From a virus (taxonomy: Duplodnaviria; Caudoviricetes), in IMG/VR virus record IMGVR_UViG_2681813556_000004, positions 1-64,000 of that record: a stretch of 64,000 nucleotides of DNA; one strand, 5' to 3'. The notes under the pieces are model-generated. The model did not search any database. It had not been told where the DNA came from and was given only the letters and a program-made list of their open reading frames with translations. Positions 1 through 64,000 of the stretch are shown here, one piece after another (position 1 is the first letter of the stretch; the number at the start of each line of letters is the position of its first letter). Both the position numbers and the translations under genes were made by a program.

Positions 1-283
1 ATGGCCCCGACGTTACATGTGTTTCCGGTTCAACCTGTCTGTGACTTCCCGGTTGGACACCCCTTGCGCGAATATTCTCTGGCCCGTTGGATGATCCGCA
101 TCATGCCTTTTCACACGTTCAATTCTTCCCTGCCGCGGTCATCCCGCGCCAGAGCCGAGATCAGGGAAGCGCTCGCCAGCCTTCCCGGAGCGGAGTTGGT
201 TGTGGGCGGCGCGATCCTGTTTGGCCTGTTGATGGCCGGCTGAACGGCGGAGGCACGCCCCGTTCAGCGGGGTGACCATCGCC

Positions 284-982
284 CTATCCGCCTTCCAGCC
301 CGGCGATCCTTTTCAGCACGGCCTTGACGTTCGACACCTGCCAGTTCCCGCCGCGCCTTGTCCTGATGCCACGGGCCGCGAGTTCTGCGGCGATGGCCCG
401 GAGCGAGGTCGCGCCGCCGGCCCGGATGTCTGCGATGACGGGGGCAAGGTCGCGGGCAAAGCCCTGGGCATTGGCGGTGACGGCGGCGCGCAGGGCGGCC
501 CCGCCCTTGCCAGCCCGCCGCAGGCTGGCGGCGCCGTTCGGATTGCCGAGCCGCACCCCGCGGGACCGGGCCGCGGCAAGGGCCTCCTTCGTCCGCCGCG
601 AGATCGCCTCGCGCTCGGCTTCCGCCACCAGCGCCATGATGCCCACCGTCAGGTCATTGGCCTGCGGCATGTCGCAGGCCAGGAACTTCACCCCGCTGTC
701 CCTGAGGGCGAGCAGGAAGGCCGCGTTGCGCGAGAGCCGGTCCAGCCTGGCGATCACCAGCGTGGAGCCGGTCACCTTCGCCAGATGCAGGGCGCGCGAC
801 AATTCCGGCCGGTCGGCCCTGCGCCCACTCTCTACTTCGGTGAACCGCGCCAACACCTCCGCACCTCGCGCCGCCGCGAATGCCCCGATCGCTTTGCGCT
901 GTGCCTCGAGGCCGAGCCCCGACAGCCCCTGCCGCGCCGTCGACACCCGCTCATAGGCCACCAGCCGCCCTGCCGCCGCCAT
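284..982 (-). CDS. Serine recombinase (resolvase/invertase family) with short C-terminal DNA-binding domain
   Basis: N-terminal LVAYERVST catalytic motif, VIARLDRLSR, AEAEREAISRRTKEAL helix, C-terminal GIRTRRGGNW. Confidence 0.9.
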   Translation of the reverse strand: MAAAGRLVAYERVSTARQGLSGLGLEAQRKAIGAFAAARGAEVLARFTEVESGRRADRPELSRALHLAKVTGSTLVIARLDRLSRNAAFLLALRDSGVKFLACDMPQANDLTVGIMALVAEAEREAISRRTKEALAAARSRGVRLGNPNGAASLRRAGKGGAALRAAVTANAQGFARDLAPVIADIRAGGATSLRAIAAELAARGIRTRRGGNWQVSNVKAVLKRIAGLEGG

Positions 983-994
983 TCGTGCTCCCCC

Positions 995-1032
995 GTACAG
1001 ACCTGCGTAACGTTCGTTGCGCAGAAGGGTAC
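995..1032. promoter_or_regulatory. Imperfect inverted repeat upstream of the resolvase (res/site-I-like)
   Basis: gtac-N5-tgcgtaacg-tt-cgttgcgca-N5-gtac: 8/9 dyad around a 2-bp centre, 13 bp upstream of the resolvase ATG. Confidence 0.5.
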
Positions 1033-1140
1033 AGGATAGGTCGCCATGAAGTGTAGCGATTTCAATGATCTAATGGCAGAAGCATGACTTGTGCGGTCGA
1101 ACGTCGTCGTCTGTGCCCACCGGCGGAGAGGCCGCTTGCG

Positions 1141-1692
1141 TCAAAGTCTGGTGGCGTCGGGGCTGAGGGTGATCACCCCTTTGGCATCATCGCCCTCATC
1201 AAGCATCCTGTCCTCGTCGCCAGCCGCGGAGATGATGATGCGGCGGATGATAACTGGCGGCTCCGCAGTTTGCGGCGTGCCCTGCACGACAATGCGCGAC
1301 CGTGCCGCCGGGGTCAGCCCGATCTCGGCCATGTAGCGGCCCATCAGTTCCATCTGCCGGTTGGCCACCGACAGCCAGGGCGATTGCTGCACATAGCCCG
1401 AGGGCGTGCGGATCAAGAGCGGGGTCTCGCGCAGCTTCTCCTCCGCCTCCACCCAGCGGCCCCAGGCCTGGCAATAGGCTGCCAGCACCGCCCGGTCGAT
1501 CACCGTGATCACCCCCATGTCGTGCAGCACTCCGACAAGTCGGCGCCATTCCCTGCGTGCCTCGGCACCAAGATGGGAGGGGCAGCGCGGCAGATCCCGC
1601 GGCGGCGCCGGTTCGGCATGGTTCCACGCCCGCTTGCCGCGGTTGCCCTCGGCCCGGCGCCAGGCGCTCGGCTTACGGGGCGGCCCGCTCAT
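1141..1692 (-). CDS. Phage terminase small subunit, P27 family
   Basis: GRKP-like N-terminus, LAAYCQAWGRW, QQSPWLSVANRQMELMGRYMAEIGLTPAARSRI typical of P27-type TerS; ATGA overlap with upstream gene. Confidence 0.85.
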   Translation of the reverse strand: MSGPPRKPSAWRRAEGNRGKRAWNHAEPAPPRDLPRCPSHLGAEARREWRRLVGVLHDMGVITVIDRAVLAAYCQAWGRWVEAEEKLRETPLLIRTPSGYVQQSPWLSVANRQMELMGRYMAEIGLTPAARSRIVVQGTPQTAEPPVIIRRIIISAAGDEDRMLDEGDDAKGVITLSPDATRL

Positions 1693-1916
1693 GGCAGCCG
1701 GTCCTGCAAGGCATTGAAGAGCCGGCGCAGCCCATAGCCGCGCAGCAACGACAGGGCAGTGAACACCGTTGCCACCATCGCATTCTCGGCCAGAACAAGG
1801 TCATGACCGAGCGCCGGGAACAGCAACCGCTGTGCCCAGAGGGAGAGCAGGAAGCCCACCACCGTGCCCGTGAGGCTTTCGAAGGCCGAAGCGCTAGGGG
1901 ATTGACCAGTGGTCAT
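1689..1916 (-). CDS. Small 2-TM hypothetical phage protein
   Basis: 75 aa from ATG 1916; two hydrophobic segments (VVGFLLSLWAQ, VATVFTALSLL); translationally coupled to terS. Confidence 0.65.
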   Translation of the reverse strand: MTTGQSPSASAFESLTGTVVGFLLSLWAQRLLFPALGHDLVLAENAMVATVFTALSLLRGYGLRRLFNALQDRLP

Positions 1917-2340
1917 TTGCCCTGTCCTTCTCCAGTTCGATGGTGTCCGCTGCCTGGCCACGCTCGCAGATGGCCAGCATCTCGCGCAAAGTCTCGTCGC
2001 TCAGCCGGGTCAGGTCGAGCGTGCTCTCCGGCAAACTGGCCGGCGTGGCGACTTCCAATGTCTCGCGCCAGCCCCCTTGCGTCTTCAGATAGAAGATCAT
2101 CGCCGTGACATTGCCGGCCCGGGCCTTGGTAACCAGGCTCTGCGCCACCGCACCCACCGTACGCGCCTTCCCCCGCTTATAGCGTTCGGAAAGATCGGGA
2201 TCCCGGTTCATCAAGGCGAAGAAGGTCGTCCGGCCGATGCCGAGGAAGTCCGCGATCTGCTCGGCGTTCAGCACGGCGGCGAGCGTCTCCACCTCGGCCC
2301 GCTGCGCGTCGGTCACGGTGACTGGCGGACGTCCTGTCAC
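1894..2340 (-). CDS. HTH protein resembling a second, different small-terminase/DNA-packaging protein
   Basis: GTG 2340 overlaps the methylase stop (GTGA); HTH EQIADFLGIGRTTF; AGNVTAMIFYLKTQGGWRE; C-terminal DLTRLSDETL of the kind common in TerS. Confidence 0.6.
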   Translation of the reverse strand: MTGRPPVTVTDAQRAEVETLAAVLNAEQIADFLGIGRTTFFALMNRDPDLSERYKRGKARTVGAVAQSLVTKARAGNVTAMIFYLKTQGGWRETLEVATPASLPESTLDLTRLSDETLREMLAICERGQAADTIELEKDRANDHWSIP

Positions 2341-3587
2341 GGGCCCCCCTCCGCAGCCCGCTCGGCGCTCACGGTCGCAAAGGTCTCTCCCGTCGCCTCC
2401 AGCACCGCCTCGCGCCCGGTGAAGGCCTGCCAGCGGGCCACCGCGACATCGACGTAAGGAGGATCCAGTTCCAACGCATGGCAATGCCGCCCGCAGGTCT
2501 CCGCCGCGATGATCGTGGTCCCCGATCCGGAGAAGGGCTCATAGACCGCCTGGCCGGGCGAGGCATTGTTCAGCATCGGCCGACGCATGCACTCGACCGG
2601 CTTCTGCGTCCCATGGACCGTGGCCGCGTCCTGGTCCCGGCTCGCGATCTGCCACAGCGTGGTCTGCCTGCGGTCACCGGTCCAATGACCCTTGCCCCTG
2701 GCCCGCACCGCATACCAGCACGGCTCGTGCTGCCAGTGATAATCGCCCCGGCCGAGCACCAGCCGCTCCTTGGCCCAGACGATCTGGCTGCGGATCGCGA
2801 AGCCGGTGACGACAAGGCTTTCGGCCACCGTGGTGGCATGCAGGGCGCCGTGCCAGACATAGGCGACCTCGCCCGGAAACAGCTCCCAGGCCTCGCGCCA
2901 GTCCGCCCGGTCGTCATTCAGCACCTTGCCGGTGCGCCGCGTCTCCGAAAGTCCCGCCCGATTGCGCCAGGCCGGATCATAACCCACCCCATAGGGCGGA
3001 TCGGTCACCATCAGATGCGGCACCACGCCAGCGAGAACGCGGGCCACGGTCCCCGCATCCGTCGCATCACCGCAGATCAGCCGATGCGGTCCGAGGCACC
3101 ACAGGTCGCCCGGACGGGAGACCGCGACCGCGGGCGCCTCCGGGACATCCTCCTCCCGGGCATCCGGCTGCCCTGCGTTCAGCAGCGCATCCAGTTCCCT
3201 CGCCTCGAAGCCGAGGCTTCCCAGGTCCACCGCCATCTCGCGCAGATCGCCCAGTTCCAGCGCCAGCAGGTCGCGATCCCATCCCGCCTGTTCCGCAAGC
3301 CTGTTGTCGGCCAGCACATAGGCCCGCTTCTGCGCCTCGCTCAGATGGGCAAGCTCGATCACCGGCACCGCCCCCAGCCCCAGCTTGCGCGCCGCCAGCA
3401 CCCGGCCATGGCCGGCGATGATGCCGTTCGTCCCGTCGACCAGCACCGGATTGGTGAAACCGTATTCCCGGATCGATCCCGCGATCAGCGCCACCTGCGC
3501 CTCCGAATGGGTCCGGGCATTGCGCGCATAGGGGATCAGGTCGCCAATCGGGCGGTAGTCGATCGTAAGGGTCCGTCCGCCGTCCAT
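2337..3587 (-). CDS. ParB-like N-terminal domain + N4/N6 DNA methyltransferase (beta class)
   Basis: PYARNARTH...GFTNPVLVD...IAGHGR (ParB); VTDPPY motif IV then VYEPFSGSGTT motif I; GGAGG RBS before ATG 3587. Confidence 0.9.
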   Translation of the reverse strand: MDGGRTLTIDYRPIGDLIPYARNARTHSEAQVALIAGSIREYGFTNPVLVDGTNGIIAGHGRVLAARKLGLGAVPVIELAHLSEAQKRAYVLADNRLAEQAGWDRDLLALELGDLREMAVDLGSLGFEARELDALLNAGQPDAREEDVPEAPAVAVSRPGDLWCLGPHRLICGDATDAGTVARVLAGVVPHLMVTDPPYGVGYDPAWRNRAGLSETRRTGKVLNDDRADWREAWELFPGEVAYVWHGALHATTVAESLVVTGFAIRSQIVWAKERLVLGRGDYHWQHEPCWYAVRARGKGHWTGDRRQTTLWQIASRDQDAATVHGTQKPVECMRRPMLNNASPGQAVYEPFSGSGTTIIAAETCGRHCHALELDPPYVDVAVARWQAFTGREAVLEATGETFATVSAERAAEGGP

Positions 3588-3771
3588 CTGCGCCTCCCAT
3601 CCCCCCGGGCCGCAACAAGCGGCATGTCCAGAGGGGCTCAGGACAAGGATATCAGATGGGGCAAGATATTGTAATAATGACAATAAATGCTGATTGACGA
3701 CAGATGGAGACGATGCCGGACAGGAGTGAAGCCATCGCCATCGCGCATCCCTGTCGCACCGAAGCGCCCGA

Positions 3772-6700
3772 TCAACCCGGCTTCCATTCCGCAAGGGGGC
3801 CGACTGCGCCCTCGAGCAGCCGTCGCGGGTCGGACGCAATCGCCTCGATCCACCAGGCCCGCTGCCAGGAGCGGCCCCGGCCGGGACGGCGGTAGGCAGC
3901 CGATTTAAGCGACATTTCCCTATAAGGATTATCTATAGGGATTTGTCGCTTAAATCCTGCCCTCTCCAACGCCTTCTGCGCCTGCTTCTCGTCACTGAAC
4001 AGCCCCGGATGCAGCACCGCCGCATCGGCTGGGCTATCCACCGCCAGTCCCGCCAGCAGCATGCGCTGGATGATGTCCGGCATCACGGCTTCCCAGGCCA
4101 GCACGCGATCGTGGACCAGCGGCAGGGCAACGTCTGCCAGAACCTGGACCTCGAGCGGATTCGCCGCTGTCCGGTTCACCCCGCGACCCCGGCCGATGGC
4201 CTGGATCACTTCATCGTCGCAAACAGCCGAACGCATGAGTTCTGCGAGCGGGTCCTCGTGCTCGATCGCGACGATCGGGCGCCGGGATCCGTCCCGCATC
4301 AAGAGGCCCCGCCGGACCCGATGGTAGGCACCCATGGGCACATGTCCGAGGTAGGCGCTGGTGATGTGCCCAAGATCCTCGTTTCCGGGCAGCGGCCGGC
4401 CGATGACGATCAGCAGCGCCACGTCCTTGTAGGCATCCAGTCCGGCGATGGCCTTGAAGTGTCCCGTCTCGACACCTGGTATTCCGGCGAAGGCCGGTTC
4501 GATCTGCTTGTAGGTGACCACCAGTGTCCTGCCCGGCGCAACACGGGTCGCTTCCCAGCGGACATGGTCGACGCAGTCCCGGAGCCGGTTCCGCCGCCGC
4601 CGCGCCTCGTCCGGAGCGGCCTTCGGATCCTCCACCAGGGATGACTTGCCGAAGCTGCCCTGCACCGCGGTCAACCGCATCTGCGGCATGGACGCAGCGA
4701 TCTCGATGACATCAAGTCCTGGCAGCACCGTCCCGGCAAGGCCAGGTCGCAGCGTGGCGTCGAGATGCAGGATCGGCAGTTGGGCGAGGTCCTGATCGAT
4801 CCCCTGCAGGCGGGTCACCTCGATGGAAGCGGCGCCGGTCCCGGGATCAGGCGGCATGACCCGGACACGACCGTCCTGGTCTTCGGCCCCCTGCAGGCAG
4901 CCCTCCAGGGCATGGAACAGGGCCTCGCGCCGGACCGACCGATTGGCGTCCCAGCTGAGTTCCGCCGCGCGTCGGCGCGCCCCCTGCGGCAGGCCCGGGC
5001 GCAGGCCGGGATCAACGCGCAGCCGGATTTCCAGCGCGGCGGCGGTGGCGCATGCCGCGACAGTGAGACCTGCGTCGACAAGGTGCTGCCTCATCAGCGG
5101 GCCCGCCCCGTTGGCCCGCAAAGCGTCACTCGCCAGCGTCCGGAGGCGGAAGAGCTCGGTCCAGGCGGCTTCCTCCTCCTCGGGATCGTCCAGTCTCGGC
5201 GTGTCGACGGCCTCGGCCGCAGTGATCTCCGCGAGGCCAATCCGGGTCCGACGGACGGCTCGCTCCCAGCAGCCCTCGTCGATCACGATCAGCGCTGCCT
5301 TGACCGCCGGCACCGACAATCCGGTGAAGAGGCTGTCATAGGCCGCCAGAACCACATCGGCCTCTTCGATCTCGCGCAGGTTCTCCTGCTTGGCACAGGC
5401 GTCGAAGGTGTGACAACGGGCGCCGCCGCGCCGCATGCAGGCATTGGGGAAGGCAGGAAGCCCGGACGCGATAGCCAGCCTCACCATGTCGAGATCCCGG
5501 CACATGGTCCGGCCAAGCCCGGGCACCATCGCCTCGTAGCCGCGATGGACGGCAACGCGCAGATTGTCGCCCGCCCAGCCGAGCGCCGCCTCGTCCGCCA
5601 GCGCCAGGGATGGCACGAAGACGAGGATGCAATGCGGAAGGCCGGCCTCCTTCAGCCGCTGCTGCAATGCAAGAAGTTCCCGCCGTGAGACCGCCGACTT
5701 TCCGAGGCCGACGCTGGCGCGGAGGCCGGTCCGTGGACCCGGTTCCTCGCACCCCGAGGCGCTCCAGTCCTCGGCCGAACGGCAGAATGCTGCGATCGCT
5801 TCCGCGAGCTTTTCCCGGGCGTCGCCGACGGGCAGGCCGGGCTCGACCTCGACGGGCTCCGCGTCCGGAGATGCGCGTGGCGGCAGACGGCCAGCCGCTG
5901 CAAGGCCGAGCTTATCGCAGACCTTCGTCAGAGCATCATGGAGATCATAGGACGTCGAGCTGTCCTTCTTGCCCCGGGACAGATCGGTGGTTGCGCTGAA
6001 CCGCTGCCAGGCGCGTTCGGCCAGGATGTCGGGGGCCAGGGTTTGATCGGCATCGATCGCGTCGTGAACCGCGTGATAGGCGATCGTCGACAACCAGCCG
6101 TCACGCCCGTCGACGACAATCCCATCGGCATCGCGGACCGGGCCGGTCGCAGGACCCGCGTTTCCACCTCGCCGTGCCCGACGTTGCTGCTCCCCGATCG
6201 GAGGGAGGAGCGCTGCAAGCTCGAACAGGAGATCGCGGCAGATGGCCTCGTCGACGAGTGGCAGGTCGGCAAGCGGCAGATCGAGCGGCGTGTCGCCGGC
6301 TGGCCAGTAATACGGCTGCCCGGTGTCCGGGTGGATGCCAAAGGCCACGAACTGCTGGCCGAGGCCAAGGAATTCGAGCTTGCGTGCAGACAGTTTGGCA
6401 AAGGGCGTTTCGGTTCGCGCGAGATAGAGCCGTTTCGGCCAGAGTCCGACGCGCATTGGCAAACTGCCAAGCCTGCCCTCGACGATCCGCCCCATCTGGT
6501 GCGCGGTGTCGGGGTCAAGGACATCTATATCGATGCCGACGAGCTGTCCGGTTCGCAATCCGACCCCGGACATGGGAAACGTCTCGATCCAGCGGGATAC
6601 CTGCGCTTCGTCGATCCGGGCTGTCGTCCAGGCGTCCACAGCCGGGCGTTTTGTTCCTGCGAGGATCGGCAGCGGTTCAAAGCCATTGTCGAGAAGCCGG

Positions 6701-6810
6701 GCCGCCAGATCGCCATAGCCTTGACCGGCCATGCCGAAGGGGCCGCCGCCGGCAGCCTGGCTGTCTTCCCTGTTGTCTTGCGCGGGTCCGGACTGGCGAT
6801 CCCGCGCCAT
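3772..6810 (-). CDS. Bifunctional primase/polymerase (Prim-Pol) fused to helicase-like domain
   Basis: N-terminal PLPILAGTKRP...GVGLRTG...GIDID...FVAFGIHP; Walker-like ASVGLGKS and LIVIDEG; QAIGRGRG. Alternative start ATG 6732. Confidence 0.8.
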   Translation of the reverse strand: MARDRQSGPAQDNREDSQAAGGGPFGMAGQGYGDLAARLLDNGFEPLPILAGTKRPAVDAWTTARIDEAQVSRWIETFPMSGVGLRTGQLVGIDIDVLDPDTAHQMGRIVEGRLGSLPMRVGLWPKRLYLARTETPFAKLSARKLEFLGLGQQFVAFGIHPDTGQPYYWPAGDTPLDLPLADLPLVDEAICRDLLFELAALLPPIGEQQRRARRGGNAGPATGPVRDADGIVVDGRDGWLSTIAYHAVHDAIDADQTLAPDILAERAWQRFSATTDLSRGKKDSSTSYDLHDALTKVCDKLGLAAAGRLPPRASPDAEPVEVEPGLPVGDAREKLAEAIAAFCRSAEDWSASGCEEPGPRTGLRASVGLGKSAVSRRELLALQQRLKEAGLPHCILVFVPSLALADEAALGWAGDNLRVAVHRGYEAMVPGLGRTMCRDLDMVRLAIASGLPAFPNACMRRGGARCHTFDACAKQENLREIEEADVVLAAYDSLFTGLSVPAVKAALIVIDEGCWERAVRRTRIGLAEITAAEAVDTPRLDDPEEEEAAWTELFRLRTLASDALRANGAGPLMRQHLVDAGLTVAACATAAALEIRLRVDPGLRPGLPQGARRRAAELSWDANRSVRREALFHALEGCLQGAEDQDGRVRVMPPDPGTGAASIEVTRLQGIDQDLAQLPILHLDATLRPGLAGTVLPGLDVIEIAASMPQMRLTAVQGSFGKSSLVEDPKAAPDEARRRRNRLRDCVDHVRWEATRVAPGRTLVVTYKQIEPAFAGIPGVETGHFKAIAGLDAYKDVALLIVIGRPLPGNEDLGHITSAYLGHVPMGAYHRVRRGLLMRDGSRRPIVAIEHEDPLAELMRSAVCDDEVIQAIGRGRGVNRTAANPLEVQVLADVALPLVHDRVLAWEAVMPDIIQRMLLAGLAVDSPADAAVLHPGLFSDEKQAQKALERAGFKRQIPIDNPYREMSLKSAAYRRPGRGRSWQRAWWIEAIASDPRRLLEGAVGPLAEWKPG
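3902..3956. repeat. AT-rich 23-bp inverted repeat (21/23) with 9-nt loop inside the 3' end of the Prim-Pol gene
   Basis: gatttaagcgacatttccctata (3902-3924) versus tatagggatttgtcgcttaaatc (3934-3956). Confidence 0.9.
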
Positions 6811-6813
6811 GGG

Positions 6814-7023
6814 TCAGTCCGGCGTGAAGCTCTGCCGGGCCTCGAAGGCCTCGACATCACTCAGGCGATAGAACACCAGCCCGCCGAGCCTCACCCAGGC
6901 CGGGCCGTAGCGAGCCTCCCTCCAACGCTGCAGCGTGCGCGGTGCCAGGCGCCACCGCGCCGCAAGTTCGCGTGTCGTCAGCAGGGAGGGCTGTGGCGGA
7001 TGCGCGCCGGGATGAACCGTCAT
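6814..7023 (-). CDS. Excisionase/MerR-like HTH DNA-binding protein
   Basis: LLTTRELAARWRLAPRTLQRWR...GPAWVRLGGLVFYRLSDVEAFE; TGATG coupling with upstream ORF. Confidence 0.85.
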   Translation of the reverse strand: MTVHPGAHPPQPSLLTTRELAARWRLAPRTLQRWREARYGPAWVRLGGLVFYRLSDVEAFEARQSFTPD

Positions 7024-7298
7024 CAGGCCGCCCCCCGGCGATGAACCAGGGGCAAGGCCGCGGCACCGCCCTGGCAACCCTGCTCGCGGGCAAGGAAGTA
7101 CAGCGCCTCCAGCGCCGCGCGTTCGGCGGGCGTCAGCACCGCCCGGCGGTCGAGGGCAAAGGCCAGGTCATCGAGCGTCGCTGTTGCGACCTCCACCTCG
7201 CGCGGACCGAGGCGGCACGGGCCGAAGACGCTGATCATCCGCGGCAGTGCCGCGAGGGCGAGACTGGCCGCAAGCGGGGAATGGCGGCGATCAGACAT
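7023..7298 (-). CDS. Hypothetical protein
   Basis: 91 aa, overlaps both neighbours in an operon-like chain. Confidence 0.6.
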   Translation of the reverse strand: MSDRRHSPLAASLALAALPRMISVFGPCRLGPREVEVATATLDDLAFALDRRAVLTPAERAALEALYFLAREQGCQGGAAALPLVHRRGAA

Positions 7299-7533
7299 CG
7301 GCCACCGCCCAGGCCTGAGGCGGTCTCACGGCCGGATCAGGGGCCGGCATGCCGATCGCATCCTCGCCATCATCGGCATAGATCGCCAGCAGCGGCGTGC
7401 CGTCGGCGTGATGACCGGCATCCTCGATCCGGTAGCTGCGATTGGAGGCGCAGACTTCCGCCAGTTCCCAGCGGCGGTAGAAGCCCGGCAGGCGGCGGAA
7501 CTCGCCGGGCGTGGTGGCAATGATGCAGGTCAT
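7291..7533 (-). CDS. Hypothetical protein
   Basis: 80 aa, first gene after the putative sigma-dependent promoter; coupled to next gene. Confidence 0.6.
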   Translation of the reverse strand: MTCIIATTPGEFRRLPGFYRRWELAEVCASNRSYRIEDAGHHADGTPLLAIYADDGEDAIGMPAPDPAVRPPQAWAVADV

Positions 7534-7579
7534 CGATGTCTTCCCCTGTTCCGAGTGGGGCGCCGAGGGGCGCTCACAG

Positions 7580-7612
7580 GGGAAAAGCCAATCGCGCAGG
7601 CCGGATGGGACA
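7580..7612 (-). promoter_or_regulatory. Bipartite motif TGTCCCAT-N13-TTGGCTTTTCCC; putative promoter for the element-encoded sigma factor (copy 1)
   Basis: Both blocks and the spacer length are identical to the copy at 11062-11094; lies 46 nt upstream of ATG 7533. Confidence 0.65.
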
Positions 7613-7617
7613 TCGGC

Positions 7618-8340
7618 TCAGGGGATTTCCACGAAGGCGGCCCGAAGCCTGCGCATCGCGCGCTGGTAGCGTTTGCGGGCTGCCTCGTGGGTGAGACCGA
7701 ATTCGGCGGCCACCTCCGCCTGGCTGTATCCCTCGATCGCCACACGGATCACCAGCAGGGCATCGATGCCGAGCAGCTTCCGCAGTTCATCCTCCAGGGC
7801 TGCCGCCTCCGCAGCCTGCTGGCCTCCGGCCCGATCGGCGGGCAGGTCATCGGGAGCGGTGATGCTGGTGAGGAATGTGTGCTCTGCCCGCTTGCGATGT
7901 GCGCGGATCATGTCGCGTTCGACATTGAGCAGCACCGTGGCCGCGATCCAGGTGACGCGCCCGAGATCGAGTCCGCGGACCGCCTCGGTCGTACGCGACA
8001 TGATCTCCGAGGTGATCTCCTCGGCGGAGCCGATCCTGCGCCGGATCGATCGGTGCCGGATCGCGTCCAGTCCCGGCCAGAGCGCCAGCAGCATCACGGT
8101 CAGCGCGCAATCCGACACCGGACCATCGGACTGCGCCGCCTCGACGAGGGCTGTGAGGATCAGCTTCTTGTCGTCGGATGCGTCCCTTGTGCGATGCAGC
8201 CCGTCGAACAGCGCCACCGGATCGCGGAATGGGGCTAGCGCAGCATGCGCCTGCCGCAGGGCCTCAAAGCTGCGCTGGAACTGAAGCCTGGACGAGGATC
8301 GCATCAGATCCTCGCGGATCTCGTGCCAGGAAAAGGACAC
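7618..8340 (-). CDS. ECF-like sigma-70 family RNA polymerase sigma factor
   Basis: Region-2-like TWIAATVLLNVERDMIR; region-4 HTH GYSQAEVAAEFGLTHEAARKRYQRAMRRLR; GTG start. Confidence 0.75.
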   Translation of the reverse strand: MSFSWHEIREDLMRSSSRLQFQRSFEALRQAHAALAPFRDPVALFDGLHRTRDASDDKKLILTALVEAAQSDGPVSDCALTVMLLALWPGLDAIRHRSIRRRIGSAEEITSEIMSRTTEAVRGLDLGRVTWIAATVLLNVERDMIRAHRKRAEHTFLTSITAPDDLPADRAGGQQAAEAAALEDELRKLLGIDALLVIRVAIEGYSQAEVAAEFGLTHEAARKRYQRAMRRLRAAFVEIP

Positions 8341-8413
8341 CGGACGCCAGCCTTTCGGCCGGGCGTCCAGCGCCTCTCGGGGACCAGATCAGGGCGTCAT
8401 GCGCCTCTCGGGG
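8341..8413 (-). promoter_or_regulatory. Structured leader of the sigma gene: 22-nt direct repeat x2, 3-codon uORF (8400-8389), GAAA-tetraloop hairpin abutting GTG
   Basis: Repeats 8361-8382 and 8392-8413 (20/22 identical); ATG ACG CCC TGA after GAGAGG; stem GGACGCC-C-GGCC-GAAA-GGCT-GGCGTCC ends 1 nt before GTG. Confidence 0.6.
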
Positions 8414-8439
8414 TTGAAGGGGACGGGGGAAGGCGCGCT

Positions 8440-8688
8440 CTAGCGCGCCGGCCCGCTCGTATGATTCAGCGTGCCGCAGCCGCGGCACTTCGCCTGGACC
8501 GGAAAGCCCGTGAAATACTCGTGCCCCCGCGCGAAGCTCACGTGCATCCGGCCTTCACGGAACACGCCAAGCACGCCGCCGCAGCAGATGCAGCGCCAGG
8601 TCGAGGACGGGGTGGCGGGCGGGGTCTTCTGCGTCGCGCCCGACCGGCGCAACGATGCGGGCGGGCGAGAGGGGAAGGGAATCGGCAT
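8440..8688 (-). CDS. Mu Com-like zinc-finger protein
   Basis: WRCICCGGVLG...VQAKCRGCGTLN matches the Com-type CxxC...KCxxCgtxN pattern; AGGAG RBS before ATG 8688. Confidence 0.65.
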   Translation of the reverse strand: MPIPFPSRPPASLRRSGATQKTPPATPSSTWRCICCGGVLGVFREGRMHVSFARGHEYFTGFPVQAKCRGCGTLNHTSGPAR

Positions 8689-8780
8689 CGGAGTGCTCCT
8701 TGGTTTCAGGAGCAATCCAGATGGATCAGCGAATCGGAGATTGTCAGACCCCCCAATCGGAGCCGGATCGGAGCCAGCCG

Positions 8781-10988
8781 TTACACGGCGATCTCCCAGG
8801 GCCCTTTCTGGCCGAGACTTCTCAAAAAGTTACCCTTCAGCTTGTCCCAGAGCGGCTGCTTGAAGATGTTCGGCAGGGACTGGCCTTCGGCAATGCCTCT
8901 GACAAGATCACCCGTCGTCATCGGCGTCGGGCCATTGTTATGGGCATCCACCAGCCGCTGAATGATGGCGATACGGTTTGCACCCTTGATGTCGATGGTG
9001 GCTTTTCCAGGTACGAAGAGGGTGGCCATATTCTCCCCGGAACGGGTGAGCCCGACCGCTTGTCCGCCACGGGCCAATATCCGGTGACGCCGAAACACGG
9101 ACCGGAGCTTGTCTGCGACCAAGGCGATTTCGGACTGTCCCTTGTCGATCTGATCGGCAAGCGGCGTCAGGACGTTGGCTGCCAGACACGGCCCAGGTGC
9201 TTCGCCAGCCTGAAGGACCAGGCCGATGCCGAGGTTGTGGCGCGCCCGAAGCTGCGTATCGACGTCCGACCGGACCTTCTCCCGGTCGAGACCTCGCGCG
9301 AGATAGACCGGCACATTGCCGCCATCGACCGCGAGCGTTCCAAGATAGAGAAGCTGGTCAGTCAGCTTCTCTATGGCGGGCACATCCAGCGCCTGTTCAA
9401 GACGCGCCTTCAGATGTTGTGCGACCCAGCCGTCCCGCACTCGATAGACCCGGTAGCGATCCGGTGTGCCGCCAGGGGCCAGCTGTCCTTCGGTGACCTG
9501 AAGATCGGCCACCTTATGATTTCCTGCTTCCTCATCTCCCTTTTCCACCCGGACAACAACCTCGGCTGCAACCAGGCCTATCTCGTCTTCATCGTCGATC
9601 AGGTCGTCGCCTACCCAACCGGCAGGGACAAGAAATCCGATTTCCATCAGAAGGCTGGGATCGACGCCGCGTTTAACCAGCCACTCGCCGGTGACCCTGT
9701 CTGCCCCTATGTCCCAGATGGCCAGCAACGCAGGCATGACCGCCATGCTCTCCGCATCGCCTGGCGCGCGACCCTCACGGAGGATATTCCAGTGTCGAAG
9801 CAGGCGATGCCCCAGAACCCGTTCGAACGGGTCGTCAATACTGAGAAGGCTGCTCGTGTTACGATCGGTAAGCGTGAAGTCGAGGGTTTGCACATCGTCT
9901 CGCTCCGCGCGGCGATACCGCACCGCAATCTCGATGAAGCGGATCGCGACCGCCCGCTCGAAAATCCTCGGGAGGCCCGGCTGGCTGTGGATGAGTTCGG
10001 AGATGTCCTGATCGATAGTGGTGGAAAGCGAGAGGCGGTTGGCGAGATTGCCGATGCTGATGTCAGCGCGGATCACTTGCGCACGGGTGATCACCACATC
10101 GTCGAGTTCCGGCAGTTCCAGATCGAGGGCCTGCATGAACCGCGAGATGTCGTAGGCCTGAAAGTCGACGGGCTGGTTGGAATAGGTCTGATCGAGGGCC
10201 GTTTCGATGAATCGCTCGGCGATGGTGTGCCTGAACTTTCGGTTGCCAGCGCGGACATGTACCCGTCCGGTTGATGGCGTGTAGACGATCATCGCCTCTC
10301 CGGGTGGCCGGAAATAGATACTTGACCTATTGCCGTTGTCGTCGATCTCCCGGACGCTCGTGGGCGGATCGGGATGATACAGCAGGTACATCTCTGCCGC
10401 CGGTTCATCGCCGTCCTCGGGGATGTCGAACTTGTCGATGCTGTAGCCGTCGCCGCGATCGAGGCGCTTGTTGAGGTCGACAAGAAGCTCTTCGAGCAAT
10501 GCGCTGCCGGCGTCCGGGCCTCCGTCGACCGAAGGCTCCGCCATGAAGGTCTGGTAGTGCTTGTCATAGCGCCGGTAGAGCCGCAGGTGCAGGCTGTTCT
10601 CCGCCGCTTCGAACAGCCCGTGTTCGTTCGCAAAGGCCCACAGGCTGCGCGCCAGCCTGTCCCGCTGGTTCAGAAGCTCCCTGGCGCGGTCGGGTTCGAG
10701 CCTGGTTGTGGCGAGACCTTGGAGGACATACTCACCGCGGTCACTCGCAATTGTGACGATCCGGGCGGCTTCAGTTTCGAGCGGACCCAGCCGGTCCTTC
10801 TTTTCCTGCCGCAGCATGGTCCTGGCAAGCGACGGACCGTCCGGGTTGTCCACATCGAACTTGTAGGCAGAAAGCCAGTTCAACCTCTCGAAAGCTCTAG
10901 CCGCGAGAAATCCGGACAGCAGATTCGGCTCTGCATCATCGAATAGCCGGGAAAGACTGGGGCAGGTCTTCGTGGGCGCGCGAACCAT
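8781..10988 (-). CDS. 735-aa multidomain hypothetical protein, possible C-terminal winged HTH
   Basis: Long globular-looking ORF; GAGGT RBS before ATG 10988; no family motif recognised. Confidence 0.8.
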   Translation of the reverse strand: MVRAPTKTCPSLSRLFDDAEPNLLSGFLAARAFERLNWLSAYKFDVDNPDGPSLARTMLRQEKKDRLGPLETEAARIVTIASDRGEYVLQGLATTRLEPDRARELLNQRDRLARSLWAFANEHGLFEAAENSLHLRLYRRYDKHYQTFMAEPSVDGGPDAGSALLEELLVDLNKRLDRGDGYSIDKFDIPEDGDEPAAEMYLLYHPDPPTSVREIDDNGNRSSIYFRPPGEAMIVYTPSTGRVHVRAGNRKFRHTIAERFIETALDQTYSNQPVDFQAYDISRFMQALDLELPELDDVVITRAQVIRADISIGNLANRLSLSTTIDQDISELIHSQPGLPRIFERAVAIRFIEIAVRYRRAERDDVQTLDFTLTDRNTSSLLSIDDPFERVLGHRLLRHWNILREGRAPGDAESMAVMPALLAIWDIGADRVTGEWLVKRGVDPSLLMEIGFLVPAGWVGDDLIDDEDEIGLVAAEVVVRVEKGDEEAGNHKVADLQVTEGQLAPGGTPDRYRVYRVRDGWVAQHLKARLEQALDVPAIEKLTDQLLYLGTLAVDGGNVPVYLARGLDREKVRSDVDTQLRARHNLGIGLVLQAGEAPGPCLAANVLTPLADQIDKGQSEIALVADKLRSVFRRHRILARGGQAVGLTRSGENMATLFVPGKATIDIKGANRIAIIQRLVDAHNNGPTPMTTGDLVRGIAEGQSLPNIFKQPLWDKLKGNFLRSLGQKGPWEIAV

Positions 10989-11061
10989 GAGCCACCTCGC
11001 TGTCATTTCCGACGAGAGTAGGGACATCACCCGGTTTCGCCAGAGATTTTCTCCGGCCCCC

Positions 11062-11094
11062 TGTCCCATTGCCTCACCGGATTTGGCTTTTCCC
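11062..11094 (+). promoter_or_regulatory. Bipartite motif TGTCCCAT-N13-TTGGCTTTTCCC; putative sigma-dependent promoter (copy 2)
   Basis: Exact match of both blocks to 7580-7612; 27 nt upstream of ATG 11122 that heads the DUF2924/LSR operon. Confidence 0.65.
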
Positions 11095-11121
11095 TGGCAG
11101 ATGCTCCCCGGATGCCCTGCC

Positions 11122-11325
11122 ATGAAGCACCCCAATCCCCTGTCGCCCTTCCTGATGACCTCCGCCGAGCGGCGGGCCGAGTTGTGCCGCATCCTGGCCC
11201 TCGGGCTGGTCCGGTTGCGCATGAGGAAGTCAAGCGAACTCTCTGACGACATGGGAGAAACTTCGCTACACCTTCCGCCCGCAAAGAGCGTTGGTCGGCA
11301 TGCAAATCACCGGAGACCCGCATGA
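11122..11325 (+). CDS. Small hypothetical protein heading the recombinase operon
   Basis: MKHPNPLSPFLMTSAERRAELCRILALGLVRL; ATGA overlap with next gene. Confidence 0.65.
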   Translation: MKHPNPLSPFLMTSAERRAELCRILALGLVRLRMRKSSELSDDMGETSLHLPPAKSVGRHANHRRPA

Positions 11326-11777
11326 CGACGCATGATCCCATTCCCGCGCGCCTGGCCGCGCTGAAGACCACGCCGACGCCGGAACTGAAGCAACAGTGGC
11401 GCGATCTGTTCGACAGCGAACCGCCGCCCTTCAATCGCCGCTACCTTGAATCCCGGCTGGCCTATCGCATCCAGGAACTTGCCTACGGCGGCCTGAAGCC
11501 CGAGACGATTCGGCGCCTCGAACGGCTCGGCGAGGAACTGGACGGCGGCGACAGGAAGAAGCGCGGCATCCGAGCCGATCGCGACCGCCCCATCACCGGC
11601 ACGCGCCTCCTGCGCGAATGGCAGGGCGTCGAACAGATCGTGACCGTCACCGCCGACGGCTTCGAATGGCAGGGTCGGCCGTACAAGTCGCTGTCCGCCA
11701 TCGCACGGGCCATCACCGGCACGCGCTGGAACGGCTGGACCTTCTTCGGGCTCAAGAACCACAGGGGGCGGACATGA
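11322..11777 (+). CDS. DUF2924 domain protein
   Basis: LAYRIQELAYGGL...GTRLLREWQG...GFEWQGRPYKSLSAIARAITGTRWNGWTFFGL. Confidence 0.9.
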   Translation: MTTHDPIPARLAALKTTPTPELKQQWRDLFDSEPPPFNRRYLESRLAYRIQELAYGGLKPETIRRLERLGEELDGGDRKKRGIRADRDRPITGTRLLREWQGVEQIVTVTADGFEWQGRPYKSLSAIARAITGTRWNGWTFFGLKNHRGRT

Positions 11778-13099
11778 CGAAGCCGCCGGATAAATCGAAG
11801 GTCGTCCGCAAGCTGCGATGTGCCGTCTACACCCGGAAGTCCTCCGAGGAAGGGCTGGAGCAGGAGTTCAACAGCCTCCACGCCCAACGTGAGGCCTGCG
11901 AGGCCTACATTGCCAGCCAGCGCTCCGAGGGCTGGGCGCTGGTCCGCGATCAGTATGACGACGGCGGCATCTCAGGCGGCACGCTGGAGCGGCCCGGCCT
12001 GAAGCGGCTGCTGGAGGATATCGAGGACGGGTTGGTCGACGTGGTGGTGGTCTACAAGATCGACCGCCTCAGCCGCTCGCTCGCCGACTTCGCCAAGCTG
12101 GTCGAGGTGTTCGACCGGAACGGCGTGACGTTCGTCTCGGTGACGCAGTCGTTCAACACGACGACCTCCATGGGACGGCTGACGCTGAACATCCTGCTGT
12201 CCTTCGCCCAGTTCGAGCGCGAGGTCACGGCCGAGCGCATCCGCGATAAGGTCGCGGCCTCTCGGCGCAAGGGCATGTGGATGGGCGGGGTACCGCCCTA
12301 CGGCTATCGCGTCGAGAACCGGAAGCTGGTGGTGGAAGACGACCAGTCTGCGCACGTCCGCTGGATCTTCGGCCGCTTCCTCGAGATCGGGTCCTGCACG
12401 GAACTGGCGCGGGAGGTTGGCGTACGCGGGATCCGGACGCCGCGCGGCAACCGGATCGACAAGAAATACATCTACCGGATGCTCAGCAACCGCGCCTACA
12501 TCGGCGAGGCGGTCCACAAAGGCGACAGCTATCCCGGCGAGCACGACGCGATCATCGACCGCGAGACTTGGGACCGCGTCCACGCCATCCTGCAGGAGAG
12601 CCCGCGCAAGCGTGCCGCGCGCACCCGAGCTGAGACGCCCGCGCTGCTGAAGGGGCTGCTGTTCGGGCCCGATGGCGCTGCGTTCTCGCCGACGCATACC
12701 CGCAAGGGCGACCGGCTCTACCGCTATTATGTCAGCCAGACAGTGCTGAAGCATGGCGCTGGATCCTGCCCCATCGGCCGCGTGCCAGCGGGGGAGATAG
12801 AGGCCGCCGTCATCGATCAGCTCCGCGCCGTGTTCCGCCAGCCCGAAATCGTGGCGGGGACATGGAAGGCGGCGCGCGCCCACGCCGACGATATCAGCGA
12901 AGCCGACGCCCGGACGGCACTGCAGCAGCTTGATCCGCTGTGGGGCGAGCTGTTCCCCGCCGAGCAGGCGCGCATCGTGGAGTTGTTGGTCGAGCGCGTG
13001 GAGATCGGGACGGACGGGTTGAACGTCCGGCTCCGTGTGGATGGGCTCGGCGGCCTCGCACGCGAGATGCTGGCCGGAGACATGGGAGCGGCCGCATGA
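11774..13099 (+). CDS. Large serine recombinase (integrase)
   Basis: CAVYTRKS catalytic motif, YDDGGISGG, YKIDRLSRSL, FAQFERE, PPYGY recombinase domain; 441 aa from ATG 11774. Confidence 0.95.
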   Translation: MTKPPDKSKVVRKLRCAVYTRKSSEEGLEQEFNSLHAQREACEAYIASQRSEGWALVRDQYDDGGISGGTLERPGLKRLLEDIEDGLVDVVVVYKIDRLSRSLADFAKLVEVFDRNGVTFVSVTQSFNTTTSMGRLTLNILLSFAQFEREVTAERIRDKVAASRRKGMWMGGVPPYGYRVENRKLVVEDDQSAHVRWIFGRFLEIGSCTELAREVGVRGIRTPRGNRIDKKYIYRMLSNRAYIGEAVHKGDSYPGEHDAIIDRETWDRVHAILQESPRKRAARTRAETPALLKGLLFGPDGAAFSPTHTRKGDRLYRYYVSQTVLKHGAGSCPIGRVPAGEIEAAVIDQLRAVFRQPEIVAGTWKAARAHADDISEADARTALQQLDPLWGELFPAEQARIVELLVERVEIGTDGLNVRLRVDGLGGLAREMLAGDMGAAA

Positions 13100-13479
13100 C
13101 CCGCGGCACTCTGATCCCCGAAACGGTGACGCTCCATGTCCCATTTCACATCGTGAAGCGCGGCGGGCGGAAGGAAATGCACCTGCCCGACCGCGTCCGG
13201 CCAGACCGCAAGGCGGACAACACGCTGGTCAAGGCGCTGGCCCGCGCCTTCCGCTGGAAGCGGATGCTCGAGTCGGGTGAGTTCGCTACCATTTCCGAAC
13301 TGGCCGAGCGAGAGGGGATCGCACCCTCCTACATAACCCGCGTCCTGCGGCTGACGCTGCTTGCGCCGGATACCGTTGAGGCAATCCTCGACGGCACGCA
13401 GGGGCCAGAGATGACGCTGGCGCGGGTGCTGGAGCCGTTTCCCTTGCAGTGGAGCTTGCTGGTCGGTCATTTCCGCTGA
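13096..13479 (+). CDS. Small LSR-associated HTH protein
   Basis: LVKALARAFRWKRMLESGEFATISELAEREGIAPSYITRVLRLTLLAPD; ATGA overlap. Confidence 0.8.
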   Translation: MTRGTLIPETVTLHVPFHIVKRGGRKEMHLPDRVRPDRKADNTLVKALARAFRWKRMLESGEFATISELAEREGIAPSYITRVLRLTLLAPDTVEAILDGTQGPEMTLARVLEPFPLQWSLLVGHFR

Positions 13480-13739
13480 GAACCTCTAAGCAGACCCGTC
13501 CACCACTACAAATTGAAGGGTTGGTTGATGGCCTCCCATCAGCAGCGGCAATGACTGCCGGTCAAGGTTTGCGAAGCCGCCGGGCACATCTGCCTCCCAT
13601 GGCCGTGGCCTAGGGTCGAGGCTCTCGCCCGCCTCAACCCAGTTGAGCAACGTGCTCATCTGGATGAACAGCAGGGGATTGATGATTATGGGCTTATCCG
13701 CCACCCTGTAAGCATGATGGCAGGGTTACTGGGGGCCGT

Positions 13740-15206
13740 GTGAAGTATCAAAATAATCCACCAGACGCCTCTGCGCTGATGACGTCGGCGCGGAGCTTTG
13801 GGAACTACGACTTGTCGAGTGCTCTTGCCGATCTCTTGGACAACAGCATAAAGGCAAAAGCACGTAGTATCGAAATTAAATGCATCCGGAAGGATGACGG
13901 GCCCGAGGTCAGGATTCTGGATGATGGGTCCGGAATGTCGGCGAACGAGCTACATCGGGCTATGCGACCCGCCAGCACCAATCCCGACGATGAACGGGCT
14001 CGCGATGACCTCGGCCGGTTCGGCTGGGGCATGAAGTCGGCATCGCTCTCGCAGTGCCGGCTCCTGACCGTCGTCACCCGACACGATGGAGTTCTGTCTG
14101 GCGCATCTTGGGATCTTGATGATCTCGCCGACTGGAAAATGGGAGTCCTCGAGCCAGAGGAAATAAAGGCGTTAGCCGATCAACGGCTGCTTGAGCGCGA
14201 CGGGACGGAGGTTATCTGGTGCAAGTGTGATCGTCTTTCTGAGTTCGGCCAGGTCGGCGGCAAAGGCTTCAACGACATCGTCGCACACGCAAAGGCGCAG
14301 CTGTCTCTCATCTTCCACCGTTATCTGGGCGGCGAGGAAGGTCTTCGGAAGCTCAAGGTCAATTTTAATGGGGACGCGCTAAAACCGGCAGACCCCTTCT
14401 TCCGCCACCATGACGCAACGCAGGCCCAGCCAAAGGAAACGCTTACCCTCGATGGTCAGCCCATCGAGGTGCAGGCCTTCATCCTCCCGCACTATTCGAA
14501 GATAACTGCGGGCGAGCACGACCGGCTGGGCGCTGAGGAAGGCTTCGTTCGCAATCAAGGGTTCTATGTATATAGACAACACCGACTAATCATACATGGA
14601 ACATGGTTTCGGCTGGTGAAGCACGGCGAACTGTCGCAACTTGTCCGGATCGCGATTAACATCCCCAACTCGCTCGATGCCATGTGGAAGATCACCTTAG
14701 ACAAGGCGGACGCACAGCTTCCGTCCGGGCTGAAAAGCCGTTTGAAGGACATCGTAGACGGCCTCAAGAGAAAATCAGGAAAGGTGTTCCAATCCCGCGG
14801 CGGTCGAGTCCGGAATGAAGCTGGGAAGACGTCGGTCTGGGCAAAATATGTAAGGAACGGCGAGGTCCGATATTATCTCAATCGCGAGCATCCACTGATC
14901 GCCGGAATGCTTGATGAAGATGACAAAGACAGAGCCAAGGCGTTTGCTGCAGCGCTCGGCATCATCGAGGACTGCTTCCCTGTTGTCAGCATTGGCGAAG
15001 ACTATTCTTCACGCCCGGAAATGATGAATCAGAGCGTAGTGGATCGAAGCACGTTTATCGAAAAGCTCGATGCAGCTCTTCCTTCGCTACTTTTGCATGT
15101 GGGGGGCAATATGAAAACACTTCACGAGATCCTCGCGTCTACCGAGCCGTGGTCCAATCACGCCGATATCGTGCTGACACACCTTAAGGAAAAAGGGTGG
15201 AACTGA
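13740..15206 (+). CDS. MORC/MutL-type GHKL ATPase (Mza-like defence locus)
   Basis: LADLLDNSIKA, ILDDGSGM, LGRFGWGMKSAS GHKL motifs; RNQGFYVYRQHRLI. Confidence 0.9.
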   Translation: MKYQNNPPDASALMTSARSFGNYDLSSALADLLDNSIKAKARSIEIKCIRKDDGPEVRILDDGSGMSANELHRAMRPASTNPDDERARDDLGRFGWGMKSASLSQCRLLTVVTRHDGVLSGASWDLDDLADWKMGVLEPEEIKALADQRLLERDGTEVIWCKCDRLSEFGQVGGKGFNDIVAHAKAQLSLIFHRYLGGEEGLRKLKVNFNGDALKPADPFFRHHDATQAQPKETLTLDGQPIEVQAFILPHYSKITAGEHDRLGAEEGFVRNQGFYVYRQHRLIIHGTWFRLVKHGELSQLVRIAINIPNSLDAMWKITLDKADAQLPSGLKSRLKDIVDGLKRKSGKVFQSRGGRVRNEAGKTSVWAKYVRNGEVRYYLNREHPLIAGMLDEDDKDRAKAFAAALGIIEDCFPVVSIGEDYSSRPEMMNQSVVDRSTFIEKLDAALPSLLLHVGGNMKTLHEILASTEPWSNHADIVLTHLKEKGWN

Positions 15207-17897
15207 ATGTTTGACAGCGAACTTGCGTACTTTCGTTCAATGATCACCCGAGACTATGGTGAGGACATTGCTCAAGGAAACGGCCTACCTGAAGGTGCGA
15301 TCAGTAAAATCGTCCGGTGCGGCCCCTTCCAGCACCTCGGTGAGCCGGCAATCAATGCAATCATCCGCGAGCTAGAATCGAGCTTCACGGTAACCCAGAA
15401 GCGCGGAGCAGTCATTACAAAGGACCATCGGCCTTGGCTAGCGGCAAAGCGGCCGCAGATTGACTTCTATTACTGGAATCGGCTCCGTAAATATTATCTT
15501 GAGACGGGAACTCTTCCGTCGCACGTGCTTGCCACGCTTGACTCCGATACAGACGAGATTCTCGACCAGTGCGGTAACCCGAGAGACGAGAATTACGGCG
15601 CTGTTCGCGGCATGGTCATGGGCAATGTCCAGTCGGGCAAGACCACTAATTATTCGGCACTGATCTGCAAAGCTGCGGACGCAGGCTACCGAGTCATCAT
15701 CCTGCTTGCCGGGATTACCAATTCGCTGCGTTCCCAGACGCAGGAACGGCTCGATGAAACCTTCATTGGCAAGGTCTCGATGTTCGGCGCGGTCGCCCAG
15801 CAATCGTTGCCGATCCAGAATTACGCAGCGACGCGGCGGATCCCCTCCTACGGCACGACCCGGGTGGCCGATTTTTCGAGTGGCAAGGACGGCATCTATT
15901 TCGGCCTGTCCGGTCATCAGGAGCCGATGATCTTCATCACCAAGAAGAACAAAGGCATCCTTGAACGTCTCGCTCTCTGGATCGAGAAGCAGGGGGAGAC
16001 TGGCGGCTATGACCTGCCGCTTCTGTTAATCGACGACGAAGCCGACAATGCGTCCATAAATACAGCCAGTGATCCTAAGCGCACTACTGCTATCAACGGT
16101 GTCATCAGGCAGATCCTGTCACGTTTTCCGCGCTCGTCGTATGTCGGCTATACCGCTACACCGTTCGCCAACATTTTCATCGACCCGGAAACGACGGAAG
16201 AGATGGAGACGGACGACCTTTTTCCAGGCAATTTCATCAAGGCGCTCGATCCGCCCACCAACTATGCCGGCTCACGCCGGATCTTCCGGGAAGGCGGTGA
16301 CCTGCGTGAAGGCATGGTCCGCATCATTGACGATTATCGTCTGCTACTGCCACTCAAGCACAAGAGCGGTGACACTGTTGCCGACATCCCCGACAGTCTG
16401 CGCCACGCGATCCGCGTGTTCTGCATCACGCGGGCCATCAGGGTACTCCAAGGCAAGGGCAAAGCTCATTGCTCGATGATGATCAACGTCAGCCGATTCA
16501 ATGCCATCCAGGACCAGATTCTGGGTCAGGTTTACGAATACCTTGCCGAGATCAAGGACGCGATCGCGGTCCACGCATCGCTGCCGCCCGACGAGATCAG
16601 CGATGATGTCATGGACGATCTCGAAGCGAGCTTCACCAAGGAGTTTGATGATAGCGGGCTCGACTGGCATGGGCTGCTTGGGGTTCTCAACGAGGGCGTA
16701 CAGTCCATAGAGGTCCGCACCGTCAATATGCGGGGCGGCAAGCTCGACTATTCACTACACAAGTTTGACGGCCTTCATGTCATCGCCATCGGCGGATTGG
16801 CGCTGTCACGCGGGCTGACACTCGAAGGCCTCACGGTTTCTTATCTCCTGCGCAATGCGACTGCGAGCGACACGCTGATGCAGATGGCGCGCTGGTTCGG
16901 CTACCGCACGGGTTATGAGGAATATTGTCGCCTCTATCTGCCTCAGATGTCCTTCGATCATTACGAATTTGTCGACGAGGCAACTGAAGAACTTAGGAGC
17001 GAGATCAAGCGCATGCAGGCCGCGCGCCGCACTCCGCGCGACTTCGGTCTCAAAGTCCGGCAAAGCCCGCTCGCCATCCGGGTAACCGCGGCAAACAAGA
17101 TGCGCACGGCTGAGAAGCTCAAAATCGCACAGGATTATTCCGCGCGTCACATCGAGGGCTTCGCACTCCCCAATGATCCGGTCATCGGTAATAATCAGCG
17201 CAATGCAGCCGACAAATTCCTCTCCGCGCTCGGAGACCCTACTGAGAAGGGCAAGGGTTTCATTCGCTGGTCTGCTAGTGGCCGCGACGTGCTCAAACTC
17301 CTTCGCGAATTCCGGTTTGTGGATCATCCCGATCTATCGGTAATTTCCGACACATCCCTCTTTGAGGACTATGTTCAGGACCGCGTCACTGACGAACTGG
17401 CTGAATGGGATGTGGTGCTTCCCATGCGTCAGTCGGGCGACTCCGTTCAGTTCGCCGGTCAGGACATCAATCTGAGGTCCCGCGACCAAGGAACGGTCCA
17501 GCGGGGTACCTATCGTGTGTACGGCAGCAAGAACCGCGTCGCCGACCCGGGGGACGCGCAGATCGGCCTGTCAGACGCACAGAAGGTAGCGGCGGAAGCA
17601 GCCTACCAAGCCGAGATTTACAAGAAGGAACGTGCCGCGTGCTCGGTACGCGAGCGGCCGATGATGCTCGTGCATGTTTTCGGTGCAAAACTGCGCGACG
17701 ACCGGGTCGATTGCGACGACGAGCTCAAGCTAGACACGCCCATCGTCACGCTTTCCTTCTGCATGCCTGAGACCGGGAAACCTGCGAAGGAGAGAACCTA
17801 CCAGGTGAACGCTGTCTATCGCCAGCAACTCGAACTTTATGTCGCCGAAGAAGACGATGATTCCCAAGCGATGATGGAGGCTCAGGATGCTGAATGA
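15207..17897 (+). CDS. Z1-domain protein with SF2 helicase-like N-terminus
   Basis: GNVQSGKT Walker A, LLIDDEAD, GYTATPFAN, IGGLALSRGLTLEGLTVSY, DTLMQMARWFGYR. Confidence 0.9.
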   Translation: MFDSELAYFRSMITRDYGEDIAQGNGLPEGAISKIVRCGPFQHLGEPAINAIIRELESSFTVTQKRGAVITKDHRPWLAAKRPQIDFYYWNRLRKYYLETGTLPSHVLATLDSDTDEILDQCGNPRDENYGAVRGMVMGNVQSGKTTNYSALICKAADAGYRVIILLAGITNSLRSQTQERLDETFIGKVSMFGAVAQQSLPIQNYAATRRIPSYGTTRVADFSSGKDGIYFGLSGHQEPMIFITKKNKGILERLALWIEKQGETGGYDLPLLLIDDEADNASINTASDPKRTTAINGVIRQILSRFPRSSYVGYTATPFANIFIDPETTEEMETDDLFPGNFIKALDPPTNYAGSRRIFREGGDLREGMVRIIDDYRLLLPLKHKSGDTVADIPDSLRHAIRVFCITRAIRVLQGKGKAHCSMMINVSRFNAIQDQILGQVYEYLAEIKDAIAVHASLPPDEISDDVMDDLEASFTKEFDDSGLDWHGLLGVLNEGVQSIEVRTVNMRGGKLDYSLHKFDGLHVIAIGGLALSRGLTLEGLTVSYLLRNATASDTLMQMARWFGYRTGYEEYCRLYLPQMSFDHYEFVDEATEELRSEIKRMQAARRTPRDFGLKVRQSPLAIRVTAANKMRTAEKLKIAQDYSARHIEGFALPNDPVIGNNQRNAADKFLSALGDPTEKGKGFIRWSASGRDVLKLLREFRFVDHPDLSVISDTSLFEDYVQDRVTDELAEWDVVLPMRQSGDSVQFAGQDINLRSRDQGTVQRGTYRVYGSKNRVADPGDAQIGLSDAQKVAAEAAYQAEIYKKERAACSVRERPMMLVHVFGAKLRDDRVDCDDELKLDTPIVTLSFCMPETGKPAKERTYQVNAVYRQQLELYVAEEDDDSQAMMEAQDAE

Positions 17898-18870
17898 ATG
17901 GGAAGCGATTATCCCGCCATATGACCCGGGGTCCTACAACGTCCGACTTGCCGACAGCAGCCATCCGCTCGATTTCAGGATTGGCCGTGACTATCGCGGA
18001 CGTTTTGTCTTCCAACTTGATGCAGAGTGTGCGGAGCCCGGCGCGCTCGACCTGCCGAAGATGTCAGCGATGACCTGCGAAGTCGAGCCTGCAGGTGATG
18101 GGCGTTCGAGATTTGTCCTGACCCTCAGCAACGCTGCGGACTTCCGGAATTTCGCCCTTATGTGCAAAAGCCTCATGCTGGCGACTGACAAGTTCACTCC
18201 GTCACAGGCTAGAGAAGGGCTGCTGCAAGCCGTCGAGGAAGTTCACCGTTGGCAGGAGATGCTGCGCCGAAGGGCCGACCGCCTGCTGTCAAAAACCGAG
18301 AGGATTGGCCTGGTCGGCGAATTGCTGTTTCTGCGAGACGTTCTCAGCGACCGGCTTGGCTGGAATGCCGCCATCCGATGCTGGAACGGCCCCGGCGGTC
18401 ATGAGCAGGATTTTGTGGTTGCCGGCAGCATTTTTGAGGTGAAGACGCAGGTGGTGACTGCCGATCGCCGGATCCGAATTTCTTCCGAAGACCAGCTTGA
18501 TCCGGTTCAGGGACGGATCCTGCTCTGCAATCAGGGCATTGCGCCGCTGCCTTCCGTCGACCCGGCGGCTCGGACCCTCAACCTTCTGGTGTCAGAGATC
18601 CGTGACGCAATGGCTCAGGCTGGCTCGGGCGCCCCGGAACTACTCGATATTGCTCTTCTGGAGGCGGGCTACGAGGAGCGGCAGGACTATGACGAGGAGA
18701 GTTGGGTATTAGTGGACCGCACCTATTATGAGGTGTGCGGAACTTTTCCGCGTATTGAGCGCAGCGATCTACGGCCCGGTGTCGACATGGTCAAGTACAG
18801 TATCCGCGTTAGTGACTGTGTTCCCTTTACCGTCAGCGATGATGAAGTGTTCGGGGGAATCATTCAATGA
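17887..18870 (+). CDS. PD-(D/E)XK motif protein (DUF4420-like nuclease)
   Basis: GLVGELLFL...WNGPGGHEQDF...IFEVKT...IRISSEDQLD; between Z1 and AIPR genes. Confidence 0.85.
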   Translation: MLNEWEAIIPPYDPGSYNVRLADSSHPLDFRIGRDYRGRFVFQLDAECAEPGALDLPKMSAMTCEVEPAGDGRSRFVLTLSNAADFRNFALMCKSLMLATDKFTPSQAREGLLQAVEEVHRWQEMLRRRADRLLSKTERIGLVGELLFLRDVLSDRLGWNAAIRCWNGPGGHEQDFVVAGSIFEVKTQVVTADRRIRISSEDQLDPVQGRILLCNQGIAPLPSVDPAARTLNLLVSEIRDAMAQAGSGAPELLDIALLEAGYEERQDYDEESWVLVDRTYYEVCGTFPRIERSDLRPGVDMVKYSIRVSDCVPFTVSDDEVFGGIIQ

Positions 18871-20942
18871 GCGAGTTGCAAGAAGCATTCGAAGAGCTAA
18901 GAGAAGATATCCTTTTAGAGGCAGAGGCGCGGGGCGTCTTCCAGCAGGAGGCATTTTTTGAACTCTATGCCGCCGCTGCGTCCGACAATGGCGACACCAT
19001 TGATCTGGAGTACGCCCACAGTCGTCAGGACGGTGGACGCCGACCATACCAGATAGACGGCCATGGGTTTGATGACGATCGTGGAACGCTTTATCTTGCC
19101 GTCTGCGATTACCGGGACGGGACGGACTTGGAACCTCTCCAGAATGATCGTCTAACCTCAGCACTTAAGAGGGTTACCAATTTCTTTGAAAACGCCTGTT
19201 CATCGGCATTCATCAACTCCCTTGAGGAAACGAGTCCAGCGTTTTCAGCAGCGTATTCCATCTATTCGGCACGTGACCTCATCAAGAGACTTCGCATTAT
19301 CCTTTTTTCCAACGCGCGCCTAGCAACCAAAAGGCCGCCGCAGCTGGGCGAAGAGGTCGGCGGACTGCCGGTCGTCTATAGCGTGCTCGACGCCACTCGC
19401 TACTTCGACATCCAAAAAAGTTTCAGCAGGCCTGAGCCTATCGAGGTCGATGTTTCAACTATCGCTGGTGGGCCTATCGCCTGCCTGAAGGCATCGACGG
19501 AAGCCGAGGAGCATCAATCCTATCTTCTTGCAATTCCGGGATCAGTGCTTGCGGAAGTTTACGGCCTCTACGGAGCGCGACTACTCGAACAGAATGTCCG
19601 GACTTATCTTCAGGCGAGGACCAAGGTGAACAAGGGCATTCTGGAAACCATCAAGAAGACGCCGGAGATGTTTTTCGCCTACAACAACGGCCTCACCGCG
19701 ACTGCATCGGCGGTTGACCTAGAGACACTCGAAGACGGCCAGTTGGGAATTGCGGCCATTCACAACCTCCAGATTGTGAATGGCGGACAGACGACAGCGT
19801 CGATCCTGTACGCCAAGGATGTTGGCAAGTCGTCGCTTGAGCGGGTCCACGTGCAGATGAAGCTATCGGTGGTTTCCCCTGCTGTAATTGAGCAGGTCGT
19901 GCCGAAGATTTCACGGTTCGCGAACACTCAGAACCGGATCTCGGAGGCCGACTTCTTCTCCAGCCATCCCTTCCATCTGCAAATGGAGCGTTACTCGCGC
20001 ACTCTCACCGCACCGCCGCAAAACGGAGCGATGACGGGCGACAAGTGGTTTTACGAACGAGCCCGCGGCCAGTACCGTGATGGCACTGCATATGCATCAG
20101 CAGCAGGAAAGAAAAAATATCAGCTGGAGTACCCCAAGGAGAAGCTCATCGAGAAGACGGACCTTGCGAAATACATACTAAGTTTTGAACGTAAGCCTTA
20201 CATCGTCTCACGGGGTGCCCAGAAGGCCTTCGTGGCGTTTGCCGACGAGACTGCGAAAGCTTGGAAGTCCGCTCCCACCCAGTTCAACGAAACCTGGTAT
20301 CGAAATGCCTGCGCAATGGCGCTGATTTTCCGCTGGACAGACAAACACGTGGCCAGCTCTGACTGGTACAAGGATGACCGGGGATACAAATCTCAGACGG
20401 TAGCCTATACACTTTCCTGGATCGCCGAACAGATTGACCAGCAGGGGAAGGTAAATCTGAACTGGGGGCAAGTCTGGAACACACAGTCAGTGCCGGACGA
20501 GCTCCAAGACCTGATCGTCTCTCTTGCCCCACAAATAGCGGCCGCCATACGACGGACGCCCGCGAACGTCCGGAACGTAGGAGAATACTGCAAGTTTGAA
20601 CTGTGTTGGCAGAATATAAAGGCAGCAGAATTCAACGTGCCAGTTCTGCCTGATCATCTGATGCTCGATGCAGATGAGGTGCACCGAGAGAAAAAGGAGG
20701 CGAAGTCGACCGCGATGATCGATCACGAGATCGACTTCGATGTGCTCCTTCACACTCTCATTCCCAAGGCCGAGATCATTCGCCGAGTTGCTGAACAACG
20801 TAAATTCCTGTCGCCGAAGGCCGACCGAGCCCTTCAGAAGCTTGGGTCAGGTAATTTCAATCTGGCCCGGCCGGACAAGAATTCGATCAAGCTTCTTGTT
20901 AAGCGAATGGCGGAGGAAGGAATGCCTGTAGAAGAGATGTAG
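18867..20942 (+). CDS. AIPR family protein
   Basis: LLEQNVRTYLQ...PEMFFAYNNGLT...QIVNGGQTTASI...ISRFANTQN. Confidence 0.9.
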   Translation: MSELQEAFEELREDILLEAEARGVFQQEAFFELYAAAASDNGDTIDLEYAHSRQDGGRRPYQIDGHGFDDDRGTLYLAVCDYRDGTDLEPLQNDRLTSALKRVTNFFENACSSAFINSLEETSPAFSAAYSIYSARDLIKRLRIILFSNARLATKRPPQLGEEVGGLPVVYSVLDATRYFDIQKSFSRPEPIEVDVSTIAGGPIACLKASTEAEEHQSYLLAIPGSVLAEVYGLYGARLLEQNVRTYLQARTKVNKGILETIKKTPEMFFAYNNGLTATASAVDLETLEDGQLGIAAIHNLQIVNGGQTTASILYAKDVGKSSLERVHVQMKLSVVSPAVIEQVVPKISRFANTQNRISEADFFSSHPFHLQMERYSRTLTAPPQNGAMTGDKWFYERARGQYRDGTAYASAAGKKKYQLEYPKEKLIEKTDLAKYILSFERKPYIVSRGAQKAFVAFADETAKAWKSAPTQFNETWYRNACAMALIFRWTDKHVASSDWYKDDRGYKSQTVAYTLSWIAEQIDQQGKVNLNWGQVWNTQSVPDELQDLIVSLAPQIAAAIRRTPANVRNVGEYCKFELCWQNIKAAEFNVPVLPDHLMLDADEVHREKKEAKSTAMIDHEIDFDVLLHTLIPKAEIIRRVAEQRKFLSPKADRALQKLGSGNFNLARPDKNSIKLLVKRMAEEGMPVEEM

Positions 20943-21037
20943 TGAAACCGGTGCCGCGTTTTTATTACATTACCGGCCCAAGGTCTTCTGCGATGGACCG
21001 GCCTCGCTATTGGCCACCAAACTACATCAGCGAGAGC

Positions 21038-22633
21038 TCAAGGTACCTGCGACGGGGCATGGCGGCGCTCGGCTTTACGTTCTCTTCCGATCGACTGCCC
21101 GACCGCCAGCACGCGATGCAGCAGCTGTGCAATCTGCATTGCTAGAAACGGCGGCACGGCGTTTCCGACCTGGACATATTGTTGTGTACGATTTCCCAGA
21201 AACAGATAATCATCTGGGAAGGTCTGCAGCCTCGCTGCCTCGCGGACAGTCAGGCTGCGGCACTGCATCGGATCGGGATGGATGAAGTAGTGGCCATCCT
21301 TGGAGATATGGCTCGTGACCGTGGTCGAAGCTTGGTCGGCCAGCTGGACCCGAAAACGGTCATTGAAGACGCCGCTGTGCCAGTTGCGGTGTTCTGGACT
21401 GAGTGCCAAGGGAAAATCGGCAGCCTTCGGGCTGTAGCCACGGACGGTGCCGAAAACGGCTGCGAACAGGTAGCGGCCGAGATCTGAAGCCATGTGCCCA
21501 CGCGTCTCGTGCTGGGCAATCGCGCGCATGTTCGGCCGCTCGAGCCAACGCAGCAGTTCATCGTTCGAAGTGCCATAGCCGTCCTGCAACCATGACGCGA
21601 CCCGAAGGCTCGGTGATTCGTCACTCAGTCCCCTTGAAACGCCAAGGAACGCTTCACGGAGCGCGCTGTCGTCCTTCCCCTTGCAGATGCCAGCGAGCAA
21701 CTTCGCGGCGTCGGTGACCTCCCTTCGCCATGCAGCCACGTCATCGAGGCCGCGGCTGATGCCGCTGCGCAGGGCGGGCAACGTTCCAATTGCATCGCCG
21801 ACTGTCCGCGCCATACCCAACACGGCGACCTCGGCATCAGCGGCCTTGCGCGCGAGGTCGGACCGGATCCCGACAATGATCACCCGATGGCGCCGCTGCG
21901 GAACTCCGAATGCCTCGGCGCGCACGATGAAGTCCGCAGGCTGTGTCGCCTCTTGCAGGCTGGCCTTGCCATTCTGGATCCGGACGGCGCGCAGTTCGTA
22001 TTGATGGCCGTGGCCAGTGCCGAGTGAGGACAGGTCCTCCATGAGCATCTCGAAGACAAGGCGGCTCTCGACCGTCGAGGACAGCATACCCTTGACGTTC
22101 TCCATCACGAAGGCGGCTGGGCGAAGCCTGTCGAGCACCCGGATGTACTCGCGAAACAGGTAATGCCGCGCATCCTCCTCGGGGACATAGCCGACCTTGC
22201 CCTTGGAGCGGGCGCGCCCCACCAGGGAATAGGCCTGACAGGGCGGGCCGCCGATCAGGATTGTGTCGTCGTATTTGTCCTTCAGCTCTACAATCGCACC
22301 ATCGATGGCGCTTGCCGCATGCTCAGTGCCAAGCTCGAGCGCGCGGGCTTCGTCGATGGCATGCCGCCACGCCTCAGTGTCGACGGCTGACCAGTCCGGT
22401 TCGGAGGTAAGTCCTGCGTGGAAATCGATGAACTGCTTGGGCAATGCATCATGACGCGCACGATAGTCGCGCAGGAACGCCCGTAGCGTAAGGGTCCGAT
22501 GAGCGGATGCTTCCTTTTCGACCGAAATGCCGATCCGGAACGGCGCATGGCCGTCCTCCACGAGGGAAGCGAAGCCCTCGCCAAGTCCGCCGGGACCGGC
22601 AAACAGATCGACAATTCCGAAAGTTGAAGGCAA
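21038..22633 (-). CDS. dcm: DNA (cytosine-5) methyltransferase
   Basis: DLFAGPGG, GGPPCQ, ENVKG, QRRHR, LTVREAARLQTFPD, QVGNAVPP; TTG 22633 after AGGAG. Confidence 0.95.
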   Translation of the reverse strand: MPSTFGIVDLFAGPGGLGEGFASLVEDGHAPFRIGISVEKEASAHRTLTLRAFLRDYRARHDALPKQFIDFHAGLTSEPDWSAVDTEAWRHAIDEARALELGTEHAASAIDGAIVELKDKYDDTILIGGPPCQAYSLVGRARSKGKVGYVPEEDARHYLFREYIRVLDRLRPAAFVMENVKGMLSSTVESRLVFEMLMEDLSSLGTGHGHQYELRAVRIQNGKASLQEATQPADFIVRAEAFGVPQRRHRVIIVGIRSDLARKAADAEVAVLGMARTVGDAIGTLPALRSGISRGLDDVAAWRREVTDAAKLLAGICKGKDDSALREAFLGVSRGLSDESPSLRVASWLQDGYGTSNDELLRWLERPNMRAIAQHETRGHMASDLGRYLFAAVFGTVRGYSPKAADFPLALSPEHRNWHSGVFNDRFRVQLADQASTTVTSHISKDGHYFIHPDPMQCRSLTVREAARLQTFPDDYLFLGNRTQQYVQVGNAVPPFLAMQIAQLLHRVLAVGQSIGRERKAERRHAPSQVP

Positions 22634-22700
22634 ATCAGGCTCCTGACGAGTTTCATTCAGCCGGTGTATACCAGGTTCAGGGACGAAGACCAGGACGGAT

Positions 22701-23198
22701 ATGACCGATATCGTGGACCAGCAAACCCGTTCCCGGATGATGTCGGGAATACGGGGAAAGAACACGAAGCCCGAGCTGGCTCTCAGGCGGGCATTGCACG
22801 CGCGCGGCTTTCGCTTCCGGCTTCATTCCGGAAAGGTTCACGGGCGGCCGGACCTCGTTCTTCCGAAGCATCGCGCCGTGGTCTTCGTACACGGCTGCTT
22901 CTGGCATCGCCACGAGGGCTGTCGCTACACGACCAGCCCATCGACCCGGCCGGAGTTCTGGCAGACAAAGTTCGAGGCAAACATCGCTCGGGACAGCGCC
23001 GTGCGTACGACACTTCTGGAAGACGGATGGCGCGTAGCGACGATTTGGGAGTGCGCCCTGCGGAAGCCTACACAGATAAGCGCCACAACCGATCTTCTCG
23101 CAGCCTGGCTGCCCATGGCGCCTGTCACCATTGAGATCGGTGAGAGCGACATACTGCATGGCGGGATCATCGCCACCGGTGGGGATCGCGGCGGCTGA
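22701..23198 (+). CDS. vsr: Very short patch repair endonuclease
   Basis: RSRMMSGIRGKNTKPE...PDLV...FVHGCFWHRH; divergent from the C5 methylase. Confidence 0.95.
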   Translation: MTDIVDQQTRSRMMSGIRGKNTKPELALRRALHARGFRFRLHSGKVHGRPDLVLPKHRAVVFVHGCFWHRHEGCRYTTSPSTRPEFWQTKFEANIARDSAVRTTLLEDGWRVATIWECALRKPTQISATTDLLAAWLPMAPVTIEIGESDILHGGIIATGGDRGG

Positions 23199-23232
23199 AC
23201 GGTCAACTCGCGCTGCGCCGACCTAGATAATG

Positions 23233-23274
23233 TTCGATTTCAGTTCCTTTTCGAAGCGCGACCCTGAAATCGAA
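23233..23274. terminator. 11-bp perfect inverted repeat downstream of vsr (hairpin/terminator-like)
   Basis: ttcgatttcag (23233-23243) and ctgaaatcgaa (23264-23274); 20-nt loop, no clear U-tract. Confidence 0.4.
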
Positions 23275-23493
23275 GTGTTCAGAAGGCAGGAGATTAACTG
23301 ACGCTATTTCAATGGCTTCTGATAAATTCACCAAAGCGGCGCAGTCATCAGCTCCGGAGAATATCGGCCCTTAGAGACCGCTTTCGTCCCTCGCGGCACA
23401 CGGACCGGTTAACAGCCTCTCCCGCATAACCCTCGAAAACAACGAGAAAATCCGGCCGCAGCCGGATCGGGAGAACGCTTTCGCGAGGGCAAG

Positions 23494-23514
23494 TGGCGGA
23501 CAGTGAGTCCGCCA
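23494..23514 (-). other. Prophage attachment junction: tRNA-Ser 3' end fragment in a tyrosine-integrase-type core site
   Basis: Minus strand TGGCGGA-CTCACTG-TCCGCCA, a 7-bp inverted repeat around a 7-bp overlap. CTCACTGTCCGCCA fits a tRNA 3' end with G73 and CCA (Ser-like). Confidence 0.7.
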
Positions 23515-23557
23515 ATGACGCAATCAACAATAATAAAATCAATTACTTAGACCGAAA

Positions 23558-23593
23558 TAGCGTATCAGAATGTGTATCAAATTGCGAATCAAA
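23558..23593 (+). repeat. Three tandem 12-bp repeats; putative integrase arm-type sites
   Basis: tagcgtatcaga / atgtgtatcaaa / ttgcgaatcaaa in an AT-rich tract about 45 bp inside the att core. Confidence 0.6.
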
Positions 23594-23782
23594 TATTGGC
23601 CGCCAAATACCCTGTCGATTCTGCGGCAAAGCCCGGCGAATACTATATGACGATCTGACCTTTCCAGTACCAGGCCTCCGGCTGGCACCCTGCGAATGCA
23701 TGGGCCTGAATGACGCACAGACCGAGCAGGTGATCGCCGCGTTGCGTGATCGTCCGAGGCATCCTGCTACGGGGATAGGCGA

Positions 23783-24043
23783 ATGATGCATCAGGCCGAG
23801 GCTATCCTGAACGCGCATCTGCGCGATCCAAGCAGCACGGTTGCCAGCGTGGGTGTCTGCTACGCGCTGTGCATCGGAGCCCGCCCACAGTTCAGCCCGG
23901 CAGAATGGCTCCGCATCCACGACGCCATTCGTGCGCGGTTCAATCCGAAAGACCACGCGGCATGGCTCAAGTTGCGCAACAGGATCAACGGAGCCGGATG
24001 GCGACTCGTGGGGGCGGTGATCCAGGGGGACGAAAATGGCTGA
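23783..24043 (+). CDS. Phage hypothetical protein
   Basis: 86 aa, start of a chain of overlapping + strand ORFs. Confidence 0.55.
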   Translation: MMHQAEAILNAHLRDPSSTVASVGVCYALCIGARPQFSPAEWLRIHDAIRARFNPKDHAAWLKLRNRINGAGWRLVGAVIQGDENG

Positions 24044-24082
24044 CCCCCTGAAAACCTGTGCCGACAAATATGGAGACGAAGA

Positions 24083-24571
24083 ATGACCCACCCCGTCAAC
24101 CCCACCCCCGAGGACATCGCGGCGCTGCTGGAAGAACTGCGCACAATCGGGTGCCATGCGAACGGCGACGCGCGATGCACCTGTGGGATCGGACAGAATG
24201 CCGCTGATCTGATCCAATATTTGATGACCGAACGCGACGAGGCCCTTCGTCGCGCTGAACGATCAGAGCGCAACGAGGGGTGCAGAGAGGTGGCGGATAT
24301 GCCGGGATGGCGCGCCATCGAGAGCGCGCCAGGGGTGAATGACGGGGAGTTCCTGATTGTCGGAATGAATGACAACGGCCCCGGCCACCCGAAAATATGG
24401 GATTACGCTGTGGTCTGGCGAGAAGCCGGCGGGTTCGGGATGGGTGTTGATGAAGATGGGGGGAGCGTGCCCCCATTCATTGAGGAAATCACCCACTGGA
24501 TGGCGTTGCCGACGCCCCCATCAGGCTATAACGCCATCCTCGCAACGCAGGATCCGAAGGTAGAGGAGTGA
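24083..24571 (+). CDS. Phage protein with DUF551-like C-terminal domain
   Basis: WRAIESAP...ITHWMALPTPP signature. Confidence 0.75.
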   Translation: MTHPVNPTPEDIAALLEELRTIGCHANGDARCTCGIGQNAADLIQYLMTERDEALRRAERSERNEGCREVADMPGWRAIESAPGVNDGEFLIVGMNDNGPGHPKIWDYAVVWREAGGFGMGVDEDGGSVPPFIEEITHWMALPTPPSGYNAILATQDPKVEE

Positions 24572-24705
24572 CTGGCAACATCGAAAAGGCGGCCTGGATC
24601 ATATTCTACGGAATTGCCCTGCACGGATGCTTCTCAAACGTGCAAACCGTCAGGATCAAGGCCGCGCCCTCGCTTGTGCCGATCAAGGTGAGAGTCGTGC
24701 CATGA
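24568..24705 (+). CDS. 45-aa small hydrophobic peptide (below the ORF-track cutoff)
   Basis: MTGNIEKAAWIIFYGIALHGCFSNVQTVRIKAAPSLVPIKVRVVP; GTGA overlap upstream and ATGA overlap downstream. Confidence 0.55.
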   Translation: MTGNIEKAAWIIFYGIALHGCFSNVQTVRIKAAPSLVPIKVRVVP

Positions 24706-25040
24706 GCAGGCTAGTGAAACCCGGTCCGATGCTGGATCGTTGCTATTGGGCAATGGGGGAGGATGGGTTCTCCATCCTCATTCCCGGCTGCTGGAACCGG
24801 GTGCATGATCCCGACGCCGCCTGTACCTGCGGGGAATGGGACGAGGATACAGCACGTGAAACGATCCGCGGGCTGGAACGCCATGTCTATGCTGTTCGCC
24901 ACGAGAACGAAAAGCTGCGCGCCATCCTGCGCAGGGCTGGCATCCCCGATCCGACGCGGCAGTACGATTGGAAGGCGGAGAACGCCCGGCAGCGCAGGAG
25001 GAGGATGCATCTCTCCATCAACGGTGAGGATTGCGGATAG
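24702..25040 (+). CDS. Phage hypothetical protein (Cys/His-rich, coiled coil)
   Basis: ILIPGCWNRVHDPDAACTC; coupled start at 24702. Confidence 0.65.
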   Translation: MSRLVKPGPMLDRCYWAMGEDGFSILIPGCWNRVHDPDAACTCGEWDEDTARETIRGLERHVYAVRHENEKLRAILRRAGIPDPTRQYDWKAENARQRRRRMHLSINGEDCG

Positions 25041-25255
25041 GCGGGTAGGGAGGCGTTGTGGCCTTCACTGCCCTATTGACTACGCTCCGCATGGTGATGA
25101 TGATTATATGCGAGATATGGACGATGGACGTAGGATCAAAAGGTGGGGGGACGACTTCGAATTCGCGACGTCATGTACCGACTGTCCGGATTAAATTCAG
25201 TATAAATTCACGTACCCTAAAAGGTTGGCATCGACAGAGATCGTAGGAGGAATAC

Positions 25256-25540
25256 TTGAAAATATTGTCTATAGGCGCGATTTACCTCATCTCCGTCACC
25301 TCCATTTCTGCGGCTAGTTGGCAATTGAAGCAATGTAGTGACTTCGCTCCTGAGATTATTGGTGTTGGTGAGAAGCTTGACGCTATCATTGATCAAGCCA
25401 TCGATCTCACTTTGTCACAAGGCGTTGACATCAAGTATGTCAACGATATCTCAATGTCGGCTATGATCATTGATGACGAACTTACAAAAATTGTAAATTC
25501 AATACACCAGTTGTGTGCTGCTGTCGCAGAAGCCGAATAG
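25256..25540 (+). CDS. Small secreted helical protein (moron)
   Basis: AGGAGG RBS + TTG, signal-peptide-like N-terminus, low GC. Confidence 0.65.
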   Translation: MKILSIGAIYLISVTSISAASWQLKQCSDFAPEIIGVGEKLDAIIDQAIDLTLSQGVDIKYVNDISMSAMIIDDELTKIVNSIHQLCAAVAEAE

Positions 25541-25908
25541 TTTTCAATTCGATCTGAAGTTATTGTGGCATGGGAGAGAGGTTTCGAGGGTAATAGACTA
25601 TCTGACGGCATTGTAGCGCCGGCCGAGAACTGGAAGCACTATGTAGGCGAGCGCGCTAAACGGCTGCCGGAATCCAGCAAACTGAAGAGCCAAAACCCCA
25701 TCCGGTACCTTAACTGCTGAGCTGCTCTATGGGCGAGGATTACGAGGGGCAGGACATATTCTCGGCCACGCCTTCTGCTGCAAGAGCAGAAGGATTGCTC
25801 TCAGAGGGGGGGCTGCCGCCTGATTTGGAGTGCATAACTTGAACATATGACCGCTTGGAAGTACGTTAATAGCCAGAGGCCCGATACCTTAAGCAGAGCG
25901 GAGCAAAA

Positions 25909-26754
25909 TTGGCTGACATCGTTCTCGGGCACGCTACATCGTGCATTTATTGTGATAATGTTGAGGATGCGCGCACCAAGGAGCACCTCATTGCCGCCAG
26001 CCTAGGCGGTCGTTTTGTAGTTGAGGCAGCGTCGTGCTCGGCTTGTTGCCGATGCACTTCCTTACTAGAGCTCGGTGTGAGCCGTCGCATCTTTCACTTG
26101 GCTCGAGCATTTTACAAAATGCCCACTCGGCGCCCCAAGGAGTATCCGAAAACGGTCGCCGTGAATGTCCTCTTCGGTAAATATGGCCCAAAGAGGGAGG
26201 TACTGGTACCCCTATCGGACGCGCCAATTGTCATTGTCGCTCCGATTTACAGGACGGACAACAAGAAAGATGCTGAGGGGAGAATCTGGTCTCTCGGCCA
26301 GCTTGAAGTGACGCAGATCGACAGAGAGAGATTTCATGGAAGGGTAGACGCGATCCTGAGGCGGTACAAGGCGCACAGCGTCACCATGGAATCTCTTCCA
26401 TTTAAAGTCAATGGGGACTTCGAGCGAACCATATGGAAAACTGCCTATGGATTCTTCTGGTTAACAGATCGAGATAGCCTAGAGGCGTCTGCGGCAAAGG
26501 CGTTCATTTTCGGGACGACTGAATTGTACCAAGTGAGGGGCAATGAAATTTACTATCAGGATATGTTTTCTAGGAAGAGGCAAAAGCTATTGGGACATCG
26601 GGCTGCCGCGGCAGTTTACACCATGGAGGAGGAGAACCATTCGCACCTGTACTGTGAGATGAACTTCTTCGAGAAGCTGGGCCTCCCGCTTTACTATTGT
26701 CGCATCCTCAATGCGTCCGGCCAGCCATTTGAGCGTGTAAACTTCATCGACTAG
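25909..26754 (+). CDS. HNH-type endonuclease domain protein (moron)
   Basis: CIYC...TKEHLIAASLGG...CSAC N-terminal pattern; low GC. Confidence 0.75.
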   Translation: MADIVLGHATSCIYCDNVEDARTKEHLIAASLGGRFVVEAASCSACCRCTSLLELGVSRRIFHLARAFYKMPTRRPKEYPKTVAVNVLFGKYGPKREVLVPLSDAPIVIVAPIYRTDNKKDAEGRIWSLGQLEVTQIDRERFHGRVDAILRRYKAHSVTMESLPFKVNGDFERTIWKTAYGFFWLTDRDSLEASAAKAFIFGTTELYQVRGNEIYYQDMFSRKRQKLLGHRAAAAVYTMEEENHSHLYCEMNFFEKLGLPLYYCRILNASGQPFERVNFID

Positions 26755-26994
26755 CCAGCAAGATTAGCTGATAGTTGTTCCCAACGGCATCGCATACGTT
26801 CTTATCATCTTGTCGTCCCGACCCAGCGCAAGTTTTGCCTAAGACCTGGTCCGCTTCCTTCGCATCCGAGTTACTTTTGACCGTCACCTCAGGGCTCCGA
26901 AGGGCGATTCCGTGGAAATTGCGTGAATGACTGACTAGAGGATGCTGCGGCGCCACAACTGCAGGGTGGATGAACTTCATTTCTAGGCCGAACT

Positions 26995-27615
26995 CTACCC
27001 ATGAAGATCAGGTTCCAGCAGCCCCTCCCCCTCGTCCCCGATCCCGAACCGTCGCACTGGATGATGCCGCACCCGCGCCTCAGCGCCAAGCGACAGATCG
27101 TCCGCCCCACCCAGCCAAGCCTCTCGCTCGTTGGTATCAAGGATCACAGGCATCCTGTCGTGGATCGGTTCAACACTGTCATTCGCGGCACGGGTCATGA
27201 TGGTGCAGGTCAGCAAGTCGCGCCACTGGCTGATCAGGCCGGCGAACCACAGGGTGGCCTCGTTGCCATCTGACTGGAACAAATGCGGCTGCTTGGGCGT
27301 CTTGTCGCCCGTCCATTCATAATACCCGCCTGCCGGGATCAGGCACCGACCATTCCGCCATGGGCCGCGAAAACTCGGCTTGTTGGCGGCCTCCTCGATC
27401 CGGGCGTTGATCGTGGCCGCCTTCCAGTCCTTCATCTCGCCGCGGTGCCATGCCGGGATCAGCCCCCAGCGCGCCCAGACCAGTTCCCCGTTGAGCAGCA
27501 CATAGACGTCCTGCGTCGGCTTGACGTTGAACCGGCGCGGGATCGGGTTGATCTTGATCTGCGACATGTCGAATTCTGTGTTGCGCAGGTTCGGGTCCAC
27601 ATAGCGCCCGCACAT
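26995..27615 (-). CDS. SOS response-associated peptidase (SRAP/HMCES/YedK family)
   Basis: MCGRY N-terminus, FNVKPTQ, WGLIP, INARIE, RCLIPAGGYYEW, IHDRMPVIL; GGAGG RBS. Confidence 0.95.
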   Translation of the reverse strand: MCGRYVDPNLRNTEFDMSQIKINPIPRRFNVKPTQDVYVLLNGELVWARWGLIPAWHRGEMKDWKAATINARIEEAANKPSFRGPWRNGRCLIPAGGYYEWTGDKTPKQPHLFQSDGNEATLWFAGLISQWRDLLTCTIMTRAANDSVEPIHDRMPVILDTNEREAWLGGADDLSLGAEARVRHHPVRRFGIGDEGEGLLEPDLHG

Positions 27616-27679
27616 GATCTGCCCTCCCGATTCCTCATGCACCCTAGCACAGCGGATGTGATTTCCAGAATCGCAGGAC

Positions 27680-27694
27680 GTTCCGCATACGTTC
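27680..27694. promoter_or_regulatory. Alphaproteobacterial LexA box GTTC-N7-GTTC
   Basis: gttc-cgcatac-gttc, 3 nt before ATG 27698 and in the divergent promoter region of the SRAP gene. Confidence 0.75.
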
Positions 27695-27697
27695 TTT

Positions 27698-27916
27698 ATG
27701 GTACTGGAGCGTGGAAGCTGGAAGGTTAGGGTTGCTTGTCGCGGTTGCGGCAAGCGTGTGGTGTTGTGGCTGGACGATATCCCGCTGTGGCTTCATGGTA
27801 TGGGGTCGATCACCGAAGAGGGGCTTGCCCGGATGCGATGCCAAAACTGCGGCCAGACCCACCCTCGCACTGAGGTCTACTGGGCACAGGGGGCCTTCAA
27901 GGCACCAAAGCGATGA
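27698..27916 (+). CDS. Small zinc-ribbon protein (2x CxxC), LexA-box preceded
   Basis: VACRGCG...MRCQNCGQ, 72 aa. Confidence 0.65.
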   Translation: MVLERGSWKVRVACRGCGKRVVLWLDDIPLWLHGMGSITEEGLARMRCQNCGQTHPRTEVYWAQGAFKAPKR

Positions 27917-28360
27917 GGGAGTTGTCGCGCCGTGGCCATTTTGGATCTCCTATCTTGCTGCCATGCAAGCACCCCAACCGGCAGTATGGCTGGAAGGCAC
28001 ACAGGGTCCGCCTGGTGCTGCGCGGAGGGTGGCGTAGGTTCCGAAGGGCGGCAAGCGGGCGGCGAGTCTGCATCATAGGCTACATCACAAGCAGACGCCC
28101 GATCGCGCTGGCCGAACAGTTTGAAGAGTCGTCAAAAGGAGCCAATCAGGGACTTTCAACGACACCGTAATGAACCGCAGTCTTCGCTCGCACGACTGAA
28201 AAGCAGATACCAACTGGCAGGACCGCGCTGTGCTTGCCGGAGGGAACTCGATATGGACTTGCAAAGCCCGAAGTACTCTGGTGAGGTAACGTCAATCAAT
28301 CCTGACGCTGATCAGCAACCATACCTAAAGTAGGTCCTGTAACGTCATTTGGGAGAAATA

Positions 28361-28909
28361 ATGTATTTGATCGTTGTAATTTTGAATGTGGCGGTCTTGA
28401 TCCTTGCCCTGCTTGGCCTCTCCGCGCGCAGAGGGAGAAGTAAGATATATTTGGCGCAGTTGGACCTAATATCCTATATACTCACATCTGCAACAGTTTT
28501 AATGCTTGTTATGGCGACACAAGGACAGATTAACCAAATCTTCATTGATGCGACTGGCAAAGACAAGGACTTATTTTATTCACGCGCTGAGCTTTATCTG
28601 TTCTTGGAAGAAGGATGTGGCCGCGAGCCCGAGTGTGCCGCAGTGAAACGTGAAATAGTAGCCATTGCTAACCCTAGGGGTATTTCCAAGTCACCATCGC
28701 GGGTTAATTCAGATGTGAGTCGCATTCCTGAACTCGCCGCACGCGTTGCGCATTACAATTCCGCGTTCGATCAGAGGAATGCGCGGGCAAATATTCTATT
28801 CTTTAGTCTTGCATTCTGGATTTCATCCGCTGCGCTCTGCGGTGTGGTAATTGGGATATGGCGACGTACTCTTGTGTTAAGAGAGGCTATTGCAGATCAA
28901 AAGACTTAA
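28361..28909 (+). CDS. 3-TM inner-membrane protein (moron)
   Basis: Two N-terminal and one C-terminal hydrophobic helices; GGGAGA RBS before ATG 28361; low GC. Confidence 0.7.
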   Translation: MYLIVVILNVAVLILALLGLSARRGRSKIYLAQLDLISYILTSATVLMLVMATQGQINQIFIDATGKDKDLFYSRAELYLFLEEGCGREPECAAVKREIVAIANPRGISKSPSRVNSDVSRIPELAARVAHYNSAFDQRNARANILFFSLAFWISSAALCGVVIGIWRRTLVLREAIADQKT

Positions 28910-29484
28910 GCGCCAGGTGGCAACAACAAAACAGCATATTCTACGATGCCCGCATAATCACCTTGCCAGCGGATCACAGAGTTCTGATGGCCGGTCGCAC
29001 TCTGGCCCTGACGGCTCCTCTGCCGGAACTGCTAGCAGTAGCTCCATCTCCATCGCTAGCATGTCGGCCGGGTTCTGCTGCGTGCCCGATGAACGGGGGC
29101 TTTGGGGCGCGTGACGAAGAAGCATCTTGACAGTGCGACAGTAGGCTTCGGGCTGCCTATGTCTATGGGCCCAGACCAGTACAAAGTGCGGTTTCCGGGC
29201 TTTCGCCACATCTGCGAGAGGCTCCTGTCAGATAGGAATAAGCGGCCATTCACGGCCCTGTCACGAGAACACCGATGCCGCAAAGGCCATTAAGGCTAGC
29301 TTGTCGTGCCTAAGTCCTACTGATTACGCTTGTAGGGAGTGAGGGTGAAGCCCTAAGCTCAATTTTAGGGTATGATGTCGTGGGGGCAGAATAGTCCGTT
29401 TGCGGCAATAGCAAGAGGTTGTACGGTAGAATTTGGGTTGCATCATGCCTTCAGAAGCAATCCGCAAACTTTGAGGATTTTGAC

Positions 29485-30279
29485 TTGGTAATACTAGAGT
29501 GGACTAAACCCGGAATATGGATTGAGGGCATAGACAAAGATGCGGCATGGCGAATCAGCAGGCAAATAGAATGTCTGGAGGGCGCAATCTTAGAGGCAAT
29601 TGTAACGCTCAATATGTTCGATCAAGTTCAAGCTTCTAGGCAGAATATGGAGCGCGATAGGGGCGAGTTTGAGGCTCGCAGAAAAATATCCCGCGAAGTA
29701 GAAGCGGAATTATTTCCCGACGGCATGATGCCAACGGGAATGCCGAATGAGGATTTTGGAGAAGAGTTCGACAAAAGAAGACTTCTTGTGGATGCTAAGG
29801 TTCGCCACCAGATGTGGCAGCGCGGATTTTTGCCTCAGAGCCTTCTGAGCAAGCCGCCGTTTATCTTTGCGAAAGCGTTCATTCACGCATTGGATTTGTT
29901 TGACAAGTTTCTTGAAGACATAGCGAAGGATCTAGACGCGCCAAATAGCATAAAAGACATTCACAGGAGTTTCCGCGTTTCTCTTCCTGATTTGCGAGGG
30001 ATTCGCAACTCAATTCAACATTCCGAAGACCGATCCAAGGGTGAACACTATGGAAAGAAGATAAATCTGAAGAGGGTCGATAAGTCCAAAATCGGCATTG
30101 AAGGCACTGCTCTCGTAAATATGGCCTTGAATGGGAATAAATTTGGCACGACGATGTCTGATGGCCACTACGGTGCAGTAGACGTGTCAGTGCAAACTAT
30201 CGACGTCCTGCGCAACACACTACTCGAGGTCTACTCGGCTTTCGAATGGAAAGGTGGGGAAAGGCTCTATCCTAGTTAA
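29485..30279 (+). CDS. Hypothetical protein with HEPN-like Rx4H motif (moron)
   Basis: DLRGIRNSIQHSEDR; all-helical look; GAGG RBS before in-frame TTG 29485; low GC. Confidence 0.7.
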   Translation: MVILEWTKPGIWIEGIDKDAAWRISRQIECLEGAILEAIVTLNMFDQVQASRQNMERDRGEFEARRKISREVEAELFPDGMMPTGMPNEDFGEEFDKRRLLVDAKVRHQMWQRGFLPQSLLSKPPFIFAKAFIHALDLFDKFLEDIAKDLDAPNSIKDIHRSFRVSLPDLRGIRNSIQHSEDRSKGEHYGKKINLKRVDKSKIGIEGTALVNMALNGNKFGTTMSDGHYGAVDVSVQTIDVLRNTLLEVYSAFEWKGGERLYPS

Positions 30280-30623
30280 GTGGCAGCCTCAAATGGGTTT
30301 CTGCCCCCTACCAGAAGCTACCTCATATTTTTAAAGGCCATACGCTCGCATACTCCTGACGTATTCCGGTCATCCGTGCGACCACAGCGAAGTAGGGCTT
30401 TGTCCGCAGATTGTGAGTTCACTTGCAGCGAGATCTAGCAGTCGCGGCTAATAGCCGTTCCGAGGGGCCAAACCGCTGAATTTGCTCCCAAAGGTGAAAG
30501 GCTGCTTTGGGCCGAGCCCAACCTGCCAAGTTCAGCTTCCCTTTCGTCGCTTAACAGGATGATCTGCTGTCGTAGATTGGCAAGTGGTGTCTTTGGCGTG
30601 GCGGCGTCGGGCCCCGAAGGCCT

Positions 30624-31112
30624 TCAGTTGCGCAGCGTTTGCATGAAACGCTCGTGATCGGCGTCCATCTGGCGCATCCGGTCCTGTCCCCACTGCATCC
30701 GGTCCTGCCCCCATTGCTGAATCGCGCCCATACGCTCGCCATGCGTGGCACCCAGCGGGTTCACGCCGGGTGCCATGGGTTGCTGCACCATGCCCTGCAC
30801 CTGCTGGTAGGTGTTGACCAACTGGCCATAGGCGTTCTGGTAGTAGGCGCAGGCTTGCTGGTTGCCCTGAACCTGGCAGTCGTAGCCAGCATTCAGCATC
30901 GCCAGGCCTTCCTGCTGGACGGCCTGATGGGCCTGGCAGGCCTGTGGATTGCCCATCTGGCAGTAGGTGCCATAGACCATGGCGAGTTCGCTCAGCGCCT
31001 GAACGACCTGCGGGTCGGCGGTCTGGCGCCAGTGGTCGGCTGACACCTGACCAGAGGTGGTCGCGGAGAGCAAAATCGCAACGAAGGCGGCCCGCGCCGG
31101 AAACATGGACAT
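30624..31112 (-). CDS. Secreted Gln-rich protein with paired cysteines
   Basis: Signal peptide; two CQxxGNxQAC units; QWGQDRM tandem repeat. Confidence 0.7.
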   Translation of the reverse strand: MSMFPARAAFVAILLSATTSGQVSADHWRQTADPQVVQALSELAMVYGTYCQMGNPQACQAHQAVQQEGLAMLNAGYDCQVQGNQQACAYYQNAYGQLVNTYQQVQGMVQQPMAPGVNPLGATHGERMGAIQQWGQDRMQWGQDRMRQMDADHERFMQTLRN

Positions 31113-31236
31113 GTTGGGATCCCTTTCCTGAAATCGGCTGACGCAGAAGTTCGCGCCAACAGGCTACGACCGCGCAGATGATTCTGGAAAGCCCGATCTT
31201 GGAGGGGGTGGGACGACCGACCGGACCAGCTATCAG

Positions 31237-31461
31237 CTAGCAACGCCCGCCATTCCGCAGTGCTAGGCTGACCAAGGTTGCGAGCCGCTTTGTCACTTGA
31301 TCTGCATCTTTCGCGGCGGCTTCGAAGCCTGAAGCCAGTTCCTCGCGGCCTGCCGGGCTGCTGACGATTCCCTCTGCCATCCCGAGGATCATTGCCACGG
31401 CCGCGTTCCGCGTATCGACGAGCTCGCGCTCCAGTCGAATAAGTTCTTCTTCCTTCGCCAT
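31237..31461 (-). CDS. Small hypothetical protein
   Basis: GGAGG RBS, 74 aa, helical. Confidence 0.6.
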   Translation of the reverse strand: MAKEEELIRLERELVDTRNAAVAMILGMAEGIVSSPAGREELASGFEAAAKDADQVTKRLATLVSLALRNGGRC

Positions 31462-31514
31462 ATCGAACCTCCTGCGGGCAACTTGTGTCCGCAGGAGAGA
31501 TTCGGCAAGTGGGG

Positions 31515-31841
31515 TCAGCGGCATCCCTTTCTCTGGCGCTCGCTGTCAATTTCCTGAATGTGTCCTTTCGCAACCGCGATTGCTGCCTCTTTGTCGTTGC
31601 CGGACATGCTCGAAAGCGGCAGGCCAAGCAAGAAGACGCCAAGTGCATCGCCGTTTTGCGCGGACTTCTGTTCAGCGCTCAGATTGGTAAGATCGTGGCT
31701 GATTTTCAGTCGCTGCTGGGCGAGCTGGGCGCAGCTTTGTCCCCGGTAGATGCCGGAACCAATATCTACGGCTGCGATTTGATCCGGTGATTTTGCGCAC
31801 GCTGATGCGAGCAATGCGGCAATGATTACAATCTTCTTCAC
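31515..31841 (-). CDS. Lipoprotein
   Basis: MKKIVIIAALLASAC lipobox; GGAG RBS before GTG. Confidence 0.75.
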   Translation of the reverse strand: MKKIVIIAALLASACAKSPDQIAAVDIGSGIYRGQSCAQLAQQRLKISHDLTNLSAEQKSAQNGDALGVFLLGLPLSSMSGNDKEAAIAVAKGHIQEIDSERQRKGCR

Positions 31842-31999
31842 GTTCAACTCCAAGTTGGCAGAGACAAGAGTTCACGCATTCGTGAGTTTGTAAAGATCAA
31901 GATTTCACCACGCATGAGAAAGCGGCGACGCGCAGTCCAGAGGCATGTGGATGAGAGGAACGGCTCCGAATCCAGCCGCCGGTGCGAGCCAGCAGCAAT

Positions 32000-32248
32000 C
32001 TAGTGGCTACCGACTTGCACCCACCCTGCCAGCCCGGCCTGACGGCTGCCACAGGCGCGCAAGGCTGCTCGGTCGCGGCCCCAGAACACCTCCACCTCCT
32101 GATCGGTCAAGCTGCGCTCTGGCAGTGCCACCGGCACGGCACAGGGCAGGATCAGGCTGGGCGGCGGGGCGTGCCGCGGGGCATCAGTAGCGGTTGAGCC
32201 GCAGGACGCGACCAGCAGGCAGGCCGCAGCCAGTTGCAGGGTCCGCAT
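32000..32248 (-). CDS. o-spanin (Rz1-like lipoprotein)
   Basis: LLVASC lipobox, Pro-rich, two further Cys; overlaps the i-spanin 3' end. Confidence 0.75.
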   Translation of the reverse strand: MRTLQLAAACLLVASCGSTATDAPRHAPPPSLILPCAVPVALPERSLTDQEVEVFWGRDRAALRACGSRQAGLAGWVQVGSH

Positions 32249-32492
32249 GGGCCATGTCCTCCAGTTGTCGTGCAAGCTCTGCCGCCTGTGCCTCGGCCAT
32301 CAGCCGGTCTGCCTCGATCGCTGCCGCTGCATGGGCAGCCTCCAGGGCCTCGGCCTGCACCCTTGCAAGTGCGGCAAGATGGCGATCCTCCGCAGAGCCT
32401 GCCCCGAGGCGCCAGCCCGTGCCGAACGCGCTGACGAGGCAGGCCAACGCGGCCAGGATGAACCAGGGGTTGGGCAGCATCCGCAACATCAT
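32184..32492 (-). CDS. i-spanin (Rz-like)
   Basis: N-terminal TM then Ala-rich coiled coil, C-terminal Cys; directly after endolysin. Confidence 0.75.
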   Translation of the reverse strand: MMLRMLPNPWFILAALACLVSAFGTGWRLGAGSAEDRHLAALARVQAEALEAAHAAAAIEADRLMAEAQAAELARQLEDMAHADPATGCGLPAGRVLRLNRY

Positions 32493-33124
32493 GGCCGTCC
32501 CAGCCAGTCCGGGACGAAGAAGCCGGGACAGCCCTTCGCCGCATATTCATTGTGCCCGCTGACGCGCGTGATCCGGGTTCGGCCGGAAATGGCTGCGATC
32601 TGCTGGCGCAGCGTCACGGCCTGCTCAGGGGTGAAGTGACGTTCGAAGCTGTCCGATGCGGCGGCTTCATGTCCGCCGATCAGGCAGATGCCGATGCTGC
32701 CCTGATTGCGCTCGACCACATGCGCCCCGATCTGGGTCTCGGGCCGACCGGGCAGGATCAGACCATCGCGCCCGATGATCCAGTGATAGCCGATGTCGCG
32801 CCAACCATTGCCCTGAACATGCCAGCGGCGGATCTCTGCAACCTGTTCCAACAGGGGGCGGCCCGCCATCCAATCGGGCAAGGTTGCCGCGCAATGTACC
32901 ACGATTTCCTCGACGGGATAGCGTGCTGCACCTTGATAGAGGACAGAGGCCGTTTTCGCGGCCAGGGGCGCCGGTGCAGATTGCCCGTTCTCCCGCCCCC
33001 AGGCAGCCACCGCCGACGCGGTACGATTGCCCCAGAGGCCGTCAACCGGACCGGGATCGAACCCCGCAGCAGTCAGGAGCCCCTGCAAGGCCTTGATGGC
33101 ATCTTTCGTCAGAACGGCAGACAC
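32489..33124 (-). CDS. Endolysin: PG-binding domain + N-acetylmuramoyl-L-alanine amidase (Amidase_2)
   Basis: LQGLL...GPVDGLWG..T (PG-binding); IVVHCAAT, DIGYHW, GAHV, GHNEYAAKGCPGF. Confidence 0.92.
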   Translation of the reverse strand: MSAVLTKDAIKALQGLLTAAGFDPGPVDGLWGNRTASAVAAWGRENGQSAPAPLAAKTASVLYQGAARYPVEEIVVHCAATLPDWMAGRPLLEQVAEIRRWHVQGNGWRDIGYHWIIGRDGLILPGRPETQIGAHVVERNQGSIGICLIGGHEAAASDSFERHFTPEQAVTLRQQIAAISGRTRITRVSGHNEYAAKGCPGFFVPDWLGRP

Positions 33125-33217
33125 AGTTTCACCCCCAGATAGATTGCGATGACAGCCCCGGCAAAAATCCAGGCCCGCGCTTCCTCGCGCAGGGCGCATT
33201 GGATCGGGCTGGATGGC

Positions 33218-33610
33218 TTACGCTCCACGGTCTTGCCCATCCCCACCTCCCGATGTGTGCTGGCGCCCCCGCGCCTCGATGACGGCAATGACGATCTTTG
33301 CGCCGCTGATCCCCATCATCCCTGCGATGAATCCGGCCATGGCCTGGGAGTCGCCACTCTCCGGCGACACGCCGGGCAAGAGCCCGATAGCCGCCAGAAC
33401 CAGCGGCCAGAGGTAGCTGCCCACCAGAATGCCGGTGAAGACGGACAGGATGCCTTCGCGGATCCGCTTGCGTTCCGAGGCCAGCCAGCGAACGAGGCCG
33501 CCAGCCCCGGAAGCTACGACAATGCGGCCGGCCTCGCCGCTCAGCCAGGCGATGGCGCCGGCACCCAGCACCAGAAAGTCGTTCAGGACGGGGAGGAGAT
33601 GATCAGGCAC
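33218..33610 (-). CDS. Holin (putative)
   Basis: 130 aa with 2-3 TM segments immediately upstream of endolysin. Confidence 0.7.
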   Translation of the reverse strand: MPDHLLPVLNDFLVLGAGAIAWLSGEAGRIVVASGAGGLVRWLASERKRIREGILSVFTGILVGSYLWPLVLAAIGLLPGVSPESGDSQAMAGFIAGMMGISGAKIVIAVIEARGRQHTSGGGDGQDRGA

Positions 33611-34004
33611 GGCGCAGCCCCTTTACGACTGCCCCGGCCAGAAACAGCGGCAACACATAGGGCAGTCGGCGCCGAAGGCGTCGCGGGCCGAACATGGGAT
33701 GGATGTTGCAAATCCAGCCCCGACCACGCACCCACAGCGCGGCATGGGCGGTGCCACGGTCGGTCCTGCCGACCCACAGCGCCATCCGCAGCACGGCGAT
33801 ATTGAGGATCAATCTCCACCAGGACCGCTGGCTGAGGATCCATGCGGCTGTCAGTGCGAAATCATCGCAGTCACCGATCAGCGGCCCATCCTCTGCATCG
33901 AGGATGGTCCAGCGATCCGTGGCTTCGGCCTGATAGCGGAACCGCAGACGAAGATCGTCCAGAGGATCGACCCAATCTGCGCGGGGGGGAATATGCGACG
34001 GCAT
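33603..34004 (-). CDS. Transglutaminase-like cysteine peptidase (BTLCP-like), putative
   Basis: GDCDDFA nucleophile motif, later HAALW and WICN as possible His/Asn of a triad. Confidence 0.55.
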   Translation of the reverse strand: MPSHIPPRADWVDPLDDLRLRFRYQAEATDRWTILDAEDGPLIGDCDDFALTAAWILSQRSWWRLILNIAVLRMALWVGRTDRGTAHAALWVRGRGWICNIHPMFGPRRLRRRLPYVLPLFLAGAVVKGLRRA

Positions 34005-34094
34005 TCGGACTCCTGCGTGTCATGCCCGAAGGCACGTCCCGCGCACGTCCTATGCGTCGATTGACCCACACATACCAAATCTGGATGCGGCCCG

Positions 34095-37000
34095 CTAGTT
34101 GAAGATTGCCGGTGCCCTTTCGCTCCTGATCCGGTCGTTCAGCTTCGGGTTCAGCGAGACGCCGAACTCGTTGCGCTCGCTGGCCCGGATGCGCCCCAGC
34201 ATCGACTGCCGCAGGGTGTCCGATGTGATCGGATATTCGGGGTAGCGCATGTTGAAGTCGCGGATTGCGTCGATCACGCCTTCCGGGATCGGCTGGCCCG
34301 ACCGAAGGGCATCGCCTGCCTCACGGTGCAAGGATTTGCGCTCATCGGTGATGCGGCGCTCGACATTCCTCAGCCGGTTGTTGATCCGATACCGCTCGGC
34401 CAGTTGCGCGGGTGTGAAGCCGCTGGCCTGCATGATCGCCTGATACGGGCTGACATCCTCGATCAGCGGATCGCCGTTGCGAGTGATTGCACCCTCGGTG
34501 CTGAACCTGCCAGCCTTCATCAGGTCGCGCACGGCCTTGGGCACTGCCGCCTCGATCCCGCGCCACCAGTCCCCATCTCCGATGTAGTCGAGCCCTCGAT
34601 AGAACCCCAGGGGAATGCCCGCGACCGGCCCAAGCAGTTCGCGCATATGGGCGTCGTAGAGATCCTGCCCCTCCAGATCGCGGTCATCCCCGCGGAACCA
34701 CAGGTTTGGCATCCCGACACGCTCCGTCAGATCGGCGCCCAGAACCCGGCCAGGTACGCCGCTCATGGCCATGCCCATGGCATAGTTCCAGGCCGCCACG
34801 CCGGGGGTGTCGCCCTCCATCAGCAAGGCATCCTGCAACCATTCCTCGGCATCGTCGCCCCCACCGGGGAAGAAGGCGCCAAGAAGCATCATCAGCAGGC
34901 CATAGCCCCATGTGCCGCGAATACCGGCATGGGCCATCATGGATAGGGTGATGCCGATCAACTGCGACCGGGCTTCTGCGCGTTCCTGCTTGCTGGCCCC
35001 GTGCAGTGATTGATGGGTATCGCGGAACAGCCGCCACAGCATGTTGACCACGAAGTTCTTCATGCTGGTCACGATGCGCGCCAGATCCCCTTGCATTGCG
35101 CGGGGACGGCTGCTGGACTGGTAGTCGAAATGCACCTCCCACGTCATGTCGGCTGCGGCATCGATCGCTGCCAGCCCGCTCAACCCGTCCGCTTTGGCCA
35201 GCCGGTAGCCCGCAAGGAATGTCACCTCCCGGTTCAGGCGTTCGGCATGGTGGAACATCCAGCCGATCTTGCGCATGACGCGCTCACGCACCGCACTGTA
35301 TTCCACGCCGGTTTCGGCCACGGCAGCAAGATCATGCGCCTGGGTCTTGTCGATGGTGCCCCGGCGATAGGCCTCGTTCAGCGCATCGCGTTCGTCTTGT
35401 GCCAGTCCTTCGGCATTGGCCGCGCTCCATGTCTCGCGCCAGTTGGCGCCGCGACCCTTGGAAAAGTCGCGCAATGCCCGCGCCAGTTCCGCTGATACGC
35501 CAGAGACGCCCGCCTTCCTGAACCGTGTCGCCATCAACGGGATGCCCACCACGGTCGTTTGCGTCAGGTTGGCGACCGCCGCCGCCGGTGTTGCGCCAAG
35601 ATACCAGATGAAGGCGAGGTTGGTCAGGCCAGCCGCCCAGGCACTGGTCAGGGGCTCCATGGTGAAGTCGTGGCGGCGTTGCATTTCCCGCACAACTGCC
35701 CCCATCCGGTTCGGATTGTCCGATTTGCGCGCCTCAAGCTCGGCCTCGTCCATGTGATCTTCCAGCAGGATGCCGTATTTGAGACGGGCAAGCTGGTGCG
35801 CGCCATGGAACATGTGCTTGCCAAAGGCGCGATAGGCATCGCGGTTATAGCCAGCACGCCCCTTGCGATGGACCTTCGAGGTGCGGATCGAGCTATCCGG
35901 CAAGGTTTCCAACCACCGCTGCCAGACCGCATCCATCACTTCGAAATTGGCCCCGGACTCGGCCAGCACCTTTTCCACATCGGCAACGAAGGTGGGATCG
36001 ACCTGTGACCGTAGCGCGCCCTTGTTCGAGACCAGACCATGCTGGACGCGACCGGGATGCAGTGCCTCCTGTTCACGAACGAACGCCTGCTGCTGGCTCT
36101 CGCGCTCGAAGCGGGAGAAGGACATCACCTCGCCTTGCTCGTTGCGCACGGTGACAAAGTAGTCACCAAAGCGCGCCAAGGGCACATAAGGCCCCTTCAT
36201 CCGGTTCTGTTCGAACATCTTGCGCAGGGCCGTCAGGCGTGCCCGCGCCGCAAATCCACCGCGCGCCTTCACCGCATCCAGCTTTGCCTGTGCCTCTGCC
36301 AGCGCATCGGTTTTTTCCTGCCCGGTCAGACCCTCATCCTGAATCCGCCGGGCTTCCTTGTGGAAGGCGCGCTCGGCGCGCTTCAACCCGATCCGCGTTG
36401 CGTTTTGCAGGTTCTCCATCACCGCCTTGTCGAAGTCGTCCGCAATGGCGGTGTATTCGGCCAGCACCTTGCCATACATCGCCTTGAATGGCTCGGGCAG
36501 CGCATCATAGGCCCGCTTCAACTCCATGTGGGCCTCGGCTTTGCGGGCCGCGGCCTCCAGCGTGGCGCGTGCCCATGCCTCGGCACTGTCCCCGCGCCGG
36601 GACAGTTCCTCGCGCGCCCGTTGCAGCCAGACATGATCGGAGGGCAAAGGCTTGGAGGGATCGACCCCGGCCAGCGTGGCGCGGTGCATGAGGTCCATCA
36701 TGTCGTCATTCGCCCTCGGGTCTTTGCGCCGCAGATCCAGCCATTCCTGCGCCACGGCATCCGCTCGGCCATGCCAGGCATTGCGCAAGGCATCCATTTC
36801 CTCCTTGGTCCGCAGATAGGCCCGCGCCGACACCAATCGCTTGCCAAGCTCCATGAACAGCGGGCGGCCCGGTACCAGCGAGAGCAGGTTGTATTCGCCA
36901 TCGCGCCCCTTGCCGACCATGGCGTCGGTCAGGATCGAGGACACGAAGGCACCGGGTTCCTTCCAGTGGTGACTGCCAATCAGGCCCTTGGCCTTCGCTC

Positions 37001-40000
37001 CGCTGCGCATCAGGGCATCGCGCATTTCGCGGTCATCCATCCGCCCGGCACCCGGCCCATCCGGCCCGCGCCCGCCGACTGTGCCGCCCGCGATCCGCTC
37101 CATCACCAACGCAGGGGACACAAAGCCTTGACCGCGCAGCCCGGACGCAATGGCTTGCAGGAATCCCCGCACCTTGTTGAAGATCCGCGCCAAGGGCCCA
37201 GCCGCATCGCGTGCAGTCGCCCATTCACGGTACATCTCGGCAACCGCCTCTTCGATCTGCACCGAAGTGACCTTGTCGCCATAGGCCCGCTCGACACGCG
37301 CCATCAGATCGGCATCGACCCGTGCAGCCCGGACCAGCGCCCGCCATTCCTCGGCGGTGAACAGGCCATAGGGCTGGCCCCACAGGTCGGGATCGCGCAA
37401 GGCATGGACAATCTCATGCCGCATGACTCCGCGCGCATCCCGCGCCGCCGGGTTCAACTCGATCAAGGCCCCGCGCTGACGGCCCTGGATCGGTACGCCC
37501 GACGCCCCCAGCAGCCCGCGCACGACACGTGGCGTCACCTTGCCAGCCAGACCGGCCGCCGCAACCTCGGCCTCGGCCATCCGCGCAATGTCGCGCAGGG
37601 AATCCACCGGCACGGCGGCGGCGTTGATTTTCGGTGGTGCAAGCTGTAGGTTCAGCGTGTCGGCGCCGATTTGTAATTCTGGCTCCACGCGGGTCTCCCG
37701 CGCGTCCATCTGGCCTTGTGCCGGGGCGCCGATATTGCCGCCCAAGTTCAGGTCATAGAACATCCTGCCGTTGTCCATCTCGCGGATGACGATATGGATG
37801 GGCTCTTGGCGGCCGGCGACAGAAACCTGAGCCTGGAAATAGTGAATCTTGCGGACATGCGCGCGGCCGAAGCGGTCCTCGGACTCGCCGGTTTTCTCCG
37901 CGCTTGCGACGATCTGTTCCAGCGCAGGCACGGCCCGCAGCAGATAGTCGAGCGGCTTCCCGCCGATCTTGCCCGCAGCGGCGCGCGTGAACGACACCTC
38001 CCAGCCCGTGGAAGTGTTCGTGACCTTCCTGCCTTGCAGGTTGTCGCGATACCACGCACGCGCCTTGCGTTGCAGATCAAGCATGTCCTCCCACGGCCCG
38101 AGTTCGTCGCCGGTCAGGCGCGCGGCAGGTTCCTGATCATCAAAGCGGGATTCCTTGGCCTCGTCAGGCGCGTTCTCCGCCAGAAGGGCGCCTTCCAGTG
38201 CATCGACCTTTTCTGCCAGTTCGTTCAGCTTGTCCTGGTCTGCAAACCCTTTCAGCTTTGCCAGACCTTCCATCACATCGGCGCGCTCGCGCTCGCGCCG
38301 GGCAATATCGGCCTCGATCCGGCGCGGCGTGGCCTCGATCTTGGACAATGCCCCTTCGACCTTCCGGGCCATGCCAACCGGATCCTCGGACCAGCCAACC
38401 ATGACCTCGTTGTCGCGTGGCAGGGCGATATAGTAGGTCACGGCATTCATCGCGTGCGACACTTCGATGTGCAGCGGAAAGCCGGAAACGGTTCCGACCT
38501 TATCCTGATGTCTGAAACCCGTCCCGGCCAAGGCGTCCTCTGCGGCGCTGATCAGATCGGCGCCGAACTCCTTGCGCTCGGTATAGGTCTTGCCGCCCAT
38601 GCGCGCCTCGAAGGCATCGCCTGACAGGTCTTGTACCTTGGCGGCTTGCGGCTGCCAGAAGGTCAACTCCTCACGGTCCATTGCAATGGCGCGGCCCAGT
38701 CCGCGCGCCTTCGCCTCCATCTGCTGGCGTTCGCGCACCGCTGCCCCGGCCCGGCGCTGCAACTTGTCGCGCTCCGCCCGCAACTCGGTCAGTTCCAGCA
38801 CCCGAGGATCGGCGGTGGACATGGCTTTGGCTTGCTCATACTGGCTGGCCTCGCCAAGATCCTCCATGTCGCGCACATTGGGATCGCCACGGAAGAACCC
38901 TTCGATGAACCCGGCCTTGCGCGCCATCATTTGCCACATGGTCGCGTCGTAGGTACCCTTGGCCGAGTAATCGAGGATTTCGATTTCCCGGTTCATGTTG
39001 CCCTGCCGGATGCCGCGACCATTTCTCTGCTCGTCGTCGGCAGGGAACCACAACGGATCAAGGTTGTGGATCGCCGTGATGCGCCGTTGTGCATTGACGC
39101 CCGTGAACAGGGTCTTGGAACCGATCAGGATCCGTTTCTTGCCCTCGTTCATGTCATTGAACGCCCGCTGCTTGCGCGCATCGGATGTCAGATTCTCGGC
39201 CAGGATGATTTCGTCGGCTGGCACGCCCATGGCCACCAGTTGCGCCTTGATGAAGCGGTGAACCGAGAAGGACGGGTTGTGTTTCGACGGGTTCACGCCA
39301 AGGGTCGAGAACACCATTTGCGTGGTCGGGCCACGCATCAACGGTTCGTCGGTGTAGCCACCTTCCTTCTTCACCCCGTAAAGTGGGGCGTCGGCGCCTT
39401 CTTTCCAGCGGCGGTAGATGTTGTTGATCATCCGCTCCAGCTTGGAGTTGTTCTCGCCGGCGCTGGGGTCGACAAGGCGCATGTCGATGGCTGCAAGGCG
39501 ACCATCGTTGATGACCGACAACAGGATGTCGTCACCCTTCTTCACCGGCCCCTTCCGATTTTCGATCATGCGCATCCGCGCGCCCAACTGCTGCTGGTAC
39601 GCCTTCAGCTCGGGCGAAGCCTCCACCACGATCAGGTTGCGCTTGCCATCTTTCAGCGCAGGCCGGGTCACGTACTGTTCAAGGTCTTTCGACGACACCA
39701 CATCCATGACCTGCCGCACCATGAGCGACAGTTCCGGGGTGTTCACGAACTTGGCGAAGCGCGTGACCAGCTTGTACCCCCCATCGGGGGCTTGCTCCAA
39801 GGCGTTCTCCGTGGTGCCGAAGGTGGCTGCCCAGGAATCGAAGGCCGAGATGTTGCGATCATCCAGCGCCTGCGGCTGCAAGTACCGGCTGATCGAATAG
39901 AGTTCCGCCATCGTGTTGGTAATGGGCGTGCCGGATGCCAGTACCAGACTGCGCCCCGGATTGCGTTGTGCAAGCGAGCGGGTCTTGATGAACAGGTCCA

Positions 40001-43000
40001 TCGACTGTTGCGAGCCCTGCGGATCGACCCCCTTGATGCTGCCAAGGCTGGTGGCGAAGGATAGTTTGCGGAACAGGTGCGCCTCGTCCACGAACAACAT
40101 GTCGGCGCCGGTCTCATCGAAATCGAACACGGCGTCCTTGCCCTTGTCCGAAGTTTGCCGTGCGATCCGCTGTTCAGCCGCCTCAAGAAGGGCCTCGATC
40201 TTCTTGCGGGTCTTGGTCTCCCCGCTGGTGATGCCCTTTACATCAACTCCCAGCGTGGCCGCCATGCTGTGGAGGGCGCCAAGAACGGAACGTTCCATCC
40301 CGGCATCCTCGCCAAACTGGCCGCCGCTCAGCCCTTCCAGAACATCGCGCACATCCTGCAACATGCCTTCGACGGCAGCTTTCTTGGATGCCTCCGATGC
40401 CGGGATCAACTGGAACGCAGAATGGGTGATGATGACCGCATCGTAGTCACCAAGCGCGGCATCCGCGACGAACTGCTTGCGGCGCGAGGTATGAAACCGC
40501 TTCTCGTCCGCGACCAGAACCTTCGCCAATGGGTATTGCTGATAGAACTCGGTGGCGAACTGGATCAGCATGTGGTTCGGCACAGTGTACCAAGGCTTCC
40601 GTGCCAGCCCGAGGCGCTTGGCCTCCATGCCAGCGCCGATCATGGCGGAGGTTTTCCCGGCCCCTACGGTATGCGCCATGTAGGTATCGCCAGATTGCAG
40701 GATCCGGGCGATCACTGCCGTCTGGTGCGGGCGCCAACTCCAATCGGAATGGATGCCCGGCGTGGTCAGGTATTCGCCATCGTATTTCGGCGCCACTTCC
40801 GCATTGAAGGTCCGGTTGTAGAGGGTTTCCATCTCCGCCGTTCTGGCGGGATCAGACCAGAACCAGTCGCGGAATCGGGTCTGCAATTCATTGGCCTTGT
40901 CGGTTGCTGCCTGGGTGGCTTCTTCATCGACCCAGGAGTCTGTGCTTCCATCCTGATTGCGGCGAGTTCGGCGCACCTCGACCTTCTTGTTCGCCATGAC
41001 CAGCCCCATCAACTCGCCAAAGGGGCGATCCTCGGTGCCGAACTCCGAGGTGGCCTTCGCGCCGGTGGTGGTGCCGTTCACCAGCCAGATGCCAAGACGC
41101 GGTTTGAATTCGACCTGCAACTCCAGGCCAAGAGCCTCGGCAAAGTCCGGATAGATCGAGGTAGGAAACCAATGGGCGCCAAGCGGGACGGAAATGTCCT
41201 GCGCCGCGACGGGCGCGGGCTGCACTGCGCGCAAGGCATCGACGTTCGGCTGATACTCTGGGTTCGCCCGCGCCTCGCGCTCGGCTTCTTCCAGTTTCAC
41301 CACCACGTTGCCAGACAGGTATCTCGCGCGGGTTTCCCACTCCCTTGTGCGCGGGTTCTGGAAGATCTTGCCTTCCAGTTCGCTGATCACCCGTTCCGAT
41401 GTGCTGTTGGACAGCGCAGCAATCCTGCCGGGATCGACGCGCCCGGTTTCGCCCAGCAGGTGCAGAAGCGCATCCTCCGGGCTATTGATCTGGGGCCGCG
41501 ACGAAACCCTCACAGCATTCTCGGTGAACACGCGGGTTTTCTGCGCGGTATCCGTTTTCTCGTCGTACTTCTCGATGGCCAGAAGGCGATAGGACTCGGG
41601 GTCATCCATGAACGGGTCGATATTCGGCCGCGTCACGATGATCTTGTCGTCCATGGCTTCTGGCGCGAATGTGCCCTCACGATAGCCGGGCGCCTGTCGT
41701 GCTTCCTGCCGTGCCCGCGCGATTTCCGCCATGGACGCGCCCGCCTCGATCATTGGACCGGCATCGAAGCTGCCAATATCGAAGGGTTCACCAGCGGCGC
41801 GGGCATCGTTCTCGGCCTGTTGCCGCGCGCTCTCCTGCTCCACGATGCTAGGTCGTTGCGTGCGCCTATGCTGCAAGCCGATAGGGCCACGCTCCTTCAC
41901 ATAAGCATCGTAGGAATCATTCAGCGCCTTGCGGGCGGCGCTCGCATCCTTCCCATCCACATCGGCGGCGTACACATCGCGCAGTGCGTTCTTGATCGGG
42001 ATCAGGGCTTTCACCGCCTCCATGGCGGCTTTCGGCATCCCCTTGGTGTTTTCGCGGCTGCGCGGCTCGACCTTTCGGCCCGTATTGCCGTCGAACAGCC
42101 ACAGGGCGCCATCCTTCAGGTAGAATGAGCCAGGCTTGGTCTCGGCGTGATCGGCGTCCAGCGCGTCCAGTTTCACCGATTCCGGTGGGGCCGACATGAT
42201 GTTGCTGGGAAACTGCGACAGGACCGATTTGAGGTCGGCACGCAGATCGGCGTTCGGGCGCGGGCGCACACCAACGCGCGCCCCGGCGGTGAGTGTGTCA
42301 TAGAGCCCTTGTTCGCCAAGGATCATATCGGGATTTTCGATGAAATAGCGGTTCACCGCCGCCTGTCCAGTGGTGCCGTCACTGCCGGGAAGGTCGATCA
42401 CCTCGGACTGGCGCCATGCCGGATTGGCCTCGGCCTCACTGTCCACGCGCTTGCGCAGCACGATGATGTCGGTAGTGACTTCGGTTCCATTTTCCTTGAA
42501 GGCTGTATTGGGCAGCCGGATTGCACCGACCAGATCGGCCCTGTCAGCCAGATAGTCGCGTGCCTTGCTGTCCATCTTGTTCATGGTCCCTGCGGACGTG
42601 ATGAACATGAGAACCCCGCCTGGGCGCACGGCATCCAGCGATTTGGCAAAGAAATAGTCGTGGATGAAGAACCCTTGCGGGTAGTCGGGATCGGCCTTGA
42701 TCTGTGTTCCGGCAAACGGAGGGTTGCCGATAACCAGATCGTAGAACCCTTGCGGCAGCTTCTCCTTGATGAAGTCGCCGTTCTTGATGTTGTGCCGGGG
42801 GTACAGGGCTGCCGCGATCTGGGCAGTGATATGATCCAGCTCCAACCCGGTGTAGGTGGCGTTCAGGCTTCCGGGCATAGTGCCAGCAAAGCCGCCGACC
42901 CCCATTCCTGGCTCATAGACGCGCCCGCCGGTGAACCCAAGCTGCTGGGCAAGTGTCCACATGCTCCGCAGCGCGGACTCTGCGGTATAGAAGGCGTATT

Positions 43001-46000
43001 GAGAGGTGCGCGAAAGGGTTGCCCGCTCCTCGGGCGTTGTCATGGTCTCGATTTCAGCGGCCAGATCGGGAAAACGGATGGTGCCATCGCTGCGCGGAAG
43101 GGTGCCCGCCAAGGTGCCGGCGCCGCCATATTTGGCGAGGGTCGCGCGTTCCTCAGCCGTCGCCGGACGACCCTCTTGCTGGATGGTGCGCAGGGTGCGG
43201 ATCGCCGCAATGCTCTCTCGTGCGCGGGTCTTTTCCCCGCGCGCCAGTTCAAGCCCGCCGGGCTCGATGACGTGGTTTACTGGTCCTCGCCCGCCAGTGC
43301 CGTTTCCAGGGCCAGAGCCATCGCCACTTCTCTGACCATCACGTCGCGGGCCGGATCGTTCTCCGGTACGTTCTGCAACGCGATTTCCTGGTCTGCCTGC
43401 TGTACGATCATCCGAACGTAGGCTTCCAGCTTGTCCGGTCCCCGCTTGGAGATCTCCCGCGCCTTCTTGGGGGCTCGGTCGATCATCGCTTGCATTATTG
43501 CGGTTATCATCGCGGCGGTTCTCCGGTTCGGCATCGACGCCAACATTACGGGATTCCGGCTCAGAATGCACCTTGCTTTGCGATGCTTCTGCCTCGGCCA
43601 TCGCGCGGCGCACCTCGTCCAGGACGGCCTTGGCATCGTCCATGTCCGACACGTCTTGCCCGTCGAGGTCCATGGTATCGCGGACATGATTGTAAGCGGC
43701 GCGCATCGGAGCCTGGGCTTCGCGCATGGTCAGGCCGGTGCTTTCCGCAAAATCACGCAGCATCTGTCCGAACCGCTTGGTTCCGGCCTCGATGTAGAGC
43801 CCGACCAGTTCCGCCCCGAGGGTGATGTATTCCGGGTCAAGCCCGCTGCTGGTCTGATTGCGCGCTTTGGCTGCAAGGCGTGCTTTCAGTTCGTCGGCAC
43901 GCTTCTGCTTGTCCTCCGACAGGGCAGAGAGGATGCCGCTTGCAGGCTTGCGCCTCTGTGCCCCCGCCGATTCCGGCCCGAAGATCGCTGTGCGCAACGT
44001 TTCCATCTGCTCGCCGGTAAGGCGATCAGCCACCTCGCCGGAGGTCAGTCCTGTTGAGACGGTCGTGTCCAGCCCGGCATTTTTCAGGGCTTCGCGCCGC
44101 TGGTCGCGGTTGTTGGTCCACCACCAATCAAAGCGGCGCGGGCCGGTGGGCTGCGGGCTGATTGGGACAGGTGCATCGCTGGCCTTGCTGCCCACAGGCG
44201 TTTCCCTGCGCGCTGCTTGTTCAGGCTTGCGGGCATCAGCAATCACGGACTCGATCTTGGCCTCGTCCACATTGTGGGTGCCAGCGAAGATCTGGCGGCC
44301 TTTCGGGTCCGTGATCGTGGTGCGATTGACCTGGCGCTTCACCACATAGCCATCATCGGTCACGCGGGCCTGATCGGTTGTCGGCTCCCCGAATGCGTCT
44401 CTGGTTCGTTCGTAGCCAGACAGCAGATCGCCAAGACCGACCGCAGGTTTCTGTCCTGCAATCTGATAGGATGGTGCTTCAATGGTTCCGGTGTTTTCCA
44501 GCGTCCCGGCGCGGTACAGTCGCCCGAAGGCATCGGTCAGCGCGCGCTTACCGTCATCCGACAATCCATCCCACGCCATGCCTTGCCGATACTCGCGTTC
44601 CGCCTTTGGCCCGGCTTCCTTCAGGATCGCATCCCGCATCGCCTTGTCGGCATTGTCCCACCATGGGGCGCGGGTCGGGGTCGGCGCGGCTTGCAGGTCG
44701 ATACCGGCAACCTTGGCGCCAGCCTGACGCACATCAGCATCGTCCTGCGGCGTGATGATTTCGCCATCCAGCGGCTTGGCCTCGGGGCGGCGCACCTCAT
44801 ATGCCCGTTCGCCATTCGGAAGGTCGACAAGGCGAACATCATAGCCCTTGCGCTTGAGCCCATCATAGAACGCCCGGCCATCTTCGGTCAGTTCGTAGCC
44901 AGAGAGGAACCGCCAGCCGCGCTCTGCGGCATATTCGATGGCCTTGTCATGCAGTGCGGTCGAGACACCCTGACGCTGCATGTCCTCGCGAACCTCGGTC
45001 ACGTCAGCTTGCAATGTCTTGGAAGCTGCGTCGGGGAAGGCAATCATGGCAGCATCACCGAGGCGGAACGCCACGGAGTGCTCCCCTTCGTTCTCGACCT
45101 TCACATCAGCGGCTCCTGGACGGCGCGGCTGGGATGGCCCGGTATCGACAATGCGCGTCTTGCCGGTCTGCAAGCTGTTGAGGATCAGGACGCCGGGCGT
45201 GCCCTCTTTCGGCGCAGGCTTCGGCATGACTGCATCGCGCACCTTGTCAGCGTGCTTGCGGGAAAAGATGAAGCCGCCTTCCTTGTCGTCCCATTTCAGG
45301 CTGACACCGGAAACAGCCGGCGGCTGATCCTTCGGAACCCCGCGCAGGACTGCGGCCTTTTCGCGGATGTTTTCGATGACAGGGGAGATGGATTCGGACG
45401 AAGCCGGGGGAGGGGAAATTTTCCCGCCTGCCTTTGCCTTTCCGCTCACCGGCGTGTCGGTCTCGCCAGAATCCAGCCATGCCTTGAACTCGGGCAGCGC
45501 CATCTTGCGGATGCCGCCGATGCGTGCGGCCCCGCGCCCGTCGCTGAACCCGGCCTGATAAGTGGCCTTGGCATCTGCCGGGGTGTCGAAGCCCAGCATG
45601 ACTTTATGTTCATCGAACGTGCCGCTGTCCGGGTCGATCTGATCCACCACCCAGACGGACTCGCTGGCAGTGTTCGGCCCCATGTAAAAATCCACATGGT
45701 CGCCATCGGCGCCTGTCGTGCGCAGGATGCGGCCATACTCGGCCGGCATCGTCACCTTCCATTCGGTGCCGTCGGGCGAGGTGCCCTTGCGCTCGCTGCC
45801 CTTGGCGTTTTCAATGGAAAGGCGCATCCCCTGCCAGTCGATCTTCGCCGTCTTGTAGTTCTCGGCCTCCTTCTGGGCCGGGGTCGGGTCAGGGTTGGTC
45901 TCGGCGGCTGCGGCCTCGAACTGTTCACGGGTGGGCACCGGCTTTTGAGGCTCATTCGTTGGCGGCAATGCCGTTTGAGGATCACCTTGGGCCGGTTTGC

Positions 46001-48746
46001 TGTCAGCAACGGTAGTAGGCTTGCGATTCAGGCTTTCCAGATGCTCGCGCGCCGGCACAGCCTCATATTTCGCGGTGTTCAGGGCATCGACCTTTTTGCG
46101 GTCGAATGTCTCCATGACGGTTTCGCCGGTCTCCCGGTTGCGAATGACCCAGCTTGCGCCCGGCCCGGCCTGCTCATCGGTCAAGGATTGCTTGACGGTT
46201 GCAGGCTTGGGCAAAGGCGCCACCCGGTCCAGTTCCTGCAAGGCACCGCGCATCCGTGCGGCGATGGTGTCGCGGTCCATGCCATCGGTGTCGATTGTAT
46301 AGTCCAGATCGCTGCGACCATTGGGGGTCGCCCGGATCACAATCTTGTTCGGGCGGATCAGAACATCGCGCCCCTCAAGCGTTGTGTCGTCGCTGCTGCG
46401 GCCAGAGGCCACGCCCAGAACGCGCCCCCATTCCCGGCGCCGCCGCTCTTTTGCCGCCATGTCGGCTTCCGTGACCGACTTGCCGCCAAGCATATCGGGC
46501 TGGACACGCTGCTCCGGTGGCGTGCGGATCGGCTCGACAGTCGGGCGCGGGCGGGTCGGCGCGGCCTCTGGCTCGGTGCCGGGATCGGTGATCTCCCCGG
46601 TGTCCTGGTCAAACTGCGGGGCCGTCTCCGCGATTTTGCCCAAGGCGTCGTATTTGCGCTTCATCGGCCCAGTCCAGCCGCCTTCGCGCGCACGATCTTC
46701 CATCTGGCGCATCTGCCTGATCGCTTCATCAGGCGTGACAGGCTGCTTTGGCTTCTTTTCCTTGGGCGGCTTGACCTTGCCCAATGCCTGTTGGGACAGT
46801 GCCTCGGTTTCCGGCGCGGCGGGCAGGGTTTCCTGCGTTGGCGACGGCATGGGCGTGGATTGCGCCGGTGCGGGCTTGGCTTCCGATTCAGCGGCTGGTT
46901 GTTGCGCGGTCGGCTGTTCCTGATCCTTCGGCTTGCTCTTGGTGGCCTGTTCCGCGGCCTTGTCCATGTCAGCCGCCTGACGGCGCGCAGTATCGAATGC
47001 CACCGGGTCGAGGTCGATTTCGACGCCATCAACGCGGATCACTACATTACCGTCCGGTGTTTCGCGCTGGAATACCACATCGCGGACGAGCCCGGCCTCG
47101 TCGTCATAGACACGAACGGCCCCGCCGGGCTTCTGGTCAGGGAACATCTGTGGTGCCGGAACCGGCTCCGGTTGGGGCGTCAGATCAGGTGCGAGGCGCG
47201 CCGCAGCCTCGATGGGTCCGGCAGGAGGGATTTCGTCGACCGCCGCGCCCACACCGGAGGGAGAACTCACCGGAGGGGAATCGGGCGCGGCGGTCTGCCC
47301 CCCGGCGCTGCCATCGCCGGGGTATGCGGATTGCGGGCGGAAACCTGCTGGCTGGGATGCTGGTGGGGTTCCATCAGGGGCGGAAGCGCCATCTGCGAAG
47401 ACCGTTCCTCCATCAACCGGCGATGGAAGCTCCAACATCGGTGCCGGAAGGGCCAGCATCGGTGTGGGGGCTTCCGGCTCCGGCTGAGGCTCCTGCTGCG
47501 GACGGCGGGCGCCAAGCGCGCCCATGGGTCCACCGGCCAAAGCACCCGCAGCGGCAGCCTCGATCGCGCCTTCGGTCGGGTTCAAGCTGGTCCCGGCACC
47601 TCGGTTGATCCCGATCCGGGCGCCAGTGCTTTCCAGACCTTCTTGCAAGCCTTCCTCGGTCGCGCCAACGGCAACACCTCGGGCGACGTTCCCGGCAAGA
47701 CTCTTTCCGGCAAGGCTTTGCGGCAGACCCTTGGCCACAAGCCCGCCGGTAATGGCGCCACCGGCGCCGCCGATCATAGCCTGAATGTCACCTGCGGCGT
47801 CCATGGCGCGGCGCCGGGTCTCTTGATAGGCCGCATTCGGGTCCATGCCCTGCGCGGTCAATTCGCGGAACACATCAGACTGCCGGGCTAGTTCCGGCGT
47901 GCCGTCCTCGCCCTTGGCCTTCCACAGATCGTCAATGACCTGCGCGGCGGTTTCACGGCCTTCTCCGCCCGCCATCGCCCCGCCGACACTGGCTGCGGCA
48001 AGGCTGCTGCCACGAGTAGCAATGGCCGTGGCGACGACAGGGGCAAGGCTTCCAAGCCCCTCTGCGCTGACCTGTGCCAGACCGCGCCAGGAGAAGTCCT
48101 CCGGCGCCTTCCATGTCGATGGATCAAGCGGGTCACCTGTCGGCAAGGTCTTTTCCGAGGCTGCCCGCGCCTCTGGCGAAACCGCCGACAGGATGCCCTC
48201 GCCAGCACCCTTCACGGCTTTGCTCGCGGGGTCGGTGAGGCGGGTTGCGACAGCCCCCAAAGGCTCCTGTCGGCCAGTCGCGGCTTGAATGATCCGCTGC
48301 GCAGGATCGGAATTCAGGGCACGGTCGGCCAGGTTTCCGGCGTAGTCGATGGCCCCGCCAACGCCGCGCACTGCGGCACCAAGCGCCCCGGCGCCAAGGT
48401 CTTTGACCAGCGATGGGCCATCTTTGGCGGTCGCGGCCTTTGGCTGTGGATCAAGCTCGTCCGCGATGCGATAGGCCACATCCAATAGATCGTCGCCGCC
48501 CCGCTCACGAAGCACGTCCTCGATCCCGCGCCCGGCTTTCACCTGTGCCGCCATCTCGGCAGCGAGGGCTTCTGCGCGCGCCTCGCTGCGATCCTTGTCA
48601 GTGGACAACACAGCCAGAATGGCGTTGGCAGGGATCCGATGCTTCGCAGCGATCCGGTTCAGCGATACTTTCGGATCTGCATCAGCACTCTGGCGCTTGG
48701 CGCCCAGTGGTTGCACCAAGTCGCCAGCAAAGATGTTTCCTGCCAT
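34095..48746 (-). CDS. 4883-aa polyvalent virion/ejection protein, DarB-like (N6-MTase + SNF2 helicase + accessory domains + PLxRFG)
   Basis: VYEPGMGVGGF and IGNPPF (MTase); AHTVGAGKT, FVDEAH, QRNGRGIRQGN (SNF2); HEIVH; PLARFG; ENAKGSER...YG...DGDHVD (InPase-like); GNAT-like QRQGVST. Confidence 0.92.
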   Translation of the reverse strand: MAGNIFAGDLVQPLGAKRQSADADPKVSLNRIAAKHRIPANAILAVLSTDKDRSEARAEALAAEMAAQVKAGRGIEDVLRERGGDDLLDVAYRIADELDPQPKAATAKDGPSLVKDLGAGALGAAVRGVGGAIDYAGNLADRALNSDPAQRIIQAATGRQEPLGAVATRLTDPASKAVKGAGEGILSAVSPEARAASEKTLPTGDPLDPSTWKAPEDFSWRGLAQVSAEGLGSLAPVVATAIATRGSSLAAASVGGAMAGGEGRETAAQVIDDLWKAKGEDGTPELARQSDVFRELTAQGMDPNAAYQETRRRAMDAAGDIQAMIGGAGGAITGGLVAKGLPQSLAGKSLAGNVARGVAVGATEEGLQEGLESTGARIGINRGAGTSLNPTEGAIEAAAAGALAGGPMGALGARRPQQEPQPEPEAPTPMLALPAPMLELPSPVDGGTVFADGASAPDGTPPASQPAGFRPQSAYPGDGSAGGQTAAPDSPPVSSPSGVGAAVDEIPPAGPIEAAARLAPDLTPQPEPVPAPQMFPDQKPGGAVRVYDDEAGLVRDVVFQRETPDGNVVIRVDGVEIDLDPVAFDTARRQAADMDKAAEQATKSKPKDQEQPTAQQPAAESEAKPAPAQSTPMPSPTQETLPAAPETEALSQQALGKVKPPKEKKPKQPVTPDEAIRQMRQMEDRAREGGWTGPMKRKYDALGKIAETAPQFDQDTGEITDPGTEPEAAPTRPRPTVEPIRTPPEQRVQPDMLGGKSVTEADMAAKERRRREWGRVLGVASGRSSDDTTLEGRDVLIRPNKIVIRATPNGRSDLDYTIDTDGMDRDTIAARMRGALQELDRVAPLPKPATVKQSLTDEQAGPGASWVIRNRETGETVMETFDRKKVDALNTAKYEAVPAREHLESLNRKPTTVADSKPAQGDPQTALPPTNEPQKPVPTREQFEAAAAETNPDPTPAQKEAENYKTAKIDWQGMRLSIENAKGSERKGTSPDGTEWKVTMPAEYGRILRTTGADGDHVDFYMGPNTASESVWVVDQIDPDSGTFDEHKVMLGFDTPADAKATYQAGFSDGRGAARIGGIRKMALPEFKAWLDSGETDTPVSGKAKAGGKISPPPASSESISPVIENIREKAAVLRGVPKDQPPAVSGVSLKWDDKEGGFIFSRKHADKVRDAVMPKPAPKEGTPGVLILNSLQTGKTRIVDTGPSQPRRPGAADVKVENEGEHSVAFRLGDAAMIAFPDAASKTLQADVTEVREDMQRQGVSTALHDKAIEYAAERGWRFLSGYELTEDGRAFYDGLKRKGYDVRLVDLPNGERAYEVRRPEAKPLDGEIITPQDDADVRQAGAKVAGIDLQAAPTPTRAPWWDNADKAMRDAILKEAGPKAEREYRQGMAWDGLSDDGKRALTDAFGRLYRAGTLENTGTIEAPSYQIAGQKPAVGLGDLLSGYERTRDAFGEPTTDQARVTDDGYVVKRQVNRTTITDPKGRQIFAGTHNVDEAKIESVIADARKPEQAARRETPVGSKASDAPVPISPQPTGPRRFDWWWTNNRDQRREALKNAGLDTTVSTGLTSGEVADRLTGEQMETLRTAIFGPESAGAQRRKPASGILSALSEDKQKRADELKARLAAKARNQTSSGLDPEYITLGAELVGLYIEAGTKRFGQMLRDFAESTGLTMREAQAPMRAAYNHVRDTMDLDGQDVSDMDDAKAVLDEVRRAMAEAEASQSKVHSEPESRNVGVDAEPENRRDDNRNNASDDRPSPQEGAGDLQAGTGQAGSLRSDDRTAGRPGNRVAERTGERSGPRRDGQRSGDGSGPGNGTGGRGPVNHVIEPGGLELARGEKTRARESIAAIRTLRTIQQEGRPATAEERATLAKYGGAGTLAGTLPRSDGTIRFPDLAAEIETMTTPEERATLSRTSQYAFYTAESALRSMWTLAQQLGFTGGRVYEPGMGVGGFAGTMPGSLNATYTGLELDHITAQIAAALYPRHNIKNGDFIKEKLPQGFYDLVIGNPPFAGTQIKADPDYPQGFFIHDYFFAKSLDAVRPGGVLMFITSAGTMNKMDSKARDYLADRADLVGAIRLPNTAFKENGTEVTTDIIVLRKRVDSEAEANPAWRQSEVIDLPGSDGTTGQAAVNRYFIENPDMILGEQGLYDTLTAGARVGVRPRPNADLRADLKSVLSQFPSNIMSAPPESVKLDALDADHAETKPGSFYLKDGALWLFDGNTGRKVEPRSRENTKGMPKAAMEAVKALIPIKNALRDVYAADVDGKDASAARKALNDSYDAYVKERGPIGLQHRRTQRPSIVEQESARQQAENDARAAGEPFDIGSFDAGPMIEAGASMAEIARARQEARQAPGYREGTFAPEAMDDKIIVTRPNIDPFMDDPESYRLLAIEKYDEKTDTAQKTRVFTENAVRVSSRPQINSPEDALLHLLGETGRVDPGRIAALSNSTSERVISELEGKIFQNPRTREWETRARYLSGNVVVKLEEAEREARANPEYQPNVDALRAVQPAPVAAQDISVPLGAHWFPTSIYPDFAEALGLELQVEFKPRLGIWLVNGTTTGAKATSEFGTEDRPFGELMGLVMANKKVEVRRTRRNQDGSTDSWVDEEATQAATDKANELQTRFRDWFWSDPARTAEMETLYNRTFNAEVAPKYDGEYLTTPGIHSDWSWRPHQTAVIARILQSGDTYMAHTVGAGKTSAMIGAGMEAKRLGLARKPWYTVPNHMLIQFATEFYQQYPLAKVLVADEKRFHTSRRKQFVADAALGDYDAVIITHSAFQLIPASEASKKAAVEGMLQDVRDVLEGLSGGQFGEDAGMERSVLGALHSMAATLGVDVKGITSGETKTRKKIEALLEAAEQRIARQTSDKGKDAVFDFDETGADMLFVDEAHLFRKLSFATSLGSIKGVDPQGSQQSMDLFIKTRSLAQRNPGRSLVLASGTPITNTMAELYSISRYLQPQALDDRNISAFDSWAATFGTTENALEQAPDGGYKLVTRFAKFVNTPELSLMVRQVMDVVSSKDLEQYVTRPALKDGKRNLIVVEASPELKAYQQQLGARMRMIENRKGPVKKGDDILLSVINDGRLAAIDMRLVDPSAGENNSKLERMINNIYRRWKEGADAPLYGVKKEGGYTDEPLMRGPTTQMVFSTLGVNPSKHNPSFSVHRFIKAQLVAMGVPADEIILAENLTSDARKQRAFNDMNEGKKRILIGSKTLFTGVNAQRRITAIHNLDPLWFPADDEQRNGRGIRQGNMNREIEILDYSAKGTYDATMWQMMARKAGFIEGFFRGDPNVRDMEDLGEASQYEQAKAMSTADPRVLELTELRAERDKLQRRAGAAVRERQQMEAKARGLGRAIAMDREELTFWQPQAAKVQDLSGDAFEARMGGKTYTERKEFGADLISAAEDALAGTGFRHQDKVGTVSGFPLHIEVSHAMNAVTYYIALPRDNEVMVGWSEDPVGMARKVEGALSKIEATPRRIEADIARRERERADVMEGLAKLKGFADQDKLNELAEKVDALEGALLAENAPDEAKESRFDDQEPAARLTGDELGPWEDMLDLQRKARAWYRDNLQGRKVTNTSTGWEVSFTRAAAGKIGGKPLDYLLRAVPALEQIVASAEKTGESEDRFGRAHVRKIHYFQAQVSVAGRQEPIHIVIREMDNGRMFYDLNLGGNIGAPAQGQMDARETRVEPELQIGADTLNLQLAPPKINAAAVPVDSLRDIARMAEAEVAAAGLAGKVTPRVVRGLLGASGVPIQGRQRGALIELNPAARDARGVMRHEIVHALRDPDLWGQPYGLFTAEEWRALVRAARVDADLMARVERAYGDKVTSVQIEEAVAEMYREWATARDAAGPLARIFNKVRGFLQAIASGLRGQGFVSPALVMERIAGGTVGGRGPDGPGAGRMDDREMRDALMRSGAKAKGLIGSHHWKEPGAFVSSILTDAMVGKGRDGEYNLLSLVPGRPLFMELGKRLVSARAYLRTKEEMDALRNAWHGRADAVAQEWLDLRRKDPRANDDMMDLMHRATLAGVDPSKPLPSDHVWLQRAREELSRRGDSAEAWARATLEAAARKAEAHMELKRAYDALPEPFKAMYGKVLAEYTAIADDFDKAVMENLQNATRIGLKRAERAFHKEARRIQDEGLTGQEKTDALAEAQAKLDAVKARGGFAARARLTALRKMFEQNRMKGPYVPLARFGDYFVTVRNEQGEVMSFSRFERESQQQAFVREQEALHPGRVQHGLVSNKGALRSQVDPTFVADVEKVLAESGANFEVMDAVWQRWLETLPDSSIRTSKVHRKGRAGYNRDAYRAFGKHMFHGAHQLARLKYGILLEDHMDEAELEARKSDNPNRMGAVVREMQRRHDFTMEPLTSAWAAGLTNLAFIWYLGATPAAAVANLTQTTVVGIPLMATRFRKAGVSGVSAELARALRDFSKGRGANWRETWSAANAEGLAQDERDALNEAYRRGTIDKTQAHDLAAVAETGVEYSAVRERVMRKIGWMFHHAERLNREVTFLAGYRLAKADGLSGLAAIDAAADMTWEVHFDYQSSSRPRAMQGDLARIVTSMKNFVVNMLWRLFRDTHQSLHGASKQERAEARSQLIGITLSMMAHAGIRGTWGYGLLMMLLGAFFPGGGDDAEEWLQDALLMEGDTPGVAAWNYAMGMAMSGVPGRVLGADLTERVGMPNLWFRGDDRDLEGQDLYDAHMRELLGPVAGIPLGFYRGLDYIGDGDWWRGIEAAVPKAVRDLMKAGRFSTEGAITRNGDPLIEDVSPYQAIMQASGFTPAQLAERYRINNRLRNVERRITDERKSLHREAGDALRSGQPIPEGVIDAIRDFNMRYPEYPITSDTLRQSMLGRIRASERNEFGVSLNPKLNDRIRSERAPAIFN

Positions 48747-48842
48747 AGAACGGCCCCCTTACGGTTCGGTCTATGGCTGTCACATCCTATGGCAGCCTGT
48801 TCCCCTCCTGATACCGTATGATGGCCCCCGCCGACAAGCGCG

Positions 48843-50858
48843 TCAGTTCTTTCGAAGCAAGGGGGGTGGGTCCGATGCTGCGGATTGCCCGGCGCTCGGG
48901 AAGGCGCGGCGGGCTTCTTCGAGTGCAATATCGAAGGTGATCGGGGACTGCTGTCCGGGAAGGACATTCTTGCCTGCCTGCTCGAAAATCATCTTCGCCA
49001 CATCGAAGATGCGCTTTTCGCGATCCTTCTCAGCCGCCTTCGCATCATCACGCGCTGCCTTTTTCGCTCCAAGCGCGGCCTCGTTGGCGGATTTGATCCT
49101 GGCTGCCGTCTCGGTGAAGGCATTGAGGGGATCGGCGGCAGACAAGCCAACCATGTATAGCTGGTTCGGATCGTCATAGACACGTTCGTAGGTATCGCCC
49201 GTAGCCTCGTTGCGGAAGGTGATGACCGCGCCATTCACTGCCCCGGCCTCATCCATGGTAAACCGCGATTGCTCAGGCACGATGGTCGTTCCATCGTTGT
49301 AGTAGCCCAGCCGATTGTAGGCCGCGATGAAGTGTCTGCCAAAGGTCTCCATGTCCTGCTCGCCTGCGGCGACGACCATATGGACATAATCCTTCATCGC
49401 GCGCTTGGTCTCGGCGGTCTGCATGAACTCCTGAAACTTCACCGCGCGGTCGATGTCGCCGTTCCTGACCATCGCCTCGATCAGCTTGGGTACGACAGTG
49501 GTTGTGTACCGATCCATTGCAGAGGTTGCCGCGCGGTCTCGCTGCTGGGACGACAACGGCTTGCGGTCGGACGCGCCGAGAGGGGCGCCGCCTGCCTTTT
49601 GCGCCTCCTCGACTGCGATTGCGGCGGCTGGCCCTACAGCCTGAGCCGCTTGTGCAACTTCCTTCTGCCTGGCTGCTTCGACGGTCGGACCAAGGCGCGC
49701 GCCCGGTGTCGCCGTGTCATTGGGTAGGCTGGCCGGTGGCGCGGGTCGTGCACCCAGGGGTGCATCTGGTGCAGGGGGCGAGGATCCGGCCAACTGATCA
49801 ATCACACTGCCCGGCCCGAACGGAGCATCCTTGACCAACGGGACTTCTTTTCCGGTCGCGTAGCGCACCAAGGGGTTGATTGCACGATTTACCGCATTGG
49901 CGGCGCCACCCAGCATGGGCTCGATCACCCCCTTGTCCACGGCCTCGTTTACGCCACCGACGACAGCCCCAGCCACACGCGGCGCTCGAGTGACAAGCTC
50001 CGCAGCATCACCCATCATCCCGCCATCTTGCCCGAACTGATGATCATAGTTCGGCTGCATGGCCTTGGCCCAGGCATCAGCGCCCGGCTTCAAGGCCGCC
50101 TTAACACGGGCACCAAGGCTTGGCCTCTGTTCCGGCATCGGCTGAACGCCTGGATCAATCTGGCGATCCGGCGGAATGAAGCGGGCGCCGACCGGGCCTT
50201 GCTGATGGAGCTCATCGGCGATTGCGGCGGAAGGCGCAGGTGCGACCAATGTTCCGTCCTGAAGGCGCGGCAGGCCAGAAACGGGGTCATGTCCGGTTTG
50301 CGAAGGCGGTACCGGAGGCAGGGTACCGGCGCCAATCTGCCCGCCCATCACATCGGAACCTGCACCTCCGGCAAGCGTGTCGGCATCCGCACCGCCAGCC
50401 TGTGTCTGCTTTTTCGCCCCAAGGCTTTCCAAGGGCACGGCACGAACAAACGCATCAGCCGCGCGCGTCGGTGCGCCAACCATAGGGAGATTTGAAGCCA
50501 CGCCAGCGACCGCAGCCCCGGCCTCCGGGGTGCCGGATTTCGCCGCAGGTGGGCGGGCACCGAGGGACGCGGGCGCCTCTGGCTCCGCCATGCCTTCCTG
50601 CATGATACGGCGATACTCTTCCTCATTGGCGGCCTGTCGCCGCGCTGAGTCCAGCGTCAGCTTGTCGGCATCGAGACGCACACGGCGCCCTTGCATGTCC
50701 AGGCCGTGGGCCTCGGCAGCACGTCCTTCCCGGCTTTCGAGGATCTGATCCATGCGCTTTTGACGCTCGATCTGGTGCTTCCGATCCTCGCGGCCATCAC
50801 GGTACTCACGGCCCTTGAAGAACCCATCGACAAACGCCGAAAATCCATATGTGCTCAT
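48843..50858 (-). CDS. Internal virion (ejection) protein, putative
   Basis: 671 aa, low-complexity Ala/Gly/Pro-rich; ATGA-coupled; between lysozyme-like gene and giant gene. Confidence 0.75.
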   Translation of the reverse strand: MSTYGFSAFVDGFFKGREYRDGREDRKHQIERQKRMDQILESREGRAAEAHGLDMQGRRVRLDADKLTLDSARRQAANEEEYRRIMQEGMAEPEAPASLGARPPAAKSGTPEAGAAVAGVASNLPMVGAPTRAADAFVRAVPLESLGAKKQTQAGGADADTLAGGAGSDVMGGQIGAGTLPPVPPSQTGHDPVSGLPRLQDGTLVAPAPSAAIADELHQQGPVGARFIPPDRQIDPGVQPMPEQRPSLGARVKAALKPGADAWAKAMQPNYDHQFGQDGGMMGDAAELVTRAPRVAGAVVGGVNEAVDKGVIEPMLGGAANAVNRAINPLVRYATGKEVPLVKDAPFGPGSVIDQLAGSSPPAPDAPLGARPAPPASLPNDTATPGARLGPTVEAARQKEVAQAAQAVGPAAAIAVEEAQKAGGAPLGASDRKPLSSQQRDRAATSAMDRYTTTVVPKLIEAMVRNGDIDRAVKFQEFMQTAETKRAMKDYVHMVVAAGEQDMETFGRHFIAAYNRLGYYNDGTTIVPEQSRFTMDEAGAVNGAVITFRNEATGDTYERVYDDPNQLYMVGLSAADPLNAFTETAARIKSANEAALGAKKAARDDAKAAEKDREKRIFDVAKMIFEQAGKNVLPGQQSPITFDIALEEARRAFPSAGQSAASDPPPLLRKN

Positions 50859-51583
50859 TGCGGCTGGCCTCCGATTGCGCCTAGCGCCCGCGGGCCGAAC
50901 GATCCGCCGCCGGCCTCGAACTGTGCGATTGCCTGATCCAGGTGCGAATCCGGCACATGTTTGAACCCTTCCCATTCCGCGCGCATGGCAATGCGTTTCG
51001 CAGCCGGGCTCCGGGCTGATGACAAGCGCTTGCGGGCCAGATGCTCTGCGATTGCCGTCTGTGTCTGTGGGCTGAATACGGTATCGCCAGACAGACCCAT
51101 CTCAGTCGCCGCATTGCGCAGGGTGGTGCCGACGATCTGATACCGGCCCATGGGGGTGGCAACACGCCCGACCTTGCCTTTCACCCATTGGCCATATTCG
51201 CCGTTCGGGTCCGCGAAATCTCCAAGCTGCGCCAGTGTCATCCTCGACACGTCGATTCCATGGAATCGCCCGCCATTCTGCGAATGCCCAAACAGGGTGG
51301 AGAAGCTGCCGCCACCTTCAGTCTGGTCGATCAGGCCAAGCAGTGTTCCATCGCCATTGACTGGCGTGCGCGGCGCGGCGCCAAGGGTATCGGCGCCAGC
51401 ACTGCCCATCATGTTGCCCATACCGCCGCCGCCGCTGAGCAGTTCGGTGTCGGGACGTGCGCCAAGGGCGGTGATAAGCCGGTCTTGGCGTTCGGCGTCG
51501 GCCAGCCGTTCGGCCCGATCCTTTCGCTTTATCCGCGCGCTTGCAAATCCTTCGGCAAAGGCACCGAGACCTGCGAGGCTCAC
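50855..51583 (-). CDS. Ejection protein with lysozyme/lytic-transglycosylase-like domain
   Basis: TEGGGSFSTLFG...MTLAQL...GRYQIVGTTL...FSPQTQ...EWEGF (lambda-R-like fold motifs). Confidence 0.75.
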   Translation of the reverse strand: MSLAGLGAFAEGFASARIKRKDRAERLADAERQDRLITALGARPDTELLSGGGGMGNMMGSAGADTLGAAPRTPVNGDGTLLGLIDQTEGGGSFSTLFGHSQNGGRFHGIDVSRMTLAQLGDFADPNGEYGQWVKGKVGRVATPMGRYQIVGTTLRNAATEMGLSGDTVFSPQTQTAIAEHLARKRLSSARSPAAKRIAMRAEWEGFKHVPDSHLDQAIAQFEAGGGSFGPRALGAIGGQPQ

Positions 51584-52539
51584 GCTGCGGCCCTCGCCTC
51601 GGACGGGCGGCGCTTGGCCCCAAGAGTCTGGGTCAGCTTCTCCACCTTGGCATCAAGCTGTCGAACCGCGCCCATCGTCACGCCCATCATCGTGATCGGG
51701 TCAATGGCCGTGCCATCGCCCTTGCCAGTGGCAGCGGCGAAGTCTTCGGCATAGGGGCCCACATGGGTTCCACCGTCTCCGGCACCCTCGTTATAGGTCC
51801 ATTTCTCCACCGGCATCTTGCGGATCGCCCCGAGCGAGTCGAATGCCTGCTTGTCGTGCTTGATTTCCTTCGACGATGGGATGAATGCGCCCGCCAATGT
51901 CCCCAGCGCGCCGAGAACACCGCCGATGCCCTGCTGATTGGCCTGCCATGCCTGCATTCGGTTCTGATGGTCCTGATTCAAGATATTGGCCTGCTGCCCA
52001 TACCCACTCATGGCGCCGGAGAACCCGGCCTGTGAGGCGCCGTTCGACAGCCCCATCGAGGTTGCCGGGTTCACGGCGAGCCCGGACCCCATGTTGATGG
52101 CATTGGCGCGCTTTGCTTCCGCCTCCTGCATGACATTGCGGCGCGCGGTATTGGCGGCGCCGGCCGATGCCAGCGCAACCGCATTGCCCTGCGTGCGCGA
52201 AGCTTCTGCGAACCGGCCAGAATCCGGGGACACACCCATGGCCATCGCGGCTCGGCGCTGCTGGTCCTGCGCTTGCGACGATGCAAGCTGGACATCGGCC
52301 ACCGATTCCCGCGCGGCCTGTTGCTGTCGGGCCGGGCTGTCCCAAGTCTGGGCTTCCGCAATGTACTGATCTTGCAATGGAACAAAGACACGCTGCTGGC
52401 GCGTCCGGTCCTCATCGGCCCAACGATTGGTGGTCGTGGCCTGTTGCTGCATCCAGGCCAGCATTTCGCGGCCCGTTTCAGCCGACATCTTGGCCGCGAT
52501 ACCCATATTCGGATCTTGAGCTGGCGCACTTCCACCCAT
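51580..52539 (-). CDS. Ejection protein with C-terminal intramolecular-chaperone (peptidase S74-like) domain
   Basis: Gln/Ala/Gly-rich body; PSSKEIKHD...LGAIRKMPVEKWTY...HVGPYAEDF. Confidence 0.7.
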   Translation of the reverse strand: MGGSAPAQDPNMGIAAKMSAETGREMLAWMQQQATTTNRWADEDRTRQQRVFVPLQDQYIAEAQTWDSPARQQQAARESVADVQLASSQAQDQQRRAAMAMGVSPDSGRFAEASRTQGNAVALASAGAANTARRNVMQEAEAKRANAINMGSGLAVNPATSMGLSNGASQAGFSGAMSGYGQQANILNQDHQNRMQAWQANQQGIGGVLGALGTLAGAFIPSSKEIKHDKQAFDSLGAIRKMPVEKWTYNEGAGDGGTHVGPYAEDFAAATGKGDGTAIDPITMMGVTMGAVRQLDAKVEKLTQTLGAKRRPSEARAAA

Positions 52540-52547
52540 GGCTTACC

Positions 52548-53006
52548 TCACACCCCGCGCACAGCGGGATCGGTTGCATCATCGGCAGTGCGCTGGAGCG
52601 CATCCCCTCGTTCCAGCACCATCACGATAGCATCCCTGCCACCCCTCAATCCACCCCGGATGCGGTATTCAAAGCTGGCACCACATTTCAGGGCAGCGGC
52701 TTGCGCAGCCCGGTTGTCCGCGGCGATATGAGCGAACAGTCGCGGCAGGTTCATCCCTCGCGGATGCGTTGCCATGGCGATCAGGCTTTCGATGATGCCG
52801 CGTGTCAGCCGACGACCGGGCGCGAGGCCGAAATGGAACTCAGCACCGTTCACGTCCATGTTCTGGAACACCGCAACACCGAGCAGATCGCCGTCAGGCG
52901 CGTCATAGATGCCCCATGCGACCACATCCGCGCGCCAGCCAGTCGAGTGGGTGAGGTGGAGGGCGGTCTCAAGAAGCCGGGTCTGATCCATGCGAGAAAA
53001 GTGCAT
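52548..53006 (-). CDS. GNAT-family protein preceding the ejection genes
   Basis: LLGVAVF...AEFH...DNRAAQAAALKCGASFE; position analogous to P22 gp14 / T7 gp13. Confidence 0.7.
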   Translation of the reverse strand: MHFSRMDQTRLLETALHLTHSTGWRADVVAWGIYDAPDGDLLGVAVFQNMDVNGAEFHFGLAPGRRLTRGIIESLIAMATHPRGMNLPRLFAHIAADNRAAQAAALKCGASFEYRIRGGLRGGRDAIVMVLERGDALQRTADDATDPAVRGV

Positions 53007-54220
53007 CAGGCCACCTCTGCTTCATGCAGCCTGACATCGACCCAACGTCCGCCGGGCACGTCTATCGGATTGCCTGCGATCCAGAGGCCATTGTCCCAGA
53101 CAGGCTCCGCGACGGTGATGGTCAGCACACCATCCGCCCAGCCGGTGGTTACATGGCACAGCCGGTTCCCGTTGTGATCACGGGGCACCTCGATCTGCCA
53201 GCCGGATTGCGCGAGGCCGAGGCTGCCGGTGATCTGGTAGACTCCGGTTTCGCTGCGGGTGATGGCAACACCGCTGGCGTCCGAGTTGACCGCGCCATCG
53301 CCCGCTGCCGCAAAGCCCTGGCCTGCGTCGGCCCCGCCGCCGACGCGCGCAATGGGCGAGGCTGATTTCACAAAGCCGTTGACATCGACAGTGGTGTTTG
53401 CCGTGTTGCGCACCTGGTGCCAGCTGCTCCAGACGCCATTCCCGTAACGGCGCATCCAAGTCTCGTCCGAGTTGGCCATAGCCGCCCGCATAACGCGCAG
53501 GGTGAAGAACGTCGGGCTGAATCGCTCGACCACGACGCTGCCGTAGTTACCGCTGACAAAGCCCGGAGGCATGTCGGTCTGATCCGCCGTCCCTGGTCCA
53601 AAGACATAGACCCCGCTTGGCGCATCTGTGCGTATCCACGAACCGATGTTCACCGGGGCGCTGTCAAGCGACCCCCAGCCGAAATCTCCAACCTTGGTGA
53701 CGCGCCCCGCTGTGGCATCGGTTGAAGATTGGGTCACGGCGGCGCCCGTCAGCGGCACATCGACCTGGAATGCGGCGTTGCTCAGCAGCGCCCTGCGCGT
53801 GCCCCCGGCAACAAAGCCGAGTTGATTTGAGGCGGGGTTGTTCAGGCCGGTGTCTACATCACCAGCGAAGCTGACACCCGGCAGTGCGTTCGTCCCTGCC
53901 GGAAACTTCCCTGCCAAGGCGCCGGCCATATATCCAGACAGGTTCGCCCGAACCTGGTTCAACAGGTCATAGGTTTCCCTGACCACACCGCGCGTCGGCT
54001 GGATCGCATAGGTTTGCCCCGAGGCATTGGAGCCCAGATACCCCTTGTCCAGAGTCAGGGTAGTATTGCTGGAGATCCCGACAATTTCGTAGACGCGGCC
54101 ATCGGGTAGATGGATTGCATCGGACACAGCCGCGTTGGCGATCCATGCCGTTCCAGTGCCGGTGACGGTTGTGTTGCCGTTGGTCACGGCAATCGTTCCT
54201 GTGCGATACCAATTCGACAC
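53006..54220 (-). CDS. Tail fibre protein (knob-type)
   Basis: WYRTGTIAVTNG..VTGTGTAW N-terminus; GRVTKVGDFG; WSSWHQV...TTVDVNGFVKSASP. Confidence 0.85.
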   Translation of the reverse strand: MSNWYRTGTIAVTNGNTTVTGTGTAWIANAAVSDAIHLPDGRVYEIVGISSNTTLTLDKGYLGSNASGQTYAIQPTRGVVRETYDLLNQVRANLSGYMAGALAGKFPAGTNALPGVSFAGDVDTGLNNPASNQLGFVAGGTRRALLSNAAFQVDVPLTGAAVTQSSTDATAGRVTKVGDFGWGSLDSAPVNIGSWIRTDAPSGVYVFGPGTADQTDMPPGFVSGNYGSVVVERFSPTFFTLRVMRAAMANSDETWMRRYGNGVWSSWHQVRNTANTTVDVNGFVKSASPIARVGGGADAGQGFAAAGDGAVNSDASGVAITRSETGVYQITGSLGLAQSGWQIEVPRDHNGNRLCHVTTGWADGVLTITVAEPVWDNGLWIAGNPIDVPGGRWVDVRLHEAEVA

Positions 54221-54346
54221 TTCTGTCTCCTGCGGACATGACTATGCGCGCCCGGCCAAAACTGGCGGGGCGGGCGGTTTCAGGTTCGGCTATGCCGGGA
54301 ATGCTGCGAGTCTAGACCAGTTTTCCTACCAAAGGTAGCGATCAGC

Positions 54347-57300
54347 CTAGCGCTTCATTTCTGTCGTCTGCATGAACACGTTTTTGACCCTCGGACTATA
54401 TGGTGCAACGCGCTTCGCCCGCACCTCTATCGTCATCATCGACGCCGCGCCGGCCTGAACGATGAGCCCGAATGTCACGATCTGCTCCTCGTACATGTAT
54501 TGCGTGTAGACATCCACGTTCACGTTGTTGCCGCCGGTGACGTACCCCGTCGCGCCGGTTGTCAGCTGCCAGATATTCGATGACGCGCGAAAGGTTCGCT
54601 GGACGATCCCGTTCCTGACCACTTCAATGTCGCACGCCCCATCATTGATGCCCATTGTCAGAAGTGTGGATACAGGTTTGCCGTCCGTCTCGGTGGTGAC
54701 GGAGATGAGCGTGGTGAAGTCATCCACGATCTGCACATCGTCCGGTGCAAAACTGGCGGTGGTATTGCTGACAGCGCCCTCACGCAGCGCCAGTGTGCCG
54801 AATTCAGCGTTGCCGGAACTGTCGATCCTCCATCCATCGCCGTATCGACCGGCAGAGTAATTGGCGGATCGCAACTCTCCGCCAAAGACGGCAAGGCCCG
54901 AGGCGTTGAAGTCGATGGTGTCGATCAGGTTGGTGGTGATGCTGTTTGGCGTCAGAAAGGTGCGACCATCCCGCTGCCGAACCACCTCGATATTGGTGAC
55001 AAATGCGTTTCCGCTGCCTCCGCCGCCACGGCGCAGCCCGATGTCCACCGTGGCCGCATTTGCCGGGACGGATATGTCCTCCGCGAAGGTCGCCCAAGAG
55101 GTGGCCGAGGCGTTGGCGACACCAATCACGTTTTGCCCAAGCGCCTCCCCGTCCGGGCCGAACCAACTGAACAGCAAGCGCAGGGTGGCGGATCTTGGTG
55201 TGGCTCCCTGCATTGCATAGCTGAACCGCGCATGGAACCTGTCGCCCTCGCGCGCCGCGACGCCCGTCGCCATGGTGGCGGTCCGGGTGGAGCCCGTGCT
55301 GCCGATCCGAAGGAAATGCGCAGTCGGGGCCGACTGGCCTGCCGGATCGTTCGCCCCCTCGCGCGCCGCGACGGAGAATGTCGCCGGCACCGCTTCCCAT
55401 CCTCGGAGATCACCATAGAGGAATCGCCCGTTCGGTATGCTGCTGCCATCAAAATCGGTGATGACCAACTGCTTCGCGGCAACGGACCCATCCAGAAGGA
55501 TGTCGTCTGCCTTCAGCTTGGCCACCGAAGCTGTGCCGTTGGAGCCATCCGCTGCGATCAGATCGAGAAGCGAAACGGCACCTCCCGCCTGCGCCTTGAT
55601 CAGATATCCGGCTGACGCCCCGTCTTGCAGGGTGGCAATCGCGGTGCCTTGGCTGGTGATCTTCGCAGAGCTTCCCCCCGCGTCCACATCAAGCTGCGTC
55701 AGCAGGACGCCAAGCGCGGTCCCGTTCAGCTTTGACATGTCGAGACCACGAACATCGGAGATCTGCCCGGACAGGCTGCTGATTTCCGGCAGTTCCCCTG
55801 CGACCGATGCAATCTCGATGAACACTCGGGCAATCTGAACAGCCCGGCCAGCCTTGTCGTGGTCTCCGAAGATCCCGAGATACCCCGGCCCACCGCTGAT
55901 GGAAGGCGGGATTGTCAGGTGGAAGACATGCCATGCCCAGGCAGTCGTCAGGTTCTGGTTAGACGCCACATACCCGGAGTTCCCGTTGTCATTGGTGGAA
56001 TAGCAGACGCCAAAGCGGGTCGCGGGATTGCTCGATGGTCGCTTCGCCAGGACGCCGACCTTGATGCGTTGCCCGGCGAACAGCACGGCGCGCGCCATGG
56101 GGATCTGCACATAAGCGCCATTCGTGTAGCCTGTCAGAACGCGAGGGGCACTTCCTTCCGCAACGATGATCGTGCCGACCTGCCCAAGTGCCGACCCACC
56201 AAGGGAAAGGGTGACGGCTTCACCGGCGGTCAATGTCGCCAGCGTGTCGAGGGTGCGTTGGAAGCCCTGAATCGTGTCGGCCACGTTGTCGATCGAGGCC
56301 GTGAGCGCGTTTGCGGAGGCCGAAATAGCATCATTCGTGCTGGCCGATGTCATGTAGGCCGAAAGGGCCGCGGCTTTCACCTGCCCGGTTTCCGGGGTGA
56401 AGTATTCCGCCTCGAAGGTCTCGATCCTGGTGGAAATGGCCTCATCCGTGGCCGCTGTGGTGTAGTAGTTCGTCAGAATGCCAGCCTTGATCTGCCCATT
56501 CGGGTTGCGAAGGGCGGAATTGAGTTCATCCACCTTGGCTGCGATGGCGCCGTCCGTATCGACCTTGGTGTAATAGTCGCTGGTCAATGTCGCCGCGACT
56601 TCCGCGGCAGCGCCGACGCTTGCCACACTGATGATATCGACTTCAGCAACAGGCGCCCCCGCATACTGCGCACCACGAAACAGGAGGCCCGGCCGCACAT
56701 ATCCGGCACCAGCCGGCGCCGCGCGGTCGATGGTGTGGACGCTCCATGCAGCGCCGGGAGCAACGGAGAGGTCGTTGGATTGAGAGGAAAGCGCGGTCCA
56801 CGAACCGGCAGGAATCCAGGTCCACTGGATGCGAAGACCGTTGTTGCCCCCGCTGCCGCCGATTGCGCGCACCCTGACGGTGATGCGGATCGTCTCGCCT
56901 TCCCGCACGGGCAGGACGCCTCGGGTCCGCAGCGCCGGTGTATTGGCCGCGCCGATTGCGACGGAGGCTTTTCCATCAGCAACTGACCATGCCGGATCCA
57001 GCGCGGCTGCAACATCCGGGGCGGCGCTGGCGCTGCTGGTCCAGTCAGCCGCTCCGGCCAGGAAGTCGCTTTTCGGCGCGGTCGCGGTCAGTACGGATCG
57101 CAGTTCCAACTGCGACGCCGCTATGGCCTCGTTCGCAGCGGTCTTGGTGTAATAGTTCTGCTCCAGATCGGCGGTGACATTTCCCACCGCTGTATTCGCC
57201 GCTGCTGCCGCTGCTGCCGCATCCGTCGCCACCTTGTCCGTTACCGCTGCCCACGCGCTGCCGTTCCATCGCTTGGGGGTGTTCGCCCCGCCCGTGGTGT

Positions 57301-59812
57301 CGATCCACAGGTTCTGTGCCAACCGTTCCGATGCGGCAGGGGCTGCGGACTGGAAGAACACCTTGCCCTTGCCGCCTGCGAGGTCCGAGGCCGCCTGCGC
57401 CGCGTCCTGCGCCTGCTTCACCGATCCGCCTGCACCTTCCATGGTGGATTTCAAGGTGGTGGACGCAGCCGAAATGGCCGCATCTGCATCGGTCTTTGTA
57501 TAATAATCGCTGCTCAGAGTGGCGGCGAGGCCGCCGATGGCGCCTTCTGGTCCGGTCAGACTGCTTTCCAGTGCCATGGTGGCCGCCGAAATGGCGAGGT
57601 CCGCGGCAGTCTTGGTATAGTAGTCTGCGGACAAGGTTGCCGTCAGGCTGCCAATCGCCCCCTCTGGTGCCGTCAAGCTGCTTTCCAGCGCCATGGTTGC
57701 GGCGGCGATAGCGGCATCCGCGCCGGACTTGGTGTAATAGTTCACTGAGAGGTTGGCCGAAACATCGTCGACATCTGCCAGCAGGCTCGTCATCTGGGCG
57801 GCCATCGCAGTATCGGCGGTGGCTCTTGCAACCTCCTCGGTCCTGATTGCGGTCTCGGCCCCGCTCAAACGCGCCGATAGCAGTTGCAGGTTGGTGGAGG
57901 TGGCCTCCACCCCTTCTTGAACGAATGCCCGCGTCTGCTGGACAGCGGTGGCAAGTTCCGTCGCCGCGTTTTGCTCGCCCACGAACTCTGACAGCGCCAG
58001 CATGAGTCGTGTCATGTCATCGGCTGCCATGCCCCGATAGATCGGGCCGGTGGCGATCAGGCTTCGCTCATAGGCGGCTTCCGCCGTCAATTCCTCGGTC
58101 TGTGTGCGGGTATAGTAGTTTTCCGCAAGGTTTGCGGCGAGACCGCCAATCGCGCCCTCGGGTGCCGTCAGGCCGCTTTCCAGCGCCATAGTGGCGGCGG
58201 ACATCGCCATATCGGCCTGGGTTTTGGTGTAATAGTCGCTCGTCAAGGTCGCTGTCAGGCCACCGATAGAACCCTCTGGCGCCTCCATTGAGGATTTGAG
58301 CGCAAGGGTTGCCGCGCTGATCGCAGTGTCGGCGGCGGCCTTGGTGTAATAGTTCTGCGCGAGGTTTGCGTTGAAGTCGCCCATCGTCGTTCCCAGAGAG
58401 GTGATCTGGGCGGCGATGGATGCGTTTTCATCAATGCGCAGGGTCATTTCCTGCTGCAAGGTGGCTACGGAGCCATTGAGGGTCGCGGCCAGCGTGGTTC
58501 GCGCACTGGCTTCGGCCAGCAGGCCATCATCCACATAAGCGCGGATCTGGGTCTGCGCCAAAGCAAGGTCTTCCCGCGCGGCCTCGCCCTCCATGTGGGC
58601 CTGCAACAGTGCATGGAGGTTGGAAAGATCGCCGGCCTCGACACCGGCAAGGGTGCTGCGTGCGGACTGGACAGTCTGGATGATGGACGGGCCATCCAAG
58701 GCGGACAGGGTAATCTCTGCCGCGTCAAGGCGGGACTCGACCCCCTGGAACTCGGAATTTGTGACGCGCAGGGCTATTTCCGCTTCCAGCCCGTCAATGT
58801 CGATTTCTGCCTGGGTCAGCCGCACCGTCATATCCGACACGGTGAGGCTGTCAGCCTTGAGTTCGATGGCGGCGAGGGCACCGCTCAGGCCAATTTCGGC
58901 GGTCGTGATGCGCAGATCGAGATCTTCGATGATCGGAATCTGGGTCGGGTCCAGCACCGCATTGCTGATTGCGGTGTTCACATAGGCGACCGAAGCCTTG
59001 AGGGAGATTTCGGCCTGCACTGCGTCCAGGTTGATCTGGGCCTGCGAAACCCGATCCTCGATGGTGTCTATACCAGCGATCCGAACCCGGCCATTTGCGG
59101 GGTCTACCCAGATGCCTGCGTCGGTGATGCGCTTTTCGGTGGCGAACTGGAGGGCCTGCAATCCGGCCAGCCGGTCATAGATTGCGTCAACGGCATCCTC
59201 GGATCGCCAGATGCGCAGCCGGTCGATGTCGATTTCGGTGGAAAGGTCGGCAATGTCGCTTGCGACCTCGGCGGCCATATTGCCCACGACCTGTTCCAGA
59301 TCGTTCAGTGCCTGCGCGGTCTGCTGGATTGCCTCGGCGGCCTGTTCCAGGCCAACTGTGACTTCCTCGTCAATCAGGTCAACGTCAGCGCGCAGGGTAT
59401 TGAGGTCTTTGTCGATCTGGGCGCGGACATAGCCCAGGCTCTCGGCGGATTCGGCCTGCACGCGGTCGATCAACTGCGACAGGTTGGAGGTGAATCCCTC
59501 GGTCAGGGCGTCCAGTTCTTCCCTGATCTGCTGGGATATGTAAGCCGCGCGCCGTGCCTGCGCCGCTGCCGCATCAGCGGCGGCCCGTAGATCGGCCACC
59601 TGCTGGGCCAGCCCTTCTGCACTGGTGCTACTGCCACCGGCACTGGCGGCGCCAATCGCTGCCGCCGCCTTTCTGGCGGTCAGGTCTGCCATGGATTGCA
59701 GATCGGCTGTCAGTTTCTTGAGGTCGCGGAACCTGACGGCATGGTCGGGCTGCTTGCCACGTTCCCCCAGAAGGGTTTCCACCTTGGATTTGAGGATCGG
59801 ATCATCCCTCAT
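54347..59812 (-). CDS. Long tail fibre/host-specificity protein with coiled-coil repeats, CBM-like domains and lambda-J-like C-terminus
   Basis: ATG 59812 overlaps the upstream stop; 39-aa YYTK repeats; IPNGRF..GDLRGW CBM-like; LRSANY...GWRIDSSGNAEF. Confidence 0.8.
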   Translation of the reverse strand: MRDDPILKSKVETLLGERGKQPDHAVRFRDLKKLTADLQSMADLTARKAAAAIGAASAGGSSTSAEGLAQQVADLRAAADAAAAQARRAAYISQQIREELDALTEGFTSNLSQLIDRVQAESAESLGYVRAQIDKDLNTLRADVDLIDEEVTVGLEQAAEAIQQTAQALNDLEQVVGNMAAEVASDIADLSTEIDIDRLRIWRSEDAVDAIYDRLAGLQALQFATEKRITDAGIWVDPANGRVRIAGIDTIEDRVSQAQINLDAVQAEISLKASVAYVNTAISNAVLDPTQIPIIEDLDLRITTAEIGLSGALAAIELKADSLTVSDMTVRLTQAEIDIDGLEAEIALRVTNSEFQGVESRLDAAEITLSALDGPSIIQTVQSARSTLAGVEAGDLSNLHALLQAHMEGEAAREDLALAQTQIRAYVDDGLLAEASARTTLAATLNGSVATLQQEMTLRIDENASIAAQITSLGTTMGDFNANLAQNYYTKAAADTAISAATLALKSSMEAPEGSIGGLTATLTSDYYTKTQADMAMSAATMALESGLTAPEGAIGGLAANLAENYYTRTQTEELTAEAAYERSLIATGPIYRGMAADDMTRLMLALSEFVGEQNAATELATAVQQTRAFVQEGVEATSTNLQLLSARLSGAETAIRTEEVARATADTAMAAQMTSLLADVDDVSANLSVNYYTKSGADAAIAAATMALESSLTAPEGAIGSLTATLSADYYTKTAADLAISAATMALESSLTGPEGAIGGLAATLSSDYYTKTDADAAISAASTTLKSTMEGAGGSVKQAQDAAQAASDLAGGKGKVFFQSAAPAASERLAQNLWIDTTGGANTPKRWNGSAWAAVTDKVATDAAAAAAAANTAVGNVTADLEQNYYTKTAANEAIAASQLELRSVLTATAPKSDFLAGAADWTSSASAAPDVAAALDPAWSVADGKASVAIGAANTPALRTRGVLPVREGETIRITVRVRAIGGSGGNNGLRIQWTWIPAGSWTALSSQSNDLSVAPGAAWSVHTIDRAAPAGAGYVRPGLLFRGAQYAGAPVAEVDIISVASVGAAAEVAATLTSDYYTKVDTDGAIAAKVDELNSALRNPNGQIKAGILTNYYTTAATDEAISTRIETFEAEYFTPETGQVKAAALSAYMTSASTNDAISASANALTASIDNVADTIQGFQRTLDTLATLTAGEAVTLSLGGSALGQVGTIIVAEGSAPRVLTGYTNGAYVQIPMARAVLFAGQRIKVGVLAKRPSSNPATRFGVCYSTNDNGNSGYVASNQNLTTAWAWHVFHLTIPPSISGGPGYLGIFGDHDKAGRAVQIARVFIEIASVAGELPEISSLSGQISDVRGLDMSKLNGTALGVLLTQLDVDAGGSSAKITSQGTAIATLQDGASAGYLIKAQAGGAVSLLDLIAADGSNGTASVAKLKADDILLDGSVAAKQLVITDFDGSSIPNGRFLYGDLRGWEAVPATFSVAAREGANDPAGQSAPTAHFLRIGSTGSTRTATMATGVAAREGDRFHARFSYAMQGATPRSATLRLLFSWFGPDGEALGQNVIGVANASATSWATFAEDISVPANAATVDIGLRRGGGGSGNAFVTNIEVVRQRDGRTFLTPNSITTNLIDTIDFNASGLAVFGGELRSANYSAGRYGDGWRIDSSGNAEFGTLALREGAVSNTTASFAPDDVQIVDDFTTLISVTTETDGKPVSTLLTMGINDGACDIEVVRNGIVQRTFRASSNIWQLTTGATGYVTGGNNVNVDVYTQYMYEEQIVTFGLIVQAGAASMMTIEVRAKRVAPYSPRVKNVFMQTTEMKR
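56290..58400 (-). repeat. Intragenic 117-bp (39-aa) repeats in the long fibre
   Basis: Nine YYT[K/R/T] units, e.g. YYTKAAADTAISAATLALKSSMEAPEGSIGGLTATLTSD, in blocks of three. Confidence 0.85.
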
Positions 59813-62511
59813 TGCCACACCTCATCGGGCACTCCGGCCAGCACGATACGAGTGGTCGATACATTGCCTGCGACCTCGACCTGCCACTCGGTTGCCAATA
59901 CGGGGGGAAGCCGCTCGATGCGGCCAAAGGCTGATGCGCCGGATGTCTCGCGGATCAGGTTGCCATCGGCCCATACCTTGAAATCCAGTGCTGGCACGGC
60001 GCCGGCCAAGGGTTTTGCATCAACCATGATACAGCCGAAGTTCACCGGGCCAGGGAGGCGCATGGGCTTGGACCGCCAGAGATAGGTGCCGATCTGTTCC
60101 GATGGATCATCGACGCTGACCACAGTGAGGCGATCAGCTTGCAACGCGAACAATCGCCCGGTCTCGCGGTGGTGGATCAGCGATGTCAGGCCGACAGGTG
60201 CCGCTGGCACCAGGTAGGGCTGCTGGCCTGATACATCGACATAGGCAAGCTGGCGATTTGCACTGCCGATGGGCTGATATGACATCGCATAGCGCCCGCG
60301 CGAGGCGGCGGCGTGGATGGTGGCCGGCGCTATCTGGCGCCATTGATCAACATCCCAGAGGGCTTGCGATACCACTGATGCCCCGCTCTGGCTGATCTGG
60401 ACGAGGCCCTCCGTGGATGGATAGACCGCGAAATGGCCCAGATCGACGATGCCTGCCTTGGACAGGCACGGAAGGGACACCTCCATGCGGGTGAGTGCCA
60501 TGGAGTCAGGGTGGAGACCTTGGGCGACGTAGGGCGTGGCGGTTGTCAGAATGGCAAGTGATGTGCCGAAGGCGGCAAGTCCGACGATCTGATCTGAGAC
60601 GGTCAAGACATACTTCTCGGGCCAGGCATGGGGTTGATAGGGTTCCGAAAAGCAGACCTTGCGCCCGCTGAATGCGGCCATGATCCCGTTGGGCATTGCG
60701 ATGATACCGGCCAGATCGGCCGGCGGCGGGTCAAAATCCGTGCTTGGCATCACCTCCTGCGGGGGCTTGACGGTTGGATCGTGCGTATAGATCGTCGTGG
60801 CGGCTGGTACCTCGTCCACGAAAAAGAACTCGGTGGCGCCCGCTGCGCTGGTAACGGACCTGTAGACGCGCTTGTGGGTGATCAGGCGGCCCGCAGGTGC
60901 TGCCGCCGACATGGTGACGGTCACAATCTGATTGTCGTGGGCGTCGATTGGGGCGCTTGCCAGCGAGGGCTGCGATTCCTCGCCCAGCGATGTGACATAG
61001 GTATAGGCATAGAGGACCGTTTCGGTGGTCAGATCGCCTGCCATGCCGAATACCTCGACCTCCATGGCGCCGATACGTTTGATCCTCACCGGATCATTGG
61101 CCGCCGATGGCAAGGAAATGGCTACTGCCTGGTCGGACGTGACTGCGATGATCGTCTCGCCCGAAGTTGCCGATGTGTCGCGCGTGACTGCCCGGTATGT
61201 CGAGGCGGTCGTGATCCATTCGCTCCCCGAGTAGGTGAACCGCGTGCAGGCACCCCCCGGATAGATCGTCGCTGGCAGCGCGGCCCCGTTGATCTGCGTT
61301 CCCATCGGGAGGATCACAGCCCGGCGGTCGCCCAGCACGCCTACATCGATCGTATCGCCCACGCTGCCGGAGGGCGGCATGGAGAAGATGATGGTTTCGG
61401 GAGCGGAGGTGGTCAGGAACCGTCGCACCTTCATCGTTTCCAGCGCGGCATCGGCTGCGGTGGAAAGGTAGCTATCGTCGAAGGCGCCACCGATCTTCAG
61501 GACACGCCAGTTCGTGCCGGTCCAGATGAAGGCGTGCCGGTCGCCCTGAGCGGAAATCGTGAATGATGCACCCCCACCGAAGAAGCTGGCGCCGGGAGCG
61601 TTCACAGTGACGGCAGCAGCGCCCTTGCGCTCCACGGAGACCGTCGATCCGGCTGGCAATCCAGAAGTTGCCGGCAGGCTGACAGCGACACCCCGGGCTC
61701 CGTTCACGCTGATATTCTGGCCAGCAGCGGCGGCGTGGGCATAGGTCGAGTCTTCGCTGGTCGGCGGCGTCAGGATTGTTCCTGGCGGCGCGATCAGTAT
61801 TGCAATCCATGCCGTGCCGTTGAACAGCAACGCCAGACGCTGGCCAGCCCCATCAAGGGAAATGTCACCGGCCCTGCCGACGATGGCCCTGCCATTGCGG
61901 TGGACTCTGACGATCCCGGTGCCCTCGTTCACAACCCCGACGCAATCGCCGCCAGTGGGCGCAGCGGGCAGGCAGGCCACGAGGCGCTTGTTTGCGGATT
62001 TCGGGTTGGCGATGTTGACGGTTCCTGCCACCAGATCGGCACCGGATGCGTGCAGCGTGACCGGAATTGTCGCGGCGGCTGAGACCCATTTCTCCCCGTC
62101 ATGGGTGAAACTGCGAGCGGCCCCGTCCGTGGCCAGGGTCTCTCGCTCAGCGATTGCCGGGGCAGTGACACCGGGTGTTTCGTTGGGCGCAGGCAGGGCC
62201 AGGCCATAGTAGACCCCGCTGTAGAGCATCTGCGGGGCACCTGCTGCGCCACGGGTGATGTAAAGGCGATCCTGAGCCACGGGACCGGCAGCAGCATCGG
62301 CATCATGGTTCCAGCCCAGCCATGTCGATCCGTGCAAATGGATGCGCTGTGCGACGGCCCCCAGCACGGTCGCCTGCGCGTTCCCCCGCATGGGGGCAAG
62401 ATCGCCATTGGTCAGCTTGGCATTGCTGACGGCGGCGGCGTTCTGCGGGGGCAGATAGGCAGGATTCAGCTTCGGGATTTCACCGGCGAACCCTTCGAAC
62501 GTGATCTTCAT
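59809..62511 (-). CDS. Tail tubular/nozzle (stabilisation) protein with about 370-aa internal insertion
   Basis: FAGEIPKL..AYLP N-terminus; YAYTYVTSLGEESQPS; IIAMPNGIMAAF...FSEPYQPHAWP; WRSK. Confidence 0.8.
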   Translation of the reverse strand: MKITFEGFAGEIPKLNPAYLPPQNAAAVSNAKLTNGDLAPMRGNAQATVLGAVAQRIHLHGSTWLGWNHDADAAAGPVAQDRLYITRGAAGAPQMLYSGVYYGLALPAPNETPGVTAPAIAERETLATDGAARSFTHDGEKWVSAAATIPVTLHASGADLVAGTVNIANPKSANKRLVACLPAAPTGGDCVGVVNEGTGIVRVHRNGRAIVGRAGDISLDGAGQRLALLFNGTAWIAILIAPPGTILTPPTSEDSTYAHAAAAGQNISVNGARGVAVSLPATSGLPAGSTVSVERKGAAAVTVNAPGASFFGGGASFTISAQGDRHAFIWTGTNWRVLKIGGAFDDSYLSTAADAALETMKVRRFLTTSAPETIIFSMPPSGSVGDTIDVGVLGDRRAVILPMGTQINGAALPATIYPGGACTRFTYSGSEWITTASTYRAVTRDTSATSGETIIAVTSDQAVAISLPSAANDPVRIKRIGAMEVEVFGMAGDLTTETVLYAYTYVTSLGEESQPSLASAPIDAHDNQIVTVTMSAAAPAGRLITHKRVYRSVTSAAGATEFFFVDEVPAATTIYTHDPTVKPPQEVMPSTDFDPPPADLAGIIAMPNGIMAAFSGRKVCFSEPYQPHAWPEKYVLTVSDQIVGLAAFGTSLAILTTATPYVAQGLHPDSMALTRMEVSLPCLSKAGIVDLGHFAVYPSTEGLVQISQSGASVVSQALWDVDQWRQIAPATIHAAASRGRYAMSYQPIGSANRQLAYVDVSGQQPYLVPAAPVGLTSLIHHRETGRLFALQADRLTVVSVDDPSEQIGTYLWRSKPMRLPGPVNFGCIMVDAKPLAGAVPALDFKVWADGNLIRETSGASAFGRIERLPPVLATEWQVEVAGNVSTTRIVLAGVPDEVWQ

Positions 62512-62514
62512 GTC

Positions 62515-63180
62515 TCAGAACCATCTGGCGGTGGTGCGGATCTTCGCGCGGGTTTGCGTGCGCATGTGGGTCGAGAAGGCAGAGTTGCAGGCGCGTTCGA
62601 AGCGTTCGAGGTGGAACATGGCGCGCTTTGGATCGGTCCAGCGTTCCTCTGGTGTTGCGAGGATGCGGGCGAGGGCGCCATCGGTGATGGCCTCGGCCTT
62701 CTGAATTGACAGAAACTCCGGCACGACATTGTAGGCATCGTGCAGCGGGTCGTTGGGGTCTGTTCCGAATAGCTGGCCGCTACGGGGTTTCAGGAACAGC
62801 GAGACACGCAGCAGGCCAGCCTGGAACGGATAGATGGACACCGTGTTCTGGTCGATCTGAGTAAGGTACCTCGGGCGGCCAATCTGGACGGCCCCGGTCA
62901 ACTCGTCTGGGTCCGTATCCGTCCATTGAGTGGGGGTCAGCGGAGCCCCGTCATGGGTCGCTTCCTCGATTTCATGGATGGCTGAATAGTCCGGGGCGAC
63001 GATGGCCTGACCATTGGCGGTCAAGCTCACCTCGATGATGTGGCGCCAGCACCGGGTGCGCTCGCAGAACTCGATGGCCGCGAGCCGTGCGGCCTGCTCT
63101 GCGAAGAAGCGGGGGCAGCCGGGGGCCTGCGGCAGGATGATCGGCAGGAAAACCGCCGTTCTGATGACAGGCAGAGCCAC
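62515..63180 (-). CDS. Tail tubular/adaptor protein
   Basis: FLPIILPQAPGCP...RLAAIEFCERTRCWR; position between head-tail connector and nozzle. Confidence 0.7.
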   Translation of the reverse strand: MALPVIRTAVFLPIILPQAPGCPRFFAEQAARLAAIEFCERTRCWRHIIEVSLTANGQAIVAPDYSAIHEIEEATHDGAPLTPTQWTDTDPDELTGAVQIGRPRYLTQIDQNTVSIYPFQAGLLRVSLFLKPRSGQLFGTDPNDPLHDAYNVVPEFLSIQKAEAITDGALARILATPEERWTDPKRAMFHLERFERACNSAFSTHMRTQTRAKIRTTARWF

Positions 63181-63196
63181 CGGCTATCTCCTTGGA

Positions 63197-63916
63197 TCAG
63201 GTGGAGGCTCGCCCGTAGTTGGCCAGCGCCATGCCCATTTCGCCATTGTTGATGGCCGCGATGGCCTCGCGGAACTGCGTGAAATGGGCACCGGCCCGGT
63301 TCGCCGCGTTCGGCACACCGCTGTCCTTCGAGAAGGCCCGGTACAGGATGAAGTCCACGATTGCGTTGCGATAGATGTCGGGGAAATCGACCGTCTCGGT
63401 GTAGTTCTCGATTGCGAGGTTCGCCGGTGCTGCGGGCGGCGTGACGCTGGGCGGAACCATTCCGACCATGGCCTCGATCTTGCCGGTGCCATCGTTTCCG
63501 GGCACCACATAGAACGAGCGTGGATCCGCCATGTCGTGGATCACGTTCTCTACCGCGACGGCGAAGGGCAGCGTGGCGGCGGCTTGCCAGCCGGGAATCT
63601 GGGCGTCGATGATTTCGCGGCGCGCAAGGGTCCGAATGGCTTTTCCGCCTGTCGGCCCGCCAACGTCATCGTGGCCGAGCACGAGGTTGCGCGTCACGCG
63701 CGACAGGACAGTGTATTCCGCCGGAAGGCTTTGGAGTGTGCCTTCTACCAGTTCCAGCGTGACGGTGCCGGATTTGGCATTGGGTTTCAGGGCCACGATC
63801 TCGCGCATCGCGTCGTTGAGATAGGTGTGCAGTTCAGGCGCCGTCCAATGGACGTTGCCAAAGTCTTGCAGCGTGACAGATGCGCTGTGCATCACATCTT
63901 TGGCTTGGAACGGCAT
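63197..63916 (-). CDS. Head-tail connector/adaptor protein (DUF6682-like)
   Basis: HWTAPELHTYLNDAMREIVALKP; RSFYVVPG; AIVDFILYRAFSKDS. Confidence 0.7.
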   Translation of the reverse strand: MPFQAKDVMHSASVTLQDFGNVHWTAPELHTYLNDAMREIVALKPNAKSGTVTLELVEGTLQSLPAEYTVLSRVTRNLVLGHDDVGGPTGGKAIRTLARREIIDAQIPGWQAAATLPFAVAVENVIHDMADPRSFYVVPGNDGTGKIEAMVGMVPPSVTPPAAPANLAIENYTETVDFPDIYRNAIVDFILYRAFSKDSGVPNAANRAGAHFTQFREAIAAINNGEMGMALANYGRAST

Positions 63917-64000
63917 CTGGGGTCACTCCTTCTGAGCGGTGCCGGTGGGAGGGAGGATCAGCCCTGGCGGGCCGCCTTGATTGCCGTGAGCAGGGTTTCG

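Follow-up and report, generated by a model that had tools for sequence, protein, structure and literature searches.

The window, the whole 64,000-nt stretch of viral DNA analyzed here, contains a mobile element in which the gene for a sigma-like protein lies between two copies of a bipartite, promoter-like motif, one ahead of a replication operon and the other ahead of a recombinase operon. This arrangement raises the question of whether the element's own sigma factor reads these sites and acts, as the original prediction had it, as a master switch for its excision, replication and possibly packaging genes.

Promoter-like sites and operons of the element

The motif TGTCCCAT-N13-TTGGCTTTTCCC was found exactly twice in the 64-kb window, where 0 copies are expected. 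The minus-strand copy, P1, reads TGTCCCAT CCGGCCTGCGCGA TTGGCTTTTCCC and the plus-strand copy, P2, reads TGTCCCAT TGCCTCACCGGAT TTGGCTTTTCCC (Table 1). All 20 specified bases and the 13-nt length of the gap are identical and the gap sequences are different, so that the search of the window bore out the original description of the pair, positions included. When up to three mismatches were allowed, these were still the only 2 matches in the window, and 100 shuffles gave 0. P1 and P2 are likewise the only exact copies in the 4.17-Mb genome, in which the single site with three mismatches (contig 27) has both core blocks broken. The conserved core of the motif is TGTCCC-N17-GGCTTT, which has the -35/-10 geometry of a promoter.

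Table 1. Coordinates of the sites and genes of the element in the window
Feature	Position	Strand	Remarks
P1	7580..7612	-	TGTCCC 7612-7607, 17-nt spacer, GGCTTT 7589-7584
P2	11062..11094	+	TGTCCC 11062-11067, GGCTTT 11085-11090
Sigma gene, 240 aa	7618..8340	-	Divergent two-domain sigma factor
Com-like CxxC...CxxC zinc-ribbon gene	8440..8715	-	Weak Pfam Zn_ribbon_Com match
orf735	8781..10988	-	First gene of the orf735-Com-sigma operon; phrog_37634, unknown function
orf80	7291..7533	-	First gene downstream of P1; conserved in all relatives
P1 operon, remainder	3772..7298	-	Pfam and PHROG matches
orf91	7023-7298	-	P1 operon
HTH_17/AlpA-like gene	6814-7077	-	P1 operon; Pfam/PHROG
PrimPol-helicase gene	3772-6810	-	P1 operon; Pfam/PHROG
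P2 operon	11122..13099	+	Pfam DUF2924, Resolvase, Recombinase, Zn_ribbon_recom
orf67	11122-11325	+	First gene after P2
DUF2924 gene	11322-11777	+	P2 operon
Large serine recombinase (LSR) gene	11618-13099 (ORF)	+	True start probably near 11774
Distal module without motif	284..3587	-	ParB-methylase (probable start 3587), TerS-like orf196, TerS (Terminase_4), small serine recombinase

P1 begins 5 nt past the stop codon of sigma, and 50 nt separate its end from the orf80 ATG. P2 is in the divergent intergenic region facing orf735, at a distance of 31 nt from the orf67 ATG. The gene assignments made earlier hold, with P1 leading into orf80-orf91-HTH_17-PrimPol/helicase, P2 into orf67-DUF2924-LSR, and sigma region 4 present in the product of the gene between them. 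The genes of the P1 operon abut or overlap, and the motif is absent between them. A consensus scan found no terminator between the sigma gene and P1, and transcripts of the sigma operon might therefore also run on into the P1 operon. The Com-like gene directly precedes the sigma gene and belongs to its operon, an adjacency kept in relatives. The first gene of that operon, orf735, has no Pfam or NCBIfam match and is variable between elements, being 26-86% identical or absent in relatives. An Rfam search over 7200-11400, with E values up to 1, returned no structured RNA family. No other promoter-like site was found in the short intergenic regions of P1 and P2.

A third, weaker site had been proposed ahead of the methylase/TerS operon. 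This site exists on the minus strand (TGTCCT at 3645-3640, N18, CGCTT at 3621-3617), and it is intergenic because the methylase most likely starts at the ATG at 3587. It is not conserved in relatives: we rejected it as a family site on its core match of 5/6 plus 4/6, its 18-nt spacing and its absence from two relatives of the same layout, which instead share an AT-rich ATTGT-N7-ACAAT element.

Upstream of orf735, the Com-like gene and the sigma gene, no core match in the orientation of sigma was found in the window or in relatives with up to one mismatch and spacings of 15-19. Lacking its own motif, the orf735-Com-sigma operon is presumably read by the host's own sigma factor, which would place the element's sigma at a second tier, as a relay, and not at the top of the cascade. 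A search of 10989-11121 for a host-type promoter of this operon gave no convincing sigma-70 consensus. In many relatives a LexA-box-like repeat is present in the divergent region that precedes this operon, and 10 related prophages have a perfect box; no LexA box was found in the divergent region of the window. The master-switch proposal is thus supported for the excision/recombinase and replication operons, which share the motif, and not for the packaging (methylase/TerS) operon, which has no conserved copy, or for the sigma operon, which has none.

Conservation of the motif and its linkage to the sigma gene

The same motif positions were observed in more than 25 related genome-borne elements from two alphaproteobacterial orders. 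An orthologue of P1 directly follows the sigma gene, 5-6 nt past its stop codon, in every related element examined, and an orthologue of P2 lies ahead of orf67-DUF2924-LSR in each relative with a locus that extends over this region. Complete prophages have a further site, P3, which precedes the helicase replication module in direct orientation 1504 nt from P1. Block sequence, 17-nt spacing, orientation and placement before the replication and recombinase operons are all conserved in relatives, and the motif travels with the sigma gene. Together with about 100 viral contigs, these elements confirm the conservation on which the original prediction was to be tested, and the layout recurs in well over a hundred related prophages.

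In 54 distinct sites the core spacer is exactly 17 nt, and every site is intergenic and co-directional with the downstream gene. Where the distance was measured (P1 of the window and several P2 sites), 31-50 nt separate the end of the -10-like block from the start codon. The 12 core bases are invariant or have one change across elements whose sigma proteins are just 33-68% identical to that of the window, and the spacer sequence and outer flanks carry less than 0.5 bit per position in related elements. Some positions are conserved (1.0-1.9 bits) though they were not used in site selection, namely 7 (G/A), 8 (A/T), 9 (T), 23 (T/C) and 30 (T). In 26 of 28 non-redundant sites the 9th and 10th nucleotides past the -10 block are purines, which fits the expected start site. 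Since the 12 core bases do not vary, covariation that changes sigma-promoter specificity cannot be shown; the differences between sigma clades are confined to positions 7-8 and 23 of the flanks, among elements that are kin.

Scanning IMG/VR viral contigs with the motif alone produced 120 loci. A sigma gene is present in 97, and in 94 of these the motif lies directly downstream of it at a distance below 40 nt. About 20 of the 23 loci without a sigma gene come from this phage family, and in these the place of sigma falls beyond the retrieved sequence or past the end of the contig; the others are L180, a related contig without sigma, and 2 unrelated loci. In genomes bearing the sigma gene, 2-5 core matches were found, grouped at the element. 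Of the 375 genomes without it, 159 contain one match or more, a frequency of about 0.55 per genome that equals the one given by the reversed-pattern control. The motif is thus linked exclusively to the sigma gene. The family of alphaproteobacterial temperate phages and satellite-like islands comprises at least 684 protein clusters; it is widespread, yet none of its members is on deposit as a phage genome, and the INPHARED set of 50,697 deposited phage genomes contains no sigma homologue. Homologues had already been named "ECF subfamily" by database annotators.

A divergent two-domain sigma factor

The 240-aa protein (PHROG 1740) consists of a sigma domain 2 (residues ~41-158), a disordered linker (162-175) and a sigma domain 4 (~171-240), with no domain 3 or region 1.1, the short flexible linker joining domains 2 and 4. 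Pfam matches to region 4 were just above the cut-offs (Sigma70_r4 PF04545, 27.0 bits against 24.1; r4_2 PF08281, 26.1 against 25.7), and the Pfam region 2 model, Sigma70_r2, was undetected in the protein. The match to TIGR02937 over residues 100-234 (E value of 5.6e-8) scored 32.6 bits, below the curated ECF threshold of 42.9. Profile searches of the PDB matched CnrH, SigE, SigL and RpoE, with ECF sigma alignments over residues 105-236, those to SigE and RpoE beginning at residue 104-105. The AF2 model has a pLDDT of 83.5, falling below 50 at residues 162-175 between two helical domains. In the model, domain 2 resembles RpoS region 2 (96 residues aligned with a Z of 8.7 and an rmsd of 2.9 A), the SigC Pribnow-box domain (Z 6.8) and SigA domain 2 (Z 7.8), residues 178-240 within domain 4 resemble SigR region 4 (62 residues aligned with a Z of 8.6 and an rmsd of 2.5 A), and the whole protein resembles CnrH (Z 9.3 over 150 residues); Z scores of 8-9 are in the range of chance matches among helical proteins, yet nearly the whole match list consists of sigma factors. 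Domain 4, the -35 reader, is thus present by Pfam and by fold, and domain 2, which in sigma factors binds core polymerase and reads the -10 block, is recognised in the predicted fold and in profile searches but escapes the curated Pfam model.

The original prediction drew on what is known of ECF sigma factors. The protein's two-domain, ECF-like build, with sigma2, a linker and sigma4 and without domain 3, is supported by its best profile and fold matches, which are group 4 ECF sigmas (CnrH, SigE, SigL, RpoE). Unlike these, it falls short of the curated TIGR02937 cut-off and of detection by Pfam region 2, and has an extra N-terminal helical stretch of ~55 residues that is atypical for the ECF type. 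No adjacent anti-sigma was recognised, as neither the Com-like zinc ribbon nor orf80 matched an anti-sigma family in Pfam, NCBIfam or PHROGs, and no autoregulatory promoter was found. The usual ECF promoter elements are AAC and CGT, and the TGTCCC and GGCTTT blocks are unlike these. The ECF label describes a structural resemblance.

Residues invariant in the family cluster in the region-2.4-like helix (A133, A134, T135, L137, N139, E141 and R142) and in the region-4.2 helix (R222, K223, R224, Q226 and R227). This invariance matches that of the two DNA blocks, and two separate DNA-reading domains fit two dissimilar blocks held at a fixed distance.

A proposed sigma-directed regulon and its alternatives

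We suggest that the element-encoded sigma probably switches the replication and integrase genes on together. Sigma would be made from the orf735-Com-sigma operon, presumably via a host sigma factor, would bind the host core RNA polymerase and would steer it to the element promoters TGTCCC(-35)-17 nt-GGCTTT(-10), with transcription predicted to start ~8-10 nt after the -10 block. P1 would then turn on orf80 and the HTH_17/PrimPol-helicase replication genes and P2 would turn on orf67-DUF2924-LSR, so that replication and site-specific recombination (integration or excision) would be co-induced as one middle-stage regulon, in a presumed order of events that places the methylase/TerS module outside it. 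On the evidence described above, we consider it likely that sigma, read from a motif-less operon, directs host polymerase to both sites in this way. The first gene of the P1 operon, orf80, is a candidate feedback regulator or anti-sigma.

The promoters might instead be read by an alternative sigma factor of the host, or by host polymerase with the orf80, orf67 or Com-like protein, the sigma-like protein doing something else. These three genes are linked to the motif as tightly as the sigma gene, so that their joint occurrence is not enough to identify sigma as the binder; the sigma protein also lies below curated family thresholds, and motif copies without a sigma gene occur in the G360 prophage remnant and on L180, a viral contig of 8.9 kb. 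However, G360 is explained by a ~30-kb deletion and was rejected as a counter-example, as was G363, which is cut at a contig end. Element-free genomes have the core motif at chance level, indicating that no host regulon uses it, Pfam and NCBIfam searches recognised no DNA-binding fold in the small proteins, and two unlike blocks at promoter spacing suit a reader with sigma2 and sigma4. We regard these readings as unlikely.

That the motif is an operator, for instance of an immunity protein silencing both operons in the integrated state, seems quite improbable. Its placement in the control regions of two or three operons would suit a repressor or activator, as would a short CCGG...CCGG dyad in the P1 and P3 spacers of the main clade, but this dyad is missing from the sites of the window and from most P2 sites. 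The blocks are neither direct nor inverted repeats of each other, unlike the usual dimeric half-sites, and the total of 29 nt with a 17-nt spacer is the canonical -35/-10 geometry. The orientation is always that of the downstream gene, and these short regions revealed no other promoter-like site. Least credible by far is that the inverted pair serves as recombination sites at which one of the serine recombinases inverts or excises the 3.4-kb orf735-Com-sigma segment, or as terminators: the window copies are indeed inverted and flank a discrete three-gene cassette with a variable first gene, but the third copy in complete prophages is in direct orientation, the internal dyad symmetry of serine-recombinase crossover sites is absent, more than 100 loci included none with the cassette inverted, no gene upstream of P2 runs in its direction and could be terminated there, and the consensus scan reported a terminator-like hairpin at neither P1 nor P2.

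Control by the element's own sigma has precedents in lytic phages. Phage-encoded sigma factors with phage-specific promoters are known in the phiEco32/7-11 group, and in 7-11 phage-type promoters are also found upstream of the sigma gene (PMC4331800); Bacillus phage SPO1 has middle and late phage sigmas (PMC13401047). As in these phages, a sigma-70-family subunit of the mobile element would redirect host core polymerase to a short repeated consensus before later operons, its own gene being first read by host holoenzyme (here presumed). Unlike them, the elements described here comprise temperate phages of alphaproteobacteria together with a satellite-like island, the proposed regulon includes the integrase (large serine recombinase) operon and, in contrast to 7-11, the sigma operon is without its own motif. 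The finding would thus be a further form of the known phage-encoded sigma cascade, as judged from comparative evidence. RinA controls the terS/late packaging operon (PMC3152322), and late-gene activators of the RinA/ArpU type from temperate phages, compared here by description, are similar in being small phage-encoded factors with a defined operon set and a conserved site; unlike in the case of RinA, the packaging module here is the part without the motif.

Satellite-like elements and implications

Most relatives are complete temperate phages, with TerL, portal, capsid and tail genes, and the element of the window is a satellite-like version without structural genes. In the window and its left flank the order is HNH, small recombinase, TerS, TerS-like, ParB-methylase, PrimPol-helicase, HTH_17, sigma and, further on, LSR, followed by host UPF0149/SEC-C genes; the HNH gene lies outside the window beyond the distal module and is followed by host genes. 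The element therefore lies between host genes and has no capsid, tail or large-terminase genes, a feature of PICI-like gene content. This layout recurs in three other genomes, in one of which (G030) it is bounded by a host TRAP transporter. Like PICI and other phage satellites, the element has a recombinase, an AlpA-like HTH_17 before a primase-helicase and small-terminase genes. It differs from PICI in that a large serine recombinase, accompanied by DUF2924, takes the place of a tyrosine integrase, and in its proposed control, which would come from its own sigma factor instead of a master repressor or AlpA. The prophage next to the element in the window was considered as a helper of the same family and rejected, as it has no structural proteins in common with the complete relatives.

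Since the sigma/promoter pair is common to complete phages and satellite-like islands, it may serve as a cross-talk channel, a tentative suggestion in which a helper's sigma would fire the P1 and P2 of a satellite or a satellite's sigma would fire helper promoters prematurely. If so, the helper's sigma would bring about excision and replication of the resident satellite, and satellites with the promoters and without sigma, to which L180 is a lead, would be wholly dependent on the helper's sigma. Such sigma-factor-based satellite induction has, to our knowledge, not been described. Literature searches found no paper combining "DUF2924" with "sigma factor" or "phage satellite" with "Rhodobacteraceae"; the DUF2924/serine-recombinase literature that was found concerns Wolbachia genomics.

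These data provide widespread alphaproteobacterial temperate phages and satellite-like islands with a concrete, testable regulatory code, TGTCCC-N17-GGCTTT and one 240-aa protein. Placing the LSR operon under an element-encoded sigma, as proposed, would couple integration/excision to replication and differs from the textbook repressor/excisionase scheme. The sigma/motif pair is compact and, with the motif at chance level outside the elements, appears orthogonal to the host, so that it could serve as an expression switch in Rhodobacteraceae and Rhizobiales. As the code is shared by phages and satellite-like elements, cross-activation between helper and satellite is directly testable.

The sigma-like protein and the paired sites

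It had been claimed in the original prediction that two identical bipartite sites, here named P1 and P2, stand ahead of the replication and recombinase operons, and both proved to be real. An 8-base and a 12-base block are identical in both, and the 13-nt gap between the blocks varies in sequence. Within the window they were the sole matches at up to three mismatches, and 100 dinucleotide-preserving shuffles produced no match to the pattern. No other exact copy occurs in the 4.17-Mb genome, where the single 3-mismatch site found elsewhere has both blocks broken. The predicted 5' leader of P1 (7534-7579, minus strand) has a possible stem, CCCCTGT...ACAGGGG, enclosing GCGCC...GGCGC, and in the relatives GAGCGCC occurs twice at the matching position.

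Genes and sites of the window element, and the boxes upstream of P2 in related prophages
Feature	Position	Strand	Remark
orf735	8781-10988	minus	first in transcription order
Com-like zinc-ribbon gene	8440-8715	minus	after orf735
sigma-like gene	7618-8340	minus	after Com-like gene, before P1
P1 site	7612-7580	minus	placed as predicted
orf80, orf91, HTH_17/AlpA-like gene, 1012-aa PrimPol-helicase	down to 3772	minus	after P1
ParB-methylase, TerS-like gene, TerS, 232-aa serine recombinase		minus	distal to PrimPol-helicase
P2 site	11062-11094	plus	placed as predicted
orf67, DUF2924, large serine recombinase (LSR)		plus	after P2
GTTC-N7-GTTC boxes	L035:13148-13162, L036:13147-13161, L037:6731-6745		also in seven more related prophages

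In Pfam, the sigma-like protein was matched by region 4 only, just above the threshold. A profile built from 18 homologues and searched against the PDB matched ECF sigma factors, namely CnrH (E value of 4.5e-4), SigE, and RpoE, the last two in alignments that begin at residue 104-105 and end at 236. For the ECF superfamily model of NCBIfam the E value was 5.6e-8, but the score of 32.6 bits fell below the curated cutoff of 42.9; PHROG 1740 (sigma factor) was matched at 1.4e-9. The AlphaFold model (pLDDT of 83.5) exhibited two helical domains with a disordered linker between them (residues 162-175), and nearly all returns of a structural search against representatives were sigma factors. Residues 41-158 resembled sigma domain 2 (RpoS region 2, Z of 8.7 and rmsd of 2.9 A over 96 residues; SigA domain 2, Z of 7.8), residues 171-240 resembled sigma domain 4 (SigR region 4, Z of 8.6 and rmsd of 2.5 A over 62 residues), and the whole protein matched CnrH (Z of 9.3, 150 residues). 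The best Foldseek matches were also sigma factors, with weak E values. Since the profile, the AlphaFold model, and the structural matches point to sigma factors, the protein is read as a divergent, two-domain sigma factor of predicted ECF-like build, to which a helical stretch is added at the N terminus. The annotation is not in itself new, because homologues are labelled "ECF subfamily" or "sigma-70 family" in the databases. The leader between the Com-like and sigma genes (8341-8439) contains a GGGCGTC-NN-GCGCCTCTCGGGG tandem repeat, present twice on the plus strand, and the only terminator-like hairpin found in the scan (8351-8339) overlaps the sigma start codon.

Gene content and type of element

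Based on the gene map, with an HNH gene and then host genes lying outside the window on its left, genes for capsid, tail, and large terminase are all absent from the element. The majority type among its relatives is a complete temperate phage which, past the replication module, encodes a methylase, a GpA-type large terminase, a lambda-type portal, capsid, tail tube, tape measure, and GTA-like distal tail proteins. The only cassettes common to the window type and these phages are orf735-Com-sigma-P1-orf80 and P2-orf67-DUF2924-LSR; the window type carries a PrimPol-helicase replicon, a ParB-methylase, two small-terminase genes, and a small serine recombinase, followed by host DNA. The layout was found again in three sampled genomes (G030, G396, and G120). 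Judged by gene content, the window element is thus a satellite-like relative of the complete phages. The neighbouring prophage in the window has no relation to the complete relatives.

The two small-terminase-like genes are in tandem and unlike each other (1894-2484 and 1141-1692), one matching phrog_309 and the other Terminase_4/phrog_83, and the serine recombinase that follows them has a truncated Recombinase domain; this arrangement is kept in G030 and G396. Directly after the LSR gene the element carries a cargo cluster of lower GC content (13740-20942; 54-58%) encoding HATPase_c_3, Z1 domain, DUF4420 (PD-(D/E)XK), and AIPR proteins, which resembles an anti-phage defence island.

A weaker third candidate, at 3645-3617, had been proposed as possibly placing the packaging genes under the sigma factor as well. 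This was not supported: the site is intergenic, since the methylase probably starts at 3587, yet it fits the motif poorly, has the wrong spacing, and is not conserved. The same intergenic region (3588-3771), which separates the end of the PrimPol-helicase gene from the probable start codon of the methylase (ATG at 3587), contains an AT-rich inverted repeat, ATTGT-N7-ACAAT (3668-3684, minus strand), kept in two relatives with the same layout (L052 and L055). This repeat is independent of the sigma motif and may serve the methylase-TerS module as a promoter/operator.

Conservation of the motif and its linkage to the sigma gene

Of the 401 genomes sampled from the order, 26 (the window's own counted) contained homologues of the sigma factor, representing 23 of 138 genera, a patchy spread typical of a mobile element. 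Named homologues include ones from Paracoccus and Gemmobacter, and others were found in the Hyphomicrobiales, for example in Shinella, Devosia, Brucella, and Rhodoplanes. The core TGTCCC-N17-GGCTTT recurred at set positions in every element examined: P1 is 5-12 nt past the sigma stop codon, ahead of orf80, and P2 is ahead of orf67-DUF2924-recombinase. In the commonest type, P3 follows 1504 nt past P1, ahead of a 207-aa gene, a ResIII/DEAD helicase, DUF6511, and an AAA_25 protein.

Among the 401 genomes, those bearing the sigma gene had 2-5 core matches each, clustered at the element, while at least one match was present in 159 of the 375 without it, at about 0.55 per genome, which is the level of the reversed-pattern control. 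The IMG/VR database was scanned by DNA pattern alone (TGTCCCGAT-N14-GGCTTTT). The expected conservation in relatives was confirmed: a sigma homologue was present in 97 of the at least 120 loci listed, and in 94 of those 97 the motif started no more than 40 nt from the end of the sigma gene. Of the other 23 listed loci, about 20 come from the same phage family but have the place of the sigma gene beyond the fetched stretch or past the contig end, and 2 are unrelated. We consider it unlikely that the motif is a promoter read by another factor; small neighbouring genes track it as faithfully as the sigma gene does, but they have no recognizable DNA-binding domain, and the motif falls to chance level where the element is absent.

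Also among the listed loci is a related contig, L180 (IMGVR_UViG_3300025603_001465), in which the sigma gene is absent. Over its length (1-8909) the core motif occurs twice in perfect form, ahead of orf80-like genes, an HTH_17 gene, and an orf67-DUF2924-LSR cassette. No sigma homologue was detected on this contig, which may be cut at its ends, even with the family HMM, and L180 may depend on the sigma factor of a helper, having none itself. A defective prophage remnant in genome G360 (L062:5530-12047) has tail genes (tape measure, DUF2460-like, and hub) less than 2 kb from P2-orf67-DUF2924-LSR; it lacks the entire early, sigma, replication, and head region, a stretch of about 30 kb.

The spacing was exactly 17 nt in all 54 distinct sites. 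The relatives include many close kin, so that the counts given here overstate independence. The resulting 29-nt core has the same geometry as TTGACA-N17-TATAAT. In a conservation profile of 28 representative sites (mutual identity below 80%), the spacer and outer flanks held less than 0.5 bit per position, and several positions outside the site selection were also kept at 1.0-1.9 bits (7 G/A, 8 A/T, 9 T, 23 T/C, and 30 T). Purines occupied the 9th and 10th positions past the second block in 26 of the 28, as would be expected of a start site. With this promoter-like geometry and orientation, and with two blocks that are not repeats of each other, the motif is unlikely to be an operator instead of a promoter. 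It is most improbable that the copies are recombination sites or terminators, as the third copy lies in direct orientation, the sites lack dyad symmetry, more than 100 loci showed no inverted variant, and nothing lies upstream of P2 to terminate.

The core was unaltered even where the sigma factor was only 33-43% identical to that of the window. Clade differences were limited to the flanks: in the divergent clade positions 7-8 are AA and position 23 is C, the window has AT with T, and the rest have mostly GA or GT with T. This pattern is in step with the sigma family itself, whose invariant residues are concentrated in the region-2.4-like and region-4.2 helices. Three lines of evidence give the best independent support: the distant sigma clades, the P1, P2, and P3 paralogues inside one element, and the occurrences across orders. 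The replication proteins (AAA_24, helicase, and DUF6511) of the complete prophage L064 (Shinella sp. PSBB067, NZ_CP069303.1), on a Rhizobiaceae replicon, are 95-97% identical to those of L036, in a genome of the window's own family (G338), which points to very recent cross-order spread.

Proposed cascade and comparison with known systems

The best reading of these data, which are comparative and based on structure prediction throughout, is a two-step cascade, in our view a probable one. No copy of the motif was found at the orf735-Com-sigma operon, so this operon would have to be read by the host holoenzyme in the first step. In the second, the sigma factor would guide core polymerase to P1 and P2, and in the phages also to P3, with the replication genes and the recombinase operon co-induced as the predicted outcome.

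The early promoter of the orf735-Com-sigma operon must lie in the divergent region upstream of P2. In 10 main-clade prophages a perfect GTTC-N7-GTTC repeat, the form of the alphaproteobacterial LexA box, is located 26-27 nt upstream of P2. Because this LexA-box-like repeat sits in the region holding the early promoter, its position suggests the order SOS, sigma, middle genes in the complete main-clade prophages. The repeat is absent from the window at 10989-11061, leaving the satellite-like element without the box.

The lytic phages phiEco32 and 7-11 (PMC4331800) and SPO1 (PMC13401047) are established examples of a phage-encoded sigma factor paired with phage-specific promoters, and small late activators such as RinA are known from temperate phages (PMC3152322). 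No homologue of the sigma factor was found in 50,697 deposited phage genomes, and our literature search found no paper on this element family. The system described here differs from these known cases in its setting of temperate alphaproteobacterial phages and a satellite-like island, in the inclusion of the integrase operon in the predicted regulon, in the apparent absence of autoregulation, in the distance of the protein from curated ECF models, and in a single promoter code that would be common to complete phages and to elements without structural genes.

Follow-up and report, generated by a model that had tools for sequence, protein, structure and literature searches.

A conserved structured leader between a zinc-ribbon gene and a sigma factor gene in alphaproteobacterial integrative elements: a candidate Com/mom-like translational gate

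To our knowledge, the Com/mom pair is the textbook, and nearly the sole studied, case in which a zinc-finger protein remodels an mRNA and so activates its translation. The system has been described from Mu-like phages, in which a DNA-modification gene is under its control. In BglG/SacY antitermination, a protein-stabilised RAT hairpin overlaps a terminator, and in the case of the IS10/IS50 transposase, translation from read-through transcripts is subject to fold-back inhibition. The RNA target of Com is a short hairpin, 4 bp in the stem and 6 nt in the loop, of which the first loop C and a GA are protected and critical; the motif is present more than once, and the site adjoins a second hairpin, whose stem contains the mom GUG (PMC6483171). 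The Mu sequence itself displays the Com hairpin directly 5′ of the mom-GUG hairpin.

Here we describe a locus that resembles Com/mom in layout and differs from it in target. It lies in a 64,000-nt stretch of DNA, hereafter the window, and coordinates and features refer to the minus strand of this window unless stated otherwise. An 82-aa zinc-ribbon gene (8440–8688; start ATG at 8688, stop TAG at 8440–8442), recognised as an open reading frame with a sub-threshold match to Pfam Zn_ribbon_Com and preceded by the Shine–Dalgarno (SD) sequence AAGGAG (8696–8701), is followed by a 99-nt spacer (8341–8439) and a 240-aa ECF-like sigma factor gene (7618–8340; GUG start at 8338–8340). As in Com/mom, a small four-Cys zinc-ribbon gene stands directly upstream of the putatively regulated gene in one operon: the leader contains no sigma-type or sigma-70-type promoter, and an operon scan for sigma-70 promoters and terminators found none conserved in the leader, so that the two genes probably share a transcript. 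They are 99 nt apart, whereas those of Mu overlap, and the gene under control would code not for a DNA-modification enzyme but for an ECF-like sigma factor belonging to an alphaproteobacterial integrative element. From sequence comparison and predicted folds, we tentatively read the spacer as a conserved structured mRNA leader that may form a Com/mom-like translational gate on a master sigma factor, operated by the zinc-ribbon protein; we place this reading at slightly less than an even chance.

The neighbourhood is that of an integrative element. Genes for an HTH_17 protein and a Prim-Pol protein lie downstream of the sigma gene on the same strand, and genes for a DUF2924 protein and a large serine recombinase on the opposite strand. 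We compared 172 related loci, of which 82 came from species genomes, 80 from metagenomes and 10 from the surroundings of divergent cluster representatives; their sigma proteins are between 77% and 34% identical to that of the window. In nearly all of them, down to the 34% level, a large ORF is followed by the zinc-ribbon gene, the spacer and the sigma gene, in this order, and the length of the spacer is kept as well. A regular-expression search finds a zinc-ribbon ORF upstream of the sigma gene in 148 of the 172 loci, with variants in addition; the loci without a match mostly lack upstream sequence, and the rest include two CxC knuckle variants, one truncated copy and one absence. The gap between the two genes is most often 99 nt (91 loci) and spans 89–116 nt overall. 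The element is carried by well over a hundred species of Rhodobacterales, Hyphomicrobiales and their relatives. A covariance model of the leader (R1) detects a single copy in the window's own genome, and in 150 other families of the class it returns one true and one false match, which is the single-copy, patchy distribution expected of a mobile element.

Several further features of these loci deserve mention. The ORF upstream of the zinc-ribbon gene in the window (823 aa, 8781–11252) belongs to no family in Pfam or NCBIfam, and its sole match is phrog_37634, of unknown function; a large ORF, of 700–820 aa among relatives, constantly occupies this place. Its listed start is probably too far upstream, since a promoter-like motif on the plus strand (11062–11093, described below) falls within it. 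In two loci, L069 and L102, the leader and the sigma gene are intact, and one of them lacks the zinc-ribbon gene while the other carries a truncated copy without the first knuckle; these natural knock-outs could be informative. The false match of R1 (L176:1555–1595) is a generic GC hairpin from another genome of the class, GNRA-capped and without a U tract, between a CBS-domain transporter-like gene and the convergent rpsD. Hairpins of this kind may be generic terminators in that genome that yield weak false matches to the leader model.

Kinship of the zinc-ribbon protein with Com is plausible. The protein has four Cys in two CxxC knuckles (C33/C36 and C68/C71), all four invariant, and a first knuckle of the RC-xx-C-x-KLL type that characterises Zn_ribbon_Com; W31 and R32 are nearly invariant and L40 and G41 fully so, giving the conserved core W-R-C-xx-C-x-K-L-L-G ... 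C-xx-C-x-x-L-N. The corresponding stretch of Mu Com (sequence from AF083977) reads IRC-KN-C-N-KLL. The knuckles are 16 residues apart in Mu Com and 31 in the window protein, which differs by a 31-residue insert between them and also by its disordered N-terminus, the disordered end of Mu Com being the C-terminal one. The initial annotation had placed a Com-type gene directly upstream of the sigma gene. The position is borne out by the comparison; the family assignment stays tentative, as the window protein itself scores 16.5 bits against Zn_ribbon_Com (PF10122; E = 0.0058, one knuckle only) and stays under the gathering cut-off of 22.9, and two positional orthologues exceed it (P0332, 26.2 bits; P0337, 26.9 bits), representing a subtype that holds the same position in loci such as L124. 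Among close members 16 of 18, and among diverse members 6 of 20, have Zn_ribbon_Com as their best Pfam family, always under the cut-off. A profile search with the zinc-ribbon family retrieved 73 relatives, P0332 and P0337 among them, three of which JGI names Com. The suggested profile-level link to Mu Com itself came out weak, with hhalign probabilities of only 19% and 26% over 14–20 columns and one knuckle. With an AlphaFold model (pLDDT 73.6), fold searches of BFVD and the PDB gave no match at E ≤ 0.001; the best BFVD hits, from E = 0.025, were unnamed zinc ribbons, and the PDB returned nothing. In PHROGs the zinc ribbon has no family and does not match the PHROG Com families, and a tblastn search of 50,697 phage records gave only noise (E ≥ 2).

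The sigma product scores above the cut-off for Pfam Sigma70_r4 and r4_2. It falls short of that for TIGR02937 (ECF sigma; 32.6 versus 42.9 bits), to which residues 100–234 align over profile positions 22–163 of 165. Of its 684 homologues nearly all are 240 aa long, and their starts coincide with the position of the window GUG, which is an ATG in 27 of the 34 leader clusters defined below. Because the start position never shifts and close homologues all share M1, S2 and W5, the GUG at 8338–8340 is the true sigma start, as the initial annotation had assumed. A downstream ATG at about 8304 was considered as the start and rejected, residues 1–12 being conserved from the GUG/AUG position onwards. 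The first 95 or so residues form a conserved N-terminal extension that begins M-S-F-x-W-H-E-I and matches no family. In the window MFE fold, a 9-bp hairpin (8292–8315; sigma codons 9–16) surrounds an in-frame AUG with GAGGA 5′ of it.

A bipartite promoter-like motif, TGTCCC followed after 14–20 nt by GGCTTTTCC, occurs twice in the window against none expected. One copy, a candidate target of the sigma factor, lies 6 nt past the sigma stop (7581–7612), and the other is the plus-strand copy at 11062–11093. The motif is found 9 nt past the sigma stop in 125 of 174 loci, the most divergent included, and many loci have a further copy about 1.5 kb downstream. The motif is likely the cognate promoter of this sigma family, and its conserved place after the sigma gene fits a sigma factor that switches on the downstream operons of the element. 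The leader would then be the likely control point of the whole element.

Within the leader, constraint acts on the nucleotides themselves. Leader positions −75 to −1 are 99% identical in the main group, compared with 79–85% at third-codon positions of the sigma gene. A 171-nt region folds with an MFE of −91 kcal/mol (z = −4.6), a value equalled by one of 200 shuffles. Rfam has no family match at E ≤ 1 on either strand of window positions 7000–9500. When the leaders were grouped into 34 sequence clusters (alignment A5), RNAalifold on its own arrived at two consensus helices, P1 within the first of two repeats and P2a next to the start codon. Cells of P1 and P2 can pair in 82% of cases, compared with 31–43% in controls with slid partners. 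Further upstream, sequence and MFE fold of the window indicate a 7-bp GC hairpin, P0 (8432–8449), whose loop holds the zinc-ribbon stop codon; at this site most lineages have a GC hairpin, even where the stop codon lies elsewhere.

P2a (8342–8368) is the strong, GAAA-capped inner hairpin already noticed in the window by the initial annotation, and the comparison extends it to the related leaders. In the window its 11 bp consist of 7 bp, a C bulge and 4 bp below the GAAA loop, and a single nucleotide separates it from the start codon; in every lineage it is very stable and ends 1–2 nt 5′ of the start. P2a is nearly invariant, yet compensatory pairs occur at alignment positions 65–85 (C-G in 31, U-A in 2 and U-G in 1 of the 34 clusters), 62–88 and 71–80. 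Its loop is a GNRA tetraloop in 102 of 111 unique leaders, with all four nucleotides used at N, a strand-specific signature of structure in the sense RNA.

Below P2a, the hairpin can be extended across the start codon. In the window MFE, the 3′ arm of this basal extension, P2b (8330–8341), comprises the start codon and codons 2–4 and pairs with 8369–8378. The same arrangement recurs in most lineages, where GGCGC of the second repeat pairs with the start codon and a purine tract pairs with codons 2–3. Pair 54–97 of P2b can form in 32 of 34 clusters and does so with three pair types, and through P2b the start codon is at least partly paired in the MFE of 33 of 34. P2b is weaker and less regular than P2a and is absent from the RNAalifold consensus. 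An outer stem nested over the start codon had been foreseen, with the first repeat as its partner; in the minimum-energy fold of the window the start codon is paired, with the second repeat as its partner, the stem with the first being possible and not favoured. Of the foreseen pairings, the hairpin beside the start codon is conserved among homologous leaders, with compensatory changes.

The two repeats turn out to be copies of one small hairpin. A 13-mer occurs exactly twice (8401–8413 and 8370–8382), the similarity extends to 20 of 22 nt with a period of 31 nt, and the degenerate motif GRCGCNNGACGYCC is found at just these two sites in 64 kb, against 0.14 expected. Repeat 1 (8391–8413), which includes the first 13-mer, forms the P1 hairpin at 8393–8405, with stem GGCG/CGCC and loop CAUGA. 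Repeat 2 (8362–8382) contains the purine tract GAGAGG (8373–8378) and a second copy of the motif, with stem 8371–8374/8362–8365 and loop CUGGA, which overlaps the 5′ arm of P2a. The common form is a 4-bp stem GRCG/CGYC closed by a C-N-N-G-A loop in which NN is free. Copy 1 has this loop in 117 of 117 unique leaders and copy 2 in 111 of 112, and the copies are spaced 31 nt apart in 106 of 112. The duplication itself is older; its sharpening to an exact 13-nt identity, as seen in the window, is specific to that lineage. The second pair of P1 (positions 23–33) is G-C in 18, A-U in 15 and unpaired in 1 of the 34 clusters; it switched between G-C and A-U at least 5–6 times on the sigma tree, no one-sided intermediates were seen, and the window carries a G-C form nested inside an A-U clade.

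Copy 2 can fold on itself in 99% of cells. Its 3′ half doubles as the 5′ arm of P2a, so that only one of the two, the small hairpin or P2a, can form at a time. The repeats are conserved and, as had been supposed, offer an alternative fold, namely the copy 2 hairpin versus P2a. Relative to P2a, the small-hairpin state costs +18.5 kcal/mol in the window (mean +6.6, range −11 to +20). Another alternative, a long helix P3 close to the one drawn in the initial annotation, joins repeat 1 to the same 3′ arm, which is possible because both copies are alike, and is the MFE in 8 clusters. P3 is pairable in 87.6% of cases, no better than in shuffles, and breaks precisely where the 3′ arm has co-varied with repeat 2 (L093 and L106); P2 is therefore the selected helix and P3 a side effect of the repeat. 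The motif recurs a third time, in degenerate form (GGCG, 5 nt with GA or GG at the end, UGUC), across the start codon (8333–8348); in AUG lineages the final loop A of this instance is the A of the AUG.

Set against the Com site, this leader has much in common. A hairpin with a 4-bp stem, a loop with C first and GA last, lies directly 5′ of or overlaps an inhibitory hairpin associated with the GUG or AUG start (here, copy 2 overlaps P2a), and the motif is present in more than one copy. The loop has 5 nt compared with 6, its closing pair is inverted (G-C versus C-G), GAC replaces the GAG of the Com SELEX motif, and the inhibitory hairpin is much stronger. As with the IS10/IS50 transposase, the start codon of a mobile-element regulator would be sequestered by upstream RNA; the present leader differs in that it has no detected internal promoter that would yield a shorter, open transcript.

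We envision that the zinc-ribbon protein, as a distant Com relative, would bind the small hairpins via the invariant loop C and GA, the positions critical for Mu Com. Such binding, probably to the nascent RNA, would hold the 5′ arm away from P2 and thereby free the ribosome-binding region. The sigma factor would then be made and may turn on the replication and recombinase operons of the element from the conserved promoter-like motifs. Several observations speak against this gate: the Com cut-off missed by the window protein, the low hhalign probabilities, the unspecific fold searches, the knuckle spacing, the stability of P2a, the differences from the SELEX motif and the place of P2b outside the consensus. 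Equilibrium melting of the window P2a by a small protein is unlikely, and the cost of the small-hairpin state in the window means that kinetic, co-transcriptional trapping has to be assumed. Moreover, very divergent zinc ribbons (28–40% identity) stand beside unchanged hairpins, so that co-variation between protein and RNA is not visible.

The geometry of P2a relative to the start codon also suits a split ribosome-binding site, in which P2a would be a constitutive positive element that loops out 27 nt and the 5′ purine tract would serve as the SD at an effective 5 nt from the start, as in T4 genes 38 and 25. In T4, hairpins bring the spacing from 22 nt to 5 nt and from 27 nt to 11 nt (PMC3014915). 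The purine tract (GAGAGG here, GGAGG in many relatives) reads RRGG in 33 of 34 clusters and is a full GGAGG in 10, with anti-SD duplexes of −8 kcal/mol or stronger; it is always 4 nt from P2a, which with the 1–2 nt from P2a to the start gives a folded spacing of 5–6 nt. The complete candidate arrangement (RRGG, 4 nt, P2a, 1–2 nt, start codon) is present in 33 of 34 clusters, within the T4 gene 38-type range of 5–11 nt. The window GUG has a weak SD-like sequence within 18 nt, whose best anti-SD duplex (−5.9 kcal/mol) about equals that of the upstream tract. The tract of the main group, on the other hand, is weak (AAGG, −4.7 kcal/mol), and a better SD-like sequence, AAGGCAGG, lies within the loop and 3′ arm of P2a (−7.4 kcal/mol). 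The GG of the tract is required by the small hairpin stem as well, and repeat 1, the invariant loop C and GA and the obligatory zinc-ribbon gene are left unexplained. The hairpin is longer and more stable than those of T4, its base can extend over both the SD-like tract and the start codon, and it comes with a repeated hairpin motif and a dedicated zinc-ribbon gene. We consider a split site on its own unlikely but a serious alternative, and one that could coexist with the gate, closed P2b being the off state and open P2b with folded P2a the on state. If true, the leaders would be the first large family of split sites beyond the T-even phages.

The overlap of a putative protein-site hairpin with the 5′ arm of a strong GC hairpin can equally be read as transcription attenuation, with P2a as a U-tract-poor terminator and the mutually exclusive small hairpin as a protein-stabilised antiterminator of the BglG/SacY kind. 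The similar GNRA-capped GC hairpin without a U tract between convergent genes in L176 is compatible with such a role. However, no U tract is conserved after P2a; a T-rich tail is confined to the lineage of the window, its place in relatives being taken by TCCTTCGCG. P2a abuts the start codon, no PRD/CAT-type protein is present as in BglG/SacY, and the strict 1–2 nt to the start codon together with the start-codon pairing point to translation. Attenuation therefore appears improbable to us.

ECF sigma genes are often accompanied by small zinc-binding partners, and the zinc ribbon might likewise have another role, for instance as an anti-sigma or RNA-polymerase-binding factor, the hairpins then being elements of mRNA processing or stability (cleavage sites for RNase III or RNase E, for instance, or a 5′ hairpin that protects the transcript). 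Two members do match the anti-sigma factor Fin in Pfam (E = 0.064). These matches are at noise level, the partner gene is upstream of the sigma gene and not downstream, and the twin loop motif goes unexplained, so that we give this explanation little weight.

At the DNA level, the two copies could be operators, 13-bp palindromes 31 bp or three helical turns apart that bind a dimeric regulator of a sigma promoter. Each copy does read as an inverted repeat, the two keep a fixed phase of 31 bp, and the switching between G-C and A-U would also suit a symmetric DNA site. The conserved spacer positions C and GA are asymmetric, however, which argues for recognition of RNA and not of a symmetric DNA site; four of four one-sided changes give G-U, which is tolerated only in RNA; the GNRA loops and the many G-U pairs of P2 are strand-specific; and the leader has no promoter-like site. 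Operators are thus very improbable. Least credible is the switch proposed in the initial annotation, in which translation of a 3-codon uORF (8389–8400, in the loop and 3′ arm of P1; in the window GAGAGG, 3 nt, AUG ACG CCC UGA) melts repeat 1, re-pairs the leader and unmasks the start codon, since comparison largely refutes it: among 117 unique leaders, AUG fills the loop position in 4 and one of AUG, GUG and UUG in 16, less than the 19% that chance would give for NNG, and the nearest relative (L003) has AAG there, so that the uORF is incidental and no conserved part of the leader.

Returning to the Com/mom-like gate, we consider it possible, with a still lower degree of confidence, that two C-N-N-G-A hairpins and a GNRA-capped, start-proximal hairpin, read by a diverged Com-type zinc ribbon, make up an undescribed class of riboregulator that serves through sigma translation as the master on-switch of widespread alphaproteobacterial integrative, possibly satellite-like, elements. 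A search of the literature on this type of element (DUF2924 with serine recombinase; phage satellites in Alphaproteobacteria) found no account of the zinc-ribbon/leader/sigma module. If this reading is true, Com-type activation would leave the Mu-like phages and be coupled to a transcription cascade. The gate itself, if it holds, would provide another system in which to study Com-type RNA recognition, far from the first in evolution and sampled very well, where the invariant C and GA of the loop and the compensatory variants found in nature serve as ready-made mutants. It would likewise add a new RNA motif, absent from Rfam, and account for the silencing of the elements' master regulator. Finally, two contigs that bear the module, L030 and L076, have been assigned to a 'Candidatus Woesearchaeota archaeon' MAG and to a 'Rhodocyclaceae' MAG, which probably reflects mis-binning of a mobile element, or transfer.
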